A DNA stretch of 64,000 nt from Frankiaceae bacterium (GTDB lineage Bacteria; Actinomycetota; Actinomycetes; JADGOV01). The position numbers were made by a program, and so were the translations under genes. Below the pieces are notes generated by a model, which was not told the origin of the DNA, did no database searches, and was given only the letters and a program-made list of their open reading frames with translations. Below are positions 1 to 64,000 of this stretch, piece by piece (the stretch's first letter is position 1; every line of letters starts with the position of its first letter). Location: positions 1,076 to 65,075 of the forward strand of contig JADGOV010000003.1 of NCBI GenBank assembly GCA_017882785.1. Direction: 5' to 3'.

Positions 1-149
1 TGGAGGGCGATGTCGTCGAGGTCAGCGACATCTTCATCACCGCGTGCGACAGGCTGGTGCGGGCCGATGGGTTCCCGCCGCATCGCGACCGCTTCGCTGG
101 TGCCGGGTTCGACCTGACCGCACTGCTGTGCGATGAGCAGGCAGCCTGA
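1..149 (+). CDS. Flp pilus assembly ATPase TadA/CpaF, C-terminal fragment (5' end outside window)
   Basis: Frame 3 translation ...EGDVVEVSDIFITACDRLVRADGFPPHRDRFAGAGFDLTALLCDEQAA* looks like a CpaF/TadA C-terminus. It lies directly upstream of tadB/tadC, and its TGA at 147-149 overlaps the tadB ATG. Confidence 0.55.
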   Translation, partial: EGDVVEVSDIFITACDRLVRADGFPPHRDRFAGAGFDLTALLCDEQAA

Positions 150-1012
150 TGGGTGCCGTCGTCGGGCTCGTGTTGGGTCTGGGCCTGCTGTTGATGTGGC
201 GCTCGGGCCCGCGGCGGCCGCGGCAGCGGCCTGGCGCCGGAGGCCGCGGTTGGCACGGACATGCGAGCGAGATTCTCGCCCAGGCCGATCTCGAAGCGGT
301 CACGCCGGCGCAGCTCTTGGCATCTTCCGCCGTGCTGGCCACTGTCGCAGCCTTGGCCAGCCTCGCGGTGTCCCAGTCTCCGACGATCGCGACCTGTTTC
401 GGGGTGTTCACCGCCTGCGGTCCGTGGTCGCTCGTGCGGTTCCGGCAGCGGCAGCGATCGGCGGAACTGCGCAGCCTGTGGCCGGAGGCCGTGGACAACC
501 TCGCTTCCGGAGTGCGCGCCGGCCTCGCGCTGCCCGAGGCCCTCGCGCAGCTGGGCAATCGTGGTCCGGAGCCGCTGCGCCGGCCCTTCCAGGTCTTCGC
601 CGAGGACTACCGGGTCACCGGCCATTTCGGGTGGTCACTGGACCGCCTCAAGGCGCGGCTCGCGGATCCGGTCGGTGACCGGATCGTGGAGTCGCTGCGG
701 CTCGCCCGGGACGTCGGCGGCACTGATCTCGGTGGCCTGCTACGGACCCTCTCGACATTCCTCCGCGACGACGCTCGAACCCGGGCCGAGTTGGAGACCC
801 GCCAGGGCTGGACGGTCAATGCCGCCCGCCTCGCGGTCGCCGCGCCGTGGCTGCTGCTCGCCATCCTGGCGTTGCGGCCGGAGGCTGTCCGGGCCTACAA
901 CACCCCGGCCGGCGCCGTCGTCCTCGCAGTGGGTGGCGGCCTGTCCGTGGTGGCCTACCGCGTCATGAAGCGTATCGCTCGGTTGCCCACGGAGATTCGG
1001 GTGCTCAGGTGA
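149..1012 (+). CDS. tadB: Flp pilus assembly protein TadB (type II secretion system F domain)
   Basis: 287-aa polytopic membrane protein with a GSPII_F-type sequence, followed by a TadC paralog and TadE-like genes. Confidence 0.8.
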   Translation: MGAVVGLVLGLGLLLMWRSGPRRPRQRPGAGGRGWHGHASEILAQADLEAVTPAQLLASSAVLATVAALASLAVSQSPTIATCFGVFTACGPWSLVRFRQRQRSAELRSLWPEAVDNLASGVRAGLALPEALAQLGNRGPEPLRRPFQVFAEDYRVTGHFGWSLDRLKARLADPVGDRIVESLRLARDVGGTDLGGLLRTLSTFLRDDARTRAELETRQGWTVNAARLAVAAPWLLLAILALRPEAVRAYNTPAGAVVLAVGGGLSVVAYRVMKRIARLPTEIRVLR

Positions 1013-1040
1013 GGGCGCCTTCCCGGCTGGCGGCTGGCGG

Positions 1041-1976
1041 GTGAACGCGACCGGAGTCACGGTTGGAATGCTGGCCGGCGCTGGGCTGTGGCTGGCCGTG
1101 TCCGGCGTCCCGTTTCTCCGCCGGCGCCGGCTCGATGACAGGCTCGCGCCCTACCTGCGCGACGCGGCCCGACCCTCTCGGTTGTTGACCGTGGACCGTG
1201 CCGTGACGCCGTTTCCCACCCTTGAAAGGCTCCTACGGCCGCTGCTCGCGGACCTCGTGTCGAAGCTGGACAGACTTGTCGGAGGTCGTACCTCCGTGCG
1301 GCGCCGACTGGATCAGGCCGGGCGGGACCTGACCGTGGATGCCTTCCGGGTGGAACAGCTGGTGTGGGGTGGCATCGGTCTGCTCGTGGGGCTGGCCTTG
1401 GCGCTGGTAGCCCTGAGCCGGCAGTGGCACACCTCGCCGATCGCCCTGACGGTGCTCGCCGGCGTCCTCGCCGTCAGCGGTGTGCTCGGTCGAGATCGCT
1501 GGCTCACCCACCAGGTCCGGGTCCGTGAGGAACGCATGACGGCTGAGTTTCCCACCGTCGCGGAACTGCTGGCCCTCGCTGTCGCCGCCGGGGAGGGTCC
1601 GGTCGGCGCCCTGGAGCGGCTGAGCCGCATCGGGCGCGGGGAACTTCCCGCTGAGTTGGCTCGCGCCCTCGCCCGGTCCCGCGCCGGCGCCACGCTGGCG
1701 GAGGCCCTGGACGGCGTGGCGGCGCGGACGTCGTTGCCCGCGCTGGCCCGCTTCGCCGACGGCGTGGCCATTGCCGTCGAGCGCGGCACTCCGCTGGCCG
1801 AGGTGTTGCGCGCCCAGGCCGGCGACGTGCGGGAGGCCGGGCGCCGGTCATTGATGGAGTCCGGCGGGCGGAAGGAGATCGCCATGATGGTCCCGGTCGT
1901 CTTTCTCGTCTTGCCGATCACCGTGCTCTTTGCCCTCTTCCCCGGCTTCTACGGCTTCACGTTGACCACGGTGTAG
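1041..1976 (+). CDS. tadC: Flp pilus assembly protein TadC (type II secretion system F domain)
   Basis: 311 aa, second GSPII_F-like membrane protein. The C-terminal ...LVLPITVLFALFPGFYGF segment is typical of TadC. Confidence 0.8.
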   Translation: MNATGVTVGMLAGAGLWLAVSGVPFLRRRRLDDRLAPYLRDAARPSRLLTVDRAVTPFPTLERLLRPLLADLVSKLDRLVGGRTSVRRRLDQAGRDLTVDAFRVEQLVWGGIGLLVGLALALVALSRQWHTSPIALTVLAGVLAVSGVLGRDRWLTHQVRVREERMTAEFPTVAELLALAVAAGEGPVGALERLSRIGRGELPAELARALARSRAGATLAEALDGVAARTSLPALARFADGVAIAVERGTPLAEVLRAQAGDVREAGRRSLMESGGRKEIAMMVPVVFLVLPITVLFALFPGFYGFTLTTV

Positions 1977-2029
1977 CTGCCGTCCGTTCCCCACCGCCAT
2001 GAGTACCCGCCGAGCCAAGGAGCTTTGTC

Positions 2030-2233
2030 ATGGACCTGCTGCGACCCGCCCTCGACCTGCTACTGCGGATGCATATCCGGATCACCGTCGGCGGCCGCGA
2101 CCGCGGCGACGTACCGGGCTGGGTTCTGATCACTCTCATGACGGCCGGTCTGGTGGCCGCGCTGTGGGCCATCGCCGGTCCGAAACTCGAGCAGATCCTC
2201 AACGACGCGTTGTCGACGGTCAAGGGGCCGTGA
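2030..2233 (+). CDS. DUF4244-family small membrane protein (tad-locus associated)
   Basis: 67 aa with a single hydrophobic helix (VLITLMTAGLVAALWAIAG), in the conserved position after tadC in actinobacterial tad loci. Its stop overlaps the next start (GTGA). Confidence 0.55.
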   Translation: MDLLRPALDLLLRMHIRITVGGRDRGDVPGWVLITLMTAGLVAALWAIAGPKLEQILNDALSTVKGP

Positions 2234-2643
2234 CCAGGGTGGCGGTCGATCCGCATGGCCGGCCGCCCGGTCGTCGTGACGCCGGGGCGGCGGCGGTGGA
2301 GTTCGTCCTCGTCGGTGTGCTGTTGACGGCATTGTTCCTGGCCATCGTGCAGTTGGGGATGGATCTGCATGTTCGCAACGTGCTGGTGGCCAGTGCGAGT
2401 GAGGGCGCGCGGTATGGGGCAAACGCCAACCGGGTGCCGGCGGAGGGCGCGGATCGGGCCCGGGAGCTCATCGGTGAGGCGCTGTCTGCCCGGTTCGCCG
2501 GCGACGTCTCCGCCGGTACGGAGGTGGTCGACGGCGCGGAGACGGTGGTCGTTCGTGTGCGCGCTCCGCTGCCGGTCTTTGCCTGGTACGGACCGGGGGG
2601 CACGCTGCGCGTGTCCGGGCATGCGTTGCGGGAGGGTGTGTGA
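2230..2643 (+). CDS. TadE-like pilus assembly/pseudopilin protein
   Basis: N-terminal motif AVEFVLVGVLLTALFLAIVQLG (TadE-like, class III signal-peptide-like). GTG start overlaps the upstream stop; the ORF-track frame is trimmed to the first in-frame GTG at the junction. Confidence 0.7.
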   Translation: MTRVAVDPHGRPPGRRDAGAAAVEFVLVGVLLTALFLAIVQLGMDLHVRNVLVASASEGARYGANANRVPAEGADRARELIGEALSARFAGDVSAGTEVVDGAETVVVRVRAPLPVFAWYGPGGTLRVSGHALREGV

Positions 2644-3125
2644 CCGGGTGTGCCATTCGGGGCAGCTCGCGGGTTCTCTGCCGGGTTGGCCGCCTGCATT
2701 GTGGAGGTGACAGCGGAACCGCGGTGGTGGAGTTCGTGTTTCTCGCCGTGCTGTTGCTCGTGCCGTTGTCCTACATCGTGCTGGCCGTCTTCAGTGTGCA
2801 GCGGGCTGCGTTCGCGGTGACCGCCGCGACGCGGGAGGCCGGCCGCGCGTACGTCACCACGACCGACGGTGACCCGATGGCCCGAGCGCAGGCCGCTGCC
2901 GCGTTGGCGTTGCGTGATCAAGGGCTGAATCTCCCCGCGGGTGGCGTACGGGTGAGCTGTGATGGGGACTGCACAAGCCCCGGTACCGCGGTGCACATGT
3001 CGTTGGACTACACCGTCGCCTTGCCGATGGTGCCCCGGGCGCTCGGCGGTCATCCCATCGGTGCCATGGCGGTCCGGGGTCGACACACCGAGTGGGTCGA
3101 CGAGTTCCGGCCGGCGCTGCCGTGA
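2640..3125 (+). CDS. TadE-like pilus assembly/pseudopilin protein
   Basis: N-terminal GDSGTAVVEFVFLAVLLLVPLSYIVLAVF is a TadE-type motif. GTGA overlap with the upstream gene. Confidence 0.7.
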   Translation: MTGCAIRGSSRVLCRVGRLHCGGDSGTAVVEFVFLAVLLLVPLSYIVLAVFSVQRAAFAVTAATREAGRAYVTTTDGDPMARAQAAAALALRDQGLNLPAGGVRVSCDGDCTSPGTAVHMSLDYTVALPMVPRALGGHPIGAMAVRGRHTEWVDEFRPALP

Positions 3126-3631
3126 CGGACGTGCCACTGCGAGGCCGCCAAGACGACCCTTCAACCTTGGGGGGGCAAGGCCTGGACCGTGACCGGGGGG
3201 CCATTCTGCTGCTCACTATCGGTTACGTGCTCATCGCGGTGACACTGGTGATTGTCGTCGTCGACGTCTCAGCGTTCTTCCTGAGCCGTAGGGCCCTCGC
3301 CGCGCTCGCCGACGGCGCCGCTGTCGCCGGCACGTCTGCGGAGGACGGCCGCCGGCTCTACGGGTCCGGCCCGGGTGCGCAGCTGCCGCTCGACGCTCTC
3401 GGGGTGCGATCGGCGGTCAGTGACTACCTGATCGACCGGGATGCGGGTACGGCGTATCCCCATCTGCAGGTGCGCGAGGTGACCACGGACGGCGGCACGG
3501 TCAGCGTCGTCCTCACCGAGGACAAGCCGCTGCCGTTCCTGTCGGTGGTCAACTCGATCACCGGCACCTTCCCCGGTGGCACCGCGCAGATCCTTGTGGC
3601 CGCGCACGCCCGCGCGCCGATCACGCCATAG
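3122..3631 (+). CDS. TadG/Rv3654c-like pilus biogenesis protein
   Basis: N-terminal hydrophobic helix (ILLLTIGYVLIAVTLVIVVVDV), third pseudopilin-like gene of the locus. The start was chosen at GTG 3122, which overlaps the TGA of the previous gene; the ORF track begins at 3092. Confidence 0.6.
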   Translation: MTDVPLRGRQDDPSTLGGQGLDRDRGAILLLTIGYVLIAVTLVIVVVDVSAFFLSRRALAALADGAAVAGTSAEDGRRLYGSGPGAQLPLDALGVRSAVSDYLIDRDAGTAYPHLQVREVTTDGGTVSVVLTEDKPLPFLSVVNSITGTFPGGTAQILVAAHARAPITP

Positions 3632-3724
3632 GAAAGCCGCACGCGGTGCTGACGGGGCCGGTCGAGCCTCGGCAGCGGCGCGTCCTTCGCGGCCAGATCC
3701 GAGGCGGGCCGATACCGTGGGCTC

Positions 3725-4564
3725 ATGGCATGGCAGCGGTCGCTCAACACCGCGCTGGAACGTACACTCGGCTATCGAGTCGTCAGGCCAGGCTCGAACC
3801 GGGGTTCGGTTCCGGGACGCCGGCCTGCTGCGGGACCCTCCTCGACTTCTGCCGGCGCGCCGCCGGCCCAGCCGGCTGTCCGGTTTCCGGCCGACTACGA
3901 TGACGAGGCGCGATCGATCATCACCGCGGTGAAGCCGTGGACCATGACGTCACCGGAGCGGTTGAACGCGCTGATCCTGGCCACCCGCTATGTCAGCCGC
4001 TATGGCATCCCCGGCGACGTCGTGGAGTGTGGCGTCTGGCGCGGCGGCAGTATGCAGGCCGTGGCTCTTACGTTACTTGCCGCGACGGAGAACACTCGTG
4101 ACCTTTATCTCTTCGACACCTACGAGGGCATGCCGCCACCGGGTGAGGAGGACAAGAGGCGCGACGGCGCTAGTGCCGCCGACCTGCTGAAGACCGCGCA
4201 CCGCGGAGCCGGCATCTGGGCCGTGGCCACATTGGAGGACGTGCGTGCCGGGCTCGAGCAGATTCCGTACCCGACAGAGCGAATCCACTTCGTCAAGGGA
4301 CTCGTGCAGGACACCGTGCCAGTGCAGGCACCGGAGCGCATCGCGATTCTGCGCCTGGACACCGACTGGTACGCCTCGACAAAGCACGAGCTGACGACGC
4401 TGTACCCGAGGCTGAGCCCGGGGGGCGTGCTGCTGATCGACGACTATGGCTGGTGGCAGGGTTCGCGGCAGGCGGTGGATGAGTTTCTGCGTGAGACCGG
4501 CGCCCGGCTGCTGCTATTGCGGATGGACGAGGGGCGGATCGCGGTCAAGCCGGCGGTGGGGTGA
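3725..4564 (+). CDS. TylF/MycF-family SAM-dependent sugar O-methyltransferase (macrocin-O-methyltransferase-like)
   Basis: Motifs TMTSPERLNAL, ECGVWRGGS, LDTDWYASTK and LLIDDYGWW are characteristic of the TylF/NovP family. Confidence 0.8.
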   Translation: MAWQRSLNTALERTLGYRVVRPGSNRGSVPGRRPAAGPSSTSAGAPPAQPAVRFPADYDDEARSIITAVKPWTMTSPERLNALILATRYVSRYGIPGDVVECGVWRGGSMQAVALTLLAATENTRDLYLFDTYEGMPPPGEEDKRRDGASAADLLKTAHRGAGIWAVATLEDVRAGLEQIPYPTERIHFVKGLVQDTVPVQAPERIAILRLDTDWYASTKHELTTLYPRLSPGGVLLIDDYGWWQGSRQAVDEFLRETGARLLLLRMDEGRIAVKPAVG

Positions 4565-4567
4565 CGC

Positions 4568-5785
4568 TCACCGTTCGACGAGGTCGAAGACCTCGTGCCA
4601 CTGCCGCAGGATCTCCACCGGAGCGAACCGGCGGATGTTCCGCCGCGCCGCCGCCCCCATCCGCTGCCGCAGGTCCGCGTCCTCGATCAAGCGGCAGATT
4701 GCCCCGGCCAGCGCCGCGGTGTCCCGAGGTGGGACCACCAGGCCGTCGGCGCCGTCGGCGATGATTTCGCGGATGCCGGGTGCGCAGTCGAAACTGACGC
4801 ACGGCACCCCGCAGGCCATGGCCTCGGCGAGAACCAGCGGCAGTCCCTCGAAGTCCGAGGACATCGCGAAGATGGAGCTGGCCAGCAGCCGAGCCTGGAC
4901 CTCGGTCGTCGGGCCGCCGACGGAGACCGCCGCGCCGAGCCCGAGCGCGTCGACCTGCTCGCGCAGGGCCGACTGCAGGGGGCCCTCACCGACCAGCTGC
5001 AACCGCCAGTCCGGGTGCCGGCGCCACACCAGGGCGAAGGCGTCGATCAGAGCACGCTGATTCTTCTGCTCGTGGTAGCGACCCACGTTGATCACGGTCT
5101 TGGCGGACAGATCCGATCGCCGGTCCGGATACATCGTGAGCGGGTTGTGCAGCACGCCGACGTTGTTGAACCCCTCCCGTTCGAACATGTCGGCGTCGTG
5201 CTGGGTGAGGAGTAGGAATAGGTCGACGTCGCGGTACGTACGACGCATGCGCGTGTAGCGAGCAGAACCGCGCGACGCCGGTGTCAGTCCTCGGGATGCC
5301 TCGTACGACTCGTGGCTCTGCGTGATCACTCGCAGGTGGCTCGTGTCCGCCTCGTGCACCCAGTCCATGGCGAAGGCCTGGGTACAGATCACGATGCCGT
5401 CCGGCACGGACCTGAAGCGCTCAGACAGCCGGTCGACTGCTGCCCGGCGCAGTCGTCGGCGGTGGCGTTCCCGGCGCCGGGACCGCAGGTTGAGCCGATC
5501 CCGCAGCGTTCTCGGCCGCCACGCCGGCGGAGCGGGCTGGCCGTAGAGCACGGTGGTCCGGTAGGTGTCGCCGGGCGCGTAGGACAGTGCGCTCGGGTGC
5601 GGCATGATGCCGATGAGTTCCACGTTGTGACCGGCCGCGGCGAAGGTGGCGGCCAGGTTGTGGGCCACCCGCTGCAGGCCGCCCATTTCCTCGAGATTGT
5701 TCGCCACCAGGAACAGGTTGCGCCGCCGCCCCCCGACGGCCATGGTCGGTGCGCCAGTCTCCTCAGCGGTCGCCTGAGCCGTCAT
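4568..5785 (-). CDS. Glycosyltransferase family 4 (GT-B, retaining)
   Basis: C-terminal EGLPLVLAEAMACGVPCVSFDCAPGIREII is a GT4 signature. ATGA overlap with the upstream GT2-TagF gene. Confidence 0.85.
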   Translation of the reverse strand: MTAQATAEETGAPTMAVGGRRRNLFLVANNLEEMGGLQRVAHNLAATFAAAGHNVELIGIMPHPSALSYAPGDTYRTTVLYGQPAPPAWRPRTLRDRLNLRSRRRERHRRRLRRAAVDRLSERFRSVPDGIVICTQAFAMDWVHEADTSHLRVITQSHESYEASRGLTPASRGSARYTRMRRTYRDVDLFLLLTQHDADMFEREGFNNVGVLHNPLTMYPDRRSDLSAKTVINVGRYHEQKNQRALIDAFALVWRRHPDWRLQLVGEGPLQSALREQVDALGLGAAVSVGGPTTEVQARLLASSIFAMSSDFEGLPLVLAEAMACGVPCVSFDCAPGIREIIADGADGLVVPPRDTAALAGAICRLIEDADLRQRMGAAARRNIRRFAPVEILRQWHEVFDLVER

Positions 5786-8619
5786 GCCCGCGGTCCAGGC
5801 AGGTACTGGCGCACGATCGTGGTGCTCGCGGTCCCCGTGTCGTACTGGCAGAACCGGGCGTGGAACTGCTCGTACCGCTCACGGAAGCGGATCTGGATGT
5901 CGTCCAGGTTCCGCAGGCAGTCGATGACCTCGGCTGTAGTGGCCACCTGCGGACCGGGGACCGTGCTGGCCAGGTCGAAGTAGGTGCCCCGGGTGCGCAG
6001 GTAGTCCTCGTAATCGTAGGTAAAGAAGATCATCGGCCGGCGCAGGTTGGCGTAGTCGAACAGGATCGAGGAGTAGTCGGTGATGAGGACGTCGGAGGCG
6101 AGCATCAACTCGGTGACGTCGTGGTGCTTGGACAGGTTGGCCGCCAACGGCCGGTGCGTCGCGGGGATAGAGACCCGGTCGAGGTAATGCGTGCGGATGA
6201 GGAAGTAGTACTCCTCGCCCAGGGCCTCCGCGAGGGCCTGCAGGTCCAGTCTGAGCTGGAACCGGGCGCGGATGTGGTGCTGGGTGTCCCGAAACGTCGG
6301 CGCGTAGAGAACGATCTTACGGTTGTCCGGCAGGTGCAGCCGCTCTCGGAGTTCTTTGACGGTCCCGGGATCATTCCCCGTGACCAACGGGTCGTTGCGC
6401 GGGTAGCCGACCCGCAGCAGCGGCCCAGAGTAGCGGTAGGCCCGGACGAACGTGTCGATGAAGTAGTCACTCGGCACCACCAGGGCATCCCAGCGTTCGA
6501 TCATCGCCGCGTGCTCCCGCTGCTGCGCCGGTGGCAGAGCCGCCAATCCGGGCTCGTCGAAGCCCATGGTCTTCAGCGGCGTTCCATGCCAGGTCTGTAG
6601 GTAGGTGGTGCCAGCCCGTTTGCGGAACTGGCGGGGGAAGCCCTGGTTGTCGACCCAGAACTCGGCGCGGGCCAGCTCGTAGTAGTAACGCCAGCTCTCC
6701 CGACGGACCAGCACGGCTTCCGTCGGCCACGCCGCGGGATTGCCGGTGTAGGACCACACCGCCCGGTACCCGCCACCGGCCGCGACCATCGCCTGGTAGA
6801 TGTACTTCGGGCTGTCGCTGTACTGCTTGCCGAGGTGGCTCTCGAAGACGACTGTGCCTTTCCTCACCGGCAACCGCCCGGCGAGGCGGTAGAACTTGGT
6901 CTTGGTCTCCTTGCCGCGCAGCCTGGTGCGGATCTGGGCTGCCAGTACGACGGCACGGGTGCGGCGCAGTCGACGCAGCGCCCGGGCGGCGCCGACCCCG
7001 GCCCGGCTGGTGTTGACCAGTCGCAGCGCGAGGTTGCCGATGCCGGTGGTGTGGCATTCCAACCGGTTGCCGAGGAGCACCGACCGTCTCGGATGCACCA
7101 CGAGGCGGGCCCCGTCCACGCCGAGTGTCAGCACGTTCACGGGTGCGGACACACTCTCCGCGCCTCGGGTGACACGGACGCTGACATCCCAGATCGGCTG
7201 CCGCGTCGTGGTCACGATGACGGTCCGATCTACGTCCGCGGCGGTCGACCAGCGCAATCGGGCACCGTCAAGCTGCCACTGGGTCACCGGGACCGTGTGC
7301 TGCCGCCCGCTCTTGCGGTTGCGGAAGACCAGCCACAGGTCGAGGCGGTCAGCCGCGGTGAGGCGGTTCAGTGGCACCGTGATGACGCCGCCCAGGGCCA
7401 GCGTGGACCCCCTGACATCCCATTGGGTGCCGCGGTTGTAGAGCACGAGGCGGTCCAGCGGCAGGTGCTGCAACCCGAGTGCAGTGATGTCGAGGACACT
7501 GCGCCCGTCGGGTGTGTCGAGGTATTTCCGCGTCCAGTAAACTCTGCCGCCCTCCCGGTAGAGGTCGGTGGACAGGGTGCCCTTGCGTTGCAGGTAGTCG
7601 ACTACCTTGAGGGTCTCCGTCAGGTCGCCCTGCAGGATCATGAAGGCGCCGATGCGCTCCACTGTGCCGCTGATCTGCAGCGCTCTCGGATCGACGGTCC
7701 GCAGGTAGTCCCTGGCCATGTCCAGGAACTCGCGCTGGTAGTCCGGGTCGCGTTTGGCGAGGTCGTTGAGGTAGAGCCGCAGGTCGTGCCGGATGAACTT
7801 CCGATCCTTGACGATCTCCAGTTGCTCCAGACCGCGGGCTTCCAGGTAGGCGTCGATCTTGCGGTGGATGGCCAGCCGGTCCCGGAAGTTGGTGATCTCC
7901 GCTCGTCGGTTGCTGATCGAAGGCTCGTCCGCGCGATCCACGAAGTTCCAGCGGTAGACGAGGTTCGGAATGACGGCGATGCGGCGCGCGGTGCAGTACA
8001 CCTCGGTGGTGAACAGCAGATCCTCGTAGTGGTAACCCTCCGGGAACCGAAGCCCGTTGTCGTCGAGGAAGTCGCGCCGGTAGAGCTTGTTGGTCGAGGT
8101 CGTGTCGTAGAGCTGGTCCGGAAAGGCCTCGATCCCCTCATACACCGCTCGCTGCCGATAGAGGACCCCCCACCACGGCCGGCTCGCGCCGGTGGTCAGG
8201 TTGACCCGGTGGCAGAGCCCGGAGACCACATCGGCCCCGGTGCGCTCGGCGGCGACCAGCAGGTTCTTGCAGGCGTGCCGCTCGAAGGTGTCGTCGCTGT
8301 CCAGGAACATCACATGGGGTGCCCGGGCCCGGTCCAGGCCGACGTTGCGCGGCCGACTGCAGCCGCCGGAGTTGACCGGCAGGTGAACGGCCCGGACCCG
8401 GTCGCGGCTGGCGGCCAGCCCATCGGCCACCTGCGGGGTCGAGTCGGTCGAGGCGTCGTCGATGATGAGCACCTCGAGGTTGTGCAACGTCTGGGTGAGT
8501 ACCGACTCGACCGCCGTCGGCAGGTTCGCCGCATCGTTGTAGGCGATGACGATGACGGTGACGTCGGGCACGCGGTCCGGAGCGGGCCGTCCCCCTGTCG
8601 GGGCGGTACGGTCTGTCAT
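5782..8619 (-). CDS. Bifunctional glycosyltransferase family 2 / CDP-glycerol glycerophosphotransferase (TagF/TarL-like) protein
   Basis: The N-terminal GT2 domain has VTVIVIAYND...LIIDDASTD...FLDSDD. The C-terminal TagF domain has QTWHGTPLK, LYAPTFRD, ITDYSSILFDYANLRRPMIFFTYDYEDY. The start was trimmed to the ATG at 8619 (MTDRTAP...); the 132 codons upstream in the ORF track are Gly/Arg-rich filler. Confidence 0.8.
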   Translation of the reverse strand: MTDRTAPTGGRPAPDRVPDVTVIVIAYNDAANLPTAVESVLTQTLHNLEVLIIDDASTDSTPQVADGLAASRDRVRAVHLPVNSGGCSRPRNVGLDRARAPHVMFLDSDDTFERHACKNLLVAAERTGADVVSGLCHRVNLTTGASRPWWGVLYRQRAVYEGIEAFPDQLYDTTSTNKLYRRDFLDDNGLRFPEGYHYEDLLFTTEVYCTARRIAVIPNLVYRWNFVDRADEPSISNRRAEITNFRDRLAIHRKIDAYLEARGLEQLEIVKDRKFIRHDLRLYLNDLAKRDPDYQREFLDMARDYLRTVDPRALQISGTVERIGAFMILQGDLTETLKVVDYLQRKGTLSTDLYREGGRVYWTRKYLDTPDGRSVLDITALGLQHLPLDRLVLYNRGTQWDVRGSTLALGGVITVPLNRLTAADRLDLWLVFRNRKSGRQHTVPVTQWQLDGARLRWSTAADVDRTVIVTTTRQPIWDVSVRVTRGAESVSAPVNVLTLGVDGARLVVHPRRSVLLGNRLECHTTGIGNLALRLVNTSRAGVGAARALRRLRRTRAVVLAAQIRTRLRGKETKTKFYRLAGRLPVRKGTVVFESHLGKQYSDSPKYIYQAMVAAGGGYRAVWSYTGNPAAWPTEAVLVRRESWRYYYELARAEFWVDNQGFPRQFRKRAGTTYLQTWHGTPLKTMGFDEPGLAALPPAQQREHAAMIERWDALVVPSDYFIDTFVRAYRYSGPLLRVGYPRNDPLVTGNDPGTVKELRERLHLPDNRKIVLYAPTFRDTQHHIRARFQLRLDLQALAEALGEEYYFLIRTHYLDRVSIPATHRPLAANLSKHHDVTELMLASDVLITDYSSILFDYANLRRPMIFFTYDYEDYLRTRGTYFDLASTVPGPQVATTAEVIDCLRNLDDIQIRFRERYEQFHARFCQYDTGTASTTIVRQYLPGPRA

Positions 8620-8796
8620 CGACCGCCCGGGACGCCACTCACCGCTACCTCCCGATCCGCCCTGAGGCGCTGACCTGCCACCACCCCGTGCTGGGGCGGT
8701 GCAGGGATGCCGGTATGCCCGCCCCGGCGCCCGGCCGGTGGGCTGACAGCGCCACTGAGCGTACTGGTTGGGCCGATCGTCCGTAGGCTGTCGGCT

Positions 8797-9921
8797 GTGA
8801 GCGGTCCCGTGGTTGGCATGATCGGCGGTGGCCAGCTGGCTCGGATGACCGCGCAAGCCGCCATCGCCCTCGGCGTCGAGCTGCGGGTGCTGGCGTCGTC
8901 CCCGGACGATGCGGCCGCCCGGGTGTCGCCGACCGTGATCGGTGACTACCGATCGCTGCCGGATGTGGTGGCGTTCGCCGATCGGTGTGACGTGCTGACG
9001 TTCGACCACGAGCACGTACCGCTCGAACTCCTACGGACCCTGGCGCAGATGGGCCACGGCCTTCATCCCGCCCCGGAGGCCCTGCGGTTCGCCCAGGACA
9101 AGTGGGCGATGCGCGAGCGGCTCCAGCACGCCGGTATCCCGGTGCCCGCATGGCGGGTGGTGACCAGCGCGGTCTCGGTGTCCGACTTCGCCGCCGAGCA
9201 TGGCTGGCCCGTGGTCGCCAAGAGGATCCTTGGCGGCTACGACGGCCGTGGGGTCTGGGTGCTGCCGGACGCCGCGGGCGTGACCGGTCTGCTCGCCGGC
9301 TCGCCGGAGGAGGCCCTGCTGGTGGAGGAGTTCGTCCCGCTGCGCCGGGAGTTGGCTGCACTCCTCGCCCGTTCCCCGAACGGCGAGGTCCGCGCGTGGC
9401 CGCTGGTGGAGACGGTGCAGCGCAACGGGATCTGCGTGGAAACTCTCGCTCCGGCCGACGATCCGCCGGCGTCCGCGGTGCCTATCGCTGTCCAGATCGC
9501 CGCGTTGCTGGAGGTGACCGGCGTGCTGGCGGTGGAGCTGTTCGAACGCGCCGACGGGACGGTCGCGGTCAACGAACTGGCGATGCGGCCGCACAATTCG
9601 GGGCACTGGACGATCGAGGGTGCGCGGACGTCGCAGTTCGAACAGCACCTGCGCGCGGTGCTGGACTGGCCGTTGGGCGACACGACGGCGACCGCGCCCG
9701 TGGTCGCAACAGCCAACGTGCTGGGCAGCGGCGATGGGCCGCTGGGCGGTCGACTACCGGGCGTCCTGGCTGTCGACCCGGCGTTGAAGGTGCATCTCTA
9801 CGGCAAGGAACCGCGGGTCGGCCGGAAGCTGGGACACGTCAGCGCGCTCGGTGCCGGGGCGGCCGCCGCGCGACGCCGGGCCAGCGCGGGCGCAGTTGCC
9901 CTGAGCGGGGCGTCGGTATGA
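8797..9921 (+). CDS. purK: N5-carboxyaminoimidazole ribonucleotide synthase
   Basis: ATP-grasp motifs [10 protein letters not shown]...FDHEHVP...[10 protein letters not shown]. The start was taken at GTG 8797; the ORF-track N-extension is implausible. Confidence 0.85.
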
Positions 9922-10436
9922 GCCCGCTGGCCGCGGTGCTGATGGGCAGCGACTCCGACTGGCCGGTGATGGGCGCGGCGGCGGCCGCGCTGGCCGAGTT
10001 CGATGTCCCCCACGAGGTGCGGGTGGTTTCGGCGCACCGGACACCGGTGGACATGCTCGCCTATGCGCAGGCGGCCGCCGGGCGCCGGCTGAAGGTGATC
10101 ATCGCCGGTGCCGGGGGGGCCGCGCACCTGCCCGGCATGCTGGCCAGCGCCACGCCGCTGCCGGTGATCGGGGTACCCGTGCCGCTGGCCCACCTGGACG
10201 GCCTGGACTCGCTGCTGTCCATCGTGCAGATGCCGGCCGGTGTGCCGGTGGCCACCGTGTCAGTCGCCGGCGCCCGCAACGCCGGGTTGCTGGCGGTGCG
10301 CATGCTCGCCATGAGCGACGACCGGCTCCAGGCGCGGATGACCGCCTTCCAAGACAGCCTCGCCGACGGTGCCCGCCAGAAGGACCGCGGACTCACCGAA
10401 CGGCTCCAAGGCAGCGGCCCGGCCGGCCCGGCCTAG
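9918..10436 (+). CDS. purE: N5-carboxyaminoimidazole ribonucleotide mutase
   Basis: [18 protein letters not shown]...[18 protein letters not shown] is the PurE signature. ATGA overlap with purK. Confidence 0.9.
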
Positions 10437-10852
10437 CCGCTGGCGACTCCGGTCGGGCCGTACGCTGCCCATTCGATTGCCGGGCAGTGGTCCATCACCA
10501 TTTCGATCCCGGCCGCTCGTACTCGGGCGGCTGCGGCCTCGTCGATGACGCCGAGCTGGAACCACACTGCTCGGGCGCCAACGGCGATGGCCTCGTCGGC
10601 GACATCGCCGGCGCAGTCCGAGCGGCGGAAGACGTCGACACAGTCCACCGGGAAGGGAATGTCGGCGAGCGCCGGGTAGCAGCGCTCGCCGAGGACCTCG
10701 CCACCCGCCGGGTGGACCGGCACGATGCGCTTGCCTCGTGCCTGCAGGAACGCCGCCACGCGGTACGCCGGTCGCGTTGGGGTGCGCAGCCCGACCACCG
10801 CCCAGGTGTGGCAGTCGTGCAGCACGCGGCGGATGGCATCCTGATCAGTCAT
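10433..10852 (-). CDS. CoA-binding domain protein (YccU-like)
   Basis: 139 aa; the WAVVGLRTP...[19 protein letters not shown] pattern is typical of CoA_binding_2. Confidence 0.7.
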
Positions 10853-10884
10853 GCCAGTCTCCTACCCAGTCGACCTATTCGTGA

Positions 10885-12210
10885 TCAGTGTCGGCCGAGA
10901 GCCCGATAGGTCCAGCCAGCGGCCCGCCACCGCACCGGGTCCAGCGCGTTGCGGCCGTCCACGATGTTGCGCCGATTGACCACCGTGCCCAGGGCCGCCG
11001 GATCCATGGTGCGGAACTCGGCCCACTCGGTGAGGTGCAGAACGAGGTCCGCGCCCGCCGCGGCTGCCATCGCGCTCTCTGCGTAGCTGAGTTGAGGGTA
11101 GTCCCGGCGGGCGTTGTCCAGCGCCGCCGGGTCGTACACCCAGACCGTGGCCCCCCGGCGCTGGATGGTTGCGGCGACGTCGAGCGCTGGCGAGTCCCGG
11201 ATGTCGTCGCTGTTCGGCTTGAACGCGGCTCCCAGCACGGCCACCCGGCAATTGCGGAAGGACCCCTCGGCCAGTTCCTCGGCAAGGTCGACCAGCCGGG
11301 CCCGTCGGCGCAGGTTGATCGCGTCCACTTCGCGTAGGAAGGAGAGCGCCTGATCGACGCCCAACTCCTCGGCCCGGGCCATGAACGCCCGGATGTCCTT
11401 GGGCAGGCAGCCCCCGCCGAAGCCGAGTCCCGCATGGAGGAAACGGCCGCCGATCCGCTCGTCGTAGGACAGCGCCTCGGACAGTTGGGTGACATCGGCC
11501 CCGGTCACCTCGCAGACCTCGGCCATGGCGTTGATGAAAGAGATCTTCGTCGCCAGGAAGGCGTTCGCGGCCACCTTGACGAGCTCCGCAGTGGCGAAGT
11601 CAGTGATCACAACGGGGGTACCGGCGGCCAGGATGGGGGCGTAGGCCGCGCGGAGCAACGTTTCCCCCCGAGGCGAGACCACCCCGAACACGAGCCGGTC
11701 CGGCCGCAGCGTGTCCCGCACCGCGAAGCCCTCCCGCAGAAACTCCGGGCTCCAGGCCAGTTCCACCTGCTCACCGGCCGGTGCCGTGGCCCGCAGCGTC
11801 TGGGCCACCCCCACCGCTGTGCCGGCCGGCACCGTGGACTTGCCGACAACCAGGCAGGGCCGCGACAGGTGCGGCGCCAGCGCGTCCACCGCGGCGTGCA
11901 GGGCGCTGAGGTCGGCAGCGTAGTCATCCTTGCGCTGCGGTGTGCCCACACAGAGGAAATGCACGTCCCCGAAATCGCCGACGTCGGCGAAGGAGGTAGT
12001 GAAGCGCAGCCTGCCGGTCTCGAGGTTCTTCCGGAGCACCTGTTCCAGCTCGGGCTCGTAGAACGGGACTTCCCCGGCGGCCAGCCGGGCGATCTTGGTC
12101 TCGTCGATGTCGACCCCCAGGACCTCGAAACCGAGATCGGCCATGCAGGCGGCATGGGTCGTGCCGAGGTAGCCGGTGCCGATGACGGTCAGTCTGGGAC
12201 GGGTGGACAC
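10885..12210 (-). CDS. ugd: UDP-glucose 6-dehydrogenase (UDP-glucose/GDP-mannose dehydrogenase family)
   Basis: N-terminal Rossmann motif VIGTGYLGTTHAACMADLGFEVLGVDID plus central and C-terminal UDPG_MGDP_dh motifs. The start was trimmed to GTG 12210 (VSTRPRLTVIG). Confidence 0.85.
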   Translation of the reverse strand: MSTRPRLTVIGTGYLGTTHAACMADLGFEVLGVDIDETKIARLAAGEVPFYEPELEQVLRKNLETGRLRFTTSFADVGDFGDVHFLCVGTPQRKDDYAADLSALHAAVDALAPHLSRPCLVVGKSTVPAGTAVGVAQTLRATAPAGEQVELAWSPEFLREGFAVRDTLRPDRLVFGVVSPRGETLLRAAYAPILAAGTPVVITDFATAELVKVAANAFLATKISFINAMAEVCEVTGADVTQLSEALSYDERIGGRFLHAGLGFGGGCLPKDIRAFMARAEELGVDQALSFLREVDAINLRRRARLVDLAEELAEGSFRNCRVAVLGAAFKPNSDDIRDSPALDVAATIQRRGATVWVYDPAALDNARRDYPQLSYAESAMAAAAGADLVLHLTEWAEFRTMDPAALGTVVNRRNIVDGRNALDPVRWRAAGWTYRALGRH

Positions 12211-12259
12211 CGGGGGAGCGTACTGACGGGATGCGGCCTGGGGCGGGCAGAATCGGCAT

Positions 12260-12835
12260 ATGGGTGCCGAACCGATGCTGCCAACCTCCGAGCCGCCGAC
12301 GCTGGATGCCAAGCCTGCGTCAGCCGCCCGGACCCGACTAGCCCGGATCATGAGCGGGACGGACACCAACCTGCACGGCAACATTCACGGCGGTGTCATC
12401 ATGCGCATCGTCGACGACGTCGGCGGCGCGACGGCTGCCCGGCACTCCGGCGGGCGCGCCGTCACCGCGTCGATGGATGAGATGGTGTTCCTCATCCCGG
12501 TGCGTGTCGGTGACTTGGTGACCGCATCCGCGCAGGTGAACTGGGCCGGCAAGACCTCGATGGAGGTCGGCGTGCGGGTAAGCGCGGAGCGGTGGGACGA
12601 GGCAGGGCAGGTGCCGACGCACGTCGCCTCGGCGTACTTGGTGTATGTGGCCGTGGACGAGTTCGGCTGCCCCCGAGCGGTCCCGCCGGTGCTGCCGCAG
12701 ACACCGGCGGAACGGCAACGAGAGCACGAGGCGGAGATCCGCCGAGAGAGCCGGCTGGCCCGCCGCACGGCGATCGTCAAGCTGCGGTCGGCGCGGGGCG
12801 AGCCGGTCGAGCGGGGCGCGCGCTTCGGAGACTGA
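12260..12835 (+). CDS. Acyl-CoA thioesterase (hotdog fold, YciA-like)
   Basis: NLHGNIHGGVIMRIVDDVGG...MDEMVFLIPVRVGDLV is the 4HBT/YciA pattern. Confidence 0.75.
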   Translation: MGAEPMLPTSEPPTLDAKPASAARTRLARIMSGTDTNLHGNIHGGVIMRIVDDVGGATAARHSGGRAVTASMDEMVFLIPVRVGDLVTASAQVNWAGKTSMEVGVRVSAERWDEAGQVPTHVASAYLVYVAVDEFGCPRAVPPVLPQTPAERQREHEAEIRRESRLARRTAIVKLRSARGEPVERGARFGD

Positions 12836-12963
12836 CACTCGACGATCCGCGGAACGCACCGCATCGGTGAGTGCCGACCGGTAGCGTCGTCCCACCCGCT
12901 TGAACCCGCTGCCCGGCGGATGGCCGGCGGGCATCGCGCGCACGGTGGGCTGCGGGGTGGGCT

Positions 12964-14454
12964 GTGTCGCATCTGTGGACCCGGGGGAGCGACTTGCCAG
13001 GCAGTGCCGATCGAGACTCGGGCCGGAGCGGGGCCGGCCTTCCCCCCGGACTCGACCCTCGTCAGGCCCGCCCGGCGCACCGGCTGCGGTGGCCGCGCGT
13101 GCTGGCCTGGATCGCCGGCGTCACCAGCATGCTCATCGTGATCACCAGCGCCACCCTCTATGCCGCGTACCGCCACTACGGGGGTCGGATCGAGGCGATC
13201 CCCGGACTCGGCGCCCTCGCGAACAGCCCGAGCGGCAGGAGTCGGGGTGTCAACTACCTCATCGTGGGATCTGACAGCGGTGACGGGCTCACCGATGCCC
13301 AGTTGCGCGAGGTCGGCGCGAACCGGGTCGGGCGTGACGGGACCCGGACAGACACGATCATCCTCGTGCACGTGCCCCCTGGCGGCCGGCAGGCGCGATT
13401 CATCAGCATCCCCCGTGACTCCTACGTGGCCATCCCGGGGCACGGCCACAACAAGATCAACAGTGCCTTCGGCTACGGCGAGCGCACGCACAAGGGGGGT
13501 GGCCCGGCCACACTGCTCGCGACCGTCCAGCAGGTGACCGGCCTGCACATCGACCACTACGTGCAGGTCTCCCTTTTCGGCTTCTACACGATCACCAACG
13601 CCGTCGGTGGTGTGGACGTCTGCCTCATACATCCGGTCAAGGAGTGGCACGCCAACATCGATCTGCCCGCGGGTCGGCAGACCCTGCACGGCAAGGACGC
13701 CCTGGCTTTCGTCCGGCAGCGTTACGACCTCCCCGGCGGTGACCTCGGTCGGATCAGGCGCCAGCAGTATTTCCTCGGGGCACTGACGCGCAAGGTGCTC
13801 TCTGCCGGCGTGCTGCTCAACCCCTTCCGGCTGAACAGCCTGCTCAACGCGGCCGGGAGCAGTGTCCGGGTCGACCCCGGCACTACGCGCGGGGATCTCA
13901 TCAATCTCGCGCTCAAGCTCCGATCGGTCTCCGCCGGCAAAGTGGCGTTCGAGACCATCCCCGTTGCCGGCTCAGCGGCTCGGCGCGACCTACCCGGACA
14001 GGCGAACGCGAGCGTCGTGCTGCTCGACGAGGCCGCGTTACCGGGCTTCTTCGCCTCCCTCGACGCCGCGACGCCCTCAGCCGCCGCATCGCTGACCGTT
14101 GCCCCATCGGCCATTGTGGTCGACCTGGAGAATGCCACGACGAGGGCTGGGCTGGCTCGGCGAGTCGGGACTGCACTGGCCGGAGTCGGCTTCCGCGTCG
14201 GTCAAGTCCGTCCGGCCGCGCGCACCGACGTCACCACCACGGTGGTTCGGTACGGCGCCGCCCGCGCCGACTCGGCCCGCACAGTAGCGGCCGCCCTGCC
14301 CGGCTCGCGGTTGGCACGTGACTCGTCCCTGCCACCGTCCGGCCTGGTGGTCACGGTCGGGTCGAACTACCGCGGTGTGCGCAAGGTCACGGTGGCATCT
14401 CATGGTGCGTCCACGCCGCACTCGACGGCCGCCGACCGGGGCTGCATCGCCTGA
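12964..14454 (+). CDS. LCP family (LytR-CpsA-Psr) cell-envelope glycopolymer ligase with C-terminal LytR_C domain
   Basis: N-terminal TM helix, then LIVGSDSGDG...RTDTIILVHV...FISIPRDSYV...GHNKINSAF (LCP catalytic core). C-terminal LytR_C-type region. Confidence 0.85.
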   Translation: MSHLWTRGSDLPGSADRDSGRSGAGLPPGLDPRQARPAHRLRWPRVLAWIAGVTSMLIVITSATLYAAYRHYGGRIEAIPGLGALANSPSGRSRGVNYLIVGSDSGDGLTDAQLREVGANRVGRDGTRTDTIILVHVPPGGRQARFISIPRDSYVAIPGHGHNKINSAFGYGERTHKGGGPATLLATVQQVTGLHIDHYVQVSLFGFYTITNAVGGVDVCLIHPVKEWHANIDLPAGRQTLHGKDALAFVRQRYDLPGGDLGRIRRQQYFLGALTRKVLSAGVLLNPFRLNSLLNAAGSSVRVDPGTTRGDLINLALKLRSVSAGKVAFETIPVAGSAARRDLPGQANASVVLLDEAALPGFFASLDAATPSAAASLTVAPSAIVVDLENATTRAGLARRVGTALAGVGFRVGQVRPAARTDVTTTVVRYGAARADSARTVAAALPGSRLARDSSLPPSGLVVTVGSNYRGVRKVTVASHGASTPHSTAADRGCIA

Positions 14455-14484
14455 CACCTGCGGGTCACCGCCTGTCACGGCCGG

Positions 14485-16383
14485 TCAACCACCGGCGCGG
14501 GCCACCCACACATTCACCGACAGCGGCACGGTGCCCGCAGGCCGGTGCAGGAGTAGCCGAGCGTCCTCCCTCGTGTGCAGGCTGACCACGTGTCGCGGCG
14601 TCAAGCCGGCCACCCGCAGCACCTCTGGCGTCATCGCGACGACGTCGAGCGACCGGCCGGCCGCGGCGACGGCCCTCTGCAGCGCAGGCAGGGTGGCGCG
14701 CAGCTGACGCTCGGACACCACGCCGACGGGCAGACCGCACAGCCCCCGCAGCGTCTGCGGCAGCTCGTTGCGGGCTCGGGACCCCGTGACGACCACGGCG
14801 GAGCGGGGTCCGAGCGCGGTGCACACGTGCTGGACCGTCGCTACCTGACCGCGTTCCGTGGCGGCGCCGAGCAGGGGCTTGGTCGCCGCCAGGACCGGCA
14901 CCAGGGCCACCACCGCCCCGCCGGCTGCCCACAGTGGCGGCACTCGCGCCAACGCCCACGCCGCGCAGATCGCCAGAGCAGGCAGCAGCACCGGGACCAG
15001 CCGCCGATCGGCCCAGGGATGGTCCGGGGTGATGCTCGGTTGCCAGAGAACGATCAGTGTGGCCGCCGCAAGAACCAACAGCAGCGCCGCGGGGTCGTAG
15101 GAGCCCATCCACGGGACCGTGGCCAGCCGCCGCCGGACCAGCAGCGCGCAGCCGCCGAACGCGAGGATGAGCGCGGGCCAGCCGACCCACCAGGCCACCC
15201 AGTGCAGCGTCCACTCGTCGTAGGTCCGGGTGGGATCGAACGGCAACCCCTGCCGCCGCTGCAGGGCGCCGATCATGCCGGACGCGCTGTTGGGCCGTCG
15301 TACGGTCTGCAGCAGCGGCCGGAGGGTGAAGACCAGTCCCACCACAGCCACCGCCGACGCAGCTGCCGGTGCCAGCCACGCCGGCCGGAAGCCGGCGCGC
15401 CAGCGGCCGCGCGCTGCGAGCGCCGCGGCGGTGAGAAGCACCGCGGCGGCCGCGATCTGCAGCAACGGACCGCCGAGCGAGGCCAGGTACGGTCGGCTCA
15501 GCACTGCGCCGGTGAGCAGCCCCGTACCCACCCCGAGGCCGGCCCCGGCCCCGGCCGCTGGTGAGACGAGCACCGCGTACGGGGCCAGGAGCAGCAGATC
15601 GGCCGGCGCGTCGATCCGGGCCACCGTGGCCAGCCCGGCGAACAGCCCGCCGAGGAGGTCCGCGCGGCGCTCGGCAAGCAGCGCCAGTCCGCCGAAGAGC
15701 AGCAGCAGCGCCAGCGGCTCGCTGTAGGGGGAACGCGCGGCGTGCAGTACCGGGTACATGGCGCCCACGGCGAGGGCGGTGAACGGCGCCGCGCGGGGAC
15801 CGACCAGTCGCGCGGTGAGACCGGCCACCGCCAGCAGCGCGCCGGCGCCGAGCAGCGCGTTCGCGTGCAGGATCCCGGACAGGCCGCCGACCCAGCCGGC
15901 CGCGGCCAGCAGCAGCGGCGTGCCGGGCAGGAACTGGGGCACGACCGAGCCGCCGGCGGCGTAGAAGCCGGGGGAGGAGAAGGTGACCCCAGGTCCGAAC
16001 ACCCGCGCCGACGCGGGTATCGGCAGAATGCCGTGAGCGCTCAGCCACTGGGCATACAGCGTGTAGGAACCCGGGTCACGCCGCAGCACGACGTGCTCGG
16101 AGGAGAAGCTCCAGGCCAACACGAGGAAGCCGGCCACGACGACCAGCGTCAGCCACCCCGCCCAGGCCGGTCCGTCGAGCCGTGGACAGCGGCGCAGGAC
16201 CAGCCAGGCCAGCGCGAGGGCCGCCGGCCCGGCCAGCAGCGTCGCCGGCACGGGCCGGTAGACGCCGGCGAGCAGCAGCGGCAGGCTGGCGAGCAGCCAT
16301 CCGGCGGCCGCTGCGGACAGGGCGAGTGGGGCACACCCCAGGACGAGCGGAGTGACCGCCAGCCGGTGCCACGGGCGTGTCAC
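14485..16383 (-). CDS. Large polytopic integral membrane protein, putative GT-C-type glycosyltransferase
   Basis: About 633 aa with many hydrophobic helices (VTRPWHRLAVTPLVLGCAPLALSAAAAGWLL...). GTG start at 16383 overlaps the stop of the upstream DUF2079 gene (GTGA). The first ~370 codons of the 1017-aa ORF-track entry are out-of-frame filler. The functional assignment is tentative. Confidence 0.55.
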   Translation of the reverse strand: MTRPWHRLAVTPLVLGCAPLALSAAAAGWLLASLPLLLAGVYRPVPATLLAGPAALALAWLVLRRCPRLDGPAWAGWLTLVVVAGFLVLAWSFSSEHVVLRRDPGSYTLYAQWLSAHGILPIPASARVFGPGVTFSSPGFYAAGGSVVPQFLPGTPLLLAAAGWVGGLSGILHANALLGAGALLAVAGLTARLVGPRAAPFTALAVGAMYPVLHAARSPYSEPLALLLLFGGLALLAERRADLLGGLFAGLATVARIDAPADLLLLAPYAVLVSPAAGAGAGLGVGTGLLTGAVLSRPYLASLGGPLLQIAAAAVLLTAAALAARGRWRAGFRPAWLAPAAASAVAVVGLVFTLRPLLQTVRRPNSASGMIGALQRRQGLPFDPTRTYDEWTLHWVAWWVGWPALILAFGGCALLVRRRLATVPWMGSYDPAALLLVLAAATLIVLWQPSITPDHPWADRRLVPVLLPALAICAAWALARVPPLWAAGGAVVALVPVLAATKPLLGAATERGQVATVQHVCTALGPRSAVVVTGSRARNELPQTLRGLCGLPVGVVSERQLRATLPALQRAVAAAGRSLDVVAMTPEVLRVAGLTPRHVVSLHTREDARLLLHRPAGTVPLSVNVWVARAGG

Positions 16384-17933
16384 GGACGCTGCAGGAGCCG
16401 GAACCCGCCGGCCGCGGCGACCACCCGGTAGCCGCCGGTGAGCAGCGCGGCGAAACGGGCCCGCGCCTGGCCCACGTCGTCGAACGGGAAATACCGGGTC
16501 CCGACGTCGATGAGGACCCACGGCGCGCCGCGCGAGGTGGCGTCGAGCAGGAGTACGTGCGTGCGCCGGGTGAGGTGCGGGCCGAGCCGGCTGTCGGCCT
16601 CGATGGTCACGCCGTTCGGCACCAGCGCCGTGATGTCCTGGGCAGCGCGCATGGCGGGCGTGGTCGTCCACTCGTCCCGGGTGAGCAGGGTGCGGAAGGC
16701 GAACTGCGGTACCGCAGCGAGGGCGACGCCGAGGGCCGCGGTCCCGGCGACGACCCCGACGAGCCCGCGGGCCCCCGGTCGGAACTGCAACGCCGGAACC
16801 ATCCGGATCAGCCGGGCCAACCCGTCGACGGCACCCATGGCGAGGATCGGCATCAGCACCGCGTTGTAGTGGAAGGCCGTCGACCAGTAGTGCCAGTTCG
16901 TCGATGTCAGCCGCTCGGCCAGGACGGGTAGCGCGAGGAGCACGATCGGCGAGAGCAACGGCAGGAACGCCCACGGTGCGAACAACCAACGCAGCGTGCG
17001 CTGCTTGACCTCCGGATGCGTGAGGAGGTGCAGCGTGTCCAGCGGGTGCCGCGCGACATGCCAGAGCGCGGAGGGCAGATCCGGGCCGAGTGCGCCGTAG
17101 GACCAGTAGGCGAACTCGTGCCCACCAAGCGCGGGGATCAGCACCTTCGTCGTGAGGTAGAACGCCGCTATCCCCCCGACGCCGAGCGCCGATCCGAGGC
17201 GCCGCCAACCGCAGATCGCCAGGTAGATACCGAAGACCCCGACGAACGGGCCGAAGTCCTCCTTCACCGTCAGCAACGCGGCGGCCGCCACAGCGGCCTG
17301 CTCGGGGCGACGCGCCTGCACGCGTTCCAGCGCCAACGCGATGAGTGGCACCGCGAAGGCGATCTCGTGGAAGTCGGTAGCCAACGCGCTCTGGAAGCCC
17401 CAGGCCAACGCGTACGCGGCCGCGACGAGGTAGGCCGGTGCGGCCCCCAGCAGCCGTCGGACGAAGATCCACACAAGGGGCACCGAGGAGGCGAACAACA
17501 CCGCCTGCGCGACCAGCAGCGCCGGCACGTCGTTCCACACCCAGTACACCGGCGCCAGCAGCGCGAGAACCGGACTGAAGTGGTCACCGAGCAGGACGAA
17601 CGAGCTCCCCAGATCGTTGTGGATGCCCTTCACCGGGACCACCGGCAGGTGGAAGTGGGCGTACGCCCGGACGGCCTGGTCGAAGATCACCGAGTCGTAT
17701 GAGGAGGTTCGCAGGTGCCGGTGCTGCTGCAGGGAGAACATCGCGTACAGCGCCGCGGTGCTCAAGGTGAGCAGGCCGACCCATAGCGCATGCCGGCGGA
17801 ACAGGCGGGCGGTCGGCTGCGCCGGCGGCAGGTCGGGCAGTCGAGCCGCACGCTGCGCCACCGGCTGTGCCGGTAGCCTCGTCTGCTCTTGTCCGTTCAG
17901 GCTGTTCCACTCGCCTTCACGGTCGACCCGCAT
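16380..17933 (-). CDS. DUF2079-family integral membrane protein
   Basis: 517 aa and highly hydrophobic. LFRRHALWVGLLTLSTAALYAMFSLQQHRHLRTSSYDSVIFDQAVRAYAHF resembles a DUF2079 N-terminus. It sits between rmlA and the GT-C-like gene. Confidence 0.65.
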   Translation of the reverse strand: MRVDREGEWNSLNGQEQTRLPAQPVAQRAARLPDLPPAQPTARLFRRHALWVGLLTLSTAALYAMFSLQQHRHLRTSSYDSVIFDQAVRAYAHFHLPVVPVKGIHNDLGSSFVLLGDHFSPVLALLAPVYWVWNDVPALLVAQAVLFASSVPLVWIFVRRLLGAAPAYLVAAAYALAWGFQSALATDFHEIAFAVPLIALALERVQARRPEQAAVAAAALLTVKEDFGPFVGVFGIYLAICGWRRLGSALGVGGIAAFYLTTKVLIPALGGHEFAYWSYGALGPDLPSALWHVARHPLDTLHLLTHPEVKQRTLRWLFAPWAFLPLLSPIVLLALPVLAERLTSTNWHYWSTAFHYNAVLMPILAMGAVDGLARLIRMVPALQFRPGARGLVGVVAGTAALGVALAAVPQFAFRTLLTRDEWTTTPAMRAAQDITALVPNGVTIEADSRLGPHLTRRTHVLLLDATSRGAPWVLIDVGTRYFPFDDVGQARARFAALLTGGYRVVAAAGGFRLLQRP

Positions 17934-17978
17934 GCTGCGCCACCGGCCACGCCGGTAGCTTCGCCTGCTCCCGCCCGT

Positions 17979-19067
17979 TCAGGCGATCGACACCTTGCTG
18001 TGGTCGCCCAGCATCAGCCGGTGTGCCCGAGGCAGCGCGCTGGACGGGACAACCTCGACTTCCTTGCCGATCAGGGAATCCTCGATGCGCGCGACACCAC
18101 GGATTGTCGAGTGCTCGAGCACGATCGAGTGTTCGATTTCGGTGCGTTCGATCGAACAGGAGTGGTAGATCGACGTGAACGGGCCGACGTAGCTGTCGAT
18201 GATCTTTGTGTTTCGGCCGACGATGGCGGGTCCGCGGATGGTCGACCTGCATATGGAAGCGCCCTCTTCGACGACGACCCGCCCGACCAGCGTGCTCGCC
18301 TCGTCCACCGTGCCGTGCAGCCCGGGTTCCAGCGACTCCAGGACGAGCCGATTGCAATCCAGCATGTCCTCGAGCCGGCCGGTGTCCTTCCAGTACCCGG
18401 TGACGAAGTGTGGGGTCACCCGAGCGCCCGCGTCGATCAGCCATTGAATCGCGTCCGTTATCTCCAGCTCGCCGCGTCCGCTCGGTTGGATCGCCCGCAC
18501 CGCGTCGTGCACGCGGGGGCCGAACATGTAGACCCCGACCAGCGCCAGATCGCTGCGCGGATTCGCCGGCTTCTCGACCAGGCGGGCCACCGTTCCGTCC
18601 GCACCCAGCTCGGCCACGCCGAACTGGCTGGGGTCGGCGACCTTGGTGAGCAGGATCTGGGCGTCCGGCCGCTCGGCGCAGAAGTCCGCGACGAGCGCGT
18701 TGATGCCGCCGATGAGGAAGTTGTCTCCGAGGTACATGACGAACGGATCCGCGCCGAGGAAGTCTCGGGCGATGAGCACGCAGTGTGCCAGGCCCAGCGG
18801 CGCGGCCTGCGGGATGTAGGTGACGGATATGCCCATGTCGCTCCCGTCGCCGACCGCGGCCTCGATCTCCCTGACGGTGTCCCCGACGATGATCCCGATA
18901 TCGGTGATGCCGGCGTCGCGAACAGCCTCCAGGCAGTAGAACAACACCGGCTTGTTCGCCACCGGCACCAGCTGCTTGGCCGAGGTGTGCGTGATCGGGC
19001 GCAAGCGGGTACCCGCGCCGCCGGAGAGCACAAGCGCCTTCACGAGTAGCGAGGGTAGCCGGGTCAA
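17979..19067 (-). CDS. rmlA: Glucose-1-phosphate thymidylyltransferase (long form with C-terminal left-handed beta-helix)
   Basis: KALVLSGGAGTRLRPITHTSAKQLVPVANKP...YLGDN are RmlA motifs. The start may be the GTG at 19043 (VKALVLSGG) rather than 19067. Confidence 0.85.
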   Translation of the reverse strand: MTRLPSLLVKALVLSGGAGTRLRPITHTSAKQLVPVANKPVLFYCLEAVRDAGITDIGIIVGDTVREIEAAVGDGSDMGISVTYIPQAAPLGLAHCVLIARDFLGADPFVMYLGDNFLIGGINALVADFCAERPDAQILLTKVADPSQFGVAELGADGTVARLVEKPANPRSDLALVGVYMFGPRVHDAVRAIQPSGRGELEITDAIQWLIDAGARVTPHFVTGYWKDTGRLEDMLDCNRLVLESLEPGLHGTVDEASTLVGRVVVEEGASICRSTIRGPAIVGRNTKIIDSYVGPFTSIYHSCSIERTEIEHSIVLEHSTIRGVARIEDSLIGKEVEVVPSSALPRAHRLMLGDHSKVSIA

Positions 19068-19246
19068 TCGTCGGGGCGCGGCGTGCCGAGCCCGAGCGCG
19101 CGCTTCTTGGCGTTATGATCAAGGGGTCCGGCCGGAAAAGCCGTGCTCCTGGCGTCTGCTGCCATGCCAAGATGGGGCGATTGTCCCCTTTCCTACCGGC
19201 CGCGGGAACCGGGCACGTAGCCTGACCGTCACAACTGAGACTGGTT

Positions 19247-20758
19247 ATGCCTGCCTTGGAGGCTTCGGTGCCGCAGACGCCGCCGCAGACGCCGGCGCGT
19301 CCCGGGCTTCCCCCGGCGCTCGACCCACGCCCTGATGCGGATCCTCCCCGGCACTCGGGGCGCCGCCGTGTCGGGCGCGTGCTGCGCTGGGGCGCCATTC
19401 TCACTTCCGTCTTCCTCCTGCTGGCCAGCACCGCGCTGTATCTCGGATTTCGGCACTTCGACGGCAAGCTGACGCGCACCAACATCCGCTTGCCGCAGGA
19501 CGCCTCCGGGCCGTCCGCGGGCGCGGACGGGACGGCGCAGAACTTTCTCATCGTCGGATCTGACACCAGGGAGGCACCGGGTACGCAGAAGTTCGGGGCC
19601 AGCAAGGACAGCGCTCGTTACGTCGGCGGTCAGCGCTCCGACACGGTCATGTTGATGCACGTCCCCGCTGGGCGCGCCAAGGCGACGATCATCTCCTTCC
19701 CTCGCGACTCGTGGGTGGCGATCCCCGCCTTCACCGACGCGAAGGGCGTCGCGCATCCCGCCCACCATCAACGGATCAACAGCGCTTTTTCCGTCGGCGG
19801 TGCGCCGCTGCTCGTCCAGGTGCTGCAGAACATGTCCGGAATGCGGGTCGACCACTATGTGCAGGTCGACTTCGCCGGCTTCCAGCAGATCGTCGACGCG
19901 CTCGGCGGGGTGACCCTCTGCGTAAAGACCACTCGCAACGACCAGGACAGCGGCGACTTCCTGACCGCGGGCACCCACAAGGTCAACGGCAAGCAGGCGC
20001 TCGCCTTCGCCCGTGACCGCAAGAGCTTCCCCACCCAGGATCTGGCTCGCATCAAGGACCAGCAGTATTTTCTGTCCGTGTTGTTACACAAGGTTCTCTC
20101 CGCCGGCACGCTGGCCAACCCGCTCAAGATCAACGCTCTGCTCAACGCGGTCACCAGCGCCACCACCGTCGACCGGGACCTGTCGATCAACGACATGCGA
20201 AAACTGGCGCTGCGGATGCGCCACCTCGACCCCGCCCACGTGGCGCTGGTCACGGTGCCGGTCCAGGGAGACGAGAGAATCGCGGGTCAATCCGTGCTGG
20301 TCCTGGACCGGGCGAAGATGACGGCGCTGTTCGCCGATCTCAAGGACAACACGTCGTCGGGTGGATCGAGCGCGGTGACCGTGCCGGTGGCGCCGTCCGC
20401 GATCTCCGTGGACGTCCTCAACGGCTCCGGCCGGGCTGGCCTCGGCGCGCGGGCCACCGCCGATCTGAGCAACGAGGGTTTCCGGGCGCGATTGGGCGGC
20501 AACGTCGGCAGCGGCGCCACCTCGACAGTCGTCCGCTACGGCGCCGGCGCCGGTGACCAGGCCCGCAGCGTCGCCGCGGCTCTCCCGGGGTCCACCGTCA
20601 CCCAGGCTGCGTCCGCGTCGGCCGGGTCCGTCATGGTCGTCCTGGGCAGCAGTTACTCGGGCACCCGCGCGGTGCACGCCCGTGGGGCCCCGAGTTCCTC
20701 AGGTACGGCGGCGGACAGGACCACCGCGGCCGCATCGGCCAACGGTTGCGGCCAGTGA
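19247..20758 (+). CDS. LCP family (LytR-CpsA-Psr) ligase with LytR_C domain, Lcp1/Rv3267-like
   Basis: FLIVGSDTRE...RSDTVMLMHV...ISFPRDSWV...HQRINSAF, a TM anchor, and synteny with the TIGR03089 gene downstream. Confidence 0.85.
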   Translation: MPALEASVPQTPPQTPARPGLPPALDPRPDADPPRHSGRRRVGRVLRWGAILTSVFLLLASTALYLGFRHFDGKLTRTNIRLPQDASGPSAGADGTAQNFLIVGSDTREAPGTQKFGASKDSARYVGGQRSDTVMLMHVPAGRAKATIISFPRDSWVAIPAFTDAKGVAHPAHHQRINSAFSVGGAPLLVQVLQNMSGMRVDHYVQVDFAGFQQIVDALGGVTLCVKTTRNDQDSGDFLTAGTHKVNGKQALAFARDRKSFPTQDLARIKDQQYFLSVLLHKVLSAGTLANPLKINALLNAVTSATTVDRDLSINDMRKLALRMRHLDPAHVALVTVPVQGDERIAGQSVLVLDRAKMTALFADLKDNTSSGGSSAVTVPVAPSAISVDVLNGSGRAGLGARATADLSNEGFRARLGGNVGSGATSTVVRYGAGAGDQARSVAAALPGSTVTQAASASAGSVMVVLGSSYSGTRAVHARGAPSSSGTAADRTTAAASANGCGQ

Positions 20759-20765
20759 GCGCGCC

Positions 20766-21533
20766 CTGACGACCTCCGCGGGCCTGGAAGTCAATCCGCT
20801 CGCCGACTTGTTCGAACATGCTGTGCATGTCGACCCTTCCCGACCAATGTTGACCTTCTACGACGACAGCACAGGTGAGCGCGTCGAACTCTCCGGCGCG
20901 ACCGCGAGCAACTGGGTCTCGAAGGTGGCGAACCTGCTGGTGGACGGGCTGGACTGCCAGCCGGGAGATCGAGTCGGGGTGCTGCTGCCGGTGCACTGGC
21001 AGACGGCTGTGATCCTCTTCGGTGCCTGGACCGCTGGTGTGGGAGTGACCAACGACTCCACCGACGCCGATATCGTCTTCGCCGCCGAGACCGCTCTGCC
21101 GGCCGCCCTCGAGGCCGATCCGCTGCAGCCGATCGGGCTCTCGCTGCGGCCACTCGGCGCTCCGATGCAGGCCATTCCGCCCGGTGTCCTCGACTTCGCC
21201 ACCGAGGTGCCCGGCTACGGCGACGTGACGAGCCCGCGCCCGCTACCGGGGCCGGCCTTTGACGAGACTCCGGCGGCCGTGCTGGCCGACCGGGCCCGGA
21301 CGGCAGGCGGTCATCACCCCGGTGAGCGCGTACTGACCACGGCTGCCTACGACAACCTGGACGGGCTCGTGCACGGTCTGCTCGCGCCCCTCGCCGCCAG
21401 CGGGTCGGTCGTGGTCTGTCGGCATCTCGACCGCACCCGGTTACCTGCTCGCGCGGCGGCTGAACGCGTGACCGGCACAGTGGGCGTGGCCGTCGAGGGA
21501 CTGCCGCGGCTCGGCCAGGCCCGCGTTCCCTAA
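20766..21533 (+). CDS. TIGR03089-family protein (Rv3268-like, LCP-associated)
   Basis: PMLTFYDDSTGERVELSGATASNWVSKVANLL is a TIGR03089 N-terminal pattern. No ATG/GTG/TTG precedes it in frame after the LCP stop, so the start at 20766 is a guess. Confidence 0.55.
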   Translation: MTTSAGLEVNPLADLFEHAVHVDPSRPMLTFYDDSTGERVELSGATASNWVSKVANLLVDGLDCQPGDRVGVLLPVHWQTAVILFGAWTAGVGVTNDSTDADIVFAAETALPAALEADPLQPIGLSLRPLGAPMQAIPPGVLDFATEVPGYGDVTSPRPLPGPAFDETPAAVLADRARTAGGHHPGERVLTTAAYDNLDGLVHGLLAPLAASGSVVVCRHLDRTRLPARAAAERVTGTVGVAVEGLPRLGQARVP

Positions 21534-21569
21534 GGTGCAACGAGCCGTGTTCGCGGCAATCTGGTGGTC

Positions 21570-22409
21570 TCAGACGCTGGAGGCCTCATCGAGCAAGTGG
21601 TGCTCGAACCCTTCGGGGTCGTGTCGCTGCTGGTAGGCGTCCACCACGGCGTCCGCGTCGCCGTCCAGGACGATCTGGCCCTTTTCCAGCCAGATGGCCC
21701 GGTTGCAGGTCTCCCTGATCACCCCGAGACCGTGACTGACCAGGAAGACCGTGCCCGCCTCGTCGCGCAGTTCCCGGATGCGTTTCTCGCTCTTGCGCCG
21801 GAATTCCGCATCACCGGTGGCCAGCGCCTCGTCGATGAGCAGGACCTCGTGGGTCTTAGCCGCTGCGATGGCGAAACGCAGGCGGGCGCCCATCCCCGAG
21901 GAATAGGTGTTCATCGGCAGCGAGATGAACTCACCGATGCCGGAAAAGTCCACGATGCTGTCATAGACCTCCCGCACCTCCTCCGGCGTCATGCCCATGG
22001 CCAGGCAGCCCAGCACCACGTTGCGCTCGCCGCTCATCTCGTTCATCATCGCGGCGCCGACGCCGAGCAGCGAGGGCTGACCCTGGGTGAAGATGACGCC
22101 CTTCTGCGGAGCCATCAGACCGGCGACGCCACGCAACAGCGTGGACTTGCCGGAGCCGTTCGGGCCGATCAGCCCCACGGCTTCGCCGCGGTGGGCGGTC
22201 AGGCTGACACCGCGGACTGCGTGGATCTCACGTATGACACTCTGCTTGTTGCCGCGCAACATGCCGAACAGTGCTGTCGGCGCGTTGCGCCGGGAGTGGC
22301 GGCCGGCCAACCGGTAGGTCAGGTGCACGTCGTCCACGATCACGGTTGGCACGCTGCTGTCCGGCGGCGATGCAGGGACGCCGAACTGATCTTGGCTACC
22401 CTCAGCCAC
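21570..22409 (-). CDS. ABC transporter ATP-binding protein, polysaccharide/teichoic-acid exporter type (TagH/Wzt-like)
   Basis: Walker A GPNGSGKST, signature YSSGMGARL, Walker B VLLIDEALATGD. GTG start at 22409 overlaps the permease stop. Confidence 0.85.
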   Translation of the reverse strand: MAEGSQDQFGVPASPPDSSVPTVIVDDVHLTYRLAGRHSRRNAPTALFGMLRGNKQSVIREIHAVRGVSLTAHRGEAVGLIGPNGSGKSTLLRGVAGLMAPQKGVIFTQGQPSLLGVGAAMMNEMSGERNVVLGCLAMGMTPEEVREVYDSIVDFSGIGEFISLPMNTYSSGMGARLRFAIAAAKTHEVLLIDEALATGDAEFRRKSEKRIRELRDEAGTVFLVSHGLGVIRETCNRAIWLEKGQIVLDGDADAVVDAYQQRHDPEGFEHHLLDEASSV

Positions 22410-23295
22410 GCCCGTACTCCTCCTCGGCCCGCCAGAAGAAGATGAATCCAACGATGAACATCACTACCGCCCAGACAACCCCGAGTTGCCACTGGACCCG
22501 GAAGGTGTCGCGATGTTTGAGCAGTGCGTCCCGCACCAACTCCACGTAGACCGCGCCGGGATTGATCTCGAGCAGTCGGCGTACGAGTTCGCTGTGGATG
22601 TGCTCGGAGAAGATCGTGATGCTGTAGAAGATTCCGGAGATATAGAGCCAGGTACGCAGCATGAACGGCAGGATCTGGGAGGTGTCCGGGATCCGGGCGC
22701 CGACCCGGGCGAAGATCAGAGCGCAGCCGAGCGCGAAAAAGGACTCCAGCGCGACCGCCGGCACGACCAGCAGCCAGCGCAGGGACGGCCGCTCGCCGTT
22801 GAGCAGGATGATGGGGACCAACACGACAAGAGACGTCAGAAGCTGCTGCAGAGCGATCACCGTGGTGGCTACCGGTAGCGTTGCCCGGGGAAAGTGCAAG
22901 GAGCGGGTCAGCCCGAGATTGGCCGTCACCGCTCGCGACCCGGCAAGGATCGAGCTCTGCATGTAGTAGAAGACGAAGATCCCGACGACCAGGAAACTGA
23001 TGTAGTTGGGGATGCCACGACTTGTCTTGAGGATCAAGCCGAAGATCAGGTAATAGACCGCGGCGTTGAGCAGTGGAGTCAACAGCTGCCAGAACTGGCC
23101 GAGGAAGCTGCTCGAGTACCCGATGGCGTTGTAGGCCCGGGCGAAGGCCACGACGAAGTACCGACGTCCCCAGAGGTCGCGGATGTAGGTGAGAAGTGGG
23201 GGACGCGCGCCCGCGCGGGCCATGCCGTAGCGCGCCGCTGTCTCTGCGGCGGACGAGGAGGCCGGCACCGGCGCCGTGGCCTGGACGCTAGTCAC
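22402..23295 (-). CDS. ABC-2 type transporter permease (TagG/Wzm-like)
   Basis: Six hydrophobic helices. YIRDLWGRRYFVVAFARAYNAI is an ABC-2 N-terminal pattern. The start may be the internal Met at 23223. Confidence 0.8.
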   Translation of the reverse strand: MTSVQATAPVPASSSAAETAARYGMARAGARPPLLTYIRDLWGRRYFVVAFARAYNAIGYSSSFLGQFWQLLTPLLNAAVYYLIFGLILKTSRGIPNYISFLVVGIFVFYYMQSSILAGSRAVTANLGLTRSLHFPRATLPVATTVIALQQLLTSLVVLVPIILLNGERPSLRWLLVVPAVALESFFALGCALIFARVGARIPDTSQILPFMLRTWLYISGIFYSITIFSEHIHSELVRRLLEINPGAVYVELVRDALLKHRDTFRVQWQLGVVWAVVMFIVGFIFFWRAEEEYGRG

Positions 23296-23439
23296 GACTA
23301 ACGACGGTACGGCATCTCCTGGTCCTCGCGGCCCGCGACGGGCAGCCCGTGGTCAGGTTCCTGCGGGTCCCGCGGCTCCGGTCAGCCGACTTACCCCGAC
23401 TCGGGCGCGCCCACTACGGGTGCCCTGTTCGGTGACGGC

Positions 23440-24457
23440 TTACCCGGTGATCCGGATGGGGCTGGTGAGGAAGCCCATCGCCCAACAGCCATGCATCGTG
23501 AGGAAGATGGCGGGCAGCTGGACCCATCCTCGCGTCGGCAACCCTCGCCCGATCCAGGCGGCGCTGGCGAGGACGAGAACGCCGTAGCCGACGGGGGCCA
23601 GCAGCCCGACGGGGTGACCCAGCAGCGCCAGCCCGCCACCGGCGGCCAATCCGAGAAGGGTGCACGGCGCTGCAAGGTAGCGGACCGAGGCGGTCTGGGG
23701 GTACTGCCGCACCAACGCCCGCCGCCAGCGCCCGTAGTGGAAATACTGTCGCCCGAGCGCGCGCAGGGTGGACCGAGGACGGTAGATCACCTGCAGGTCG
23801 GGGGTGAACCAGACCACCCCGCCCGAGCGTCGGATCCGGTAGTTCAACTCCCAGTCCTGGGCTCGCTCGAACCGTTCGTCGTAGCCGCCGTAGCGCTCCA
23901 GCACCTCACGTGGGAAGACCCCGAGATAGACGCTGTCCGCCGGGCCCGCGGTGCCACCGATGTGGAAAGCCGCACTTCCGACCCCGATCGGGGAGCGCAT
24001 GGCCCGGGCGACCGCGAGACTGAACGCATCGTCGCCCTCCGCGGCCATGATCCCTCCGACGTTGTCCGCACCGGTGGTCGCGAGCACCGAGACAGCCACG
24101 CGGACATAGTCGCCGGTGATGAGCGCGTGCCCGTCGAGGCGCACAATGATCGAATGACGCGTGGCCGCGACTGCCGCGTTCAGCCCGGTCGGCGTGTGGC
24201 CCGATGGATTGGTGACGAGTCGCACCCGTGGGTCCTCGGCGGCGAGGCGACTGGCGATCGCGTCTGTGCCGTCCCGGGAGGGACCGAGCGCCAGGATGAC
24301 TTCGATGTCCCCGGCATAGTCCTGGCTCAGTGCCCGCTCGACGGCCGAGGCCAGGTGGCGTTCCTCATTGAGGACCGGCATCACGACCGACACGGCGGGC
24401 CACTCCCCGACGGCCGCGAGGGGCTCGGGTGGGGTCGGGGCAGGCATCGCCTGCAGC
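23440..24457 (-). CDS. Glycosyltransferase family 2 with C-terminal TM anchor
   Basis: VSVVMPVLNEERHLASAVERALSQDY...ILALGPSRDGT...LDGHA is the GT2 DXD-type signature. The start was trimmed to ATG 24457 (MPAPTPPEP). Confidence 0.8.
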
Positions 24458-24577
24458 CTAGCGGCGGCGATCGGCACGACGGCGGGACACCACCAAGTGC
24501 GGAGCGTCGGTCTCGGGGGTTTCGCGGGGCCGTCGGGTAGGTTGCGGGAAGGTTGAGGAAAGGGCGCGGCTTCCCTC

Positions 24578-26398
24578 ATGCGTGGTCGGTCCCGTGTCGG
24601 TGAGAGTGGCCGGCGGCGACACTCGGCGGTGCGGAAGACGACCGCGGTGTTGTTCGCGACAGCGGCCGACGAGTCCGGCGGACCCGCTGCTTGCCTGCCG
24701 CTCGGTGACATGCCACTGCTGTCCCGCCTCATCCGCCAGCTGATCCAGCTCGGCGTCGACGAGGTCACGGTCGTGACCCGACCCGAGTGGGAGCCGATCT
24801 GCACCCCGGCCGCCGTCGCTGAGAGCCTGGTTCCGGTCCGTGTCCACGTCTGCGCCGATCTGGCCGATGATCTGCGGGCGGTCGCTCGGGTTGCGGCGGC
24901 GGCAACTGATCGTCTTCTGCTGGCATCCGGCGACACCGCCGCCCATCGGGAAGCCCTTGCCGGGTTGCTCCGGGACCCGCGAGTGAGTACTGCTGCGCTG
25001 AGCGCGAGGGCAGCATCTGAGGGGAGTTGGGCCGCGCCCCTGCGTGTCGCACGTGGCCGGATTGTCAGCGCAGGGTCGGCCTTCCACCAGGTCCGGGCCG
25101 CCAATGCGGTCTCACTCGGTGTGCTGCTCGTCGATCCGGCTGACGCGGCGGTGCTTGCCGCCGCCGCCTCGGAGCTGGCCAGGCTCAGCACGCCGCCGTA
25201 CCCGCTGGACTGGTTGGCTCAGTCCGGGGCGAGGGAGGCGGGGGCGAGGTCCGATGACGTCGCCGCGCTGCTGCTGGTGGGGCTGGTGCGGGCCAACGTC
25301 CGGGTCGGCACGGTCGACAGGCGAACGTTGTTCCTGACCCGTCCGACCTCCGTGGCGTCGGCGGCGGCCGCGGCCGCTGCGATGTCCGACATCGACGAGG
25401 ACCGGGTGCTCCTCGACTCGGCCGTCAAGGCGAGTGACGGCTTCTTCACGACCTTCTTCGTCAGCCCGTACTCGCGTTACCTGGCGCGCTGGGCGGCCCG
25501 TCGTGGTTGGACACCCAACCAGGTCACCACGCTGTCCATGCTTGTCGGCGTGCTGGCCGCCGCCGCCTTCGCCACCGGCAGCCGGCTGGGCCTCATCGCC
25601 GGAGCAGTCCTGTTGCAGGTGGCTTTCACCTTCGACTGCGTCGACGGCCAGATCGCCAGATACACCCGGACGTTCTCCGCACTCGGTGCGTGGCTGGACT
25701 CGGTGTTCGACCGGGGCAAGGAGTACCTGGTCTACGCCGGCCTCGCGCTCGGATCGGTCCGCGGGTTCCACGACGACGTGTGGCTGCTGGCTGCCCTCGC
25801 GCTGTCGTTGCAGACTGTCCGGCACACGGTGGATTTCTCCTACGCGGCCGGCCAGCATCGCAACATCACGATTGTTGCCCGCCCGTCGCTGGCGGTCGCC
25901 GTTGATGCCGTGGTGGCCGTGGACGGCGATGTCCCAGCTGATGTCCCGCCCGGCGTGCCGGCTGATGTCCCGGCCGACCCGGCTCGCCGGGCGCCGGTGC
26001 TGCTCGGGGTCGGCGCCGGGGTCGGTGGCGTCGGCTCAGCGGCCCGGCCCGCCGAGGCCGCGACCTCGGCCGCCACGGTGAGGGCCGCCACGGTGAGGGC
26101 CGGCGCCGCCAAACTGGGCTCCTCAGGCCCTGGAACGGCGCGGATGTCGGTCGCCCCCGGCTCCGTCTCGGCCGTCGGCCGCCGGGCGATCCGGCTGTCC
26201 CGAGCATTGGAGGGGCGCGGCTGGATGCGGTACGGGAAGAAGATCCTTGTGCTGCCGATCGGTGAACGGTTCGCGCTGATCTCGATCACTGCCGCGGTCG
26301 CCTCGCCGCGGACGACGTTTGTCGCGCTCCTTGGCTGGGGCTCGGTCGCCGCGGTCTACAGCATTACCGGCAAGACACTGCGGTCGGTGGCGAGATGA
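24578..26398 (+). CDS. Bifunctional nucleotidyltransferase / CDP-alcohol phosphotransferase membrane protein (IPCT-DIPPS-like architecture)
   Basis: N-terminal NTP-transferase-like region (TAVLFATAADESGG...MPLLSRLI). C-terminal CDP-OH_P_transf motif DCVDGQIAR-x8-G-x3-D-x3-D with several TM helices. The start is uncertain. Confidence 0.75.
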   Translation: MRGRSRVGESGRRRHSAVRKTTAVLFATAADESGGPAACLPLGDMPLLSRLIRQLIQLGVDEVTVVTRPEWEPICTPAAVAESLVPVRVHVCADLADDLRAVARVAAAATDRLLLASGDTAAHREALAGLLRDPRVSTAALSARAASEGSWAAPLRVARGRIVSAGSAFHQVRAANAVSLGVLLVDPADAAVLAAAASELARLSTPPYPLDWLAQSGAREAGARSDDVAALLLVGLVRANVRVGTVDRRTLFLTRPTSVASAAAAAAAMSDIDEDRVLLDSAVKASDGFFTTFFVSPYSRYLARWAARRGWTPNQVTTLSMLVGVLAAAAFATGSRLGLIAGAVLLQVAFTFDCVDGQIARYTRTFSALGAWLDSVFDRGKEYLVYAGLALGSVRGFHDDVWLLAALALSLQTVRHTVDFSYAAGQHRNITIVARPSLAVAVDAVVAVDGDVPADVPPGVPADVPADPARRAPVLLGVGAGVGGVGSAARPAEAATSAATVRAATVRAGAAKLGSSGPGTARMSVAPGSVSAVGRRAIRLSRALEGRGWMRYGKKILVLPIGERFALISITAAVASPRTTFVALLGWGSVAAVYSITGKTLRSVAR

Positions 26399-27045
26399 TC
26401 GGCCCGGCCGATGTGGTGGCCGATTACCGCGACGACGGGCCGGTGGCGATTCTCCTCGGGCGCACCGGCGGCGACCGCGTCCGGGTGGACCCGGTGCTGC
26501 TCACGGTTGCCGGCCTGCTGCCGCTCGTCGCGATCGTCGTGGGCAGCGACCAGGCCCCGGGCACCATCCCGCCCGGCCTCGGCCTGGCCATCGGCTGGCT
26601 GGTGCTCTGCGCCGGCGTGGCCGCGGGTCGGCCGGCCAGCACCCGGCTCGGCTGGCTGGTCCCGCCGCTGTTGCGCCTGGCCGAGTACGCCGTCCTGCTC
26701 GTGCTGGTGCTGCTGACCGACGGCCAGCCGCTGCCCGTATGCTTTGCACTACTTTCCGTACTGTCATTTCACCACTACGACACGGTGTACCGGATTCGTG
26801 CCCGGCGGGCAGCGCCGCCCATGTGGGTGCGGCTGGCTGGCGGCGGCTGGGACGTCCGGGTGCTGGCGGCCTACGTGTTGCTGGTGATTGGTGGGCTGGC
26901 GGTGGGCATGGGGGCGGCGGCCGTCCTGCTCGGTGTGCTCTACGTCGGAGAGAGCGTCGCAAGCTGGCTGGCGCCTGGTCCGGCACTGGCCGCGAGCGCG
27001 GAATTGGGCATCGACGACGGGGCCGAGGAAGGGGCCGACGAGTGA
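26395..27045 (+). CDS. Hypothetical polytopic membrane protein (DUF5941-like)
   Basis: 216 aa with 5-6 hydrophobic helices. GTGA-coupled to the downstream nucleotidyltransferase. Confidence 0.55.
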   Translation: MIGPADVVADYRDDGPVAILLGRTGGDRVRVDPVLLTVAGLLPLVAIVVGSDQAPGTIPPGLGLAIGWLVLCAGVAAGRPASTRLGWLVPPLLRLAEYAVLLVLVLLTDGQPLPVCFALLSVLSFHHYDTVYRIRARRAAPPMWVRLAGGGWDVRVLAAYVLLVIGGLAVGMGAAAVLLGVLYVGESVASWLAPGPALAASAELGIDDGAEEGADE

Positions 27046-27773
27046 TCGGGATGGTCCTCGCCGCCGGTGCCGGGCGCAGGCTGGAGCCCCTGACCAAGGA
27101 CCTGCCGAAGACGTTGCTGCCGATCGACGGGGACACCACGATCCTGGACAACACGTTGGCCAACCTCGCGCAGGTCGGCATCACCGAGGTTGTCATCGTC
27201 ACCGGCTTCGCCGCTGAGCGGATCGCGCGGGTGGCGCCGATGCTGGCGGACAAGCACGGGTTGCGCCTGAGCCAGGTCTACAACCCCCGGGCGGAGACGT
27301 GGAACAACGCGTATTCGTTGTGGTTGGCCCGCGGCGCGTTCGCCAGACCCGTCCTGCTCGTCAACGGCGACACGGTGCACCCGGTCAGCGTGGAGAAGGC
27401 GGTGCTGGCCGCACGCGGGCCGGAGGTGGTGCTCGCGGTCGACACTGTCAAGACGCTGGCCGAGGAGGAGATGAAGATCCTCCTCAAGCCCGACGGCACG
27501 CTGGCGCGGATCAACAAGGCGGTCGATCCGGCGGTCGCGGCGGGAGAATACATCGGCGTCACCATGATCGAACCCACGGCCGGTCCGGCGCTCGCGGCAG
27601 CGCTGATGGCGACCTGGATGCGCAACCCCGATCTGTACTACGAAGACGGCTACCAGGAGTTCGTCGACCGCGGCGGCGCCGTAGCGGTCGCACCCATCGG
27701 GGACGTCGACTGGGTTGAGGTCGACGACCCGCGTGACCTGGATCGTGCTCGGGAGATCGCATGCCGTTACTAG
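27042..27773 (+). CDS. Sugar/alditol-phosphate nucleotidyltransferase (cytidylyltransferase, LicC/IspD-like NTP_transferase fold)
   Basis: MVLAAGAGRRLEPLTKDLPKTLLPIDGDTTILDNTL is a G-x-G-x-R NTP-transferase signature. Confidence 0.75.
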   Translation: MIGMVLAAGAGRRLEPLTKDLPKTLLPIDGDTTILDNTLANLAQVGITEVVIVTGFAAERIARVAPMLADKHGLRLSQVYNPRAETWNNAYSLWLARGAFARPVLLVNGDTVHPVSVEKAVLAARGPEVVLAVDTVKTLAEEEMKILLKPDGTLARINKAVDPAVAAGEYIGVTMIEPTAGPALAAALMATWMRNPDLYYEDGYQEFVDRGGAVAVAPIGDVDWVEVDDPRDLDRAREIACRY

Positions 27774-28816
27774 CCCGGATGCTGATCAGCCCGCTCTTCA
27801 TCGACATTCGACCGGGAGCGATCGAGGACCTGGGCGATCTGCTTGCCGACCGGCGGATCTCGGCCGCCGGCCACGTCGCCGTCGCGGTCGGGCCGGGGCA
27901 GGGCGAGCGGATTGTGGAAACGCTGGGCGCGTCCCTCTGCAACGCCGACGTGGTCACCGTCACCGGCGCCTCGCTGGACGCCGCTGGGGAGTTGCAGGCC
28001 AAGCTCCAGTCCCGCTCCTATGACGCGCTGGTCGGGATCGGCGGCGGTAGGACGCTGGACGTGGCGAAGTACGCCGCGACCCGACTGGCATTGCCGATGG
28101 TGGCCGTGCCCACCAACCTCTCCCATGACGGCATCGCCTCGCCGGTGAGTTCACTGGAACACGAGGGGGGAAAGGGCTCCTTCGGGGTGTCCATGCCGAT
28201 CGCGGTCGTGGTCGACGTCGACTACATCCGCGCCGCGCCGGTGCGTCAGGTCCGCGCGGGCATCGGGGACGCGGTGAGTAATCTGTCCGCCATCGCCGAC
28301 TGGGAGCTGGCCGCCGCAGAGCGGGGAGAGCCGGTGGACGGAATCGCCGTGACCTTTGCCCGAACCGCCGCAGAGGCACTTCTGCGGCGGACGGACACTG
28401 TCTCCGACGATGCCTTCCTCATCTGCCTCGCCGACGCGCTCGTCCTGTCCGGGATGGCGATGGCTGCCGCCGGGTCCAGTCGGCCCTGCAGTGGGGGGGA
28501 TCATGAGTTCCTGCACGCGGTGGATCGGTTCTTCCCCGGCACGGGCAACCACGGTGAGCTGGCCGGCGTAGGGGCCATGTTCTGCACGTACCTGCGTGGG
28601 GACACGGACCGCCTCGCCCAGCTGGACCGGTGTCTGCGACGGCATGACCTTCCGCGGACCGCCGCCGATCTCGGCTTGTCCCGCGAGCAGTTCACCACCG
28701 CCGTTCTCGCCGCGCCGGCCACCCGGCCGGACCGGTACACCATCCTCGAGCACCTCAACCTGACCCCGGGCGAGATCCGCGCCCGGGTGGAGGACTACGA
28801 GGCGAGCTATGGCTAA
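27761..28816 (+). CDS. sn-Glycerol-1-phosphate dehydrogenase-like enzyme (AraM/EgsA family, iron-containing alcohol dehydrogenase superfamily)
   Basis: GIGGGRTLDVAKYAATRLALPMVAVPTNLSHDGIASPVSSL closely matches the AraM/EgsA NAD(P)-binding and PTxxSHDGIxSP motif. Confidence 0.7.
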   Translation: MPLLARMLISPLFIDIRPGAIEDLGDLLADRRISAAGHVAVAVGPGQGERIVETLGASLCNADVVTVTGASLDAAGELQAKLQSRSYDALVGIGGGRTLDVAKYAATRLALPMVAVPTNLSHDGIASPVSSLEHEGGKGSFGVSMPIAVVVDVDYIRAAPVRQVRAGIGDAVSNLSAIADWELAAAERGEPVDGIAVTFARTAAEALLRRTDTVSDDAFLICLADALVLSGMAMAAAGSSRPCSGGDHEFLHAVDRFFPGTGNHGELAGVGAMFCTYLRGDTDRLAQLDRCLRRHDLPRTAADLGLSREQFTTAVLAAPATRPDRYTILEHLNLTPGEIRARVEDYEASYG

Positions 28817-29648
28817 GCCGGCCATGCTGCCCGAGGCGGGGCCCACCGAGGCGGGGCCCACCGAGGCCGGGCCCACCGAGGCCGGGCCGAGCATCACGCG
28901 GATCCGCGAGGTGGGGCAGCCCGACTCCGTCATCGGCCGGGTCAACGCCGAACACTGGGCGGGCCGGCTCTACATGCGACGCTTCTCGCCGTACGCCACG
29001 CGACTCCTGCTGCGGACGTCCATCTCGGCGAACGGCGTGACGTGGCTGATGATCGTCAGTGGCGTACTCGCTGCCGCCGTCCTCACCCTGCCCGGGGTCG
29101 TGGCCGCCGTTGGCACGGTGCTGTTGGTGCAGTGCCAGCTGCTGTTCGACTGTGCGGACGGGGAGGTGGCCCGGTGGCGGGACACGCTGTCGCCGGCGGG
29201 GGTGTACCTGGACCGGATCGGACACTACTCGACGGAGGCGGCACTGGCGGTCGCGCTGGGCATCCGTGCCGACGGCGGGTGGGGCTCGATCGACGGCTGG
29301 ACCACGCTGGGGCTCTTGGCCGCCGTGCTCGTGTTGCTGGTCAAGAGCGAGACCGACCTGGTGGACGCGGCCCGTGCCCGGGGCGGGCGAGCGGTCCTTG
29401 CGGACACCGGCTCCCCACCGGGCGCGGCAGGGATGCACCGGCTCCGCCGGACCATCGGCTTCCTGCCGTTCTTTCGCATGTTCATCGCCGTGGAGTTCTC
29501 TTTCCTGGCGCTCGCCGCGGCACTCGTCGATGCCACGGCCGGCAGCCTGGTCGGGACCCGCACACTGCTGCTGGTGTTCCTGCCGGCCGTCGCGATCACG
29601 GCCGCCGGGCACCTGGCCAGCGTGCTCGCCTCGAGTCGGTTGCGATGA
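28809..29648 (+). CDS. CDP-alcohol phosphotransferase family membrane protein
   Basis: DCADGEVAR-x7-AG-x3-D-x3-H motif and multiple TM helices. The N-terminus carries the tandem repeat EAGPTEAGPTEAGPTEAGPS. Confidence 0.75.
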   Translation: MAKPAMLPEAGPTEAGPTEAGPTEAGPSITRIREVGQPDSVIGRVNAEHWAGRLYMRRFSPYATRLLLRTSISANGVTWLMIVSGVLAAAVLTLPGVVAAVGTVLLVQCQLLFDCADGEVARWRDTLSPAGVYLDRIGHYSTEAALAVALGIRADGGWGSIDGWTTLGLLAAVLVLLVKSETDLVDAARARGGRAVLADTGSPPGAAGMHRLRRTIGFLPFFRMFIAVEFSFLALAAALVDATAGSLVGTRTLLLVFLPAVAITAAGHLASVLASSRLR

Positions 29649-30544
29649 CCGCGATGACCGCATCGCCGACGCTGGCGGTCGAGCTGCCGTCCTACGGTGC
29701 GGTCCTGCTGACCCAAGGCACGCGGCCCCGAGAGCTCGCGACCGCGATCGCGTCCCTGCGCGCGCAGCGGGGCGTACGGCTCGACCTCGTCGTTGTCGGC
29801 AACGGCTGGCAGCCCGCCCCGTTGCCGCCGCAGGTGTCGGCAGTGGTGCTGCCTGACAACGTCGGCATTCCCGCCGGACGCAACGCCGGCGTGCCCGCGG
29901 TCGGCGGTGACCTGTTGCTGTTCCTCGACGACGACGCGAGCCTGCCGCAGCCGGACGCGTTGGCGCGACTCGCGGCAGTGTTTGCCGCAGATCCTTCCCT
30001 CGGCCTCGTGCAGCCGCGGGTGCAGGACCCGGAGGGCCGCCCGTCGCCGTCCCGGTGGGTTCCCCGGCTGCATCCGGGCGATCCGTCGCGAAGCAGTGAC
30101 GTGTGTGCCGTGTGGGAGGGTGCGGTTGTGGTCCGCCGCACGCTCTTCGAGGCCATCGGCGGCTGGGGGGCGCACTTCTTCTACGGACACGAGGGGATCG
30201 AGCTGGCCTGGCGGGTCTGGGACGCCGGGTTCCGGGTCCGCTACATCGGCGAGGTCACCGCGCACCACCCGGTCGTGGACCCCTGCCGCCACCACGACGC
30301 GTTGCGGTACCTGGCCCGCAACCGGGTGTGGCTGGCTCGGCGCAACCTGCCGTTGCCACTGGCCGCGGCGTACCTGCTGACCTGGTTCCTGCTCACGATC
30401 GCCAGGGCGTCACAGCCAGGCGCGATCCACGCCCTGCTGATCGGCTACCGCGACGGGTTCATCCAGCCCTGCGGGCCGCGTCGACCACTGCGTTGGCGAA
30501 CGGCCTGGCTGATGACGCGCGCCGGGCGACCGCCGGTCATCTGA
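29645..30544 (+). CDS. Glycosyltransferase family 2
   Basis: VLLTQGTRPREL...VVVGNG...LLLFLDDDASL is GT2 DXD-type. ATGA overlap with the upstream gene. Confidence 0.75.
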   Translation: MTAMTASPTLAVELPSYGAVLLTQGTRPRELATAIASLRAQRGVRLDLVVVGNGWQPAPLPPQVSAVVLPDNVGIPAGRNAGVPAVGGDLLLFLDDDASLPQPDALARLAAVFAADPSLGLVQPRVQDPEGRPSPSRWVPRLHPGDPSRSSDVCAVWEGAVVVRRTLFEAIGGWGAHFFYGHEGIELAWRVWDAGFRVRYIGEVTAHHPVVDPCRHHDALRYLARNRVWLARRNLPLPLAAAYLLTWFLLTIARASQPGAIHALLIGYRDGFIQPCGPRRPLRWRTAWLMTRAGRPPVI

Positions 30545-30693
30545 GGGGGCCGATCACGGCTCGCGCAGAAAGCCGCGCACTGCAGGCTACCTATCGGCGG
30601 CTGGACGTCGGTGATCCGCTGCTGCGGATCGAGGGCGACCTCAGCGGCGGCCCCGACGTTGCCTCCAGTGACGGTGCGTCCAGTGACGCGACC

Positions 30694-32418
30694 GTGTGGT
30701 TGGTCGCCCGGGCCCGGCGGAGCGGGGCCGAGGTGAGCGAGCCGGTGAGTGCCGCGGACGGTCGGTTCCGGACGGTGCTCGACGTGCGGCGACTCGCCGC
30801 CCAGGAAGTCGCCGGCGGCGTCTGGGACGTCTATCTGGCCACCGGTGCCGACCGGGCGAGACTCGCCGCCCCCTTCCCCGACCTGCCGCACCGCCACCGG
30901 GTGCTCGCCTATCCGACGTGCGCCGTGCAGTCCGCCGGCCTCCACTACGACGTGGGACCCTACGTCACGCTGGATGACCGACTGTCGATCGCCTGCACCG
31001 TCGGCGAGCTGCAACCGGCACCGCATCGGCCGGCCCGGTGGGCGAGGGGGCTGCGGCGCCGGTTCGGGCCTGCGCGGAAAGGGACGCGGAAAGGGACAAC
31101 GCCTCGGGCGCGGGCGGCTGGTCGAGGGCTCTCGGCCCTCGCCTTGCGGCTGCTCTACCGGGCGACGGCGCCGCCGCCGCTGCCGCCTGAGGGCCGGGCG
31201 CGCCCGGCCGGCCGGGTCTGCATCGTGTTGATGAACGCCTACGGCATGGGCGGCACGATACGCACAACCTTCACCCTCGCCGGGTACCTGGCCCGGACAG
31301 CGGACGTCGAGATCCTCAGCATGGTGCGGCACCGCGACCAGCCGTTCCTAGCGTTGCCCGCCGGCGTACGGCTGACTCCGCTAAACGATCTGATGGCGGC
31401 CGAGGTTGGGCGGGCTTGCGGGCTCGGCGCTGGCCTGCGTCGTCTGCTGGCGCGCGTCCCCAGCGTGCTGACGCACGAAGAGGACTACGCCTGGGACACG
31501 TGTTCCGCACTCACCGACCTGCGACTGCTGCGTCGGCTGCGGGCGCTGCCGCCCTCGTCGGTGCTGATCACCACCCGGCCGGCTTTCAACCTCATCGCCG
31601 CCCGTCACGCTCCGCCTTGGATCACCACCATCGGCCAGGAGCACCAGCACATCGCCGCGCATCGAGCCGGGCTGGCCGCGGAGGTTAGTCGTCACTACTC
31701 GCGGCTGGACGCCTTGACCGTGCTGACCCGGGCCGACGAGCATGACTACCGTCGGCTGCTGGCCGGACAGCGCACCCGGGTGGCCCGGATCCCGAACGCC
31801 GTACCAGACCCAGACGCAGACCCCCCGGCTACTTCTCCGCCGCGGCGGCAGAAGGTGGTCGTGGCTGCCGGACGGCTCGTCCGGCAGAAGGGTTTCGACC
31901 TGCTCATCGACGCCTTCGCGCTGGTTGCCGCCCTGGAGCCCGGGTGGACGCTGCGGATCTATGGCAGCGGCGTCAAGGCGCCGGCGCTGCGAGCGAAGAT
32001 CGACGCTGCCGGGCTCTACAACGCGGTCTTTCTGGTCGGCTCGACCGACCGGCTCGGCGCGGAGCTGTCCAAGGGCTCGATCTTCGCGCTCAGCTCGCGG
32101 TATGAGGGGTTCGGCATGGTCCTGCTGGAGGCGATGAGCGCCGGCCTGCCCGTTGTGAGCTTCGACTGCCCCAACGGCCCGCGCGAGATCCTCACCGACG
32201 GCCGGGACGGCGTGCTGGTCCCCAACGGGGACGTGGCGGCCTTTGCGGCAGCGCTGCTCGACCTCATCCGGGACGAGGCCCGCCGTGAGCGAGTGGCGGC
32301 CGCCGGCCGTCAGACGGCGCGGCGTTACAGCCAGGCCGCGGTGGGCGCGCGGTGGACGGCACTGCTGGCCGAGCTCAGAGCGCTAGATTTCAGCGGGACA
32401 GTTCGGCCGCCATCGTGA
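30694..32418 (+). CDS. Glycosyltransferase family 4 with an N-terminal extension of unknown function
   Basis: C-terminal EGFGMVLLEAMSAGLPVVSFDCPNGPREIL is a GT4 signature. The nearest canonical start, GTG 30694, is used. Continuous coding-like sequence runs from 30545 with no canonical start. Confidence 0.65.
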   Translation: MWLVARARRSGAEVSEPVSAADGRFRTVLDVRRLAAQEVAGGVWDVYLATGADRARLAAPFPDLPHRHRVLAYPTCAVQSAGLHYDVGPYVTLDDRLSIACTVGELQPAPHRPARWARGLRRRFGPARKGTRKGTTPRARAAGRGLSALALRLLYRATAPPPLPPEGRARPAGRVCIVLMNAYGMGGTIRTTFTLAGYLARTADVEILSMVRHRDQPFLALPAGVRLTPLNDLMAAEVGRACGLGAGLRRLLARVPSVLTHEEDYAWDTCSALTDLRLLRRLRALPPSSVLITTRPAFNLIAARHAPPWITTIGQEHQHIAAHRAGLAAEVSRHYSRLDALTVLTRADEHDYRRLLAGQRTRVARIPNAVPDPDADPPATSPPRRQKVVVAAGRLVRQKGFDLLIDAFALVAALEPGWTLRIYGSGVKAPALRAKIDAAGLYNAVFLVGSTDRLGAELSKGSIFALSSRYEGFGMVLLEAMSAGLPVVSFDCPNGPREILTDGRDGVLVPNGDVAAFAAALLDLIRDEARRERVAAAGRQTARRYSQAAVGARWTALLAELRALDFSGTVRPPS

Positions 32419-34345
32419 GGTAGGGCTCCAGCGCGGCCGGGTTCTGCAGGGCGTCGAGGGCGACGGCCTGCTCGGCGGGGAGGCCGGCCAGGATCCGCTT
32501 GACCGGAATCTCGCACTTCTTGCCGTTGAGCGTGTGCGGCACCGCTGCCACCGGCACGATCCGATCGGGGACGTGCCGCGGCGAGAGCGCGCCGCGGATG
32601 GTCGTCCGGATCCGCCGGTCCAGCTCGCCGTCGAGTCCGGTGTCCTCGGCGAGCACCACGAACAGCAGCAGGGCGCCGTTGTCCGCGCCGCTGCCGGTGT
32701 CTATCACCAGCGAGTCGAGGACCTCCGGCAGGTCCTCGACGACGGAGTAGAACTCGCTGGTGCCCATCCGCACCCCGCCGCGATTGAGCGTGGAGTCGCT
32801 GCGACCGGTGATGACGAGCGTCCCGCGCGGCGTGATCCGCACCCAGTCACCGTGTCGCCACACTCCCGGGAAGTCCTCGAAGTAGGCGGCGCGCAGCTTG
32901 GCTCCGTCCGGGTCGTTCCAGAACGACACCGGCATCGAGGGCATCGGCTCGGTAAGGACCAGCTCGCCGACCTCGTCGACCACCGGCTGACCCGTCGGGT
33001 CGTACGCCTCGATCTTCGCGCCGAGCATCCGGCACTGGATCTCACCGGCGTAGACCGGCAGGGTCGGCACACCGCCGGCGAACGCGGTGCACACGTCCGT
33101 GCCGCCGCTGACCGAGGCGAGGAGCAGGTCGGCGCCGACCGCGTCGTAGACGTAGCGGAAGCCCTTCGGCGGCAGCGGCGCGCCGGTGGAGCCGACGGTC
33201 CGCAGAGCGCTGAGGTCGTGCGCGGTGCCCGGCCGCAGGCCCGCGGTGCGGCAGGACATGAGGTATGGGGCCGATGCGCCGAAACACGTGATGCCATGCC
33301 GCTCCGCCAGCTCCCACAGCGCGTCGAGGTCCGGATAGGCAGGCGACCCGTCGAAGAGCACGAGGGTCGCGCCCACGGTCAGTCCGGAGACGAGGAAGTT
33401 CCACATCATCCAACCGGTGGTGGTGAACCAGAAGAACCGGTCGCCCGGCCCGAGGTCCATGTGCAGCGCCAGCGCCTTGAGGTGCTCGGTCAGGATGCCC
33501 GCGTGGCCCTGCACGATCGCCTTGGGCAACCCGGTCGTGCCGGAGCTGTAGAGGATCCACAGCGGGTGGTCGGCAGGCACGGGCTCGAACGACGGCTCCG
33601 CCGGTGTGGCCAGCAGCTCCGCCCACGACACCGTGTCGGGCAGCGCGGCCTCTGGGTCGAGATAGCTGATAAGCACGGTGGCGCGCAGCCGCGGGAGTTG
33701 CGCCTGCAGCGTGGCCACGGTGGGCCGGATGTCGAATCCCTTGCCGTTGTACCGGTAGCCGTCGACAGCCAGGAAGACGGTGGGCTCGATCTGGGTGAAG
33801 CGTTCCGCGACGGCCTGCGGGCCGAAGTCCGGGGAGCAGCTGGACCAGGTCGCGCCGAGGCTGGCGGTGGCCAGGAAGGCCACGATCGCCTCCGGCGCGT
33901 TCGGCAGCAGTGCGGCCACCCGGTCCCCCCGGCGTACGCCGAGGCGGCGCAGGCCGGCCGCAGCGGCACCCACCGCGGCGCGCAGTTCGGTGAAGCTGAG
34001 CTGTCGGGCCAGCCCGTCCTCGCGGGTGAAGATCAGGGCCGGCCCGTCGCCGGCGCGTGCCAAGGCGTGCTCGGCGTAGTTCAACGTGGCACCGGGGAAC
34101 CACTGCGCGCCGGGCATCTCCCGCCGACCGAGTACCGCCGTGTACGGGGTCGAGGCGCGGATGCCGAAATGCTCCCAGATCGAGCCCCAGAACGCCTCCA
34201 GGTCCGTGACCGACCAATGCCACAGGTCTGCATAGGTCGGCAGATCCAGGCCGCGGGTGTCCCGCACTGTCCGCTGGAAGGCGGTGATGCGGGCCGACTC
34301 GACCCGATCCGGGGAGGGCGTCCAGAGGACCTCGGCGTCGCTCAT
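32390..34345 (-). CDS. Acetoacetyl-CoA synthetase (acetoacetate--CoA ligase)
   Basis: 651 aa. AMP-binding motifs LYSSGTTGLPKAI and TGD...GR, and an N-terminal region typical of AacS. Confidence 0.85.
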   Translation of the reverse strand: MSDAEVLWTPSPDRVESARITAFQRTVRDTRGLDLPTYADLWHWSVTDLEAFWGSIWEHFGIRASTPYTAVLGRREMPGAQWFPGATLNYAEHALARAGDGPALIFTREDGLARQLSFTELRAAVGAAAAGLRRLGVRRGDRVAALLPNAPEAIVAFLATASLGATWSSCSPDFGPQAVAERFTQIEPTVFLAVDGYRYNGKGFDIRPTVATLQAQLPRLRATVLISYLDPEAALPDTVSWAELLATPAEPSFEPVPADHPLWILYSSGTTGLPKAIVQGHAGILTEHLKALALHMDLGPGDRFFWFTTTGWMMWNFLVSGLTVGATLVLFDGSPAYPDLDALWELAERHGITCFGASAPYLMSCRTAGLRPGTAHDLSALRTVGSTGAPLPPKGFRYVYDAVGADLLLASVSGGTDVCTAFAGGVPTLPVYAGEIQCRMLGAKIEAYDPTGQPVVDEVGELVLTEPMPSMPVSFWNDPDGAKLRAAYFEDFPGVWRHGDWVRITPRGTLVITGRSDSTLNRGGVRMGTSEFYSVVEDLPEVLDSLVIDTGSGADNGALLLFVVLAEDTGLDGELDRRIRTTIRGALSPRHVPDRIVPVAAVPHTLNGKKCEIPVKRILAGLPAEQAVALDALQNPAALEPYLTMAAELSR

Positions 34346-34397
34346 GACCCGACCCTAGTTGGCCGACTGTGTGACACCGCTCTGGGACAGTGGAGGG

Positions 34398-35381
34398 ATG
34401 CGGGTTCTCGTCACTGGTGGCGCTGGGTTCATCGGGTCGCACTACGTCCGCACGCTGTTGGGCGGGGGGTACCCCGCCGTGGCGGGTGCCGAGGTCACCG
34501 TCTATGACAAGTTGACCTACGCGGGCAACCTGGCCAACCTGGCGTCCGTCGCCGACCATCCGGGCTACCGCTTCCTCCACGGCGACATCGGCGACGCCGA
34601 GTTGCTGGCGGCGACTCTCCCCGGGCACGACGCGGTGCTCAACTTCGCCGCCGAGACGCACGTCGACCGCTCCATCGTCGGCGCCGCCGAATTCGTCCTG
34701 ACCAACGCCCTCGGTGTGCAGGTCCTGCTCGACGCGTGCCTGCGGGCCGGCATCCCCCGGGTCGTCCAGGTGTCCACCGACGAGGTGTACGGCACCATTC
34801 CGGTCGGCAGCTGGACAGAATCGCACGTCCTCGAACCCAACTCGCCCTACGCCGCGGCAAAGGCGGGCGGCGACCTGATCGCCCGGGCGTACGCGGTGAC
34901 CCACGGGCTCAATGTCAGCATCACCCGCTGCACCAACAACTACGGCCCGTACCAGTACCCGGAGAAGGTCATCCCGTTGTTCATCACCAACCTGATCGAG
35001 GGTCGGCAGGTGCCGCTCTACGGCGACGGCGGCAACATCAGGGACTGGCTGCACGTCGATGACCACTGTCGTGGCATCCAACTCGTGCTCGAACGCGGCG
35101 CACCAGCCGAGATCTACAACATCGGCGGCGGCCGTGAGCTGAGGAATAGGGAGCTGACCGCTCTGCTGCTCTCGGCATGCGACGCCGGCTGGGACCGGGT
35201 GGATCATGTGCCGGACCGGTTGGGTCACGACCGCCGCTACTCTCTCGACGACGGCAAGCTGCAGGCGATGGGGTACGCACCGCGGGTCAGCTTCGCCGAC
35301 GGGTTGGCGGAGACCGTGCGCTGGTATCGGGAGCACGAGGCCTGGTGGCGCCCGTTGAACGCATTGGACGCGCCGAAGTGA
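34398..35381 (+). CDS. rmlB: dTDP-glucose 4,6-dehydratase
   Basis: MRVLVTGGAGFIGSHYV...YAAAKAGGDL and C-terminal RmlB motifs. GGAGGG lies upstream of the ATG. Confidence 0.9.
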   Translation: MRVLVTGGAGFIGSHYVRTLLGGGYPAVAGAEVTVYDKLTYAGNLANLASVADHPGYRFLHGDIGDAELLAATLPGHDAVLNFAAETHVDRSIVGAAEFVLTNALGVQVLLDACLRAGIPRVVQVSTDEVYGTIPVGSWTESHVLEPNSPYAAAKAGGDLIARAYAVTHGLNVSITRCTNNYGPYQYPEKVIPLFITNLIEGRQVPLYGDGGNIRDWLHVDDHCRGIQLVLERGAPAEIYNIGGGRELRNRELTALLLSACDAGWDRVDHVPDRLGHDRRYSLDDGKLQAMGYAPRVSFADGLAETVRWYREHEAWWRPLNALDAPK

Positions 35382-36238
35382 CCCGCTGGTTGGTCACCGG
35401 GGCGGGCGGTCAGCTCGGCGCCGACCTGCTGCGGGTGCTCGCAGCCGCGTCGGCCCAGGTGACGGGGCGCACCCACCAGGAACTGGACATCGCCGACCGG
35501 GGCGCGCTCGCCGACGCGGTCCGCGGCGTGGACGTGGTGGTCAACGCGGCAGGCTGGACCGATGTGGACGGCGCCGAGTCGGCGGAAGTGGCGGCCCACG
35601 CGGCGAACGCAACCGCGCCAGGCTTGGTGGCCCAAGCGTGCGCGGCTGCCGGGGCCACGATGATCCACCTCTCTACCGACTACGTCTTCTCCGGCGACGC
35701 CACGACCCCCTACCGGGAGGAGAACCCGACCAGACCACGCTCGGCGTACGGCCGGTCCAAGGCGGCGGGGGAGCGGGCGGTGCTGGCCAGCGGGGCGCGG
35801 GCCTACGTGGTGCGTGCTGCCTGGCTGTACGGCCAGACGGGCCACAACTTCGTCCGGACCATGGCCCGGCTGGAGCGCGAGCGGGACACGGTGGACGTGG
35901 TTGCCGACCAGCACGGCTCGCCGACGTGGTCGCGTGACCTCGCCGCGGGGCTCGTTGCCCTGGGCGAATCCGGCGTCAGCCCCGGGGTGTACCACTGCAC
36001 GAACGCGGGCGACACGACGTGGTTCGGCCTGGCCCGGGCGGTGTTCAGTGAGCTCGGCGCCGATCCCGACAGGATCCACCCGACCACAACGGATCGCTAC
36101 CCGCGCCCGGCACCCCGCCCGGCGTACAGCGTGCTGTCGGCGGTCAAGTGGCAGGCGGCTGGCCTGCCTGCGCTACGCCCCTGGCGGGCGGCCCTGATCG
36201 AGGCGTTCCGCGTCGGCGGGGAGGGGCTGCGCGGCTAG
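35378..36238 (+). CDS. rmlD: dTDP-4-dehydrorhamnose reductase
   Basis: WLVTGAGGQLG...LSTDYVFSGD...YGRSK. The GTG start overlaps the rmlB stop (GTGA). Confidence 0.85.
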   Translation: MTRWLVTGAGGQLGADLLRVLAAASAQVTGRTHQELDIADRGALADAVRGVDVVVNAAGWTDVDGAESAEVAAHAANATAPGLVAQACAAAGATMIHLSTDYVFSGDATTPYREENPTRPRSAYGRSKAAGERAVLASGARAYVVRAAWLYGQTGHNFVRTMARLERERDTVDVVADQHGSPTWSRDLAAGLVALGESGVSPGVYHCTNAGDTTWFGLARAVFSELGADPDRIHPTTTDRYPRPAPRPAYSVLSAVKWQAAGLPALRPWRAALIEAFRVGGEGLRG

Positions 36239-37140
36239 GACGGCGACGAGGTCAGGCTCACGAGACGGAACGTGGTGGCCACGACGTCCCGCGTGGCGCT
36301 GCAGGTCAGCGGCGCGGGGCGCGTCTTCTCGGCGGCAACGGTGACCGTGACCGGGCCATCGGCCGCTGCCAGGCGCACCTGCCACGTGGCCGCCCCCAGT
36401 CGGTGCACGCCGCGCGGAGCCAAGCCGTCCACGTCCCGCTCGCCCAGCGCCAAGCGGGCATGGTGCTGCGCCGCCTGCACCGGTGTGGAGAACGTGGAGC
36501 GCCCACGCAGCAACTCGGGCACGACACGACGCTCCTCGTACGCCTCGATGATGCCGGCAGCGTCGGTCGCGGTGACCTGACCGTAGAACAGACCGTGCGG
36601 CAGCAGAACAAGGTTCGCCGCGAACCGGTCGCCGCCGACGTGGGAGCACTCCCAGGTCTCGGCCGGGCGCAGGGCGCTCAACCGGGCGGCCACCGGCCGG
36701 CCGCGGATGGCGCAGCAGGCGTCATGTCGACCGTGCGTACAGACCAGGTACGTCGGCCCCGGTCTGCGGGTTCCTGCCGAGCCGTCGAGCGGCACCCGGA
36801 GGAGCTCGTCGTCGCTGCCGACGCTGCCCCAGTACGACGCCTCAAGCCCCGGGCGGGAGTCGACGTAGGCCCACCGGCGGGGGCCGGCGACTGGGCGGCC
36901 ATACCGGCGGATGAGCAGCAGCCGCGCGCTGGCAACGTCGGCCCGGTCGAGCAGGTCCTCTGCCACGGTCAGGCTCAGCCCACAGGACCTGGCCGCGTCC
37001 CGGCCCCACGGCCCGGACTGTTCGACGAGTAGCCATCGGGTGACCGGGGTGGCGGTCGCGGCCGCGGCATCGCCCCGCAGTTCGGCGGCTGGTGCGCACC
37101 GCAGGATCGGAGCCCCGATCGCTTCGGCCTGCGCAGTCAC
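36235..37140 (-). CDS. Sucrase/ferredoxin-like family protein (thioredoxin-like fold)
   Basis: LVCTHGRHDACCAIRGRP is a Suc_Fer-like family signature. It lies 14 nt downstream of the cupin gene. Confidence 0.65.
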   Translation of the reverse strand: MTAQAEAIGAPILRCAPAAELRGDAAAATATPVTRWLLVEQSGPWGRDAARSCGLSLTVAEDLLDRADVASARLLLIRRYGRPVAGPRRWAYVDSRPGLEASYWGSVGSDDELLRVPLDGSAGTRRPGPTYLVCTHGRHDACCAIRGRPVAARLSALRPAETWECSHVGGDRFAANLVLLPHGLFYGQVTATDAAGIIEAYEERRVVPELLRGRSTFSTPVQAAQHHARLALGERDVDGLAPRGVHRLGAATWQVRLAAADGPVTVTVAAEKTRPAPLTCSATRDVVATTFRLVSLTSSPS

Positions 37141-37153
37141 GCCGATACGACGA

Positions 37154-45854: not shown

Positions 45855-47290
45855 CAACCCGCTCCTTCGGCACGGACCTGGCGGACGGCGTCGCGCACGG
45901 TGTCGACCAACAACTCGAGCTCATCGTCGTGGATCGCCAGCGGCGGCATGAGCACGACGACGTCGCCCAGCGGGCGCACCCAGACTCCGCGATCTCGGGC
46001 CACCCGACAGACCCGCGCGCCCACCCTGCGGTCCGGGTCGTGGCTGCCGAGGTCGATACCGGTCATGGTGCCGATGCGGCGGATCTCGCTCACCTCCGCG
46101 GCCAGCGGAGCCAGCAGGGCGGCCAACTGCTCGCCGAGCGCTGCCGCGCGTGCAACGGTCCCGCGTTCGGTCATCAGCGTGAGGTTGGCCAGCGCAGCCG
46201 CGCACGCCAACGGGTTCGCCGTGTAGGTGTGCCCGTGGAAGAACGTCCGGCCCGTCGACGGCGAGCCGAGGAAGGCCTCGTACACCTCCTCCGTCGCGAG
46301 CACCGCGGACAGCGGCAGGTAGCCACCGGTCAGACCCTTGCCGCAGGTGAGCAGATCAGGGGCCACCTCGGCGTGCTCCACCGCCCACATGCGACCGGTC
46401 CGGCCGAACCCGGTGGCCACCTCATCCGCGATGAGCAGCGCGCCGGCGGCGGCGGCGCAGCGACGCGCGCCGCGGAGGAAGTCCGCCGAATGAGTCAGCA
46501 TGCCGGCCGCCGCCTGGACCATGGGTTCCACGATGACCGCGCAGACCCGCTCACCCTCGCGCTCCATCACCTGGGCCAGCGCGGCGCACGAGGCGGCCGC
46601 ACGCTGGGAGGGAGAGCCGTCGCCGACTCCGGGTGAGGGGATCTGCCTGGTCTCCAGCAGGATCGGCCGGTAGGTGTCGGAGAACAGCCCGATCCCGCCG
46701 ACGCTGACTGCCCCCAGCGTGTCGCCGTGGTAGCCCTCGGCGACGGAGAGGAACAGCGGTCGAGACTCTCCGCGCTGAGCTGCGAACTGGAACGCCATCT
46801 TCAGCGCAGCCTCAACCGCGGACGCTCCGTCGCCGGCGTAGAAAACCCGGGACAACCCGCTGGGGGCGCCCGCGAGCAGGGCCTCGGCGAGGGCGATGCC
46901 CGGCTCGTGTGTCAGCCCCAGGAAGGTCGCGTGGTCCAGCCGGTCGAGTTGAGCGCGGATCGCCTCGTTGATGGCCGGCTCCCGGTGACCGTGCACCGTG
47001 ACCCAGAGCGAGGAGACGCCGTCGAGGTAGCGCGCACCGTCGGAGTCATACAGCCAGACCCCCTCGGCCCGGTCGATGACCAGCGGATCGTCCCCCGCCC
47101 AGAGCGCGTGCTGGGTGAAGGGGTGCCACACCGATGCCAGGTCGCGGGCCACCAGGTCGACCGTCCTGCGGCGCGCATCGGCAGCGCCTCGCGATGCTGG
47201 CGAGGATGCTGGCGAAGCTGCCGGTGAGGGCGCTGTCCGCGGGGGCGGCGGCGGGAGGCTGGAGATCGCGCGAGCCGACGTCGACGTCAC
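45854..47290 (-). CDS. bioA: Adenosylmethionine-8-amino-7-oxononanoate aminotransferase
   Basis: WHPFTQHALW...DEVATGFGRTG (class-III aminotransferase). The Pro-rich N-terminal extension is implausible; the true start is probably the GTG at 47161. Confidence 0.8.
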   Translation of the reverse strand: MTSTSARAISSLPPPPPRTAPSPAASPASSPASRGAADARRRTVDLVARDLASVWHPFTQHALWAGDDPLVIDRAEGVWLYDSDGARYLDGVSSLWVTVHGHREPAINEAIRAQLDRLDHATFLGLTHEPGIALAEALLAGAPSGLSRVFYAGDGASAVEAALKMAFQFAAQRGESRPLFLSVAEGYHGDTLGAVSVGGIGLFSDTYRPILLETRQIPSPGVGDGSPSQRAAASCAALAQVMEREGERVCAVIVEPMVQAAAGMLTHSADFLRGARRCAAAAGALLIADEVATGFGRTGRMWAVEHAEVAPDLLTCGKGLTGGYLPLSAVLATEEVYEAFLGSPSTGRTFFHGHTYTANPLACAAALANLTLMTERGTVARAAALGEQLAALLAPLAAEVSEIRRIGTMTGIDLGSHDPDRRVGARVCRVARDRGVWVRPLGDVVVLMPPLAIHDDELELLVDTVRDAVRQVRAEGAG

Positions 47291-47322
47291 GCAGCGAAGA
47301 TTACGCTCGGGCTGTGCCGAGC

Positions 47323-48831
47323 ATGGAGGACCTGGTCAGCGACCAGACGGCGCTCGGCCCGGCCGAGCTGGACTGGCTGCACCGGCTGGTCGCCGACTGG
47401 CAACTTCTCGCTGACCTCTCCTTCGCCGATCTGCTGCTCTGGGTCGCAGTGGAGGATGGTGCGGCATTTCTGGCCGTGGCCCAGATGCGACCCACGACCG
47501 GCCCGACGTGTCACCACGACGACCGCGTGGGGTGGAGCGTGCCGGCGGCGGCTCGGCCGGCGCTGCGGACAGCCTGGGTTGAGCAGCGGATCTATCGGGA
47601 AGGCGACCCGGACTGGCGCGACGGTACGCCGGTCCGTGAGGAGGCGATTCCGGTACGCCACGGGGGGCGCGCCGTCGCCGTGGTTACGCGCGAGACGAGC
47701 CTGCAGGCGGCTCGGACGCCGAGTCGGCTGGACTTGGCCTACCTGCAGTGTGCCGACGATCTTGCCGCGATGATCTCCCAAGGACGTTTTCCGTTTCCCG
47801 GACCCCCACCGGTGCACGTCGCCGGCGAGCCTCGGGTGGGGGACGGGCTGATCCGCCTCGACGCCTCTGGCGCTGTCGTCTTCGCCAGCCCGAACGCGCA
47901 GTCGGCCTATCGGCGGCTGGGGCTGTCCGGGAACCTCACCGGCGTCCACCTCGGCACGGTCACAGCCGCCCTGCTCGGCGATGGTTCGCCGAGCGGGCCC
48001 GTGACCGCGGTTGCCGAAGGCCGTGTGGCCCGCTCCGGTGAGTTGGAGGCCAACGGATCGGTCGTGGCCTTGCGGGCGATCCCGCTCCTTCCGGACGGTC
48101 GGCGGATCGGCGCCATCCTGCTTGTGCACGACCTCACCGAGTTGCGTCATCGTGACCGTCAGCTCCTCGGTAAGGACGCAACCATCCGGGAGATCCATCA
48201 CCGGGTGAAAAACAACTTGCAGACGGTAGCGGCCCTGTTGCGCCTCCAGTCTCGACGGTTGGCGGTGCCGGAGGCGCGAGCGGCGCTGGAGGAGTCCGTG
48301 CGGCGGGTGAGTTCCATCGCGTTGGTGCACGAGACGCTGTCCCAGACCCTGGACGAGCTCGTCGCCTTCGACGACGTCGCGGACCGGATCATCGCCATGG
48401 TCGGCGAGGTGAGCCTCAACGGCGGGCGCGTCCACATCATTCGTCGTGGCAGCTTCGGAGTGCTGCCGGCACCGACCGCCACGTCCCTCGCGATGGTCGT
48501 CACCGAGCTGTTGCAGAACGCGGCCGAACATGCCTTCGCCGATTCCGGGCCGGCCGACAACGATGGTGTCGGCGTGGAAGGCACCGTCGAGATCAGCGCG
48601 TCGCGCGACGACGCGGGGCTGACCTTCTCGGTGGTCGATGACGGTGGTGGACTGCCGGCCGGGTTTCTGCTGGACACCTCTGACCGGCTGGGCCTGCAGA
48701 TCGTCCAGACCTTGGTCACCACCGAGTTGGGTGGCACCATCGCGCTGCGCCCACGGCAGCCTGTGGGCACCGACGTCCGCGTTCACCTGCCGCTGTCGAC
48801 CGGGTCGCGCGCCGGTCCGCGGAACAGTTGA
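47323..48831 (+). CDS. pdtaS: GAF/PAS sensor histidine kinase PdtaS (HisKA_2 / HWE-type dimerisation domain)
   Basis: Matches M. tuberculosis PdtaS over its whole length: EWQLLADLSFAD, KDATIREIHHRVKNNLQTVAALLRLQ, LGLQIVQTLV. Confidence 0.85.
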   Translation: MEDLVSDQTALGPAELDWLHRLVADWQLLADLSFADLLLWVAVEDGAAFLAVAQMRPTTGPTCHHDDRVGWSVPAAARPALRTAWVEQRIYREGDPDWRDGTPVREEAIPVRHGGRAVAVVTRETSLQAARTPSRLDLAYLQCADDLAAMISQGRFPFPGPPPVHVAGEPRVGDGLIRLDASGAVVFASPNAQSAYRRLGLSGNLTGVHLGTVTAALLGDGSPSGPVTAVAEGRVARSGELEANGSVVALRAIPLLPDGRRIGAILLVHDLTELRHRDRQLLGKDATIREIHHRVKNNLQTVAALLRLQSRRLAVPEARAALEESVRRVSSIALVHETLSQTLDELVAFDDVADRIIAMVGEVSLNGGRVHIIRRGSFGVLPAPTATSLAMVVTELLQNAAEHAFADSGPADNDGVGVEGTVEISASRDDAGLTFSVVDDGGGLPAGFLLDTSDRLGLQIVQTLVTTELGGTIALRPRQPVGTDVRVHLPLSTGSRAGPRNS

Positions 48832-49086
48832 TCAGGCGCGGATCCCCACCCTGGCTCGCCGCTTGAGTGCGCGCCGCTCGTCCTCGGACAGCCCGCCCCA
48901 GACGCCGGAATCCTGGCCGCTCTCCATCGCCCAAGCCAGGCATTCCTCGCGGGCCGCACACTGCCGACATACGACCTTGGCCTCGTTGACCTGGGAGAGC
49001 GCCGGACCGGTGGTACCGATGGGGAAGAACAACTCGGGATCTTCGTCCCGGCAGGCGGCACGGTGGCGCCAGTCCATCAGTGTCAC
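48832..49086 (-). CDS. whiB1: WhiB-family transcriptional regulator, WhiB1-like ([4Fe-4S] cluster protein)
   Basis: MDWRHRAACRDEDPELFFP...CRQCAAREECLAWAMESGQDSGVWGGLSEDERRALKRR has four conserved Cys and a G(V/I)WGG turn. It is adjacent to pdtaS, as in mycobacteria. Confidence 0.9.
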   Translation of the reverse strand: MTLMDWRHRAACRDEDPELFFPIGTTGPALSQVNEAKVVCRQCAAREECLAWAMESGQDSGVWGGLSEDERRALKRRARVGIRA

Positions 49087-49324
49087 TCCTCCAACATCCT
49101 ACGGAGGCCGGCAGCCCCATCGCGGGATCTGTCTCCGTCAGTCCACGCTCGCGGGCTGCATCCGAGAGCCGGAAGGTACTCCACATTGAGTGCCTTTGTC
49201 GTGCCTGCGAACCCCGAGGTATCACGAGGTTCCGTTCCGCTTTCACCCTGTCAGCCGACACCGGTCAAGGCAAGGCTCATGTGACGATGTGGCCCGGCTC
49301 ACACCGAATCGGGGTATCTCGTGC

Positions 49325-50251
49325 TCAGGCGATGACGCAGAGCGCGTCGGGAACGGCCCTGAACCGTACTTCCTGTCCGGTTCCGAGGTAGTCCCCGTCA
49401 ACTTGCACGGCGACCGGCCGCACGGCGCTGACAGTGAAATCGTCCAGGTCGTGCAGCGAGAGCACCGCGCGCCCGCGCGGCACCCCGCCCCGGGCGTGCA
49501 GAATCCGTCGCACCGACCGCAACGCGATGGGGGTACCCATCCGGCGGAGGGCGACCACGTCCAGTCCGCAGTCGAAGGAGGCCGAGGGGCTGGGCACGAC
49601 CGGTCGGGAGCCGAGGTAGGTCCACGGCGAGGAGTTCGACACGATGGCCAGAAACAGGCCGTCCTCGGCCGGCTGGCCGGGACGCACCAGCCGCAGCGCC
49701 GGCCGCCTGCGGTCGGTACCGAGGTAGAAGTGCCGGATCGCGGTGCGCACGTAGGCCGCGGGCGTGGCCCGACCACCCTCGCGGCGGTGGGTCTCCACCT
49801 CGTGCACGACCTCGGCGTCGAACCCCACCCCGGCACAGAAGGTGAACCACCGGTCGTCCGCCAGACCGAGACCGAGACTGCGCCGACGGCCTTCCCGCAG
49901 CGCGGCGAGGACCTCGGACGTGGCCTCCACCGGATCCCTCGGTAGGCCCAGGGTGCGGGTGAACACGTTGGCGCTGCCGCCGGGCACCACGGCCAGGGCC
50001 GGTAGATCCTGCCGCGGGCCATCGGCCAGCAGGCCGTTGACCACCTCGTTGACCGTACCGTCGCCACCGAGAGTGACCACAACCTCGATGTCGTCGTGCA
50101 CGGCCTGCCGGGCCAACTCCACCGCGTGACCGCGACGCTGGGTCATGGCCACATCCAGCTTCAGCTCACTGCCGAGCGCCCGGGCCAGGATGTCCCGGCC
50201 GCGCTCGGTGGTGGCGGTGGCCTTCGGATTGACGATCAGCAGAGCCCGCAC
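49325..50251 (-). CDS. Diacylglycerol-kinase catalytic-domain lipid kinase (YegS/DagK-like)
   Basis: VRALLIVNPKA...VVTLGGDGTVNEVVNGL is a DAGK_cat signature. The start was trimmed to GTG 50251; the ORF-track N-extension overlaps a divergent gene. Confidence 0.8.
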   Translation of the reverse strand: MRALLIVNPKATATTERGRDILARALGSELKLDVAMTQRRGHAVELARQAVHDDIEVVVTLGGDGTVNEVVNGLLADGPRQDLPALAVVPGGSANVFTRTLGLPRDPVEATSEVLAALREGRRRSLGLGLADDRWFTFCAGVGFDAEVVHEVETHRREGGRATPAAYVRTAIRHFYLGTDRRRPALRLVRPGQPAEDGLFLAIVSNSSPWTYLGSRPVVPSPSASFDCGLDVVALRRMGTPIALRSVRRILHARGGVPRGRAVLSLHDLDDFTVSAVRPVAVQVDGDYLGTGQEVRFRAVPDALCVIA

Positions 50252-50287
50252 TGATCGAGGATACCTTTCCGGGTAGCCTCGGCCGAG

Positions 50288-50680
50288 ATGACACGAGTCG
50301 GCGGAGCCGATCCGGTGCCGCGGTCCGTTCTGCGGGCGGCGGTGTTCACCGCGATAGAGAGCGTCGGGATGTTCGCCGTATCCGGCGTCTACCTGTGGAA
50401 CGTCCTGCGCGGCTCTCCGCAGGACCGGGCCATTGCGCTGCTCGGTGCCGCCCTCGGCCTCGGGCTGGCCGCCGTGCTGGGCGTGCTCGCCCGCGGCCTT
50501 GCCCGGGGGCGACGACCGGCGCTGTCGCCGGTGGTGCTCATCCAACTCCTCATGCTGCCTGTCGGCTGGGGGCTTCTCCAGGGGCGACAGTATCTGTCTG
50601 CCGCTCTCGTCCTGGGCCTCGCGGCCGCTGTCCTCGGGTCGCTGTTCGGCAGCGCCCAATCCCGGGAGAGCTTCCGGTGA
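50288..50680 (+). CDS. Hypothetical small membrane protein (4 predicted TM helices)
   Basis: 130 aa, hydrophobic, with good codon bias; convergent with sigF. Confidence 0.45.
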   Translation: MTRVGGADPVPRSVLRAAVFTAIESVGMFAVSGVYLWNVLRGSPQDRAIALLGAALGLGLAAVLGVLARGLARGRRPALSPVVLIQLLMLPVGWGLLQGRQYLSAALVLGLAAAVLGSLFGSAQSRESFR

Positions 50681-50694
50681 GGTCAACCCCAGGG

Positions 50695-51558
50695 TCACTC
50701 CTCGAGGAGCAGGCCGGCGCGGAGCTGGGTAAGCGTGCGGGCGAGCAGCCGGGACACGTGCATCTGGGAGATGCCCAGCTCGGCGGCGATCTGGGACTGG
50801 GTCATGTTGCCGAAGAACCGTAGGAGCAGGATCCGCTTCTCCCGCGCCGGTAGCTGCCCCAGCAGCGGTTTGAGCGACTCCCGGTATTCCACGCCCTCCA
50901 GGGACTCATCGGTGATGCCGAGGGTGTCCGCGACCGCGTGGTTTTCATCGTCGCCCGTGTCGGGTGCGTCCAGGGAAACCGCCGAGTAGGCGTTCGCCGA
51001 CTCGAGGCCCTCCAGTACGTCCTCCTCGCTCATCCGAAGGTGGCTGGCCAGCTCCCCGACGGTGGGAGAGCGACCGTTGCGCTGCGACAGCTCGCTGGTG
51101 GCCTTGGCCAGCGACAGCTTGAGCTCCTGCAGTCGCCGCGGGACGCGGATCGCCCACCCCTTGTCGCGAAAGTGCCGCTTGATCTCCCCGACGATGGTCG
51201 GCGTCGCGTACGTGGAGAACTCCACACCCCGATCGAGGTCGAAGCGGTCGACCGCCTTGATCAGACCGATCGTGGCCACCTGCACGAGGTCGTCCAAGGG
51301 CTCGCCCCGGTTGCGGAACCGCCGGGCCAGGTATTCCACGAGCGGCAGGTGCATCTCGACCAACTCGTCTCGGACCCGCTGCCGCGACACCGCCGACAGG
51401 TCGGACCGGGCGAGGGAGGCGAACATGTCCCGGGCCCGAACGCGGTCGTGTCCGGCGCGCTCGCCCCGGCTCGCCCCGGCTGTCATATCCTGCGGCGTCG
51501 GCGGCATCAGGTCAGGGTGGGTGCCGTCGGCGACGACGGCCTCAGCCCGGCCGTTCAC
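50695..51558 (-). CDS. sigF: RNA polymerase sigma factor, SigB/SigF/SigG subfamily
   Basis: Regions 2-4 with DLVQVATIGLIKAVDRFD and the C-terminal HTH TQSQIAAELGISQMHVSRL. GTGA overlap with the upstream anti-sigma factor gene. Confidence 0.85.
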   Translation of the reverse strand: MNGRAEAVVADGTHPDLMPPTPQDMTAGASRGERAGHDRVRARDMFASLARSDLSAVSRQRVRDELVEMHLPLVEYLARRFRNRGEPLDDLVQVATIGLIKAVDRFDLDRGVEFSTYATPTIVGEIKRHFRDKGWAIRVPRRLQELKLSLAKATSELSQRNGRSPTVGELASHLRMSEEDVLEGLESANAYSAVSLDAPDTGDDENHAVADTLGITDESLEGVEYRESLKPLLGQLPAREKRILLLRFFGNMTQSQIAAELGISQMHVSRLLARTLTQLRAGLLLEE

Positions 51559-52016
51559 GTCCGGACCGCCGTGCGGCGGTCAGGCCGGGCCTTGCGTAGC
51601 CGGAGCGTGACTCGATTTGCCTCCACCGAGCTGTCGACCTCACCGGCCAGCGCGGCGAGGACCGTCCAGGCGAAGGTGTCCTGCGCTGGCCGCCGCCCGT
51701 CCTCGGTGACCGTCGAGACGCGGACTTCGATGGCCTCGCCTCCCAGTTCGAACGCACAGGTGATCTGCGTGCCGGGAACGGCGCTGGTCAGCAGCAGGGC
51801 GCAGGCCTCGTCCACCGCGATGCGCAGGTCCTCGATGTCTTCCAAAGTGAAGTCGAGCCGGGCGGCCAGCGCGGCGGTCGCTGTGCGGAGCACCGACACG
51901 TACGCGCTCTGTGCGGGCAGACTGATCGTCACGGTGTCAGTCACTGCCGAAAACCGCGGAGTCTCGCTCACGCCGGCTCCCTTGCCCCAGTCGAGGCTCG
52001 GAGGGTTCCCTCGCAC
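51555..52016 (-). CDS. Anti-sigma factor (RsbW/UsfX-like serine kinase, HATPase_c)
   Basis: Similar to mycobacterial UsfX (DLRIAVDEACALLL...) and located immediately upstream of sigF. Confidence 0.75.
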   Translation of the reverse strand: MRGNPPSLDWGKGAGVSETPRFSAVTDTVTISLPAQSAYVSVLRTATAALAARLDFTLEDIEDLRIAVDEACALLLTSAVPGTQITCAFELGGEAIEVRVSTVTEDGRRPAQDTFAWTVLAALAGEVDSSVEANRVTLRLRKARPDRRTAVRT

Positions 52017-52028
52017 CAGAGCCGCTCT

Positions 52029-52523
52029 TCAACCGTACCGTGAGTCGCGGGTCCCCGGCGACGCCAACCGGGTCAGAGCGGGTCCGGTGGCGCGCCAGGT
52101 TGTCCACTCCGTCATGGGCTCCGCGTCGAGGGATCGGTAGAAGTCGATGGCCGGGCTGTTCCAGTCCAGCACCGACCACTCCAACCTGGGGTACCCCCGG
52201 TCGAGGGCGATGCGGGCGAGTTCGGCCAGCAGCGCTCGGCCGTGACCCGCGCCGCGGTGCGTCGGGCGCACGTAGAGATCCTCCAGGTAGATGCCGTGCC
52301 GGCCGGTCCAGGTCGAGAAGCTGACGAACCACGCCGCGAAACCGACAGGCACGTCGCCGTCGGTGGCCACCAGGGCGAACACCCGCGGGGAGGTGCCGAA
52401 CAGGGCAGTTTGCACACTGCTCTCCTCGGCGTGCACCGCCTCCGGTGATCGCTCGTAGGCCGCCAGCTCGCGGATCATGGTGAGCAGGACCGGCACATCG
52501 GCCGGGGCCGCGGCGCGAATCAC
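52029..52523 (-). CDS. GNAT family N-acetyltransferase
   Basis: RGAGHGRALLAELARIALDRGYPRLEW is the acetyl-CoA binding motif A. The GTG start is preceded by GGGAGG. Confidence 0.75.
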   Translation of the reverse strand: MIRAAAPADVPVLLTMIRELAAYERSPEAVHAEESSVQTALFGTSPRVFALVATDGDVPVGFAAWFVSFSTWTGRHGIYLEDLYVRPTHRGAGHGRALLAELARIALDRGYPRLEWSVLDWNSPAIDFYRSLDAEPMTEWTTWRATGPALTRLASPGTRDSRYG

Positions 52524-52565
52524 CTGGAGCCTCCCGATGTCATGGGACCTCCCGACGTCATGGAG

Positions 52566-52591
52566 AGGCCGGCCCCTTCCGGGACCGGCCT
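52566..52591 (-). terminator. Candidate intrinsic terminator hairpin downstream of sodN (10-bp GC-rich stem with a GGAA tetraloop)
   Basis: GGCCGGCCCC-TTCC-GGGACCGGCC, 19-43 nt after the sodN stop. No clear U-tract, which is common in high-GC actinobacteria. Confidence 0.4.
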
Positions 52592-52608
52592 TCGATCAGC
52601 ACGGGCCG

Positions 52609-53016
52609 TCAGGCGGCTGCTTTTGTCTCCTTGAAGATCTTGTCGATCTCGGCGATCTTCTCTAAGAGCTGCGCCCCGGTGGCCGGGTCGGTCGAGCCCT
52701 TTACCCCGCCGGCGCCGGCGAGCTTGGTGGCCTCGTTGAACAGCGTGTTGAGCTGCGGGTACTTCGCGAAGTGCGGGGCCTTGAAGTAGTCGGTCCAGAG
52801 CACCCAGAGGTGGTGCTTGACCAGGTCGGCCCGCTCCTCCTTGATGGTCAGGGCGCGGGTGCGGAAGGCCGGGTCGTCATTGCCCTGGTACTTCTCCTGG
52901 ATCATCCGCACCGACTCGGCCTCGATGCGGGCCTGCGCCGGGTCGTAGACACCGCAGGGCAGGTCGCAGTGGGCAGACAGGGTGGTCGACGGGGTCAGCA
53001 GACTCCGTAGGTTCAT
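52609..53016 (-). CDS. sodN: Nickel-containing superoxide dismutase precursor
   Basis: A 14-aa propeptide MNLRSLLTPSTTLSA is followed by the Ni-hook HCDLPCGVYDPAQA, then the Ni-SOD helical core. The start was trimmed to ATG 53016. Confidence 0.9.
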   Translation of the reverse strand: MNLRSLLTPSTTLSAHCDLPCGVYDPAQARIEAESVRMIQEKYQGNDDPAFRTRALTIKEERADLVKHHLWVLWTDYFKAPHFAKYPQLNTLFNEATKLAGAGGVKGSTDPATGAQLLEKIAEIDKIFKETKAAA

Positions 53017-53072
53017 TCCTCGGCTCCTTGAGACGTCGAAAGCGCATAGACGATGAGCCGACACTAGTCCGC

Positions 53073-53414
53073 ATGCGCAAGCTCGTGGGACGGGCCGTTG
53101 TCACCGGATCGTCCATGGCACCCACGCTGCTCCCCGGGGATCAGGTGCTCGTCCGTTATCCCGGGCGGCGACGGCCCGGGGACACTGTGGTCGTCGCGCT
53201 GCCCAACCGGCCGCTCGGGGTGAAACGGCTGATCCGCCGGACGGCTGCCGGCTGGTGGATCGAGGGTGACGCTGCCGGCACGACGGCATCCGCGGACAGC
53301 CGGGTGTTCGGCAGTGTGCTGGAGGAGGAGGTGCTCGGGCGGGTGGTCTGGCGCTACTGGCCGCCGTGGCGGGGGTGTCAGCGGCCCGGCGCGGCGGCCA
53401 ACCGTTCGTCGTAG
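53073..53414 (+). CDS. sodX: Ni-SOD maturation protease SodX (S26 signal-peptidase family)
   Basis: VVTGSSMAPTLLPGDQVLVRY (catalytic Ser box) and divergent position next to sodN. Start at ATG 53073. Confidence 0.8.
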   Translation: MRKLVGRAVVTGSSMAPTLLPGDQVLVRYPGRRRPGDTVVVALPNRPLGVKRLIRRTAAGWWIEGDAAGTTASADSRVFGSVLEEEVLGRVVWRYWPPWRGCQRPGAAANRSS

Positions 53415-53989
53415 GCCCGGCACTCGAGGTAGCCGGGCAGGGCTCCCGCCGCGCGCGCCGACGCCAGCGTCGGCGCGGCGGCGTCCTTGGGGGACACGAG
53501 CAGGTCGACCCCGTCCGGCCAGGGCAGGCCCAGCGCCGGGTCCAGCGGGTTGACCGCGTGCTCGCGGGCCGGAGCGTACGGGGTGGAGCACAGATAGGTC
53601 ACCGAGGCATCGTCGGTGAGCGCGAGGAAGGCGTGTCCGAGTCCTTCAGCGAGATAGACCGCGCGACGGTCGACCTCGTCGAGGAGCACCGCGTCGTGCT
53701 GGCCGTAGGTCGGCGAGCCGAGCCGCAGGTCGACGGTGACGTCGAACACGGCCCCGCGCGGGCAGTACACATATTTGGCCTGCCCGGGCGGTACGTCGGC
53801 GTAGTGCACGCCACGCAGCGTGCCGCGGCGGCTGACGGAGTGGTTGGCCTGGGCCAGCGCCAGGGAGTGTCCAACGGCCCGCTCGACGTCCTCGCTGCGG
53901 TACCACTCGAGGAACACCCCCCGGTCGTCGGCGTGTTGGCCCGGGGTGAAGACCCAGGCGCCGGGGATGCGAAGCGGCCGTCCGTCCAA
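53378..53989 (-). CDS. rmlC: dTDP-4-dehydrorhamnose 3,5-epimerase
   Basis: DDRGVFLEWY...RGVHYADVPPGQAKYVYCPRGAVFDV are RmlC cupin motifs. Confidence 0.85.
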   Translation of the reverse strand: MDGRPLRIPGAWVFTPGQHADDRGVFLEWYRSEDVERAVGHSLALAQANHSVSRRGTLRGVHYADVPPGQAKYVYCPRGAVFDVTVDLRLGSPTYGQHDAVLLDEVDRRAVYLAEGLGHAFLALTDDASVTYLCSTPYAPAREHAVNPLDPALGLPWPDGVDLLVSPKDAAAPTLASARAAGALPGYLECRAYDERLAAAPGR

Positions 53990-53996
53990 GGGGCGG

Positions 53997-54794
53997 TCAG
54001 AGCACCTTGGACAGGAAGGCCTTGGTCCGCTCGTGCTGTGGGTTGGTCAACACTTCCCGGGGTTCTCCGGACTCGACCACAACACCGCCGTCCATGAAGA
54101 CCAACGTGTCCCCGACCTCACGGGCGAATCCCATCTCGTGGGTGACGACCACCATGGTCATGCCGCTCTTGGCGAGGTCGCGCATCACGTCGAGGACGTC
54201 GCCGACCAGCTCGGGGTCCAACGCCGAAGTCGGCTCGTCGAAGAGCATCAGCTTGGGATCCATCGCCAAAGCGCGCGCGATGGCGACCCGTTGCTGCTGT
54301 CCGCCGGAGAGCTGCGATGGGTAGGCATCGATCTTGTCGCCCAACCCGACCCGTTCCAGCAGCGTCCGACCCCGCTCGGCGGCCGCCGCCTTGGACTTCC
54401 TCTTTACCTTGCACGGCGCCTCGACCACGTTCTCCAGCGCGGTCATGTGCGGAAAGAGGTTGAACCGCTGGAACACCATGCCGATCTCGGCACGCTTGCG
54501 GGCGACCTCGGACTCCTTGAGCTCGTAGAGCTTGTCGCCCTTCTGCCTGTACCCGACCAGCTCACCGTCGACGTAGAGTCGGCCGGCGTCGATCTGCTCC
54601 AGGTGGTTGATGCAGCGCAGGAACGTCGACTTGCCGGAGCCGGAGGGGCCGAGCAGGCACATGACGTGCCCGCTGCGGACCTCCAGGTCGATGCCCTTGA
54701 GCACCTCGACCCGGCCGAACGCCTTGTGCACCCCCTCGGACCGCACCATGATGCTGTCCGGCGCGGGCGGCGTCGGGGTCAGCGCACTACTCAT
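53997..54794 (-). CDS. Amino-acid ABC transporter ATP-binding protein (GlnQ/HisP-like)
   Basis: Walker [10 protein letters not shown], signature [15 protein letters not shown], Walker [13 protein letters not shown]. The start was trimmed to ATG 54794, which has GGAGG upstream and an ATGA overlap with the permease. Confidence 0.9.
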
Positions 54795-55741
54795 CGGTTG
54801 CCTCCGCCGAAGAAGATCAGCCAGCGACGAGCCGAGGTCGCCGTCCGGGTACCACGGGAGTAGCGCTTCTCCAGGAAGTACTGCCCCACCATCAGCACGC
54901 TGGTCATCGCCAGGTACCACAAGCAGGCGGCGACGAGCATCGGGAACGGCCGGAAGGTCCGGTTACCCACCGCCTGCAGCTGGAAGAACAGCTCGTTGGT
55001 CACCGGCACGAATGCCACCAACGAGGTGTCCTTCAGCATGGCGATGGTCTCGTTGCCGGTCGGCGGCACGATGACCCGCATTGCCTGCGGCAGGATGACC
55101 CGGCGCATGGTGAGCGGGCGACTCATGCCGAGTGCCTGCGCCGCCTCGTGTTGTCCAGGATCGATCGAGGAGATGCCGCCACGGACGATCTCGGCCATGT
55201 ACGCCGCCTCGGACAAGGCCAGACCCAGCAGGCCGGCCATGAACCCGGTGAGCAGGGTCCGGGAGTCGACGCCGAACAGCCGGCCGTTGATGTCGATGCC
55301 CAGCAGGTTGCCCAGTTGCCGGTCGAAAGGCAACCCGAACTCGAACCGCGTGTAGAGGATGCCCAGGTTGCCGAAGAGCACCAGCAGCACGACGCGTGGG
55401 ATCGCGCGGAAGAACCAGGTATACAACCACGCGGTCGTCGACAGGATCGGGTTGGGCGAGAGCCGCATCACGGCGACCACGATGCCCAGCGAGATGCCGA
55501 TGATCATTGACAGGATGGTGAGTACGAGCGACGTGCGGGCGCCGGCCAGCACCGGCGAGCTCAGCGCGTTCTCCCGCATGAAGCGCCACTGGAACGCGCC
55601 GTTCGTCACGAGCATGTGCACGAACATCGCGAGCAGCAGCAGCACGATCGCGGTTGCCACCCAGCGCCCGGGATGGCGAACCGGGACCGCCTTGATGGGG
55701 CTTGCCTGCTCCGAGGGGGCCTCGGTCGTCGTGCTCATCAA
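54791..55741 (-). CDS. Amino-acid ABC transporter permease (BPD_transp_1)
   Basis: Five or more TM helices and the EAA-like motif [23 protein letters not shown]. Confidence 0.85.
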
Positions 55742-55744
55742 GGG

Positions 55745-56668
55745 TCAGGGGTTGACGGCGGGATTGGTGATCGCGCCCTGCTCGACACCCCACTTCTGCA
55801 GCACCTTCTTGTAGGTGCCGTCTGCGATCAATGCCTTCACCCCGCCGGCAATCGCCTGGGCGAACGCCGTCTGGTCCTTGGGCACGACGTAACCATACGG
55901 CGCCGCCTCGTAGATGGCCCCGAGCGTCTCCAGCGAGCCGCCGGTCTGCTTGACCGCGTAGGCGACCACGGGGGAGTCGGCCACCATGGCGTCGTCCTTG
56001 CCGGAGGCCAGGGCTGCGGTGGCCGCGTCCTGACCCTGGTACTGGTCGATGGTGATCGCCGGCTTGCCGGCGGCGGTGCACTTCTTCGAACGGGCGGTGA
56101 TGTCGTCGACCTGGACCGTCCCCTTCTGCACGGCGATCCGCTTGCCGCAGGCGTTGTTGATGTCGATCTTGTCAGGGTTCCCCTTCTTGGTTCCCCACTG
56201 GGTGCCGGCGCTGTAGTAGCTCACCATGTTGACCTGCTTCTTGCGCTCGGGGTTGATGGTGAACGACGAAACGCCCGTCTGGTACTTGCCGGACGTCACT
56301 CCGGTAATGATCGAGGCGAAGGGCGCCGGCTGATACTTCGTCTTGAGTCCGAGCTTGGCGGCGACCGCGTTGAAAAGGTCGACGTCGAAGCCGATCACTG
56401 TCTTGCCGTCCTTGTCGAGGAACTCACTCGGCGCGTACGTGGCGTCCGTACCGACCAGCACCGTTCCCTTGGACTTGATCGCGGCCGGCACCTGCGCCGC
56501 CAGCGCCGCGTCGACCGTCGGCGTGGAGATCGTCGACGGGGCGGCCTTCGGCGTGCTCGTCGTCGAGTCTTTGGAACTGCTGCCACAGCCGGCCAGCAGC
56601 ACCGCCGCGCTCAGCGCGGCCGTGGCCCCGACGGCGTGCCGGGTGCGGGCCCGCCGTCGAGCGGTCAT
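55745..56668 (-). CDS. Amino-acid ABC transporter substrate-binding lipoprotein (SBP_bac_3)
   Basis: Lipobox LLAGCGSS after a signal peptide. The start was trimmed to ATG 56668; a type-3 periplasmic binding fold follows. Confidence 0.8.
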   Translation of the reverse strand: MTARRRARTRHAVGATAALSAAVLLAGCGSSSKDSTTSTPKAAPSTISTPTVDAALAAQVPAAIKSKGTVLVGTDATYAPSEFLDKDGKTVIGFDVDLFNAVAAKLGLKTKYQPAPFASIITGVTSGKYQTGVSSFTINPERKKQVNMVSYYSAGTQWGTKKGNPDKIDINNACGKRIAVQKGTVQVDDITARSKKCTAAGKPAITIDQYQGQDAATAALASGKDDAMVADSPVVAYAVKQTGGSLETLGAIYEAAPYGYVVPKDQTAFAQAIAGGVKALIADGTYKKVLQKWGVEQGAITNPAVNP

Positions 56669-56831
56669 GGTTCTGGGCGGGGAAGGGCGGAGCGTGGTGT
56701 TGGGGGACACGGCATACCTCCTGGTGCGGACGCGACGTGGATCACTATGCCAGGCTTCCATGCCCGTGTTGGTAACGATGTCCTGTTCGGGCGCGGCGTC
56801 CCCCGGCCGGGCCAACGCTAGGGTTTCCGGC

Positions 56832-57794
56832 ATGCTCGCCGTCACCGCCACCCGCATCGTGCCTGAGGACCCGCTGGCCGGCCTGGAGGTCGGCGACCGG
56901 CCCGAGCCCACCGCGCCGCACGGGTGGGCCACGGTCGCCGTGAAGGCGACGGCGCTGAACCATCACGACCTGTGGACGTTGCGCGGCGTCGGCATTTCCG
57001 AGGGGCAGTTGCCGATGGTGCTCGGCTGTGACGCCGCGGGAGTGGACGAGGAGGGCAACGAGGTCGTCGTGCACGCCGTGATCGCCGACCCCTCGGTGGG
57101 CGACGAGACGCTGGACCCTGGCCGCTCGCTGCTGTCGGAGAAGTACGACGGCACCTTCGCCGAGCGGGTGTGTGTGCCGCGACGCAACCTGGTACCCAAG
57201 CCAGCCTCGCTGTCCTTCGCCGAGGCCGCCTGTCTCCCCACCGCCTGGCTGACCGCATACCGCATGCTGTTCACCCGATGTGCCCTGCAGCCCGGCCAGA
57301 TCGTGCTCATCCAGGGCGCCGGCGGCGGAGTGGCCAGCGCGGCGATCGCGCTCGGCCGGGCGGCCGGCTTCGTGGTCTGGGCGACCAGCCGGGACGAGGG
57401 CAAGCGGCAGCGGGCGCTGGCGGCGGGCGCTCATGCCGTCTTCCCCACCGGTGCCCGGCTGCCGAGCCGGGTCGACGCCGTGCTCGAGACCGTCGGCGAG
57501 GCCACCTGGGACCACTCGATCAAGTCGTTGCGTCCCGGCGGCACCGTCGTCGTCTCCGGTGCGACCAGCGGTTTCAACCCTCCGGCGCTGCTCAACCGGG
57601 TGTTCTTCCTCCAACTGACGGTGACCGGCTCGACGATGGGCACGCGGCGGGAGTTGGAGCAGTTGCTGTCCTTCCTCGATGCCACCGGCATCCGGCCGAC
57701 CATCGACGCCGTGCTGCCCCTGGACCGGGCCCGGGACGGTTTGGCCAAGATGGCCGAAGGCGACCTCTTCGGCAAGATCGTCTTTACCGTGTGA
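56832..57794 (+). CDS. Zn-dependent alcohol dehydrogenase / quinone oxidoreductase family (MDR superfamily)
   Basis: ALNHHDLW...GAGGGVASAAIALGRAAG is a Rossmann motif. Start at ATG 56832; the ORF-track N-extension is out of context. Confidence 0.8.
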   Translation: MLAVTATRIVPEDPLAGLEVGDRPEPTAPHGWATVAVKATALNHHDLWTLRGVGISEGQLPMVLGCDAAGVDEEGNEVVVHAVIADPSVGDETLDPGRSLLSEKYDGTFAERVCVPRRNLVPKPASLSFAEAACLPTAWLTAYRMLFTRCALQPGQIVLIQGAGGGVASAAIALGRAAGFVVWATSRDEGKRQRALAAGAHAVFPTGARLPSRVDAVLETVGEATWDHSIKSLRPGGTVVVSGATSGFNPPALLNRVFFLQLTVTGSTMGTRRELEQLLSFLDATGIRPTIDAVLPLDRARDGLAKMAEGDLFGKIVFTV

Positions 57795-58942
57795 GGATCG
57801 CGGTCGCGGCCGGCCCATGGCCGGGGCACGCCTTCCCGGCGGCTGCGTTGGCCCTTGCGCTGCGCCGGCGCGGCCATGAGGTCATGGTGCTGACCGGTGG
57901 TGGCTGGCTGCCGGCGCTGCGCCGCGACGGCCTGGGCGCGGAGCAGCTGCCCACCGGACCGCCCGACCCACGGGATGACGACTTCGGCTTCCGGCTGCAC
58001 GGCCGCGGCGCGTTGCAGGCCCCGCTCATCGCCGGGGTGCTCACCGACTGGTCGGCGGACGCGGTGGTCGTCGACACCCTGACCGCGGGCGCCGGCTACG
58101 CCGCCGACCTGGTCGGTGTGCCCTGGGTGGAGCTCGTGCCCCATCCGCTGCAGGACCCGTCCCGGGCGCTGCCCGCTCCCGGCTCGGCGTTGCCGCCGGC
58201 TCGGGGCCGACCCGGGCGGGCCCGGGACGCTGTGCTCCGCAGGCTGACCGACCGGGGCCTCGCCGCGGGGTTGGCGCAACGCCGGGCGGCCCGCTGCTCC
58301 CTGGGGCTGCCGGCCGACGGCTCTCCCGCCCGCCGACTCATCGCCACCCTGCCCGGGCTCGAGTTGCCCCGGCCGGACTGGCCGCCGGACGCGGTCGTCG
58401 TCGGCCCGCTGGAATGGGACCCCGCAACCGACGACCTCGCCCCGCCGGCCGGCGACGGGCCGCTGGTCTTCCTGTCCTCCTCCACGGTGCACGGAGCCAC
58501 CGAGCTGCTGGCGCTGGCGCTGCCGGCGCTCGCCGGCCTCGGAGTGCGGCTGGCGTGTACCCGGTTCGAGGCCTTCGGCCGGGCGCTACCCCCCTGGGCG
58601 GTCGCCGGGCCGGGGCGGCAGGGACCGCTCCTCGACGCCGCCGCCGTCGTCGTGGGCGGGGCCGGGCACGGCATCGTCGCGAAGGCATTGGTGCGCGGAC
58701 TGCCGCTGGTCTGTGTGCCCGGCGGTGGGGAGCAGCGGGACAACGCCGCCCGGGTCCGCCGCGCCGGCGCCGGGCTGGAGATCCGGCCGCGTCGGCTGAC
58801 GGCGACGACGCTGCGCGACGCGGCCCGTCGGGTGCTGAGCGACCCGGCGTTCGCCGCCGGGGCGCAACGAATAGCAGCCACCGCGGCGGGACTCGGGCCG
58901 TCCTATGCTGCCGCCGCGGCCGAGGAGGCGCTCAACAGCTGA
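57791..58942 (+). CDS. Glycosyltransferase family 1 (UDP-glycosyltransferase / MGT macrolide-GT-like)
   Basis: C-terminal GGAGHGIVAKALVRGLPLVCVPGGGEQRDNAARV is a PSPG-like nucleotide-sugar binding box. The GTG start overlaps the upstream stop. Confidence 0.7.
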   Translation: MRIAVAAGPWPGHAFPAAALALALRRRGHEVMVLTGGGWLPALRRDGLGAEQLPTGPPDPRDDDFGFRLHGRGALQAPLIAGVLTDWSADAVVVDTLTAGAGYAADLVGVPWVELVPHPLQDPSRALPAPGSALPPARGRPGRARDAVLRRLTDRGLAAGLAQRRAARCSLGLPADGSPARRLIATLPGLELPRPDWPPDAVVVGPLEWDPATDDLAPPAGDGPLVFLSSSTVHGATELLALALPALAGLGVRLACTRFEAFGRALPPWAVAGPGRQGPLLDAAAVVVGGAGHGIVAKALVRGLPLVCVPGGGEQRDNAARVRRAGAGLEIRPRRLTATTLRDAARRVLSDPAFAAGAQRIAATAAGLGPSYAAAAAEEALNS

Positions 58943-58945
58943 GCG

Positions 58946-59686
58946 TCACGCAAGCAGATGGCGCAGGTAACGCTGCGGCGCCGGCAGAAAATCTCGCCAG
59001 TCCTGCACCAGCTCCGCCTCGTCGTAGTCGGCGACGCGCAGTCCCCAGTCCCCGAGCTCGACGATCGTGGCGCCGGGTAGGGCGAGCAGCAGTGGCGAGT
59101 GGGTGGCCACGAGCGCCTGTGAGCCTTCGCTGCGCAGCACGTCGAGCAGGGCGACCAACGCCAGGCATGACCGGAAGGACAACGCCGCCTCCGGCTCGTC
59201 GAAGACGTAGAAGCCCCGCTCGGCGGCCCGGGCGCGGAGCACGGCGAGAAAGGACTCACCGTGGGAGAAGGTGTGCAGCGGGGAGCCGCCGTAGGCCCGC
59301 AGACTGCCCTCGCTGATGCCGGCGAAGTACTCGTGCATCGCCTCGGCCCGCAGGAAGAAGCCGCCGGTTGGAGTCGGCCGGGGCGCGTCCAGGCGCAGGT
59401 GGCGGTGCAGGCTCGACACGTCAGCGGTCGGCTGCGGCCCCCAGTACGGTGCCGAGCCTCCGACCCGCGACTGCCAGGCGTGCGCGACAGCTTCAACGAG
59501 GGTCGACTTCCCCGAGCCGTTCTCACCGACGAGGAAGGTGACCCCGGCCGGCAGGTCCCAACCGTCGCGGGCCACCGCGGCGACCGCCGGCACCTGGAGA
59601 TACCAGGCGTCGCCGTCGTAACCCGGCCGCGACCGATCGAGGCTCACCCTTCGCAGCGGAGGCCCCTCCGACGGTGCGGAGCTCAC
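58946..59686 (-). CDS. AAA family ATPase (RecF/SMC-like ATP-binding protein)
   Basis: Walker A GENGSGKSTL and C-terminal Walker B/D-loop FVFDEPEAALS. Confidence 0.7.
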   Translation of the reverse strand: MSSAPSEGPPLRRVSLDRSRPGYDGDAWYLQVPAVAAVARDGWDLPAGVTFLVGENGSGKSTLVEAVAHAWQSRVGGSAPYWGPQPTADVSSLHRHLRLDAPRPTPTGGFFLRAEAMHEYFAGISEGSLRAYGGSPLHTFSHGESFLAVLRARAAERGFYVFDEPEAALSFRSCLALVALLDVLRSEGSQALVATHSPLLLALPGATIVELGDWGLRVADYDEAELVQDWRDFLPAPQRYLRHLLA

Positions 59687-59748
59687 TCCTCGTCGTCGTC
59701 GTCATCGAGCCGGGCGAGCCAGCCGGCGAGTCGGTCGGTGGCCACGCC

Positions 59749-62700
59749 TCAGCCGAAGACCTCATCGAGGATGGCCAGCTGCTCGGCGTCGTGCCGGTTG
59801 TGCGACCCTGCCGCCGGCGACGCGGACGCCGTCCGCGATATCCGCCGGAGTTCCCGGCCGTCGAGGTGCTCCGGAAGGTTCAGGGCGATGTACGGCCAGG
59901 CGCCCATGTTCGCCGGCTCCTCCTGGCACCAGACGACCTCGGCGTCGGGGTAGTCAGCGATCGATTCGACAATCTCGTCCACCGGCAGGGGGTAAAGCTG
60001 CTCGACCCGGACCAGCGCGGTGTCGGCGGCCTTGCGCTTGGTCCGGCCGGCGAGCAGGTCGTAGTAGACCTTGCCGGTGCAGAGCACGACCTGGCGGATC
60101 GCCGCGCCGGGCGAGGGGTCCGCGAGCACCGGCTGGAAGGTCCCGCTGGTGACGTCCGCGATCAAGGAGACGGCGGCCTTGAGCCGCAGGATGGACTTCG
60201 GCGTGAAGACCACGAGCGGCTTGCGGACCGCGGAGAGCGCCTGCCGACGGAGCAGGTGGAAGTAGTTCGCCGGTGTCGAGGGGTAGACCACCCGCATGTT
60301 GTTCTCCGCGCACAGCGCCAGGTAGCGCTCGATCCGAGCGGAGGAGTGGTCGGGCCCCTGACCCTCGTAACCGTGCGGGAGGAGCAGGGTGACCGAGGAC
60401 TTCTGACCCCACTTCGCTTCCCCAGGGGCGATGAACTCATCGACCACCGACTGTGCACCGTTGGCGAAGTCGCCGAACTGGGCCTCCCACATGACCAGCG
60501 CCTCGGGCCGGGCGACCGAGTACCCGTACTCGAACCCCATCGCCGCGAACTCCGAGAGCAGCGAGTCGTAGACGTAGAACGGGGCGGCCGGCGTGGCGTC
60601 GTCCTTGACCAGGTGCGCCAGCGGCGTGTACTCCTCGCCGGTCTTGCGGTTGACCAGCACGGCGTGTCGGTGACCGAAGGTGCCTCGGCGACTGTCCTGC
60701 CCCGCCAGGCGCACCGGCCGGCCGGCGAGCAGCAGCGAGCCGAACGCGAGCATTTCCCCCATCGCCCAGTCGATGCTGTCCTCGTCGGCTGTGACGGCGC
60801 GCCTGGCCAGCTGCGGCTGCAGCCTCTTGTGCACAGTGAAACCGTCCGGCAGCGACACCTGCGTCTCGGCGATCTTCTTGACCACTTCACGGGAGATCGA
60901 CGTATCGATCCGCCGGGCCGCGTCGTCCGGCTCCGGCGGGCCGGACGCAGCCCGCTTCGCCCCGTCCGGCGGCGCGCCGGCGGTGTCCCGCGTCTCGGCG
61001 AAGACCCGCTCCAGCTGGCTCTGATAGTCCCGCAGCGCCGACTCGGCCTCCTCCAGGCTGATGTCCCCTCGCCCGATCAGCGACTCGGTGTAGATCTTGC
61101 GGACGGAGCGCTTGGCGTCGATCAAGTCATACATGAGCGGTTGGGTGAACGACGGCTCGTCCACCTCGGAGTGCCCGCGGCGCCGGTAGCAGACCATGTC
61201 GATGACGACGTCCTTGCGGAACGCCTGCCGAAACTCATAGGCCAGGCGGGCGACCCGGACGCAGGCCTCTGGATCGTCCCCGTTGACGTGGAAGATCGGC
61301 GCCTGGATCATCCGTGCGCCGTCGGTGGCGTAGACGCTGGAGCGCGCCGATCCGGGCGAGGTGGTGAAACCGACCTGGTTGTTCACAACGATGTGCACGG
61401 TGCCACCTGTCCGGTAGCCACGCAGCTGGGAGAGGTTGAGCGTCTCCGCGACCACGCCCTGCCCAGCGAACGCGGCGTCGCCATGCATGACCAACGGCAG
61501 CACCGTGTAGCCCGACTCGCCACGGTCGATCATGTCCTGTTTAGCGCGGACCACACCCTCCAGGACGGGGTCCACCGCCTCGAGGTGGGAAGGGTTGGCG
61601 TTCAACGACACGGGCACCTGCTCGCCGTCGTAGGCGGTGTAGGTGCCGCTGTCGCCCAGGTGGTACTTGACGTCCCCGGAGCCGTGGGCCGTTCGCGGGT
61701 CGACGTTGCCCTCGAACTCCCGGAAGAGCTGGGCGTAGGATTTGCCGACGATGTTGGCCAGCACGTTGAGCCGACCCCGGTGCGGCATGCCAATGACAAC
61801 CTCGTCCATGTCGTCGTGTGCGGCTTCGGAGAGAATGGCGTCGATGAGCGGGATCAGGGTCTCCCCGCCTTCGAGGGAGAACCGTTTCTGTCCCACGTAC
61901 TTGGTCTGCAGGAAGGTCTCGAACGCCTCCGCCTGGTTGAGCTTGGCCAGGATGCGCAGCTGCTCGTCCCGTGCGGCCTTGGAGTGCGGCACCTCGACGT
62001 GGTTCTGGATCCACTCCCGCTGTTCCGGATCCTGGATGTGCATGAACTCCACCCCGAGGGTGCGGCAGTAGGAGTCCCGGAGCACGCCGAGGGTCTCCCG
62101 CAGCGTCATGATGGCCCGGCCGCCGAAGCCGCCCGTGGCGAACTCCCGGTCGAGGTCCCACAGTGTGAGGCCGTAGTTGACGATGTCGAGGTCGGGGTGG
62201 TGCCGCAGTTCGAACTCGAGCGGGTTGGTGTCCGCCATCAGGTGACCGCGAACCCGGTAGGCTCTGATGAGTTCCAGCACGTGCGCCGGCTTGCCGACCT
62301 CGTCGTCGTGGCTCGCGGGGATGTCGGTTTCCCAGCGCACCGGCTCGTACGGAATCCGCAGGCTGGCGAACACGGCGTCGAAGAAGCAGTCGGCGCCGAG
62401 CAGCAGGGCATGCATCCGGCGCAGGAAGTCGCCGGACTGAGCGCCCTGGATGATCCGGTGGTCGTAGGTGGAGGTGACGGTGAGGACCTTGCTGACGGCG
62501 AGCTTGGCCAGCGTCTCGCCGGCTGCCCCCTGGTATTCCGCCGGGTACTCCATCGCCCCGACGCCGATGATCGCGCCTTGCCCGGCCATCAGCCGCGGTA
62601 CCGAGTGCACGGTGCCGATGGTGCCTGGGTTGGTGAGGGTGATGCTCGTGCCTGCGTAGTCCTCGACGGTCAGCTTGTTCTGCCGCGCCTTGCGGACGAT

Positions 62701-63468
62701 GTCTTCATACGCCGCCCAGAACTTGGCGAAGTCCAGCGTCTCGGCGGCCTTGATGCACGGCACGACCAGGGTTCGACTGCCGTCGTCCTTCAGCAGGTCG
62801 ATGGCCAACCCGAGGTTGACGTGCTCGGGCGTGCTCGTCGCGGGTTTGCCGTCGACTTCGGCGTAGGCGGAATTCATCACCGGCATGGCGGCGAGAGCCT
62901 TGACCAGGGCAAAGCCGATGAGGTGCGTGTAGGACACCTTGCCGCCACGACCGCGCCGCAGCGCGTTGTTGATGATCGTGCGGTTGTCCACCAACAGCTT
63001 GGCCGGGATCGCCCGCACGCTGGTGGCCGTCGGCACCGACAGGCTCTGCTCCATGTTGGTTACGACCCGGGCCGCGACGCCGCGCAGTGGCACGGTCTTG
63101 GCGCCGTTGCTGCCGGCCGGACCCCCGCCTCCGGGCGGTGGCTGTTCCGGGGCTGCCGGGATGGCCGCCGATGGAGTGGGGGCGGCGGGGCCGGTGGGCG
63201 CGCTGGTGGCCGCGGGGCCGGGAACCGTCGGCGCCGGTCGTGGGGCCGCCGCTCCGACCGGTGCTGCCTGCCCATCCGCGGGGGTTGACGGAGCCGCCGG
63301 AGTTGCAGTCGCCACCACACCTTCCTCCGACCGGTAGTCGGTGAAGAAGTCCTCCCACGCCGGGTCCACCGATGTCGGGTCCTGGAGGTACTGCTGGTAG
63401 ATCTCCTGGACGAGCCATTCGTTGGGGCCGAAGTCGGTGAGGTCGCGAGCGTGGTGGTCGGCAGACAC
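59749..63468 (-). CDS. kgd: Multifunctional 2-oxoglutarate decarboxylase/dehydrogenase E1 with N-terminal E2-like segment (Kgd/SucA, actinobacterial type)
   Basis: 1239 aa. [31 protein letters not shown] is the Kgd N-terminus; a Pro/Ala linker, an E2 catalytic-like region and TPP-binding E1 domains follow. Confidence 0.9.
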
Positions 63469-63606
63469 GGAGCATCGCCTCTCGACGGCAGGCAGTTTCA
63501 GGACAGGCTATCGGTCGGGTGGCCCGGGGGACACCCGCCAGCGGCGGGTACGCCGCTCAGGGGCGGCCCGCGGCCCGACGCGGCAGGTCGTCGTACACGT
63601 CGTCCA

Positions 63607-64000
63607 TCACCGAGGCATCCGCCACGGTGATGGACACGAAGCTAGACCGGGCTCGCCGGTCCAACCGAAGCTGACTCCTGGGTTGTGCGCGTCGGTGCCG
63701 TCGGGGAGGAAGAAATGCGGGCTGCCGGTCGCCGCGTGCTGCTCCTGCCGCCGCTGGTCGATCACCTCAGCCCGCCCGGCCCCCCGGTGCAAGGCTGCCT
63801 CGAGGGCCGCTACATCGATGCCGTTGCAGTGCTCGGCCACGTCCGAGACCTCGGGGAGGAGCGAGATCGTGCGGCTCAGGGTGGGGTCGAGCGCGCCGAT
63901 GGCGGCGACCCGACGTCGATCGACCGCGTGGGCGTCGGGCGGCGATTGACCAGTTCCAGCGGCAAATGCTCGGTGGTCGCTGAGCACGGCCTCCTGCAGG
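63607..64000 (-). CDS. DsbA/FrnE-like thioredoxin-fold oxidoreductase, C-terminal part (5' end beyond the window edge)
   Basis: GSPHFFLPDGTDAHNPG resembles the DsbA-family cis-Pro/TPTFF region. The reading frame continues to the window edge. Confidence 0.35.
   Translation of the reverse strand, partial: LQEAVLSDHRAFAAGTGQSPPDAHAVDRRRVAAIGALDPTLSRTISLLPEVSDVAEHCNGIDVAALEAALHRGAGRAEVIDQRRQEQHAATGSPHFFLPDGTDAHNPGVSFGWTGEPGLASCPSPWRMPR

What the first reader, a model, noticed from the sequence alone, without database searches (positions are those of the whole stretch)
21570..32418. Accessory wall-glycopolymer cluster built around an AraM/EgsA-type sn-glycerol-1-phosphate dehydrogenase
Eleven co-directional or convergent genes encode the following:
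- a TagG/TagH-like ABC exporter
- three GT2 and one GT4 glycosyltransferase
- a polytopic membrane protein
- two NTP-transferase (cytidylyltransferase) modules
- two CDP-alcohol phosphotransferases
- a protein with the AraM/EgsA glycerol-1-phosphate dehydrogenase signature (GIGGGRTLDVAKY...PTNLSHDGIASP).
Classical teichoic acid pathways use TagD (sn-glycerol-3-phosphate) and TagF/TarL polymerases. Here the activating and transfer steps are done by NTP_transferase-fold and CDP-alcohol-phosphotransferase-fold enzymes next to a G1P dehydrogenase. That suggests an alditol-phosphate polymer or headgroup with archaeal-type sn-1 glycerol stereochemistry, exported by a Wzm/Wzt-type pump. Two LCP ligases sit just upstream to attach it. 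I do not recognise this combination as a described pathway.
Basis: partly seen in the sequence, partly recalled or inferred. Interest (0 to 1): 0.8.

Follow-up and report, generated by a model that had tools for sequence, protein, structure and literature searches.

The report
Actinomycete glycerol-1-phosphate envelope-polymer gene cluster
A gene cluster conserved across actinomycetes links an archaeal-type glycerol-1-phosphate dehydrogenase to a nucleotide-activating enzyme, membrane phosphotransferases, sugar transferases and an exporter, so these bacteria probably build a cell-envelope polymer from the mirror-image form of glycerol phosphate by a route I found tested nowhere in the papers I could search.

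Summary
The cluster is real, but it is not an oddity of this genome. It holds ten genes, not eleven, and two GT2 genes, not three. Seven of them are joined by overlapping stop and start codons.

- **Dehydrogenase:** the 27761-28816 protein groups with glycerol-1-phosphate dehydrogenases (G1PDH), not with glycerol dehydrogenases or dehydroquinate synthases.
- **Core triad:** the gene order nucleotidyltransferase, G1PDH, CDP-alcohol phosphotransferase recurs in Streptosporangiales, Streptomyces and uncultured actinomycetes. In a probable archaeon the first two are fused into one protein.
- **Hidden third module:** the "polytopic membrane protein" (DUF5941) is predicted to have a CDP-alcohol phosphotransferase fold but lacks the motif.
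- **Degenerate domain:** one of the two nucleotidyltransferase domains has lost its signature.
- **TagF is not replaced:** a TagF-like enzyme lies 13 kb upstream. Its orthologue sits inside the cluster in relatives. No TagD was found.

Best reading: a teichoic-acid-type polymer pathway in which G1PDH plus a LicC/IPCT-like transferase supply CDP-glycerol, probably the sn-1 form. The stereochemistry and the acceptors are inferred, not shown. I found no functional study in the searchable literature. I rate it a new variant of a known kind, of moderately high interest.

The parts
4568..5785 (-). GT4 glycosyltransferase, partner of the TagF-like gene
   Evidence: Pfam Glycos_transf_1 135 bits. Orthologues at 49% identity lie at the 3' end of the G1PDH cluster in L038, L039 and L040.
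5782..8619 (-). Fusion of GT2 with a TagF-like CDP-glycerol glycerophosphotransferase, about 945 aa. The start was moved to the ATG at 8619.
   Evidence: PF04464 344 bits and PF00535 108 bits. The start follows the frame plot and the length of relatives. Orthologues at 48-50% identity lie directly after the second GT2 in L038-L040.
12964..14454 (+). LCP (LytR_cpsA_psr + LytR_C) glycopolymer ligase 1
   Evidence: Pfam 155 and 58 bits.
19247..20758 (+). LCP (LytR_cpsA_psr + LytR_C) glycopolymer ligase 2
   Evidence: Pfam 154 and 62 bits. An LCP gene is next to the module in most related loci.
21570..22451 (-). ABC exporter ATPase, TagH/Wzt-like. Gene callers start it about 14 codons later, near 22409.
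   Evidence: NCBIfam TagH models 178 and 162 bits, galactan Wzt 160 bits, all below the equivalog cut-offs. Gene call of 279 aa on L001.
22402..23295 (-). ABC-2 type permease, TagG/Wzm-like
   Evidence: PF01061 35 bits; galactan Wzm model 57 bits. About six hydrophobic segments.
23440..24447 (-). GT2 glycosyltransferase with a C-terminal membrane segment (GT2a)
   Evidence: PF00535 71 bits. A precomputed PF13506 hit is recorded on the identical gene in L001. Conserved next to an LCP gene in relatives.
24578..26398 (+). Degenerate nucleotidyltransferase-like cytosolic domain plus a CDP-alcohol phosphotransferase with the full DxxDGxxAR...G...D...D motif (g5)
   Evidence: PF01066 47 bits, PF12804 31 bits. 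Best solved structure AF2299, 1e-10. Motif DCVDGQIAR..GAWLDSVFD. The GxGxR and Lys signature is missing.
26395..27045 (+). DUF5941 membrane protein with a predicted CDP-alcohol phosphotransferase fold but no signature motif (g6). It is fused to the g5 homologue in Streptomyces and in L038 and L039.
27042..27773 (+). LicC/IPCT-like nucleotidyltransferase with an intact LAAGAGRRL...PK signature (g7). Proposed CTP:glycerol-1-phosphate cytidylyltransferase.
   Evidence: PF00483 48 bits. Full-length match to the IPCT domain model. Best solved structures 4jd0, then LicC 1jyk. 30% identical over 234 aa to the N-terminal domain of the fusion protein P0368.
27761..28816 (+). G1PDH-type (EgsA/AraM family) NAD(P)H dehydrogenase (g8)
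   Evidence: NCBIfam G1PDH 261 bits against GldA 67. PDB 4rgq at 1e-46. GGG loop and putative Zn ligands D170, H248 and H264 are present.
28809..29648 (+). Second CDP-alcohol phosphotransferase, a variant that lacks the fourth Asp of the motif (g9)
   Evidence: PF01066 24 bits. AF2299 at 8e-5. Motif DCADGEVAR..GVYLDRIGH. The fourth position is His in 31 of the loci compared and Ala in 2, followed by a conserved Glu.
29645..30544 (+). GT2 glycosyltransferase (GT2b), part of the conserved core module
   Evidence: PF00535 33 bits. Orthologues at 43-55% identity follow the g9 homologue in almost all loci, including Streptomyces.
30493..32418 (+). GT4 glycosyltransferase with an N-terminal extension of about 250 aa of unknown function. 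The TTG start is uncertain.
   Evidence: PF00534 130 bits at residues 447-607. Aligned over residues 32-630 in L007. The gene call in L002 overlaps GT2b by 52 nt, as here.

Best explanation
This is the local copy of a widely conserved actinomycete locus. It makes and exports a polymer or lipoglycan of the cell envelope that contains glycerol phosphate, of the teichoic acid type. All steps below are inferred from homology and gene context.

1. The G1PDH-type enzyme (g8) reduces dihydroxyacetone phosphate to sn-glycerol-1-phosphate.
2. The LicC/IPCT-like nucleotidyltransferase (g7) condenses that product with CTP. This gives CDP-glycerol with the sn-1 configuration. The pair takes the place of GpsA plus TagD.
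3. Membrane CDP-alcohol phosphotransferases pass glycerol phosphate to a membrane-bound acceptor. These are g9 and g5 together with its pseudo-partner g6. I think they act as primer or anchor-forming enzymes.
4. The soluble GT2-TagF fusion with its GT4 partner, GT2a, GT2b and the long GT4 extend and glycosylate the chain.
5. The TagGH-like ABC pump exports the product.
6. The neighbouring LCP enzymes ligate it to peptidoglycan.

The gene content, the conserved order and the fusion are shown. The substrates, the stereochemistry, the acceptors and the product are inferred.
For: - **g8 is G1PDH-type.** It scores 261 bits against the G1PDH model and 67 against glycerol dehydrogenase. M. jannaschii G1PDH is the best solved relative at 1e-46, and the metal-ligand positions are kept.
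- **g7, g8 and g9 are translationally coupled** (coordinates). They keep this order in Sphaerisporangium, Thermopolyspora, Nonomuraea gerenzanensis, Streptomyces fungicidicus and metagenome bins.
- **Rosetta-stone fusion.** P0368 carries a g7-like domain (30% identity, E 1e-29) joined to a G1PDH domain (315 bits). A CDP-alcohol phosphotransferase and glycan genes follow it, on a 29% GC, probably archaeal contig.
- **The g7-like and G1PDH pair persists** down to 32-49% g7 identity in other contigs.
- **CDP-alcohol phosphotransferases need a CDP-linked donor**, and the best structural relative of g5 and g9 is AF2299.
- **TagF-like enzymes, which use CDP-glycerol, recur with the module.** They are inside the cluster in L038-L040, next to the stand-alone G1PDH in Nonomuraea, next to it in Sphaerisporangium beside a TarI/TarJ-like fusion, and 13 kb upstream here.
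- **No TagD homologue** in the window or the related loci then held.
- **TagGH-like exporter and two LCP ligases** are present.
Against: - No member of this actinomycete clade has been assayed, as far as I could find.
- g8 (261 bits) and the fused homologue (315 bits) fall below NCBIfam's equivalog cut-off of 413. An altered substrate is therefore possible.
- The nucleotide and the alcohol used by g7 cannot be read from sequence. Its full-length profile match is to inositol-1-phosphate cytidylyltransferase.
- g9 lacks the fourth motif Asp, which is reported essential in studied enzymes (my recollection of the AF2299 and DIPPS papers). Three Sphaerisporangium g5 homologues lack it too. Which module is catalytic is therefore unclear.
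- A TagD elsewhere in the genome cannot be excluded.
- The Streptomyces module has no LCP, TagF, GT2a or GT4 beside it. Attachment to the wall is therefore not a fixed feature of the module.
- No priming phosphoglycosyltransferase is in the window.
Confidence: 0.5

Rival explanations
1. Inositol-phosphate or mixed phosphodiester chemistry, as in the IPCT/DIPPS and glycerophosphoinositol pathways. Here g7 would activate inositol-1-phosphate or another polyol phosphate. The CDP-alcohol phosphotransferases would join it to glycerol-1-phosphate. The result would be a phosphodiester headgroup or repeat, not a plain glycerol phosphate transfer from CDP-glycerol.
For: The only full-length NCBIfam match of g7 is to the IPCT domain of the bifunctional IPCT/DIPPS model (residues 3-238, 48 bits). 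The best models for g5 are archaetidylinositol-phosphate synthase at 66 bits and IPCT/DIPPS at 57 bits. The best solved relative of g7 is 4jd0, which I recall as the Thermotoga IPCT. The build of g5, a nucleotidyltransferase-like domain plus a CDP-alcohol phosphotransferase, mirrors IPCT/DIPPS.
Against: All scores are far below the curated cut-offs (48 and 57 against 580). No inositol-1-phosphate synthase or phosphatase lies in the module in any locus. The fusion of the nucleotidyltransferase to G1PDH points to the G1PDH product as its substrate. The link to TagF-like enzymes points to CDP-glycerol.
Confidence: 0.15
2. A membrane lipid pathway, not a wall polymer. The module would make a glycerophospho(glyco)lipid. 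One example is a Kennedy-type transfer of glycerol-1-phosphate from CDP-glycerol to diacylglycerol or a glycolipid. That would give the natural sn-1' headgroup of phosphatidylglycerol. Another example is an archaeal-like G1P lipid.
For: CDP-alcohol phosphotransferases are classically phospholipid synthases. The Streptomyces module has no LCP or TagF beside it and sits between idi and the hopanoid genes. An evolutionary study suggests that G1PDH-bearing actinobacteria may make archaeal-like lipids (PMC6431249). A G1PDH paralogue lies next to a PlsC-like acyltransferase in L046.
Against: A TagGH-like polymer exporter and a GT2 are fixed parts of the module, even in Streptomyces. LCP genes are adjacent in most other lineages. 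No GGGPS, UbiA-type or CDP-archaeol synthase gene is in the module. A lipid-anchored polymer of the lipoteichoic acid type would satisfy both this rival and the main reading.
Confidence: 0.15
3. A CDP-2-glycerol pathway of the pneumococcal Gtp1/Gtp2/Gtp3 type. A reductase would make glycerol from dihydroxyacetone, a kinase would make glycerol-2-phosphate, and a LicC-like transferase would make CDP-2-glycerol. In that case there is no sn-1 stereochemistry at all.
For: The pairing of a reductase with a LicC-like nucleotidyltransferase resembles gtp1 and gtp2. My description of that pathway is from memory of Wang et al. 2010, which is not in the library. [quoted passage not shown] The second-best solved relative of g7 is LicC.
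Against: No kinase or Gtp3-like gene occurs in the module in any of the loci examined. g8 is much closer to archaeal G1PDH than to any other characterised enzyme. I could not compare it with Gtp1 directly.
Confidence: 0.07
4. The dehydrogenase is unrelated to the neighbouring genes, for example a catabolic polyol dehydrogenase. On this view the cluster is an ordinary polysaccharide locus fed by a TagD encoded elsewhere.
For: Homologues stand alone in Desulfovibrio and Clostridium plasmids with no glycan context. The rest of the genome could not be searched for TagD.
Against: The gene overlaps both neighbours. The order is kept across orders of actinomycetes. The gene is fused to the nucleotidyltransferase in one lineage.
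Confidence: 0.05

Closest known systems
Bacillus subtilis 168 / Staphylococcus wall teichoic acid pathway (TagO-TagA-TagB-TagD-TagF-TagGH, LCP ligases)
   Same: A TagF-like PF04464 enzyme, a TagGH-like ABC exporter and LCP ligases are present. Assembly would take place in the cytoplasm from a CDP-activated polyol phosphate.
   Different: No TagD-type cytidylyltransferase was found. A G1PDH plus a LicC/IPCT-fold transferase sit in its place, so the activated glycerol is probably the opposite enantiomer. Three membrane modules with the CDP-alcohol phosphotransferase fold have no counterpart in the classical pathway. No TagO, TagA or TagB was recognised in the window.
Archaeal and hyperthermophile CDP-alcohol solute pathways: IPCT/DIPPS (PDB 4mnd), AF2299 (4o6m), and glycerophosphoinositol synthesis from CDP-glycerol
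   Same: A nucleotidyltransferase-fold activating enzyme is paired with a membrane CDP-alcohol phosphotransferase. g5 has the same two-domain build. AF2299 and DIPPS are the best sequence and fold matches for g5, g6 and g9.
   Different: All scores are far below the family cut-offs. The cytosolic domain of g5 is degenerate. The context is glycosyltransferases, an exporter and wall ligases, not solute synthesis. No inositol-phosphate synthase or phosphatase is present.
EgsA (archaeal) and AraM (B. subtilis) sn-glycerol-1-phosphate dehydrogenases
   Same: Same fold, same NAD(P)H loop and same metal-ligand positions. Published phylogenies place actinobacterial homologues in the G1PDH clade (PMC6431249, PMC5059525).
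   Different: EgsA and AraM feed ether-lipid synthesis through GGGPS or PcrB. Here the neighbours are a nucleotidyltransferase and phosphotransferases. The protein scores below the NCBIfam equivalog cut-off, and the actinomycete enzyme has not been assayed as far as I could find.
TagF-like capsule polymerases of Gram-negative bacteria (Cps3D, Cps7D and similar)
   Same: The upstream 945-aa protein fuses a glycosyltransferase domain to a TagF-like domain. These polymerases have the same build and make poly(glycosyl-glycerol phosphate). [quoted passage not shown]
   Different: Those systems use a TagD-type cytidylyltransferase and sn-glycerol-3-phosphate in vivo. Their export is by the group 2 capsule machinery.
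Pneumococcal Gtp1/Gtp2/Gtp3 CDP-2-glycerol pathway
   Same: A reductase is paired with a LicC-like nucleotidyltransferase inside a glycan locus.
   Different: That pathway needs a glycerol-2-phosphotransferase, which is absent here. Membrane CDP-alcohol phosphotransferases are not part of it. The details are from my memory of Wang et al. 2010.

Membership tests
G1PDH (EgsA/AraM) | The best-scoring profile is G1PDH and not glycerol dehydrogenase or dehydroquinate synthase | tested here: met
   NF002022 261 bits; GldA 67; AroB 25. PDB G1PDH entries 1e-46 to 1e-40; GldA about 1e-12; DHQS about 1e-6.
G1PDH (EgsA/AraM) | Reaches NCBIfam's curated equivalog score | tested here: not met
   261 bits against a cut-off of 413. 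The fused homologue P0368 reaches 315 bits.
G1PDH (EgsA/AraM) | Glycine-rich NAD(P)H loop and the Asp/His/His metal ligands | tested here: met
   GIGGGRTLD at residues 92-100. D170, H248 and H264 align with conserved residues of M. jannaschii G1PDH. Which residues are the ligands comes from my memory of the Aeropyrum and Methanocaldococcus work.
G1PDH (EgsA/AraM) | Stereospecific reduction of DHAP to sn-glycerol-1-phosphate | not testable with these tools
   Needs an enzyme assay.
Classical TagD/TagF wall teichoic acid locus | TagD-type (PF01467) glycerol-3-phosphate cytidylyltransferase | tested here: not met
   tblastn with B. subtilis TagD found nothing better than E 3 in the window and the 34 loci then held. 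No such domain appeared among the ORFs scanned. The rest of the genome was not searchable.
Classical TagD/TagF wall teichoic acid locus | TagF/TagB-type PF04464 glycerophosphotransferase | tested here: met
   Window 5782-8619, 344 bits. Orthologues lie inside the cluster in L038-L040.
Classical TagD/TagF wall teichoic acid locus | TagGH-type ABC exporter and an LCP ligase | tested here: met
   TagH models 162-178 bits, below the equivalog cut-offs; ABC-2 permease. Two LCP+LytR_C proteins.
Classical TagD/TagF wall teichoic acid locus | TagO/TagA linkage-unit enzymes in the locus | tested here: not met
   No such domain appeared among the window ORFs scanned. They may be encoded elsewhere in the genome.
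CDP-alcohol phosphotransferase (PF01066) | Full signature D1xxD2GxxAR...G...D3xxxD4 | tested here: met
   Met by g5 (DCVDGQIAR..GAWLDSVFD). Not met by g9, where the fourth position is His here and in 31 of the loci compared and Ala in 2. Absent from g6.
CDP-alcohol phosphotransferase (PF01066) | Six-helix membrane fold of the family | tested here: met
   [not shown]
Bifunctional IPCT/DIPPS | Catalytically intact cytidylyltransferase domain fused to the phosphotransferase, and the curated family score | tested here: not met
   g5 scores 57 bits against a cut-off of 580. Its N-terminal domain lacks GxGxR and the PK lysine.
Pneumococcal CDP-2-glycerol pathway (Gtp1-3) | Glycerol-2-phosphotransferase (Gtp3) beside the reductase and the cytidylyltransferase | tested here: not met
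   No kinase-like gene in the module in any locus. A direct comparison with Gtp1 was not possible.

The most novel reading that the evidence does not exclude
The conserved seven-gene core is two CDP-alcohol phosphotransferase modules (one carrying DUF5941), the nucleotidyltransferase, G1PDH, a GT2 and the ABC pump. On this reading it is a bacterial route to CDP-sn-1-glycerol. It would assemble, inside the cell, a poly(sn-glycerol-1-phosphate) or glycosyl-glycerol-phosphate chain on a membrane anchor. That could be the long-sought LtaS-independent way in which Streptomyces, Thermobifida and other actinomycetes make lipoteichoic-acid-type polymers. It would also explain why a deep bacterial clan of G1PDH exists. 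The g7 family would then be a candidate for the glycerol-1-phosphate-preferring cytidylyltransferase activity seen in Archaeoglobus lysates, whose gene was reported as unidentified (PMC8262930).
Probability: 0.3. Interest if true: 0.85.

Novelty: new variant of a known kind. Interest (0 to 1): 0.62.

Why it matters
**What the field assumes.** Bacterial wall polymers are thought to take glycerol phosphate either as CDP-sn-3-glycerol (TagD) or from phosphatidylglycerol. A 2021 study states that free glycerol-1-phosphate and CDP-1-glycerol are probably absent from most bacteria (PMC8262930).

**What this module suggests.** A module present in about 92% of complete Streptomyces genomes, and in many other actinomycetes, would contradict that assumption.

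**What it would make testable.**
- It gives a function to the unexplained bacterial G1PDH clan discussed in studies of the lipid divide.
- It offers a concrete candidate for lipoteichoic acid synthesis in actinomycetes that lack LtaS, an open question since 2009-2011 (PMC3196553).
- It assigns a fold to DUF5941.
- It defines a CDP-alcohol phosphotransferase subfamily without the fourth motif Asp.

All of these can be tested in genetically tractable Streptomyces.

Tried and rejected
- **Literature.** Ten full-text searches found no functional study of this module. The terms included G1PDH with teichoic acid or actinobacteria, DUF5941, CDP-alcohol phosphotransferase with teichoic acid, CDP-1-glycerol, and LtaS with Streptomyces. 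The only mention is a 2026 Streptomyces synteny survey.
- **Papers not held.** Carbone 2015 (G1PDH structure), Wang 2010 (CDP-2-glycerol) and Kleinschnitz 2011 (SCO2997) were not in the library. I therefore could not check substrate-contact residues or compare with Gtp1.
- **No explicit tree.** I built no tree with glycerol dehydrogenase and dehydroquinate synthase sequences, because those sequences could not be fetched. Placement rests on profile and pairwise scores.
- **Genome scan.** It returned mainly Streptosporangiales, so it is not an unbiased survey.
- **Possible three-module fusion in L040.** It is probably an assembly indel. The same organism's L039 has two overlapping genes there. 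I did not use it as evidence.
- **'His is invariant in g9'.** This first impression was withdrawn after Streptomyces and Nonomuraea gerenzanensis showed Ala.
- **Assigning the archaeal phosphotransferase to the g9 type.** It is equally distant from g5 and g9.
- **RNA elements.** Rfam and tRNA scans of the window found nothing.
- **Stand-alone homologues.** The copies on Desulfovibrio and Clostridium plasmids were uninformative.

Full report
**What is in the sequence**

The window is about 70% GC, so I set the coding frames by third-position GC. I checked them against gene calls on metagenome contigs that carry the identical proteins. Between 21570 and 32418 there are ten genes.

On the minus strand:
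- a TagH/Wzt-like ABC ATPase
- an ABC-2 permease
- a GT2 with a C-terminal membrane segment

On the plus strand there are seven genes. Neighbouring genes overlap by 4, 4, 13, 8, 4 and about 52 nucleotides:
- g5, 606 aa, with a weak NTP_transf_3 domain plus CDP-OH_P_transf
- g6, DUF5941
- g7, NTP_transferase
- g8, Fe-ADH_2
- g9, a weak CDP-OH_P_transf
- a second GT2
- a 641-aa GT4

The exceptions are the counts: ten genes and not eleven, two GT2 and not three.

**The dehydrogenase**

g8 scores 261 bits on NCBIfam's G1PDH model. It scores 67 bits for glycerol dehydrogenase and 25 for AroB. Among solved structures, the G1PDHs of Methanocaldococcus (1e-46) and Pyrobaculum (1e-40) are far ahead of glycerol dehydrogenases (about 1e-12) and dehydroquinate synthases (about 1e-6). 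The NAD(P)H loop is conserved, and so are the positions that align with the metal ligands (D170, H248, H264).

Two caveats remain. The score is below the curated equivalog cut-off of 413, and I found no assay of any actinomycete member. Published phylogenies already place actinobacterial sequences in a deep bacterial G1PDH clan without giving them a role (PMC6431249 and PMC5059525).

**The core triad is conserved, and fused in one lineage**

The order g7-g8-g9 recurs in several groups:
- 15 Sphaerisporangium genomes and Thermopolyspora
- uncultured actinomycetes
- Nonomuraea gerenzanensis and Streptomyces fungicidicus, at 44-59% identity gene for gene

A search of 1.8 billion representative proteins found P0368. 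It is a 579-aa natural fusion of a g7-like nucleotidyltransferase (30% identity over 234 residues, E 1e-29) with a G1PDH domain (315 bits). Its gene lies on a 29% GC contig whose SecD and SecF best match archaeal-type models. A CDP-alcohol phosphotransferase follows it directly, and then come GT4, GT2 and a Wzx-like flippase. A g7-like gene also overlaps the start of the G1PDH homologue in two further, unrelated contigs.

This is the strongest evidence that the three enzymes act one after another.

1. *TagF is part of the system.* Window 5782-8619 encodes a fusion of GT2 with a TagF-like domain (PF04464, 344 bits), next to a GT4.
   - In three related loci from megabase-scale contigs, orthologues of exactly these two genes (48-50% identity) lie immediately after the second GT2 of the cluster.
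   - In several Nonomuraea genomes a stand-alone G1PDH homologue is directly preceded by a 950-aa TagF-like protein.
   - In Sphaerisporangium, a weak TagF-like gene and a TarI/TarJ-like CDP-ribitol synthase fusion sit inside the module.
   - No TagD homologue was found in the window or the loci.
   - So the module looks like a replacement for the supply of CDP-glycerol, not for TagF.
2. *The N-terminal domain of g5 is degenerate.* It lacks the GxGxR and Lys signature that g7 has. This resembles the non-catalytic cytosolic domain architecture of AF2299, which is the best solved relative of g5.
4. *g9 never has the fourth motif Asp.* The position is His in 31 of the loci compared and Ala in 2, always followed by a conserved Glu.

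**Distribution**

The cluster is not accessory. A 2026 pan-genome study finds the CDP-alcohol phosphotransferase family in 856 of 929 complete Streptomyces genomes, syntenic with tagG, tagH and araM (PMC13118837).

In S. fungicidicus the module is reduced to seven genes, listed here in functional order:
- the phosphotransferase fused to DUF5941
- the nucleotidyltransferase
- G1PDH
- the second phosphotransferase
- a GT2
- the ABC permease
- the ABC ATPase

These lie between idi/galE and the hopanoid genes. DUF5941 homologues carry names from Frankiales, Pseudonocardiales, Streptosporangiales and Thermoleophilia. The closest relatives of the window's own proteins are uncultured Sporichthyaceae, Mycobacteriales and Frankiales bins at 72-78% identity. 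Nothing points to Micromonosporaceae.

**Mechanism**

I propose this sequence:
1. DHAP is reduced to sn-glycerol-1-phosphate by g8.
2. That product is converted to CDP-glycerol by g7.
3. Glycerol phosphate is transferred to a membrane-bound acceptor by the phosphotransferase modules.
4. The chain is extended and glycosylated by the TagF-like fusion and the GT2 and GT4 enzymes.
5. The product is exported by the ABC pump.
6. It is ligated to peptidoglycan by LCP enzymes.

Gene content, synteny and the fusion are shown. Every substrate, and the stereochemistry, is inferred.

The rivals are these:
- inositol-phosphate chemistry (the full-length profile match of g7 is to IPCT)
- a phospholipid or glycolipid product
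- a pneumococcal-type CDP-2-glycerol route (no kinase is present)
- an unrelated dehydrogenase

**Novelty**

None of my ten full-text searches found a functional description. A 2021 paper on TagF-like polymerases states that CDP-1-glycerol is probably absent from bacteria. It also states that known glycerol-1-phosphate in surface polymers comes from other donors (PMC8262930). How actinomycetes that lack LtaS make lipoteichoic acid is an acknowledged open question (PMC3196553).

The library lacks most subscription-journal papers, so prior work may exist. I therefore rate this a new variant of a known kind: a teichoic-acid-type pathway with a different precursor supply and extra membrane transferases. 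Its interest is moderately high.

Noticed in passing
[not shown]
   Followed up: yes
window 28809-29648 (g9) and its orthologues in L007-L052: This CDP-alcohol phosphotransferase subfamily never carries the fourth motif Asp. The position is His in most, Ala in Streptomyces fungicidicus and Nonomuraea gerenzanensis, and Gly in the archaeal neighbour of the fusion protein. A conserved Glu lies four residues later. Three Sphaerisporangium g5 homologues also have Ala at that position.
   Followed up: partly
L041 10001-12553 (metagenome contig, 29% GC, archaeal-type SecDF): A natural fusion of NTP_transferase with G1PDH (P0368, 579 aa) is followed by a CDP-alcohol phosphotransferase. It lies in a glycan cluster with GT4, a radical SAM enzyme, GT2, a Wzx-like flippase and a PMT_2 protein.
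   Followed up: partly
L049 (Streptomyces fungicidicus NZ_CP023408, 192857-199912): In Streptomyces the seven-gene module lies directly between idi/galE and the hopanoid cluster (hpnC, hpnD, hpnE, shc, hpnH). The pan-genome paper reports this linkage in most genomes. Whether it has any functional meaning is unknown.
   Followed up: no
L046 8001-12754 (64% GC contig that carries an SsgA gene): A G1PDH paralogue (43% identity) is followed by a PlsC-like acyltransferase, a HAD hydrolase and a 676-aa Sulfatase-family protein. That is the Pfam family of LtaS. The genes sit beside PKS and P450 genes, so this may be a glycerol-1-phosphate-based lipid or natural-product pathway.
   Followed up: no
L027, L028, L031 (Nonomuraea), about 6600-11050: A second, stand-alone G1PDH homologue is directly preceded by a 950-aa protein. 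Its C-terminal 360 aa are TagF-like (PF04464, 321 bits) and its N-terminal 590 aa match no Pfam family.
   Followed up: partly
L009 3354-6606 (Sphaerisporangium viridialbum): Inside the module there is an IspD+SDR fusion (TarI/TarJ-like, a putative CDP-ribitol synthase) and a weak TagF-like protein. This suggests that both ribitol phosphate and glycerol phosphate are used there.
   Followed up: no
window 14485-16329 (minus strand): A polytopic membrane protein of about 614 aa, with about 12 hydrophobic segments, matches no Pfam family. Homologues at 34-40% identity lie near LCP genes in L020, L024, L033, L036 and L052. It may be a GT-C-like glycosyltransferase.
   Followed up: no
window 30493-31250 (N-terminus of the GT4): The GT4 has an N-terminal extension of about 250 aa with no Pfam match. 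The extension is conserved in L007.
   Followed up: no
window 3725-4564; 10885-12384; 17979-19067; 34359-36238; 53378-53989: Other envelope-sugar genes surround the cluster: a TylF-like O-methyltransferase, a UDP-glucose dehydrogenase, a long-form sugar-1-phosphate nucleotidyltransferase, RmlB, RmlD and RmlC.
   Followed up: no
window 8619-9015 and 8707-9921: The longest ORF of the TagF-like gene overlaps the PurK-like ATP-grasp gene by about 300 nt. The frame plot and the length of relatives put the true start at the ATG at 8619.
   Followed up: yes
window 149-3631; 47134-48831; 50695-53064; 59749-63468: These genes are unrelated to the finding: Tad/Flp pilus genes, a PdtaS-type histidine kinase, a sigma factor with an anti-sigma kinase, a nickel superoxide dismutase and a Kgd-type 2-oxoglutarate dehydrogenase. 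No tRNA or Rfam match occurs anywhere in the window.
   Followed up: no
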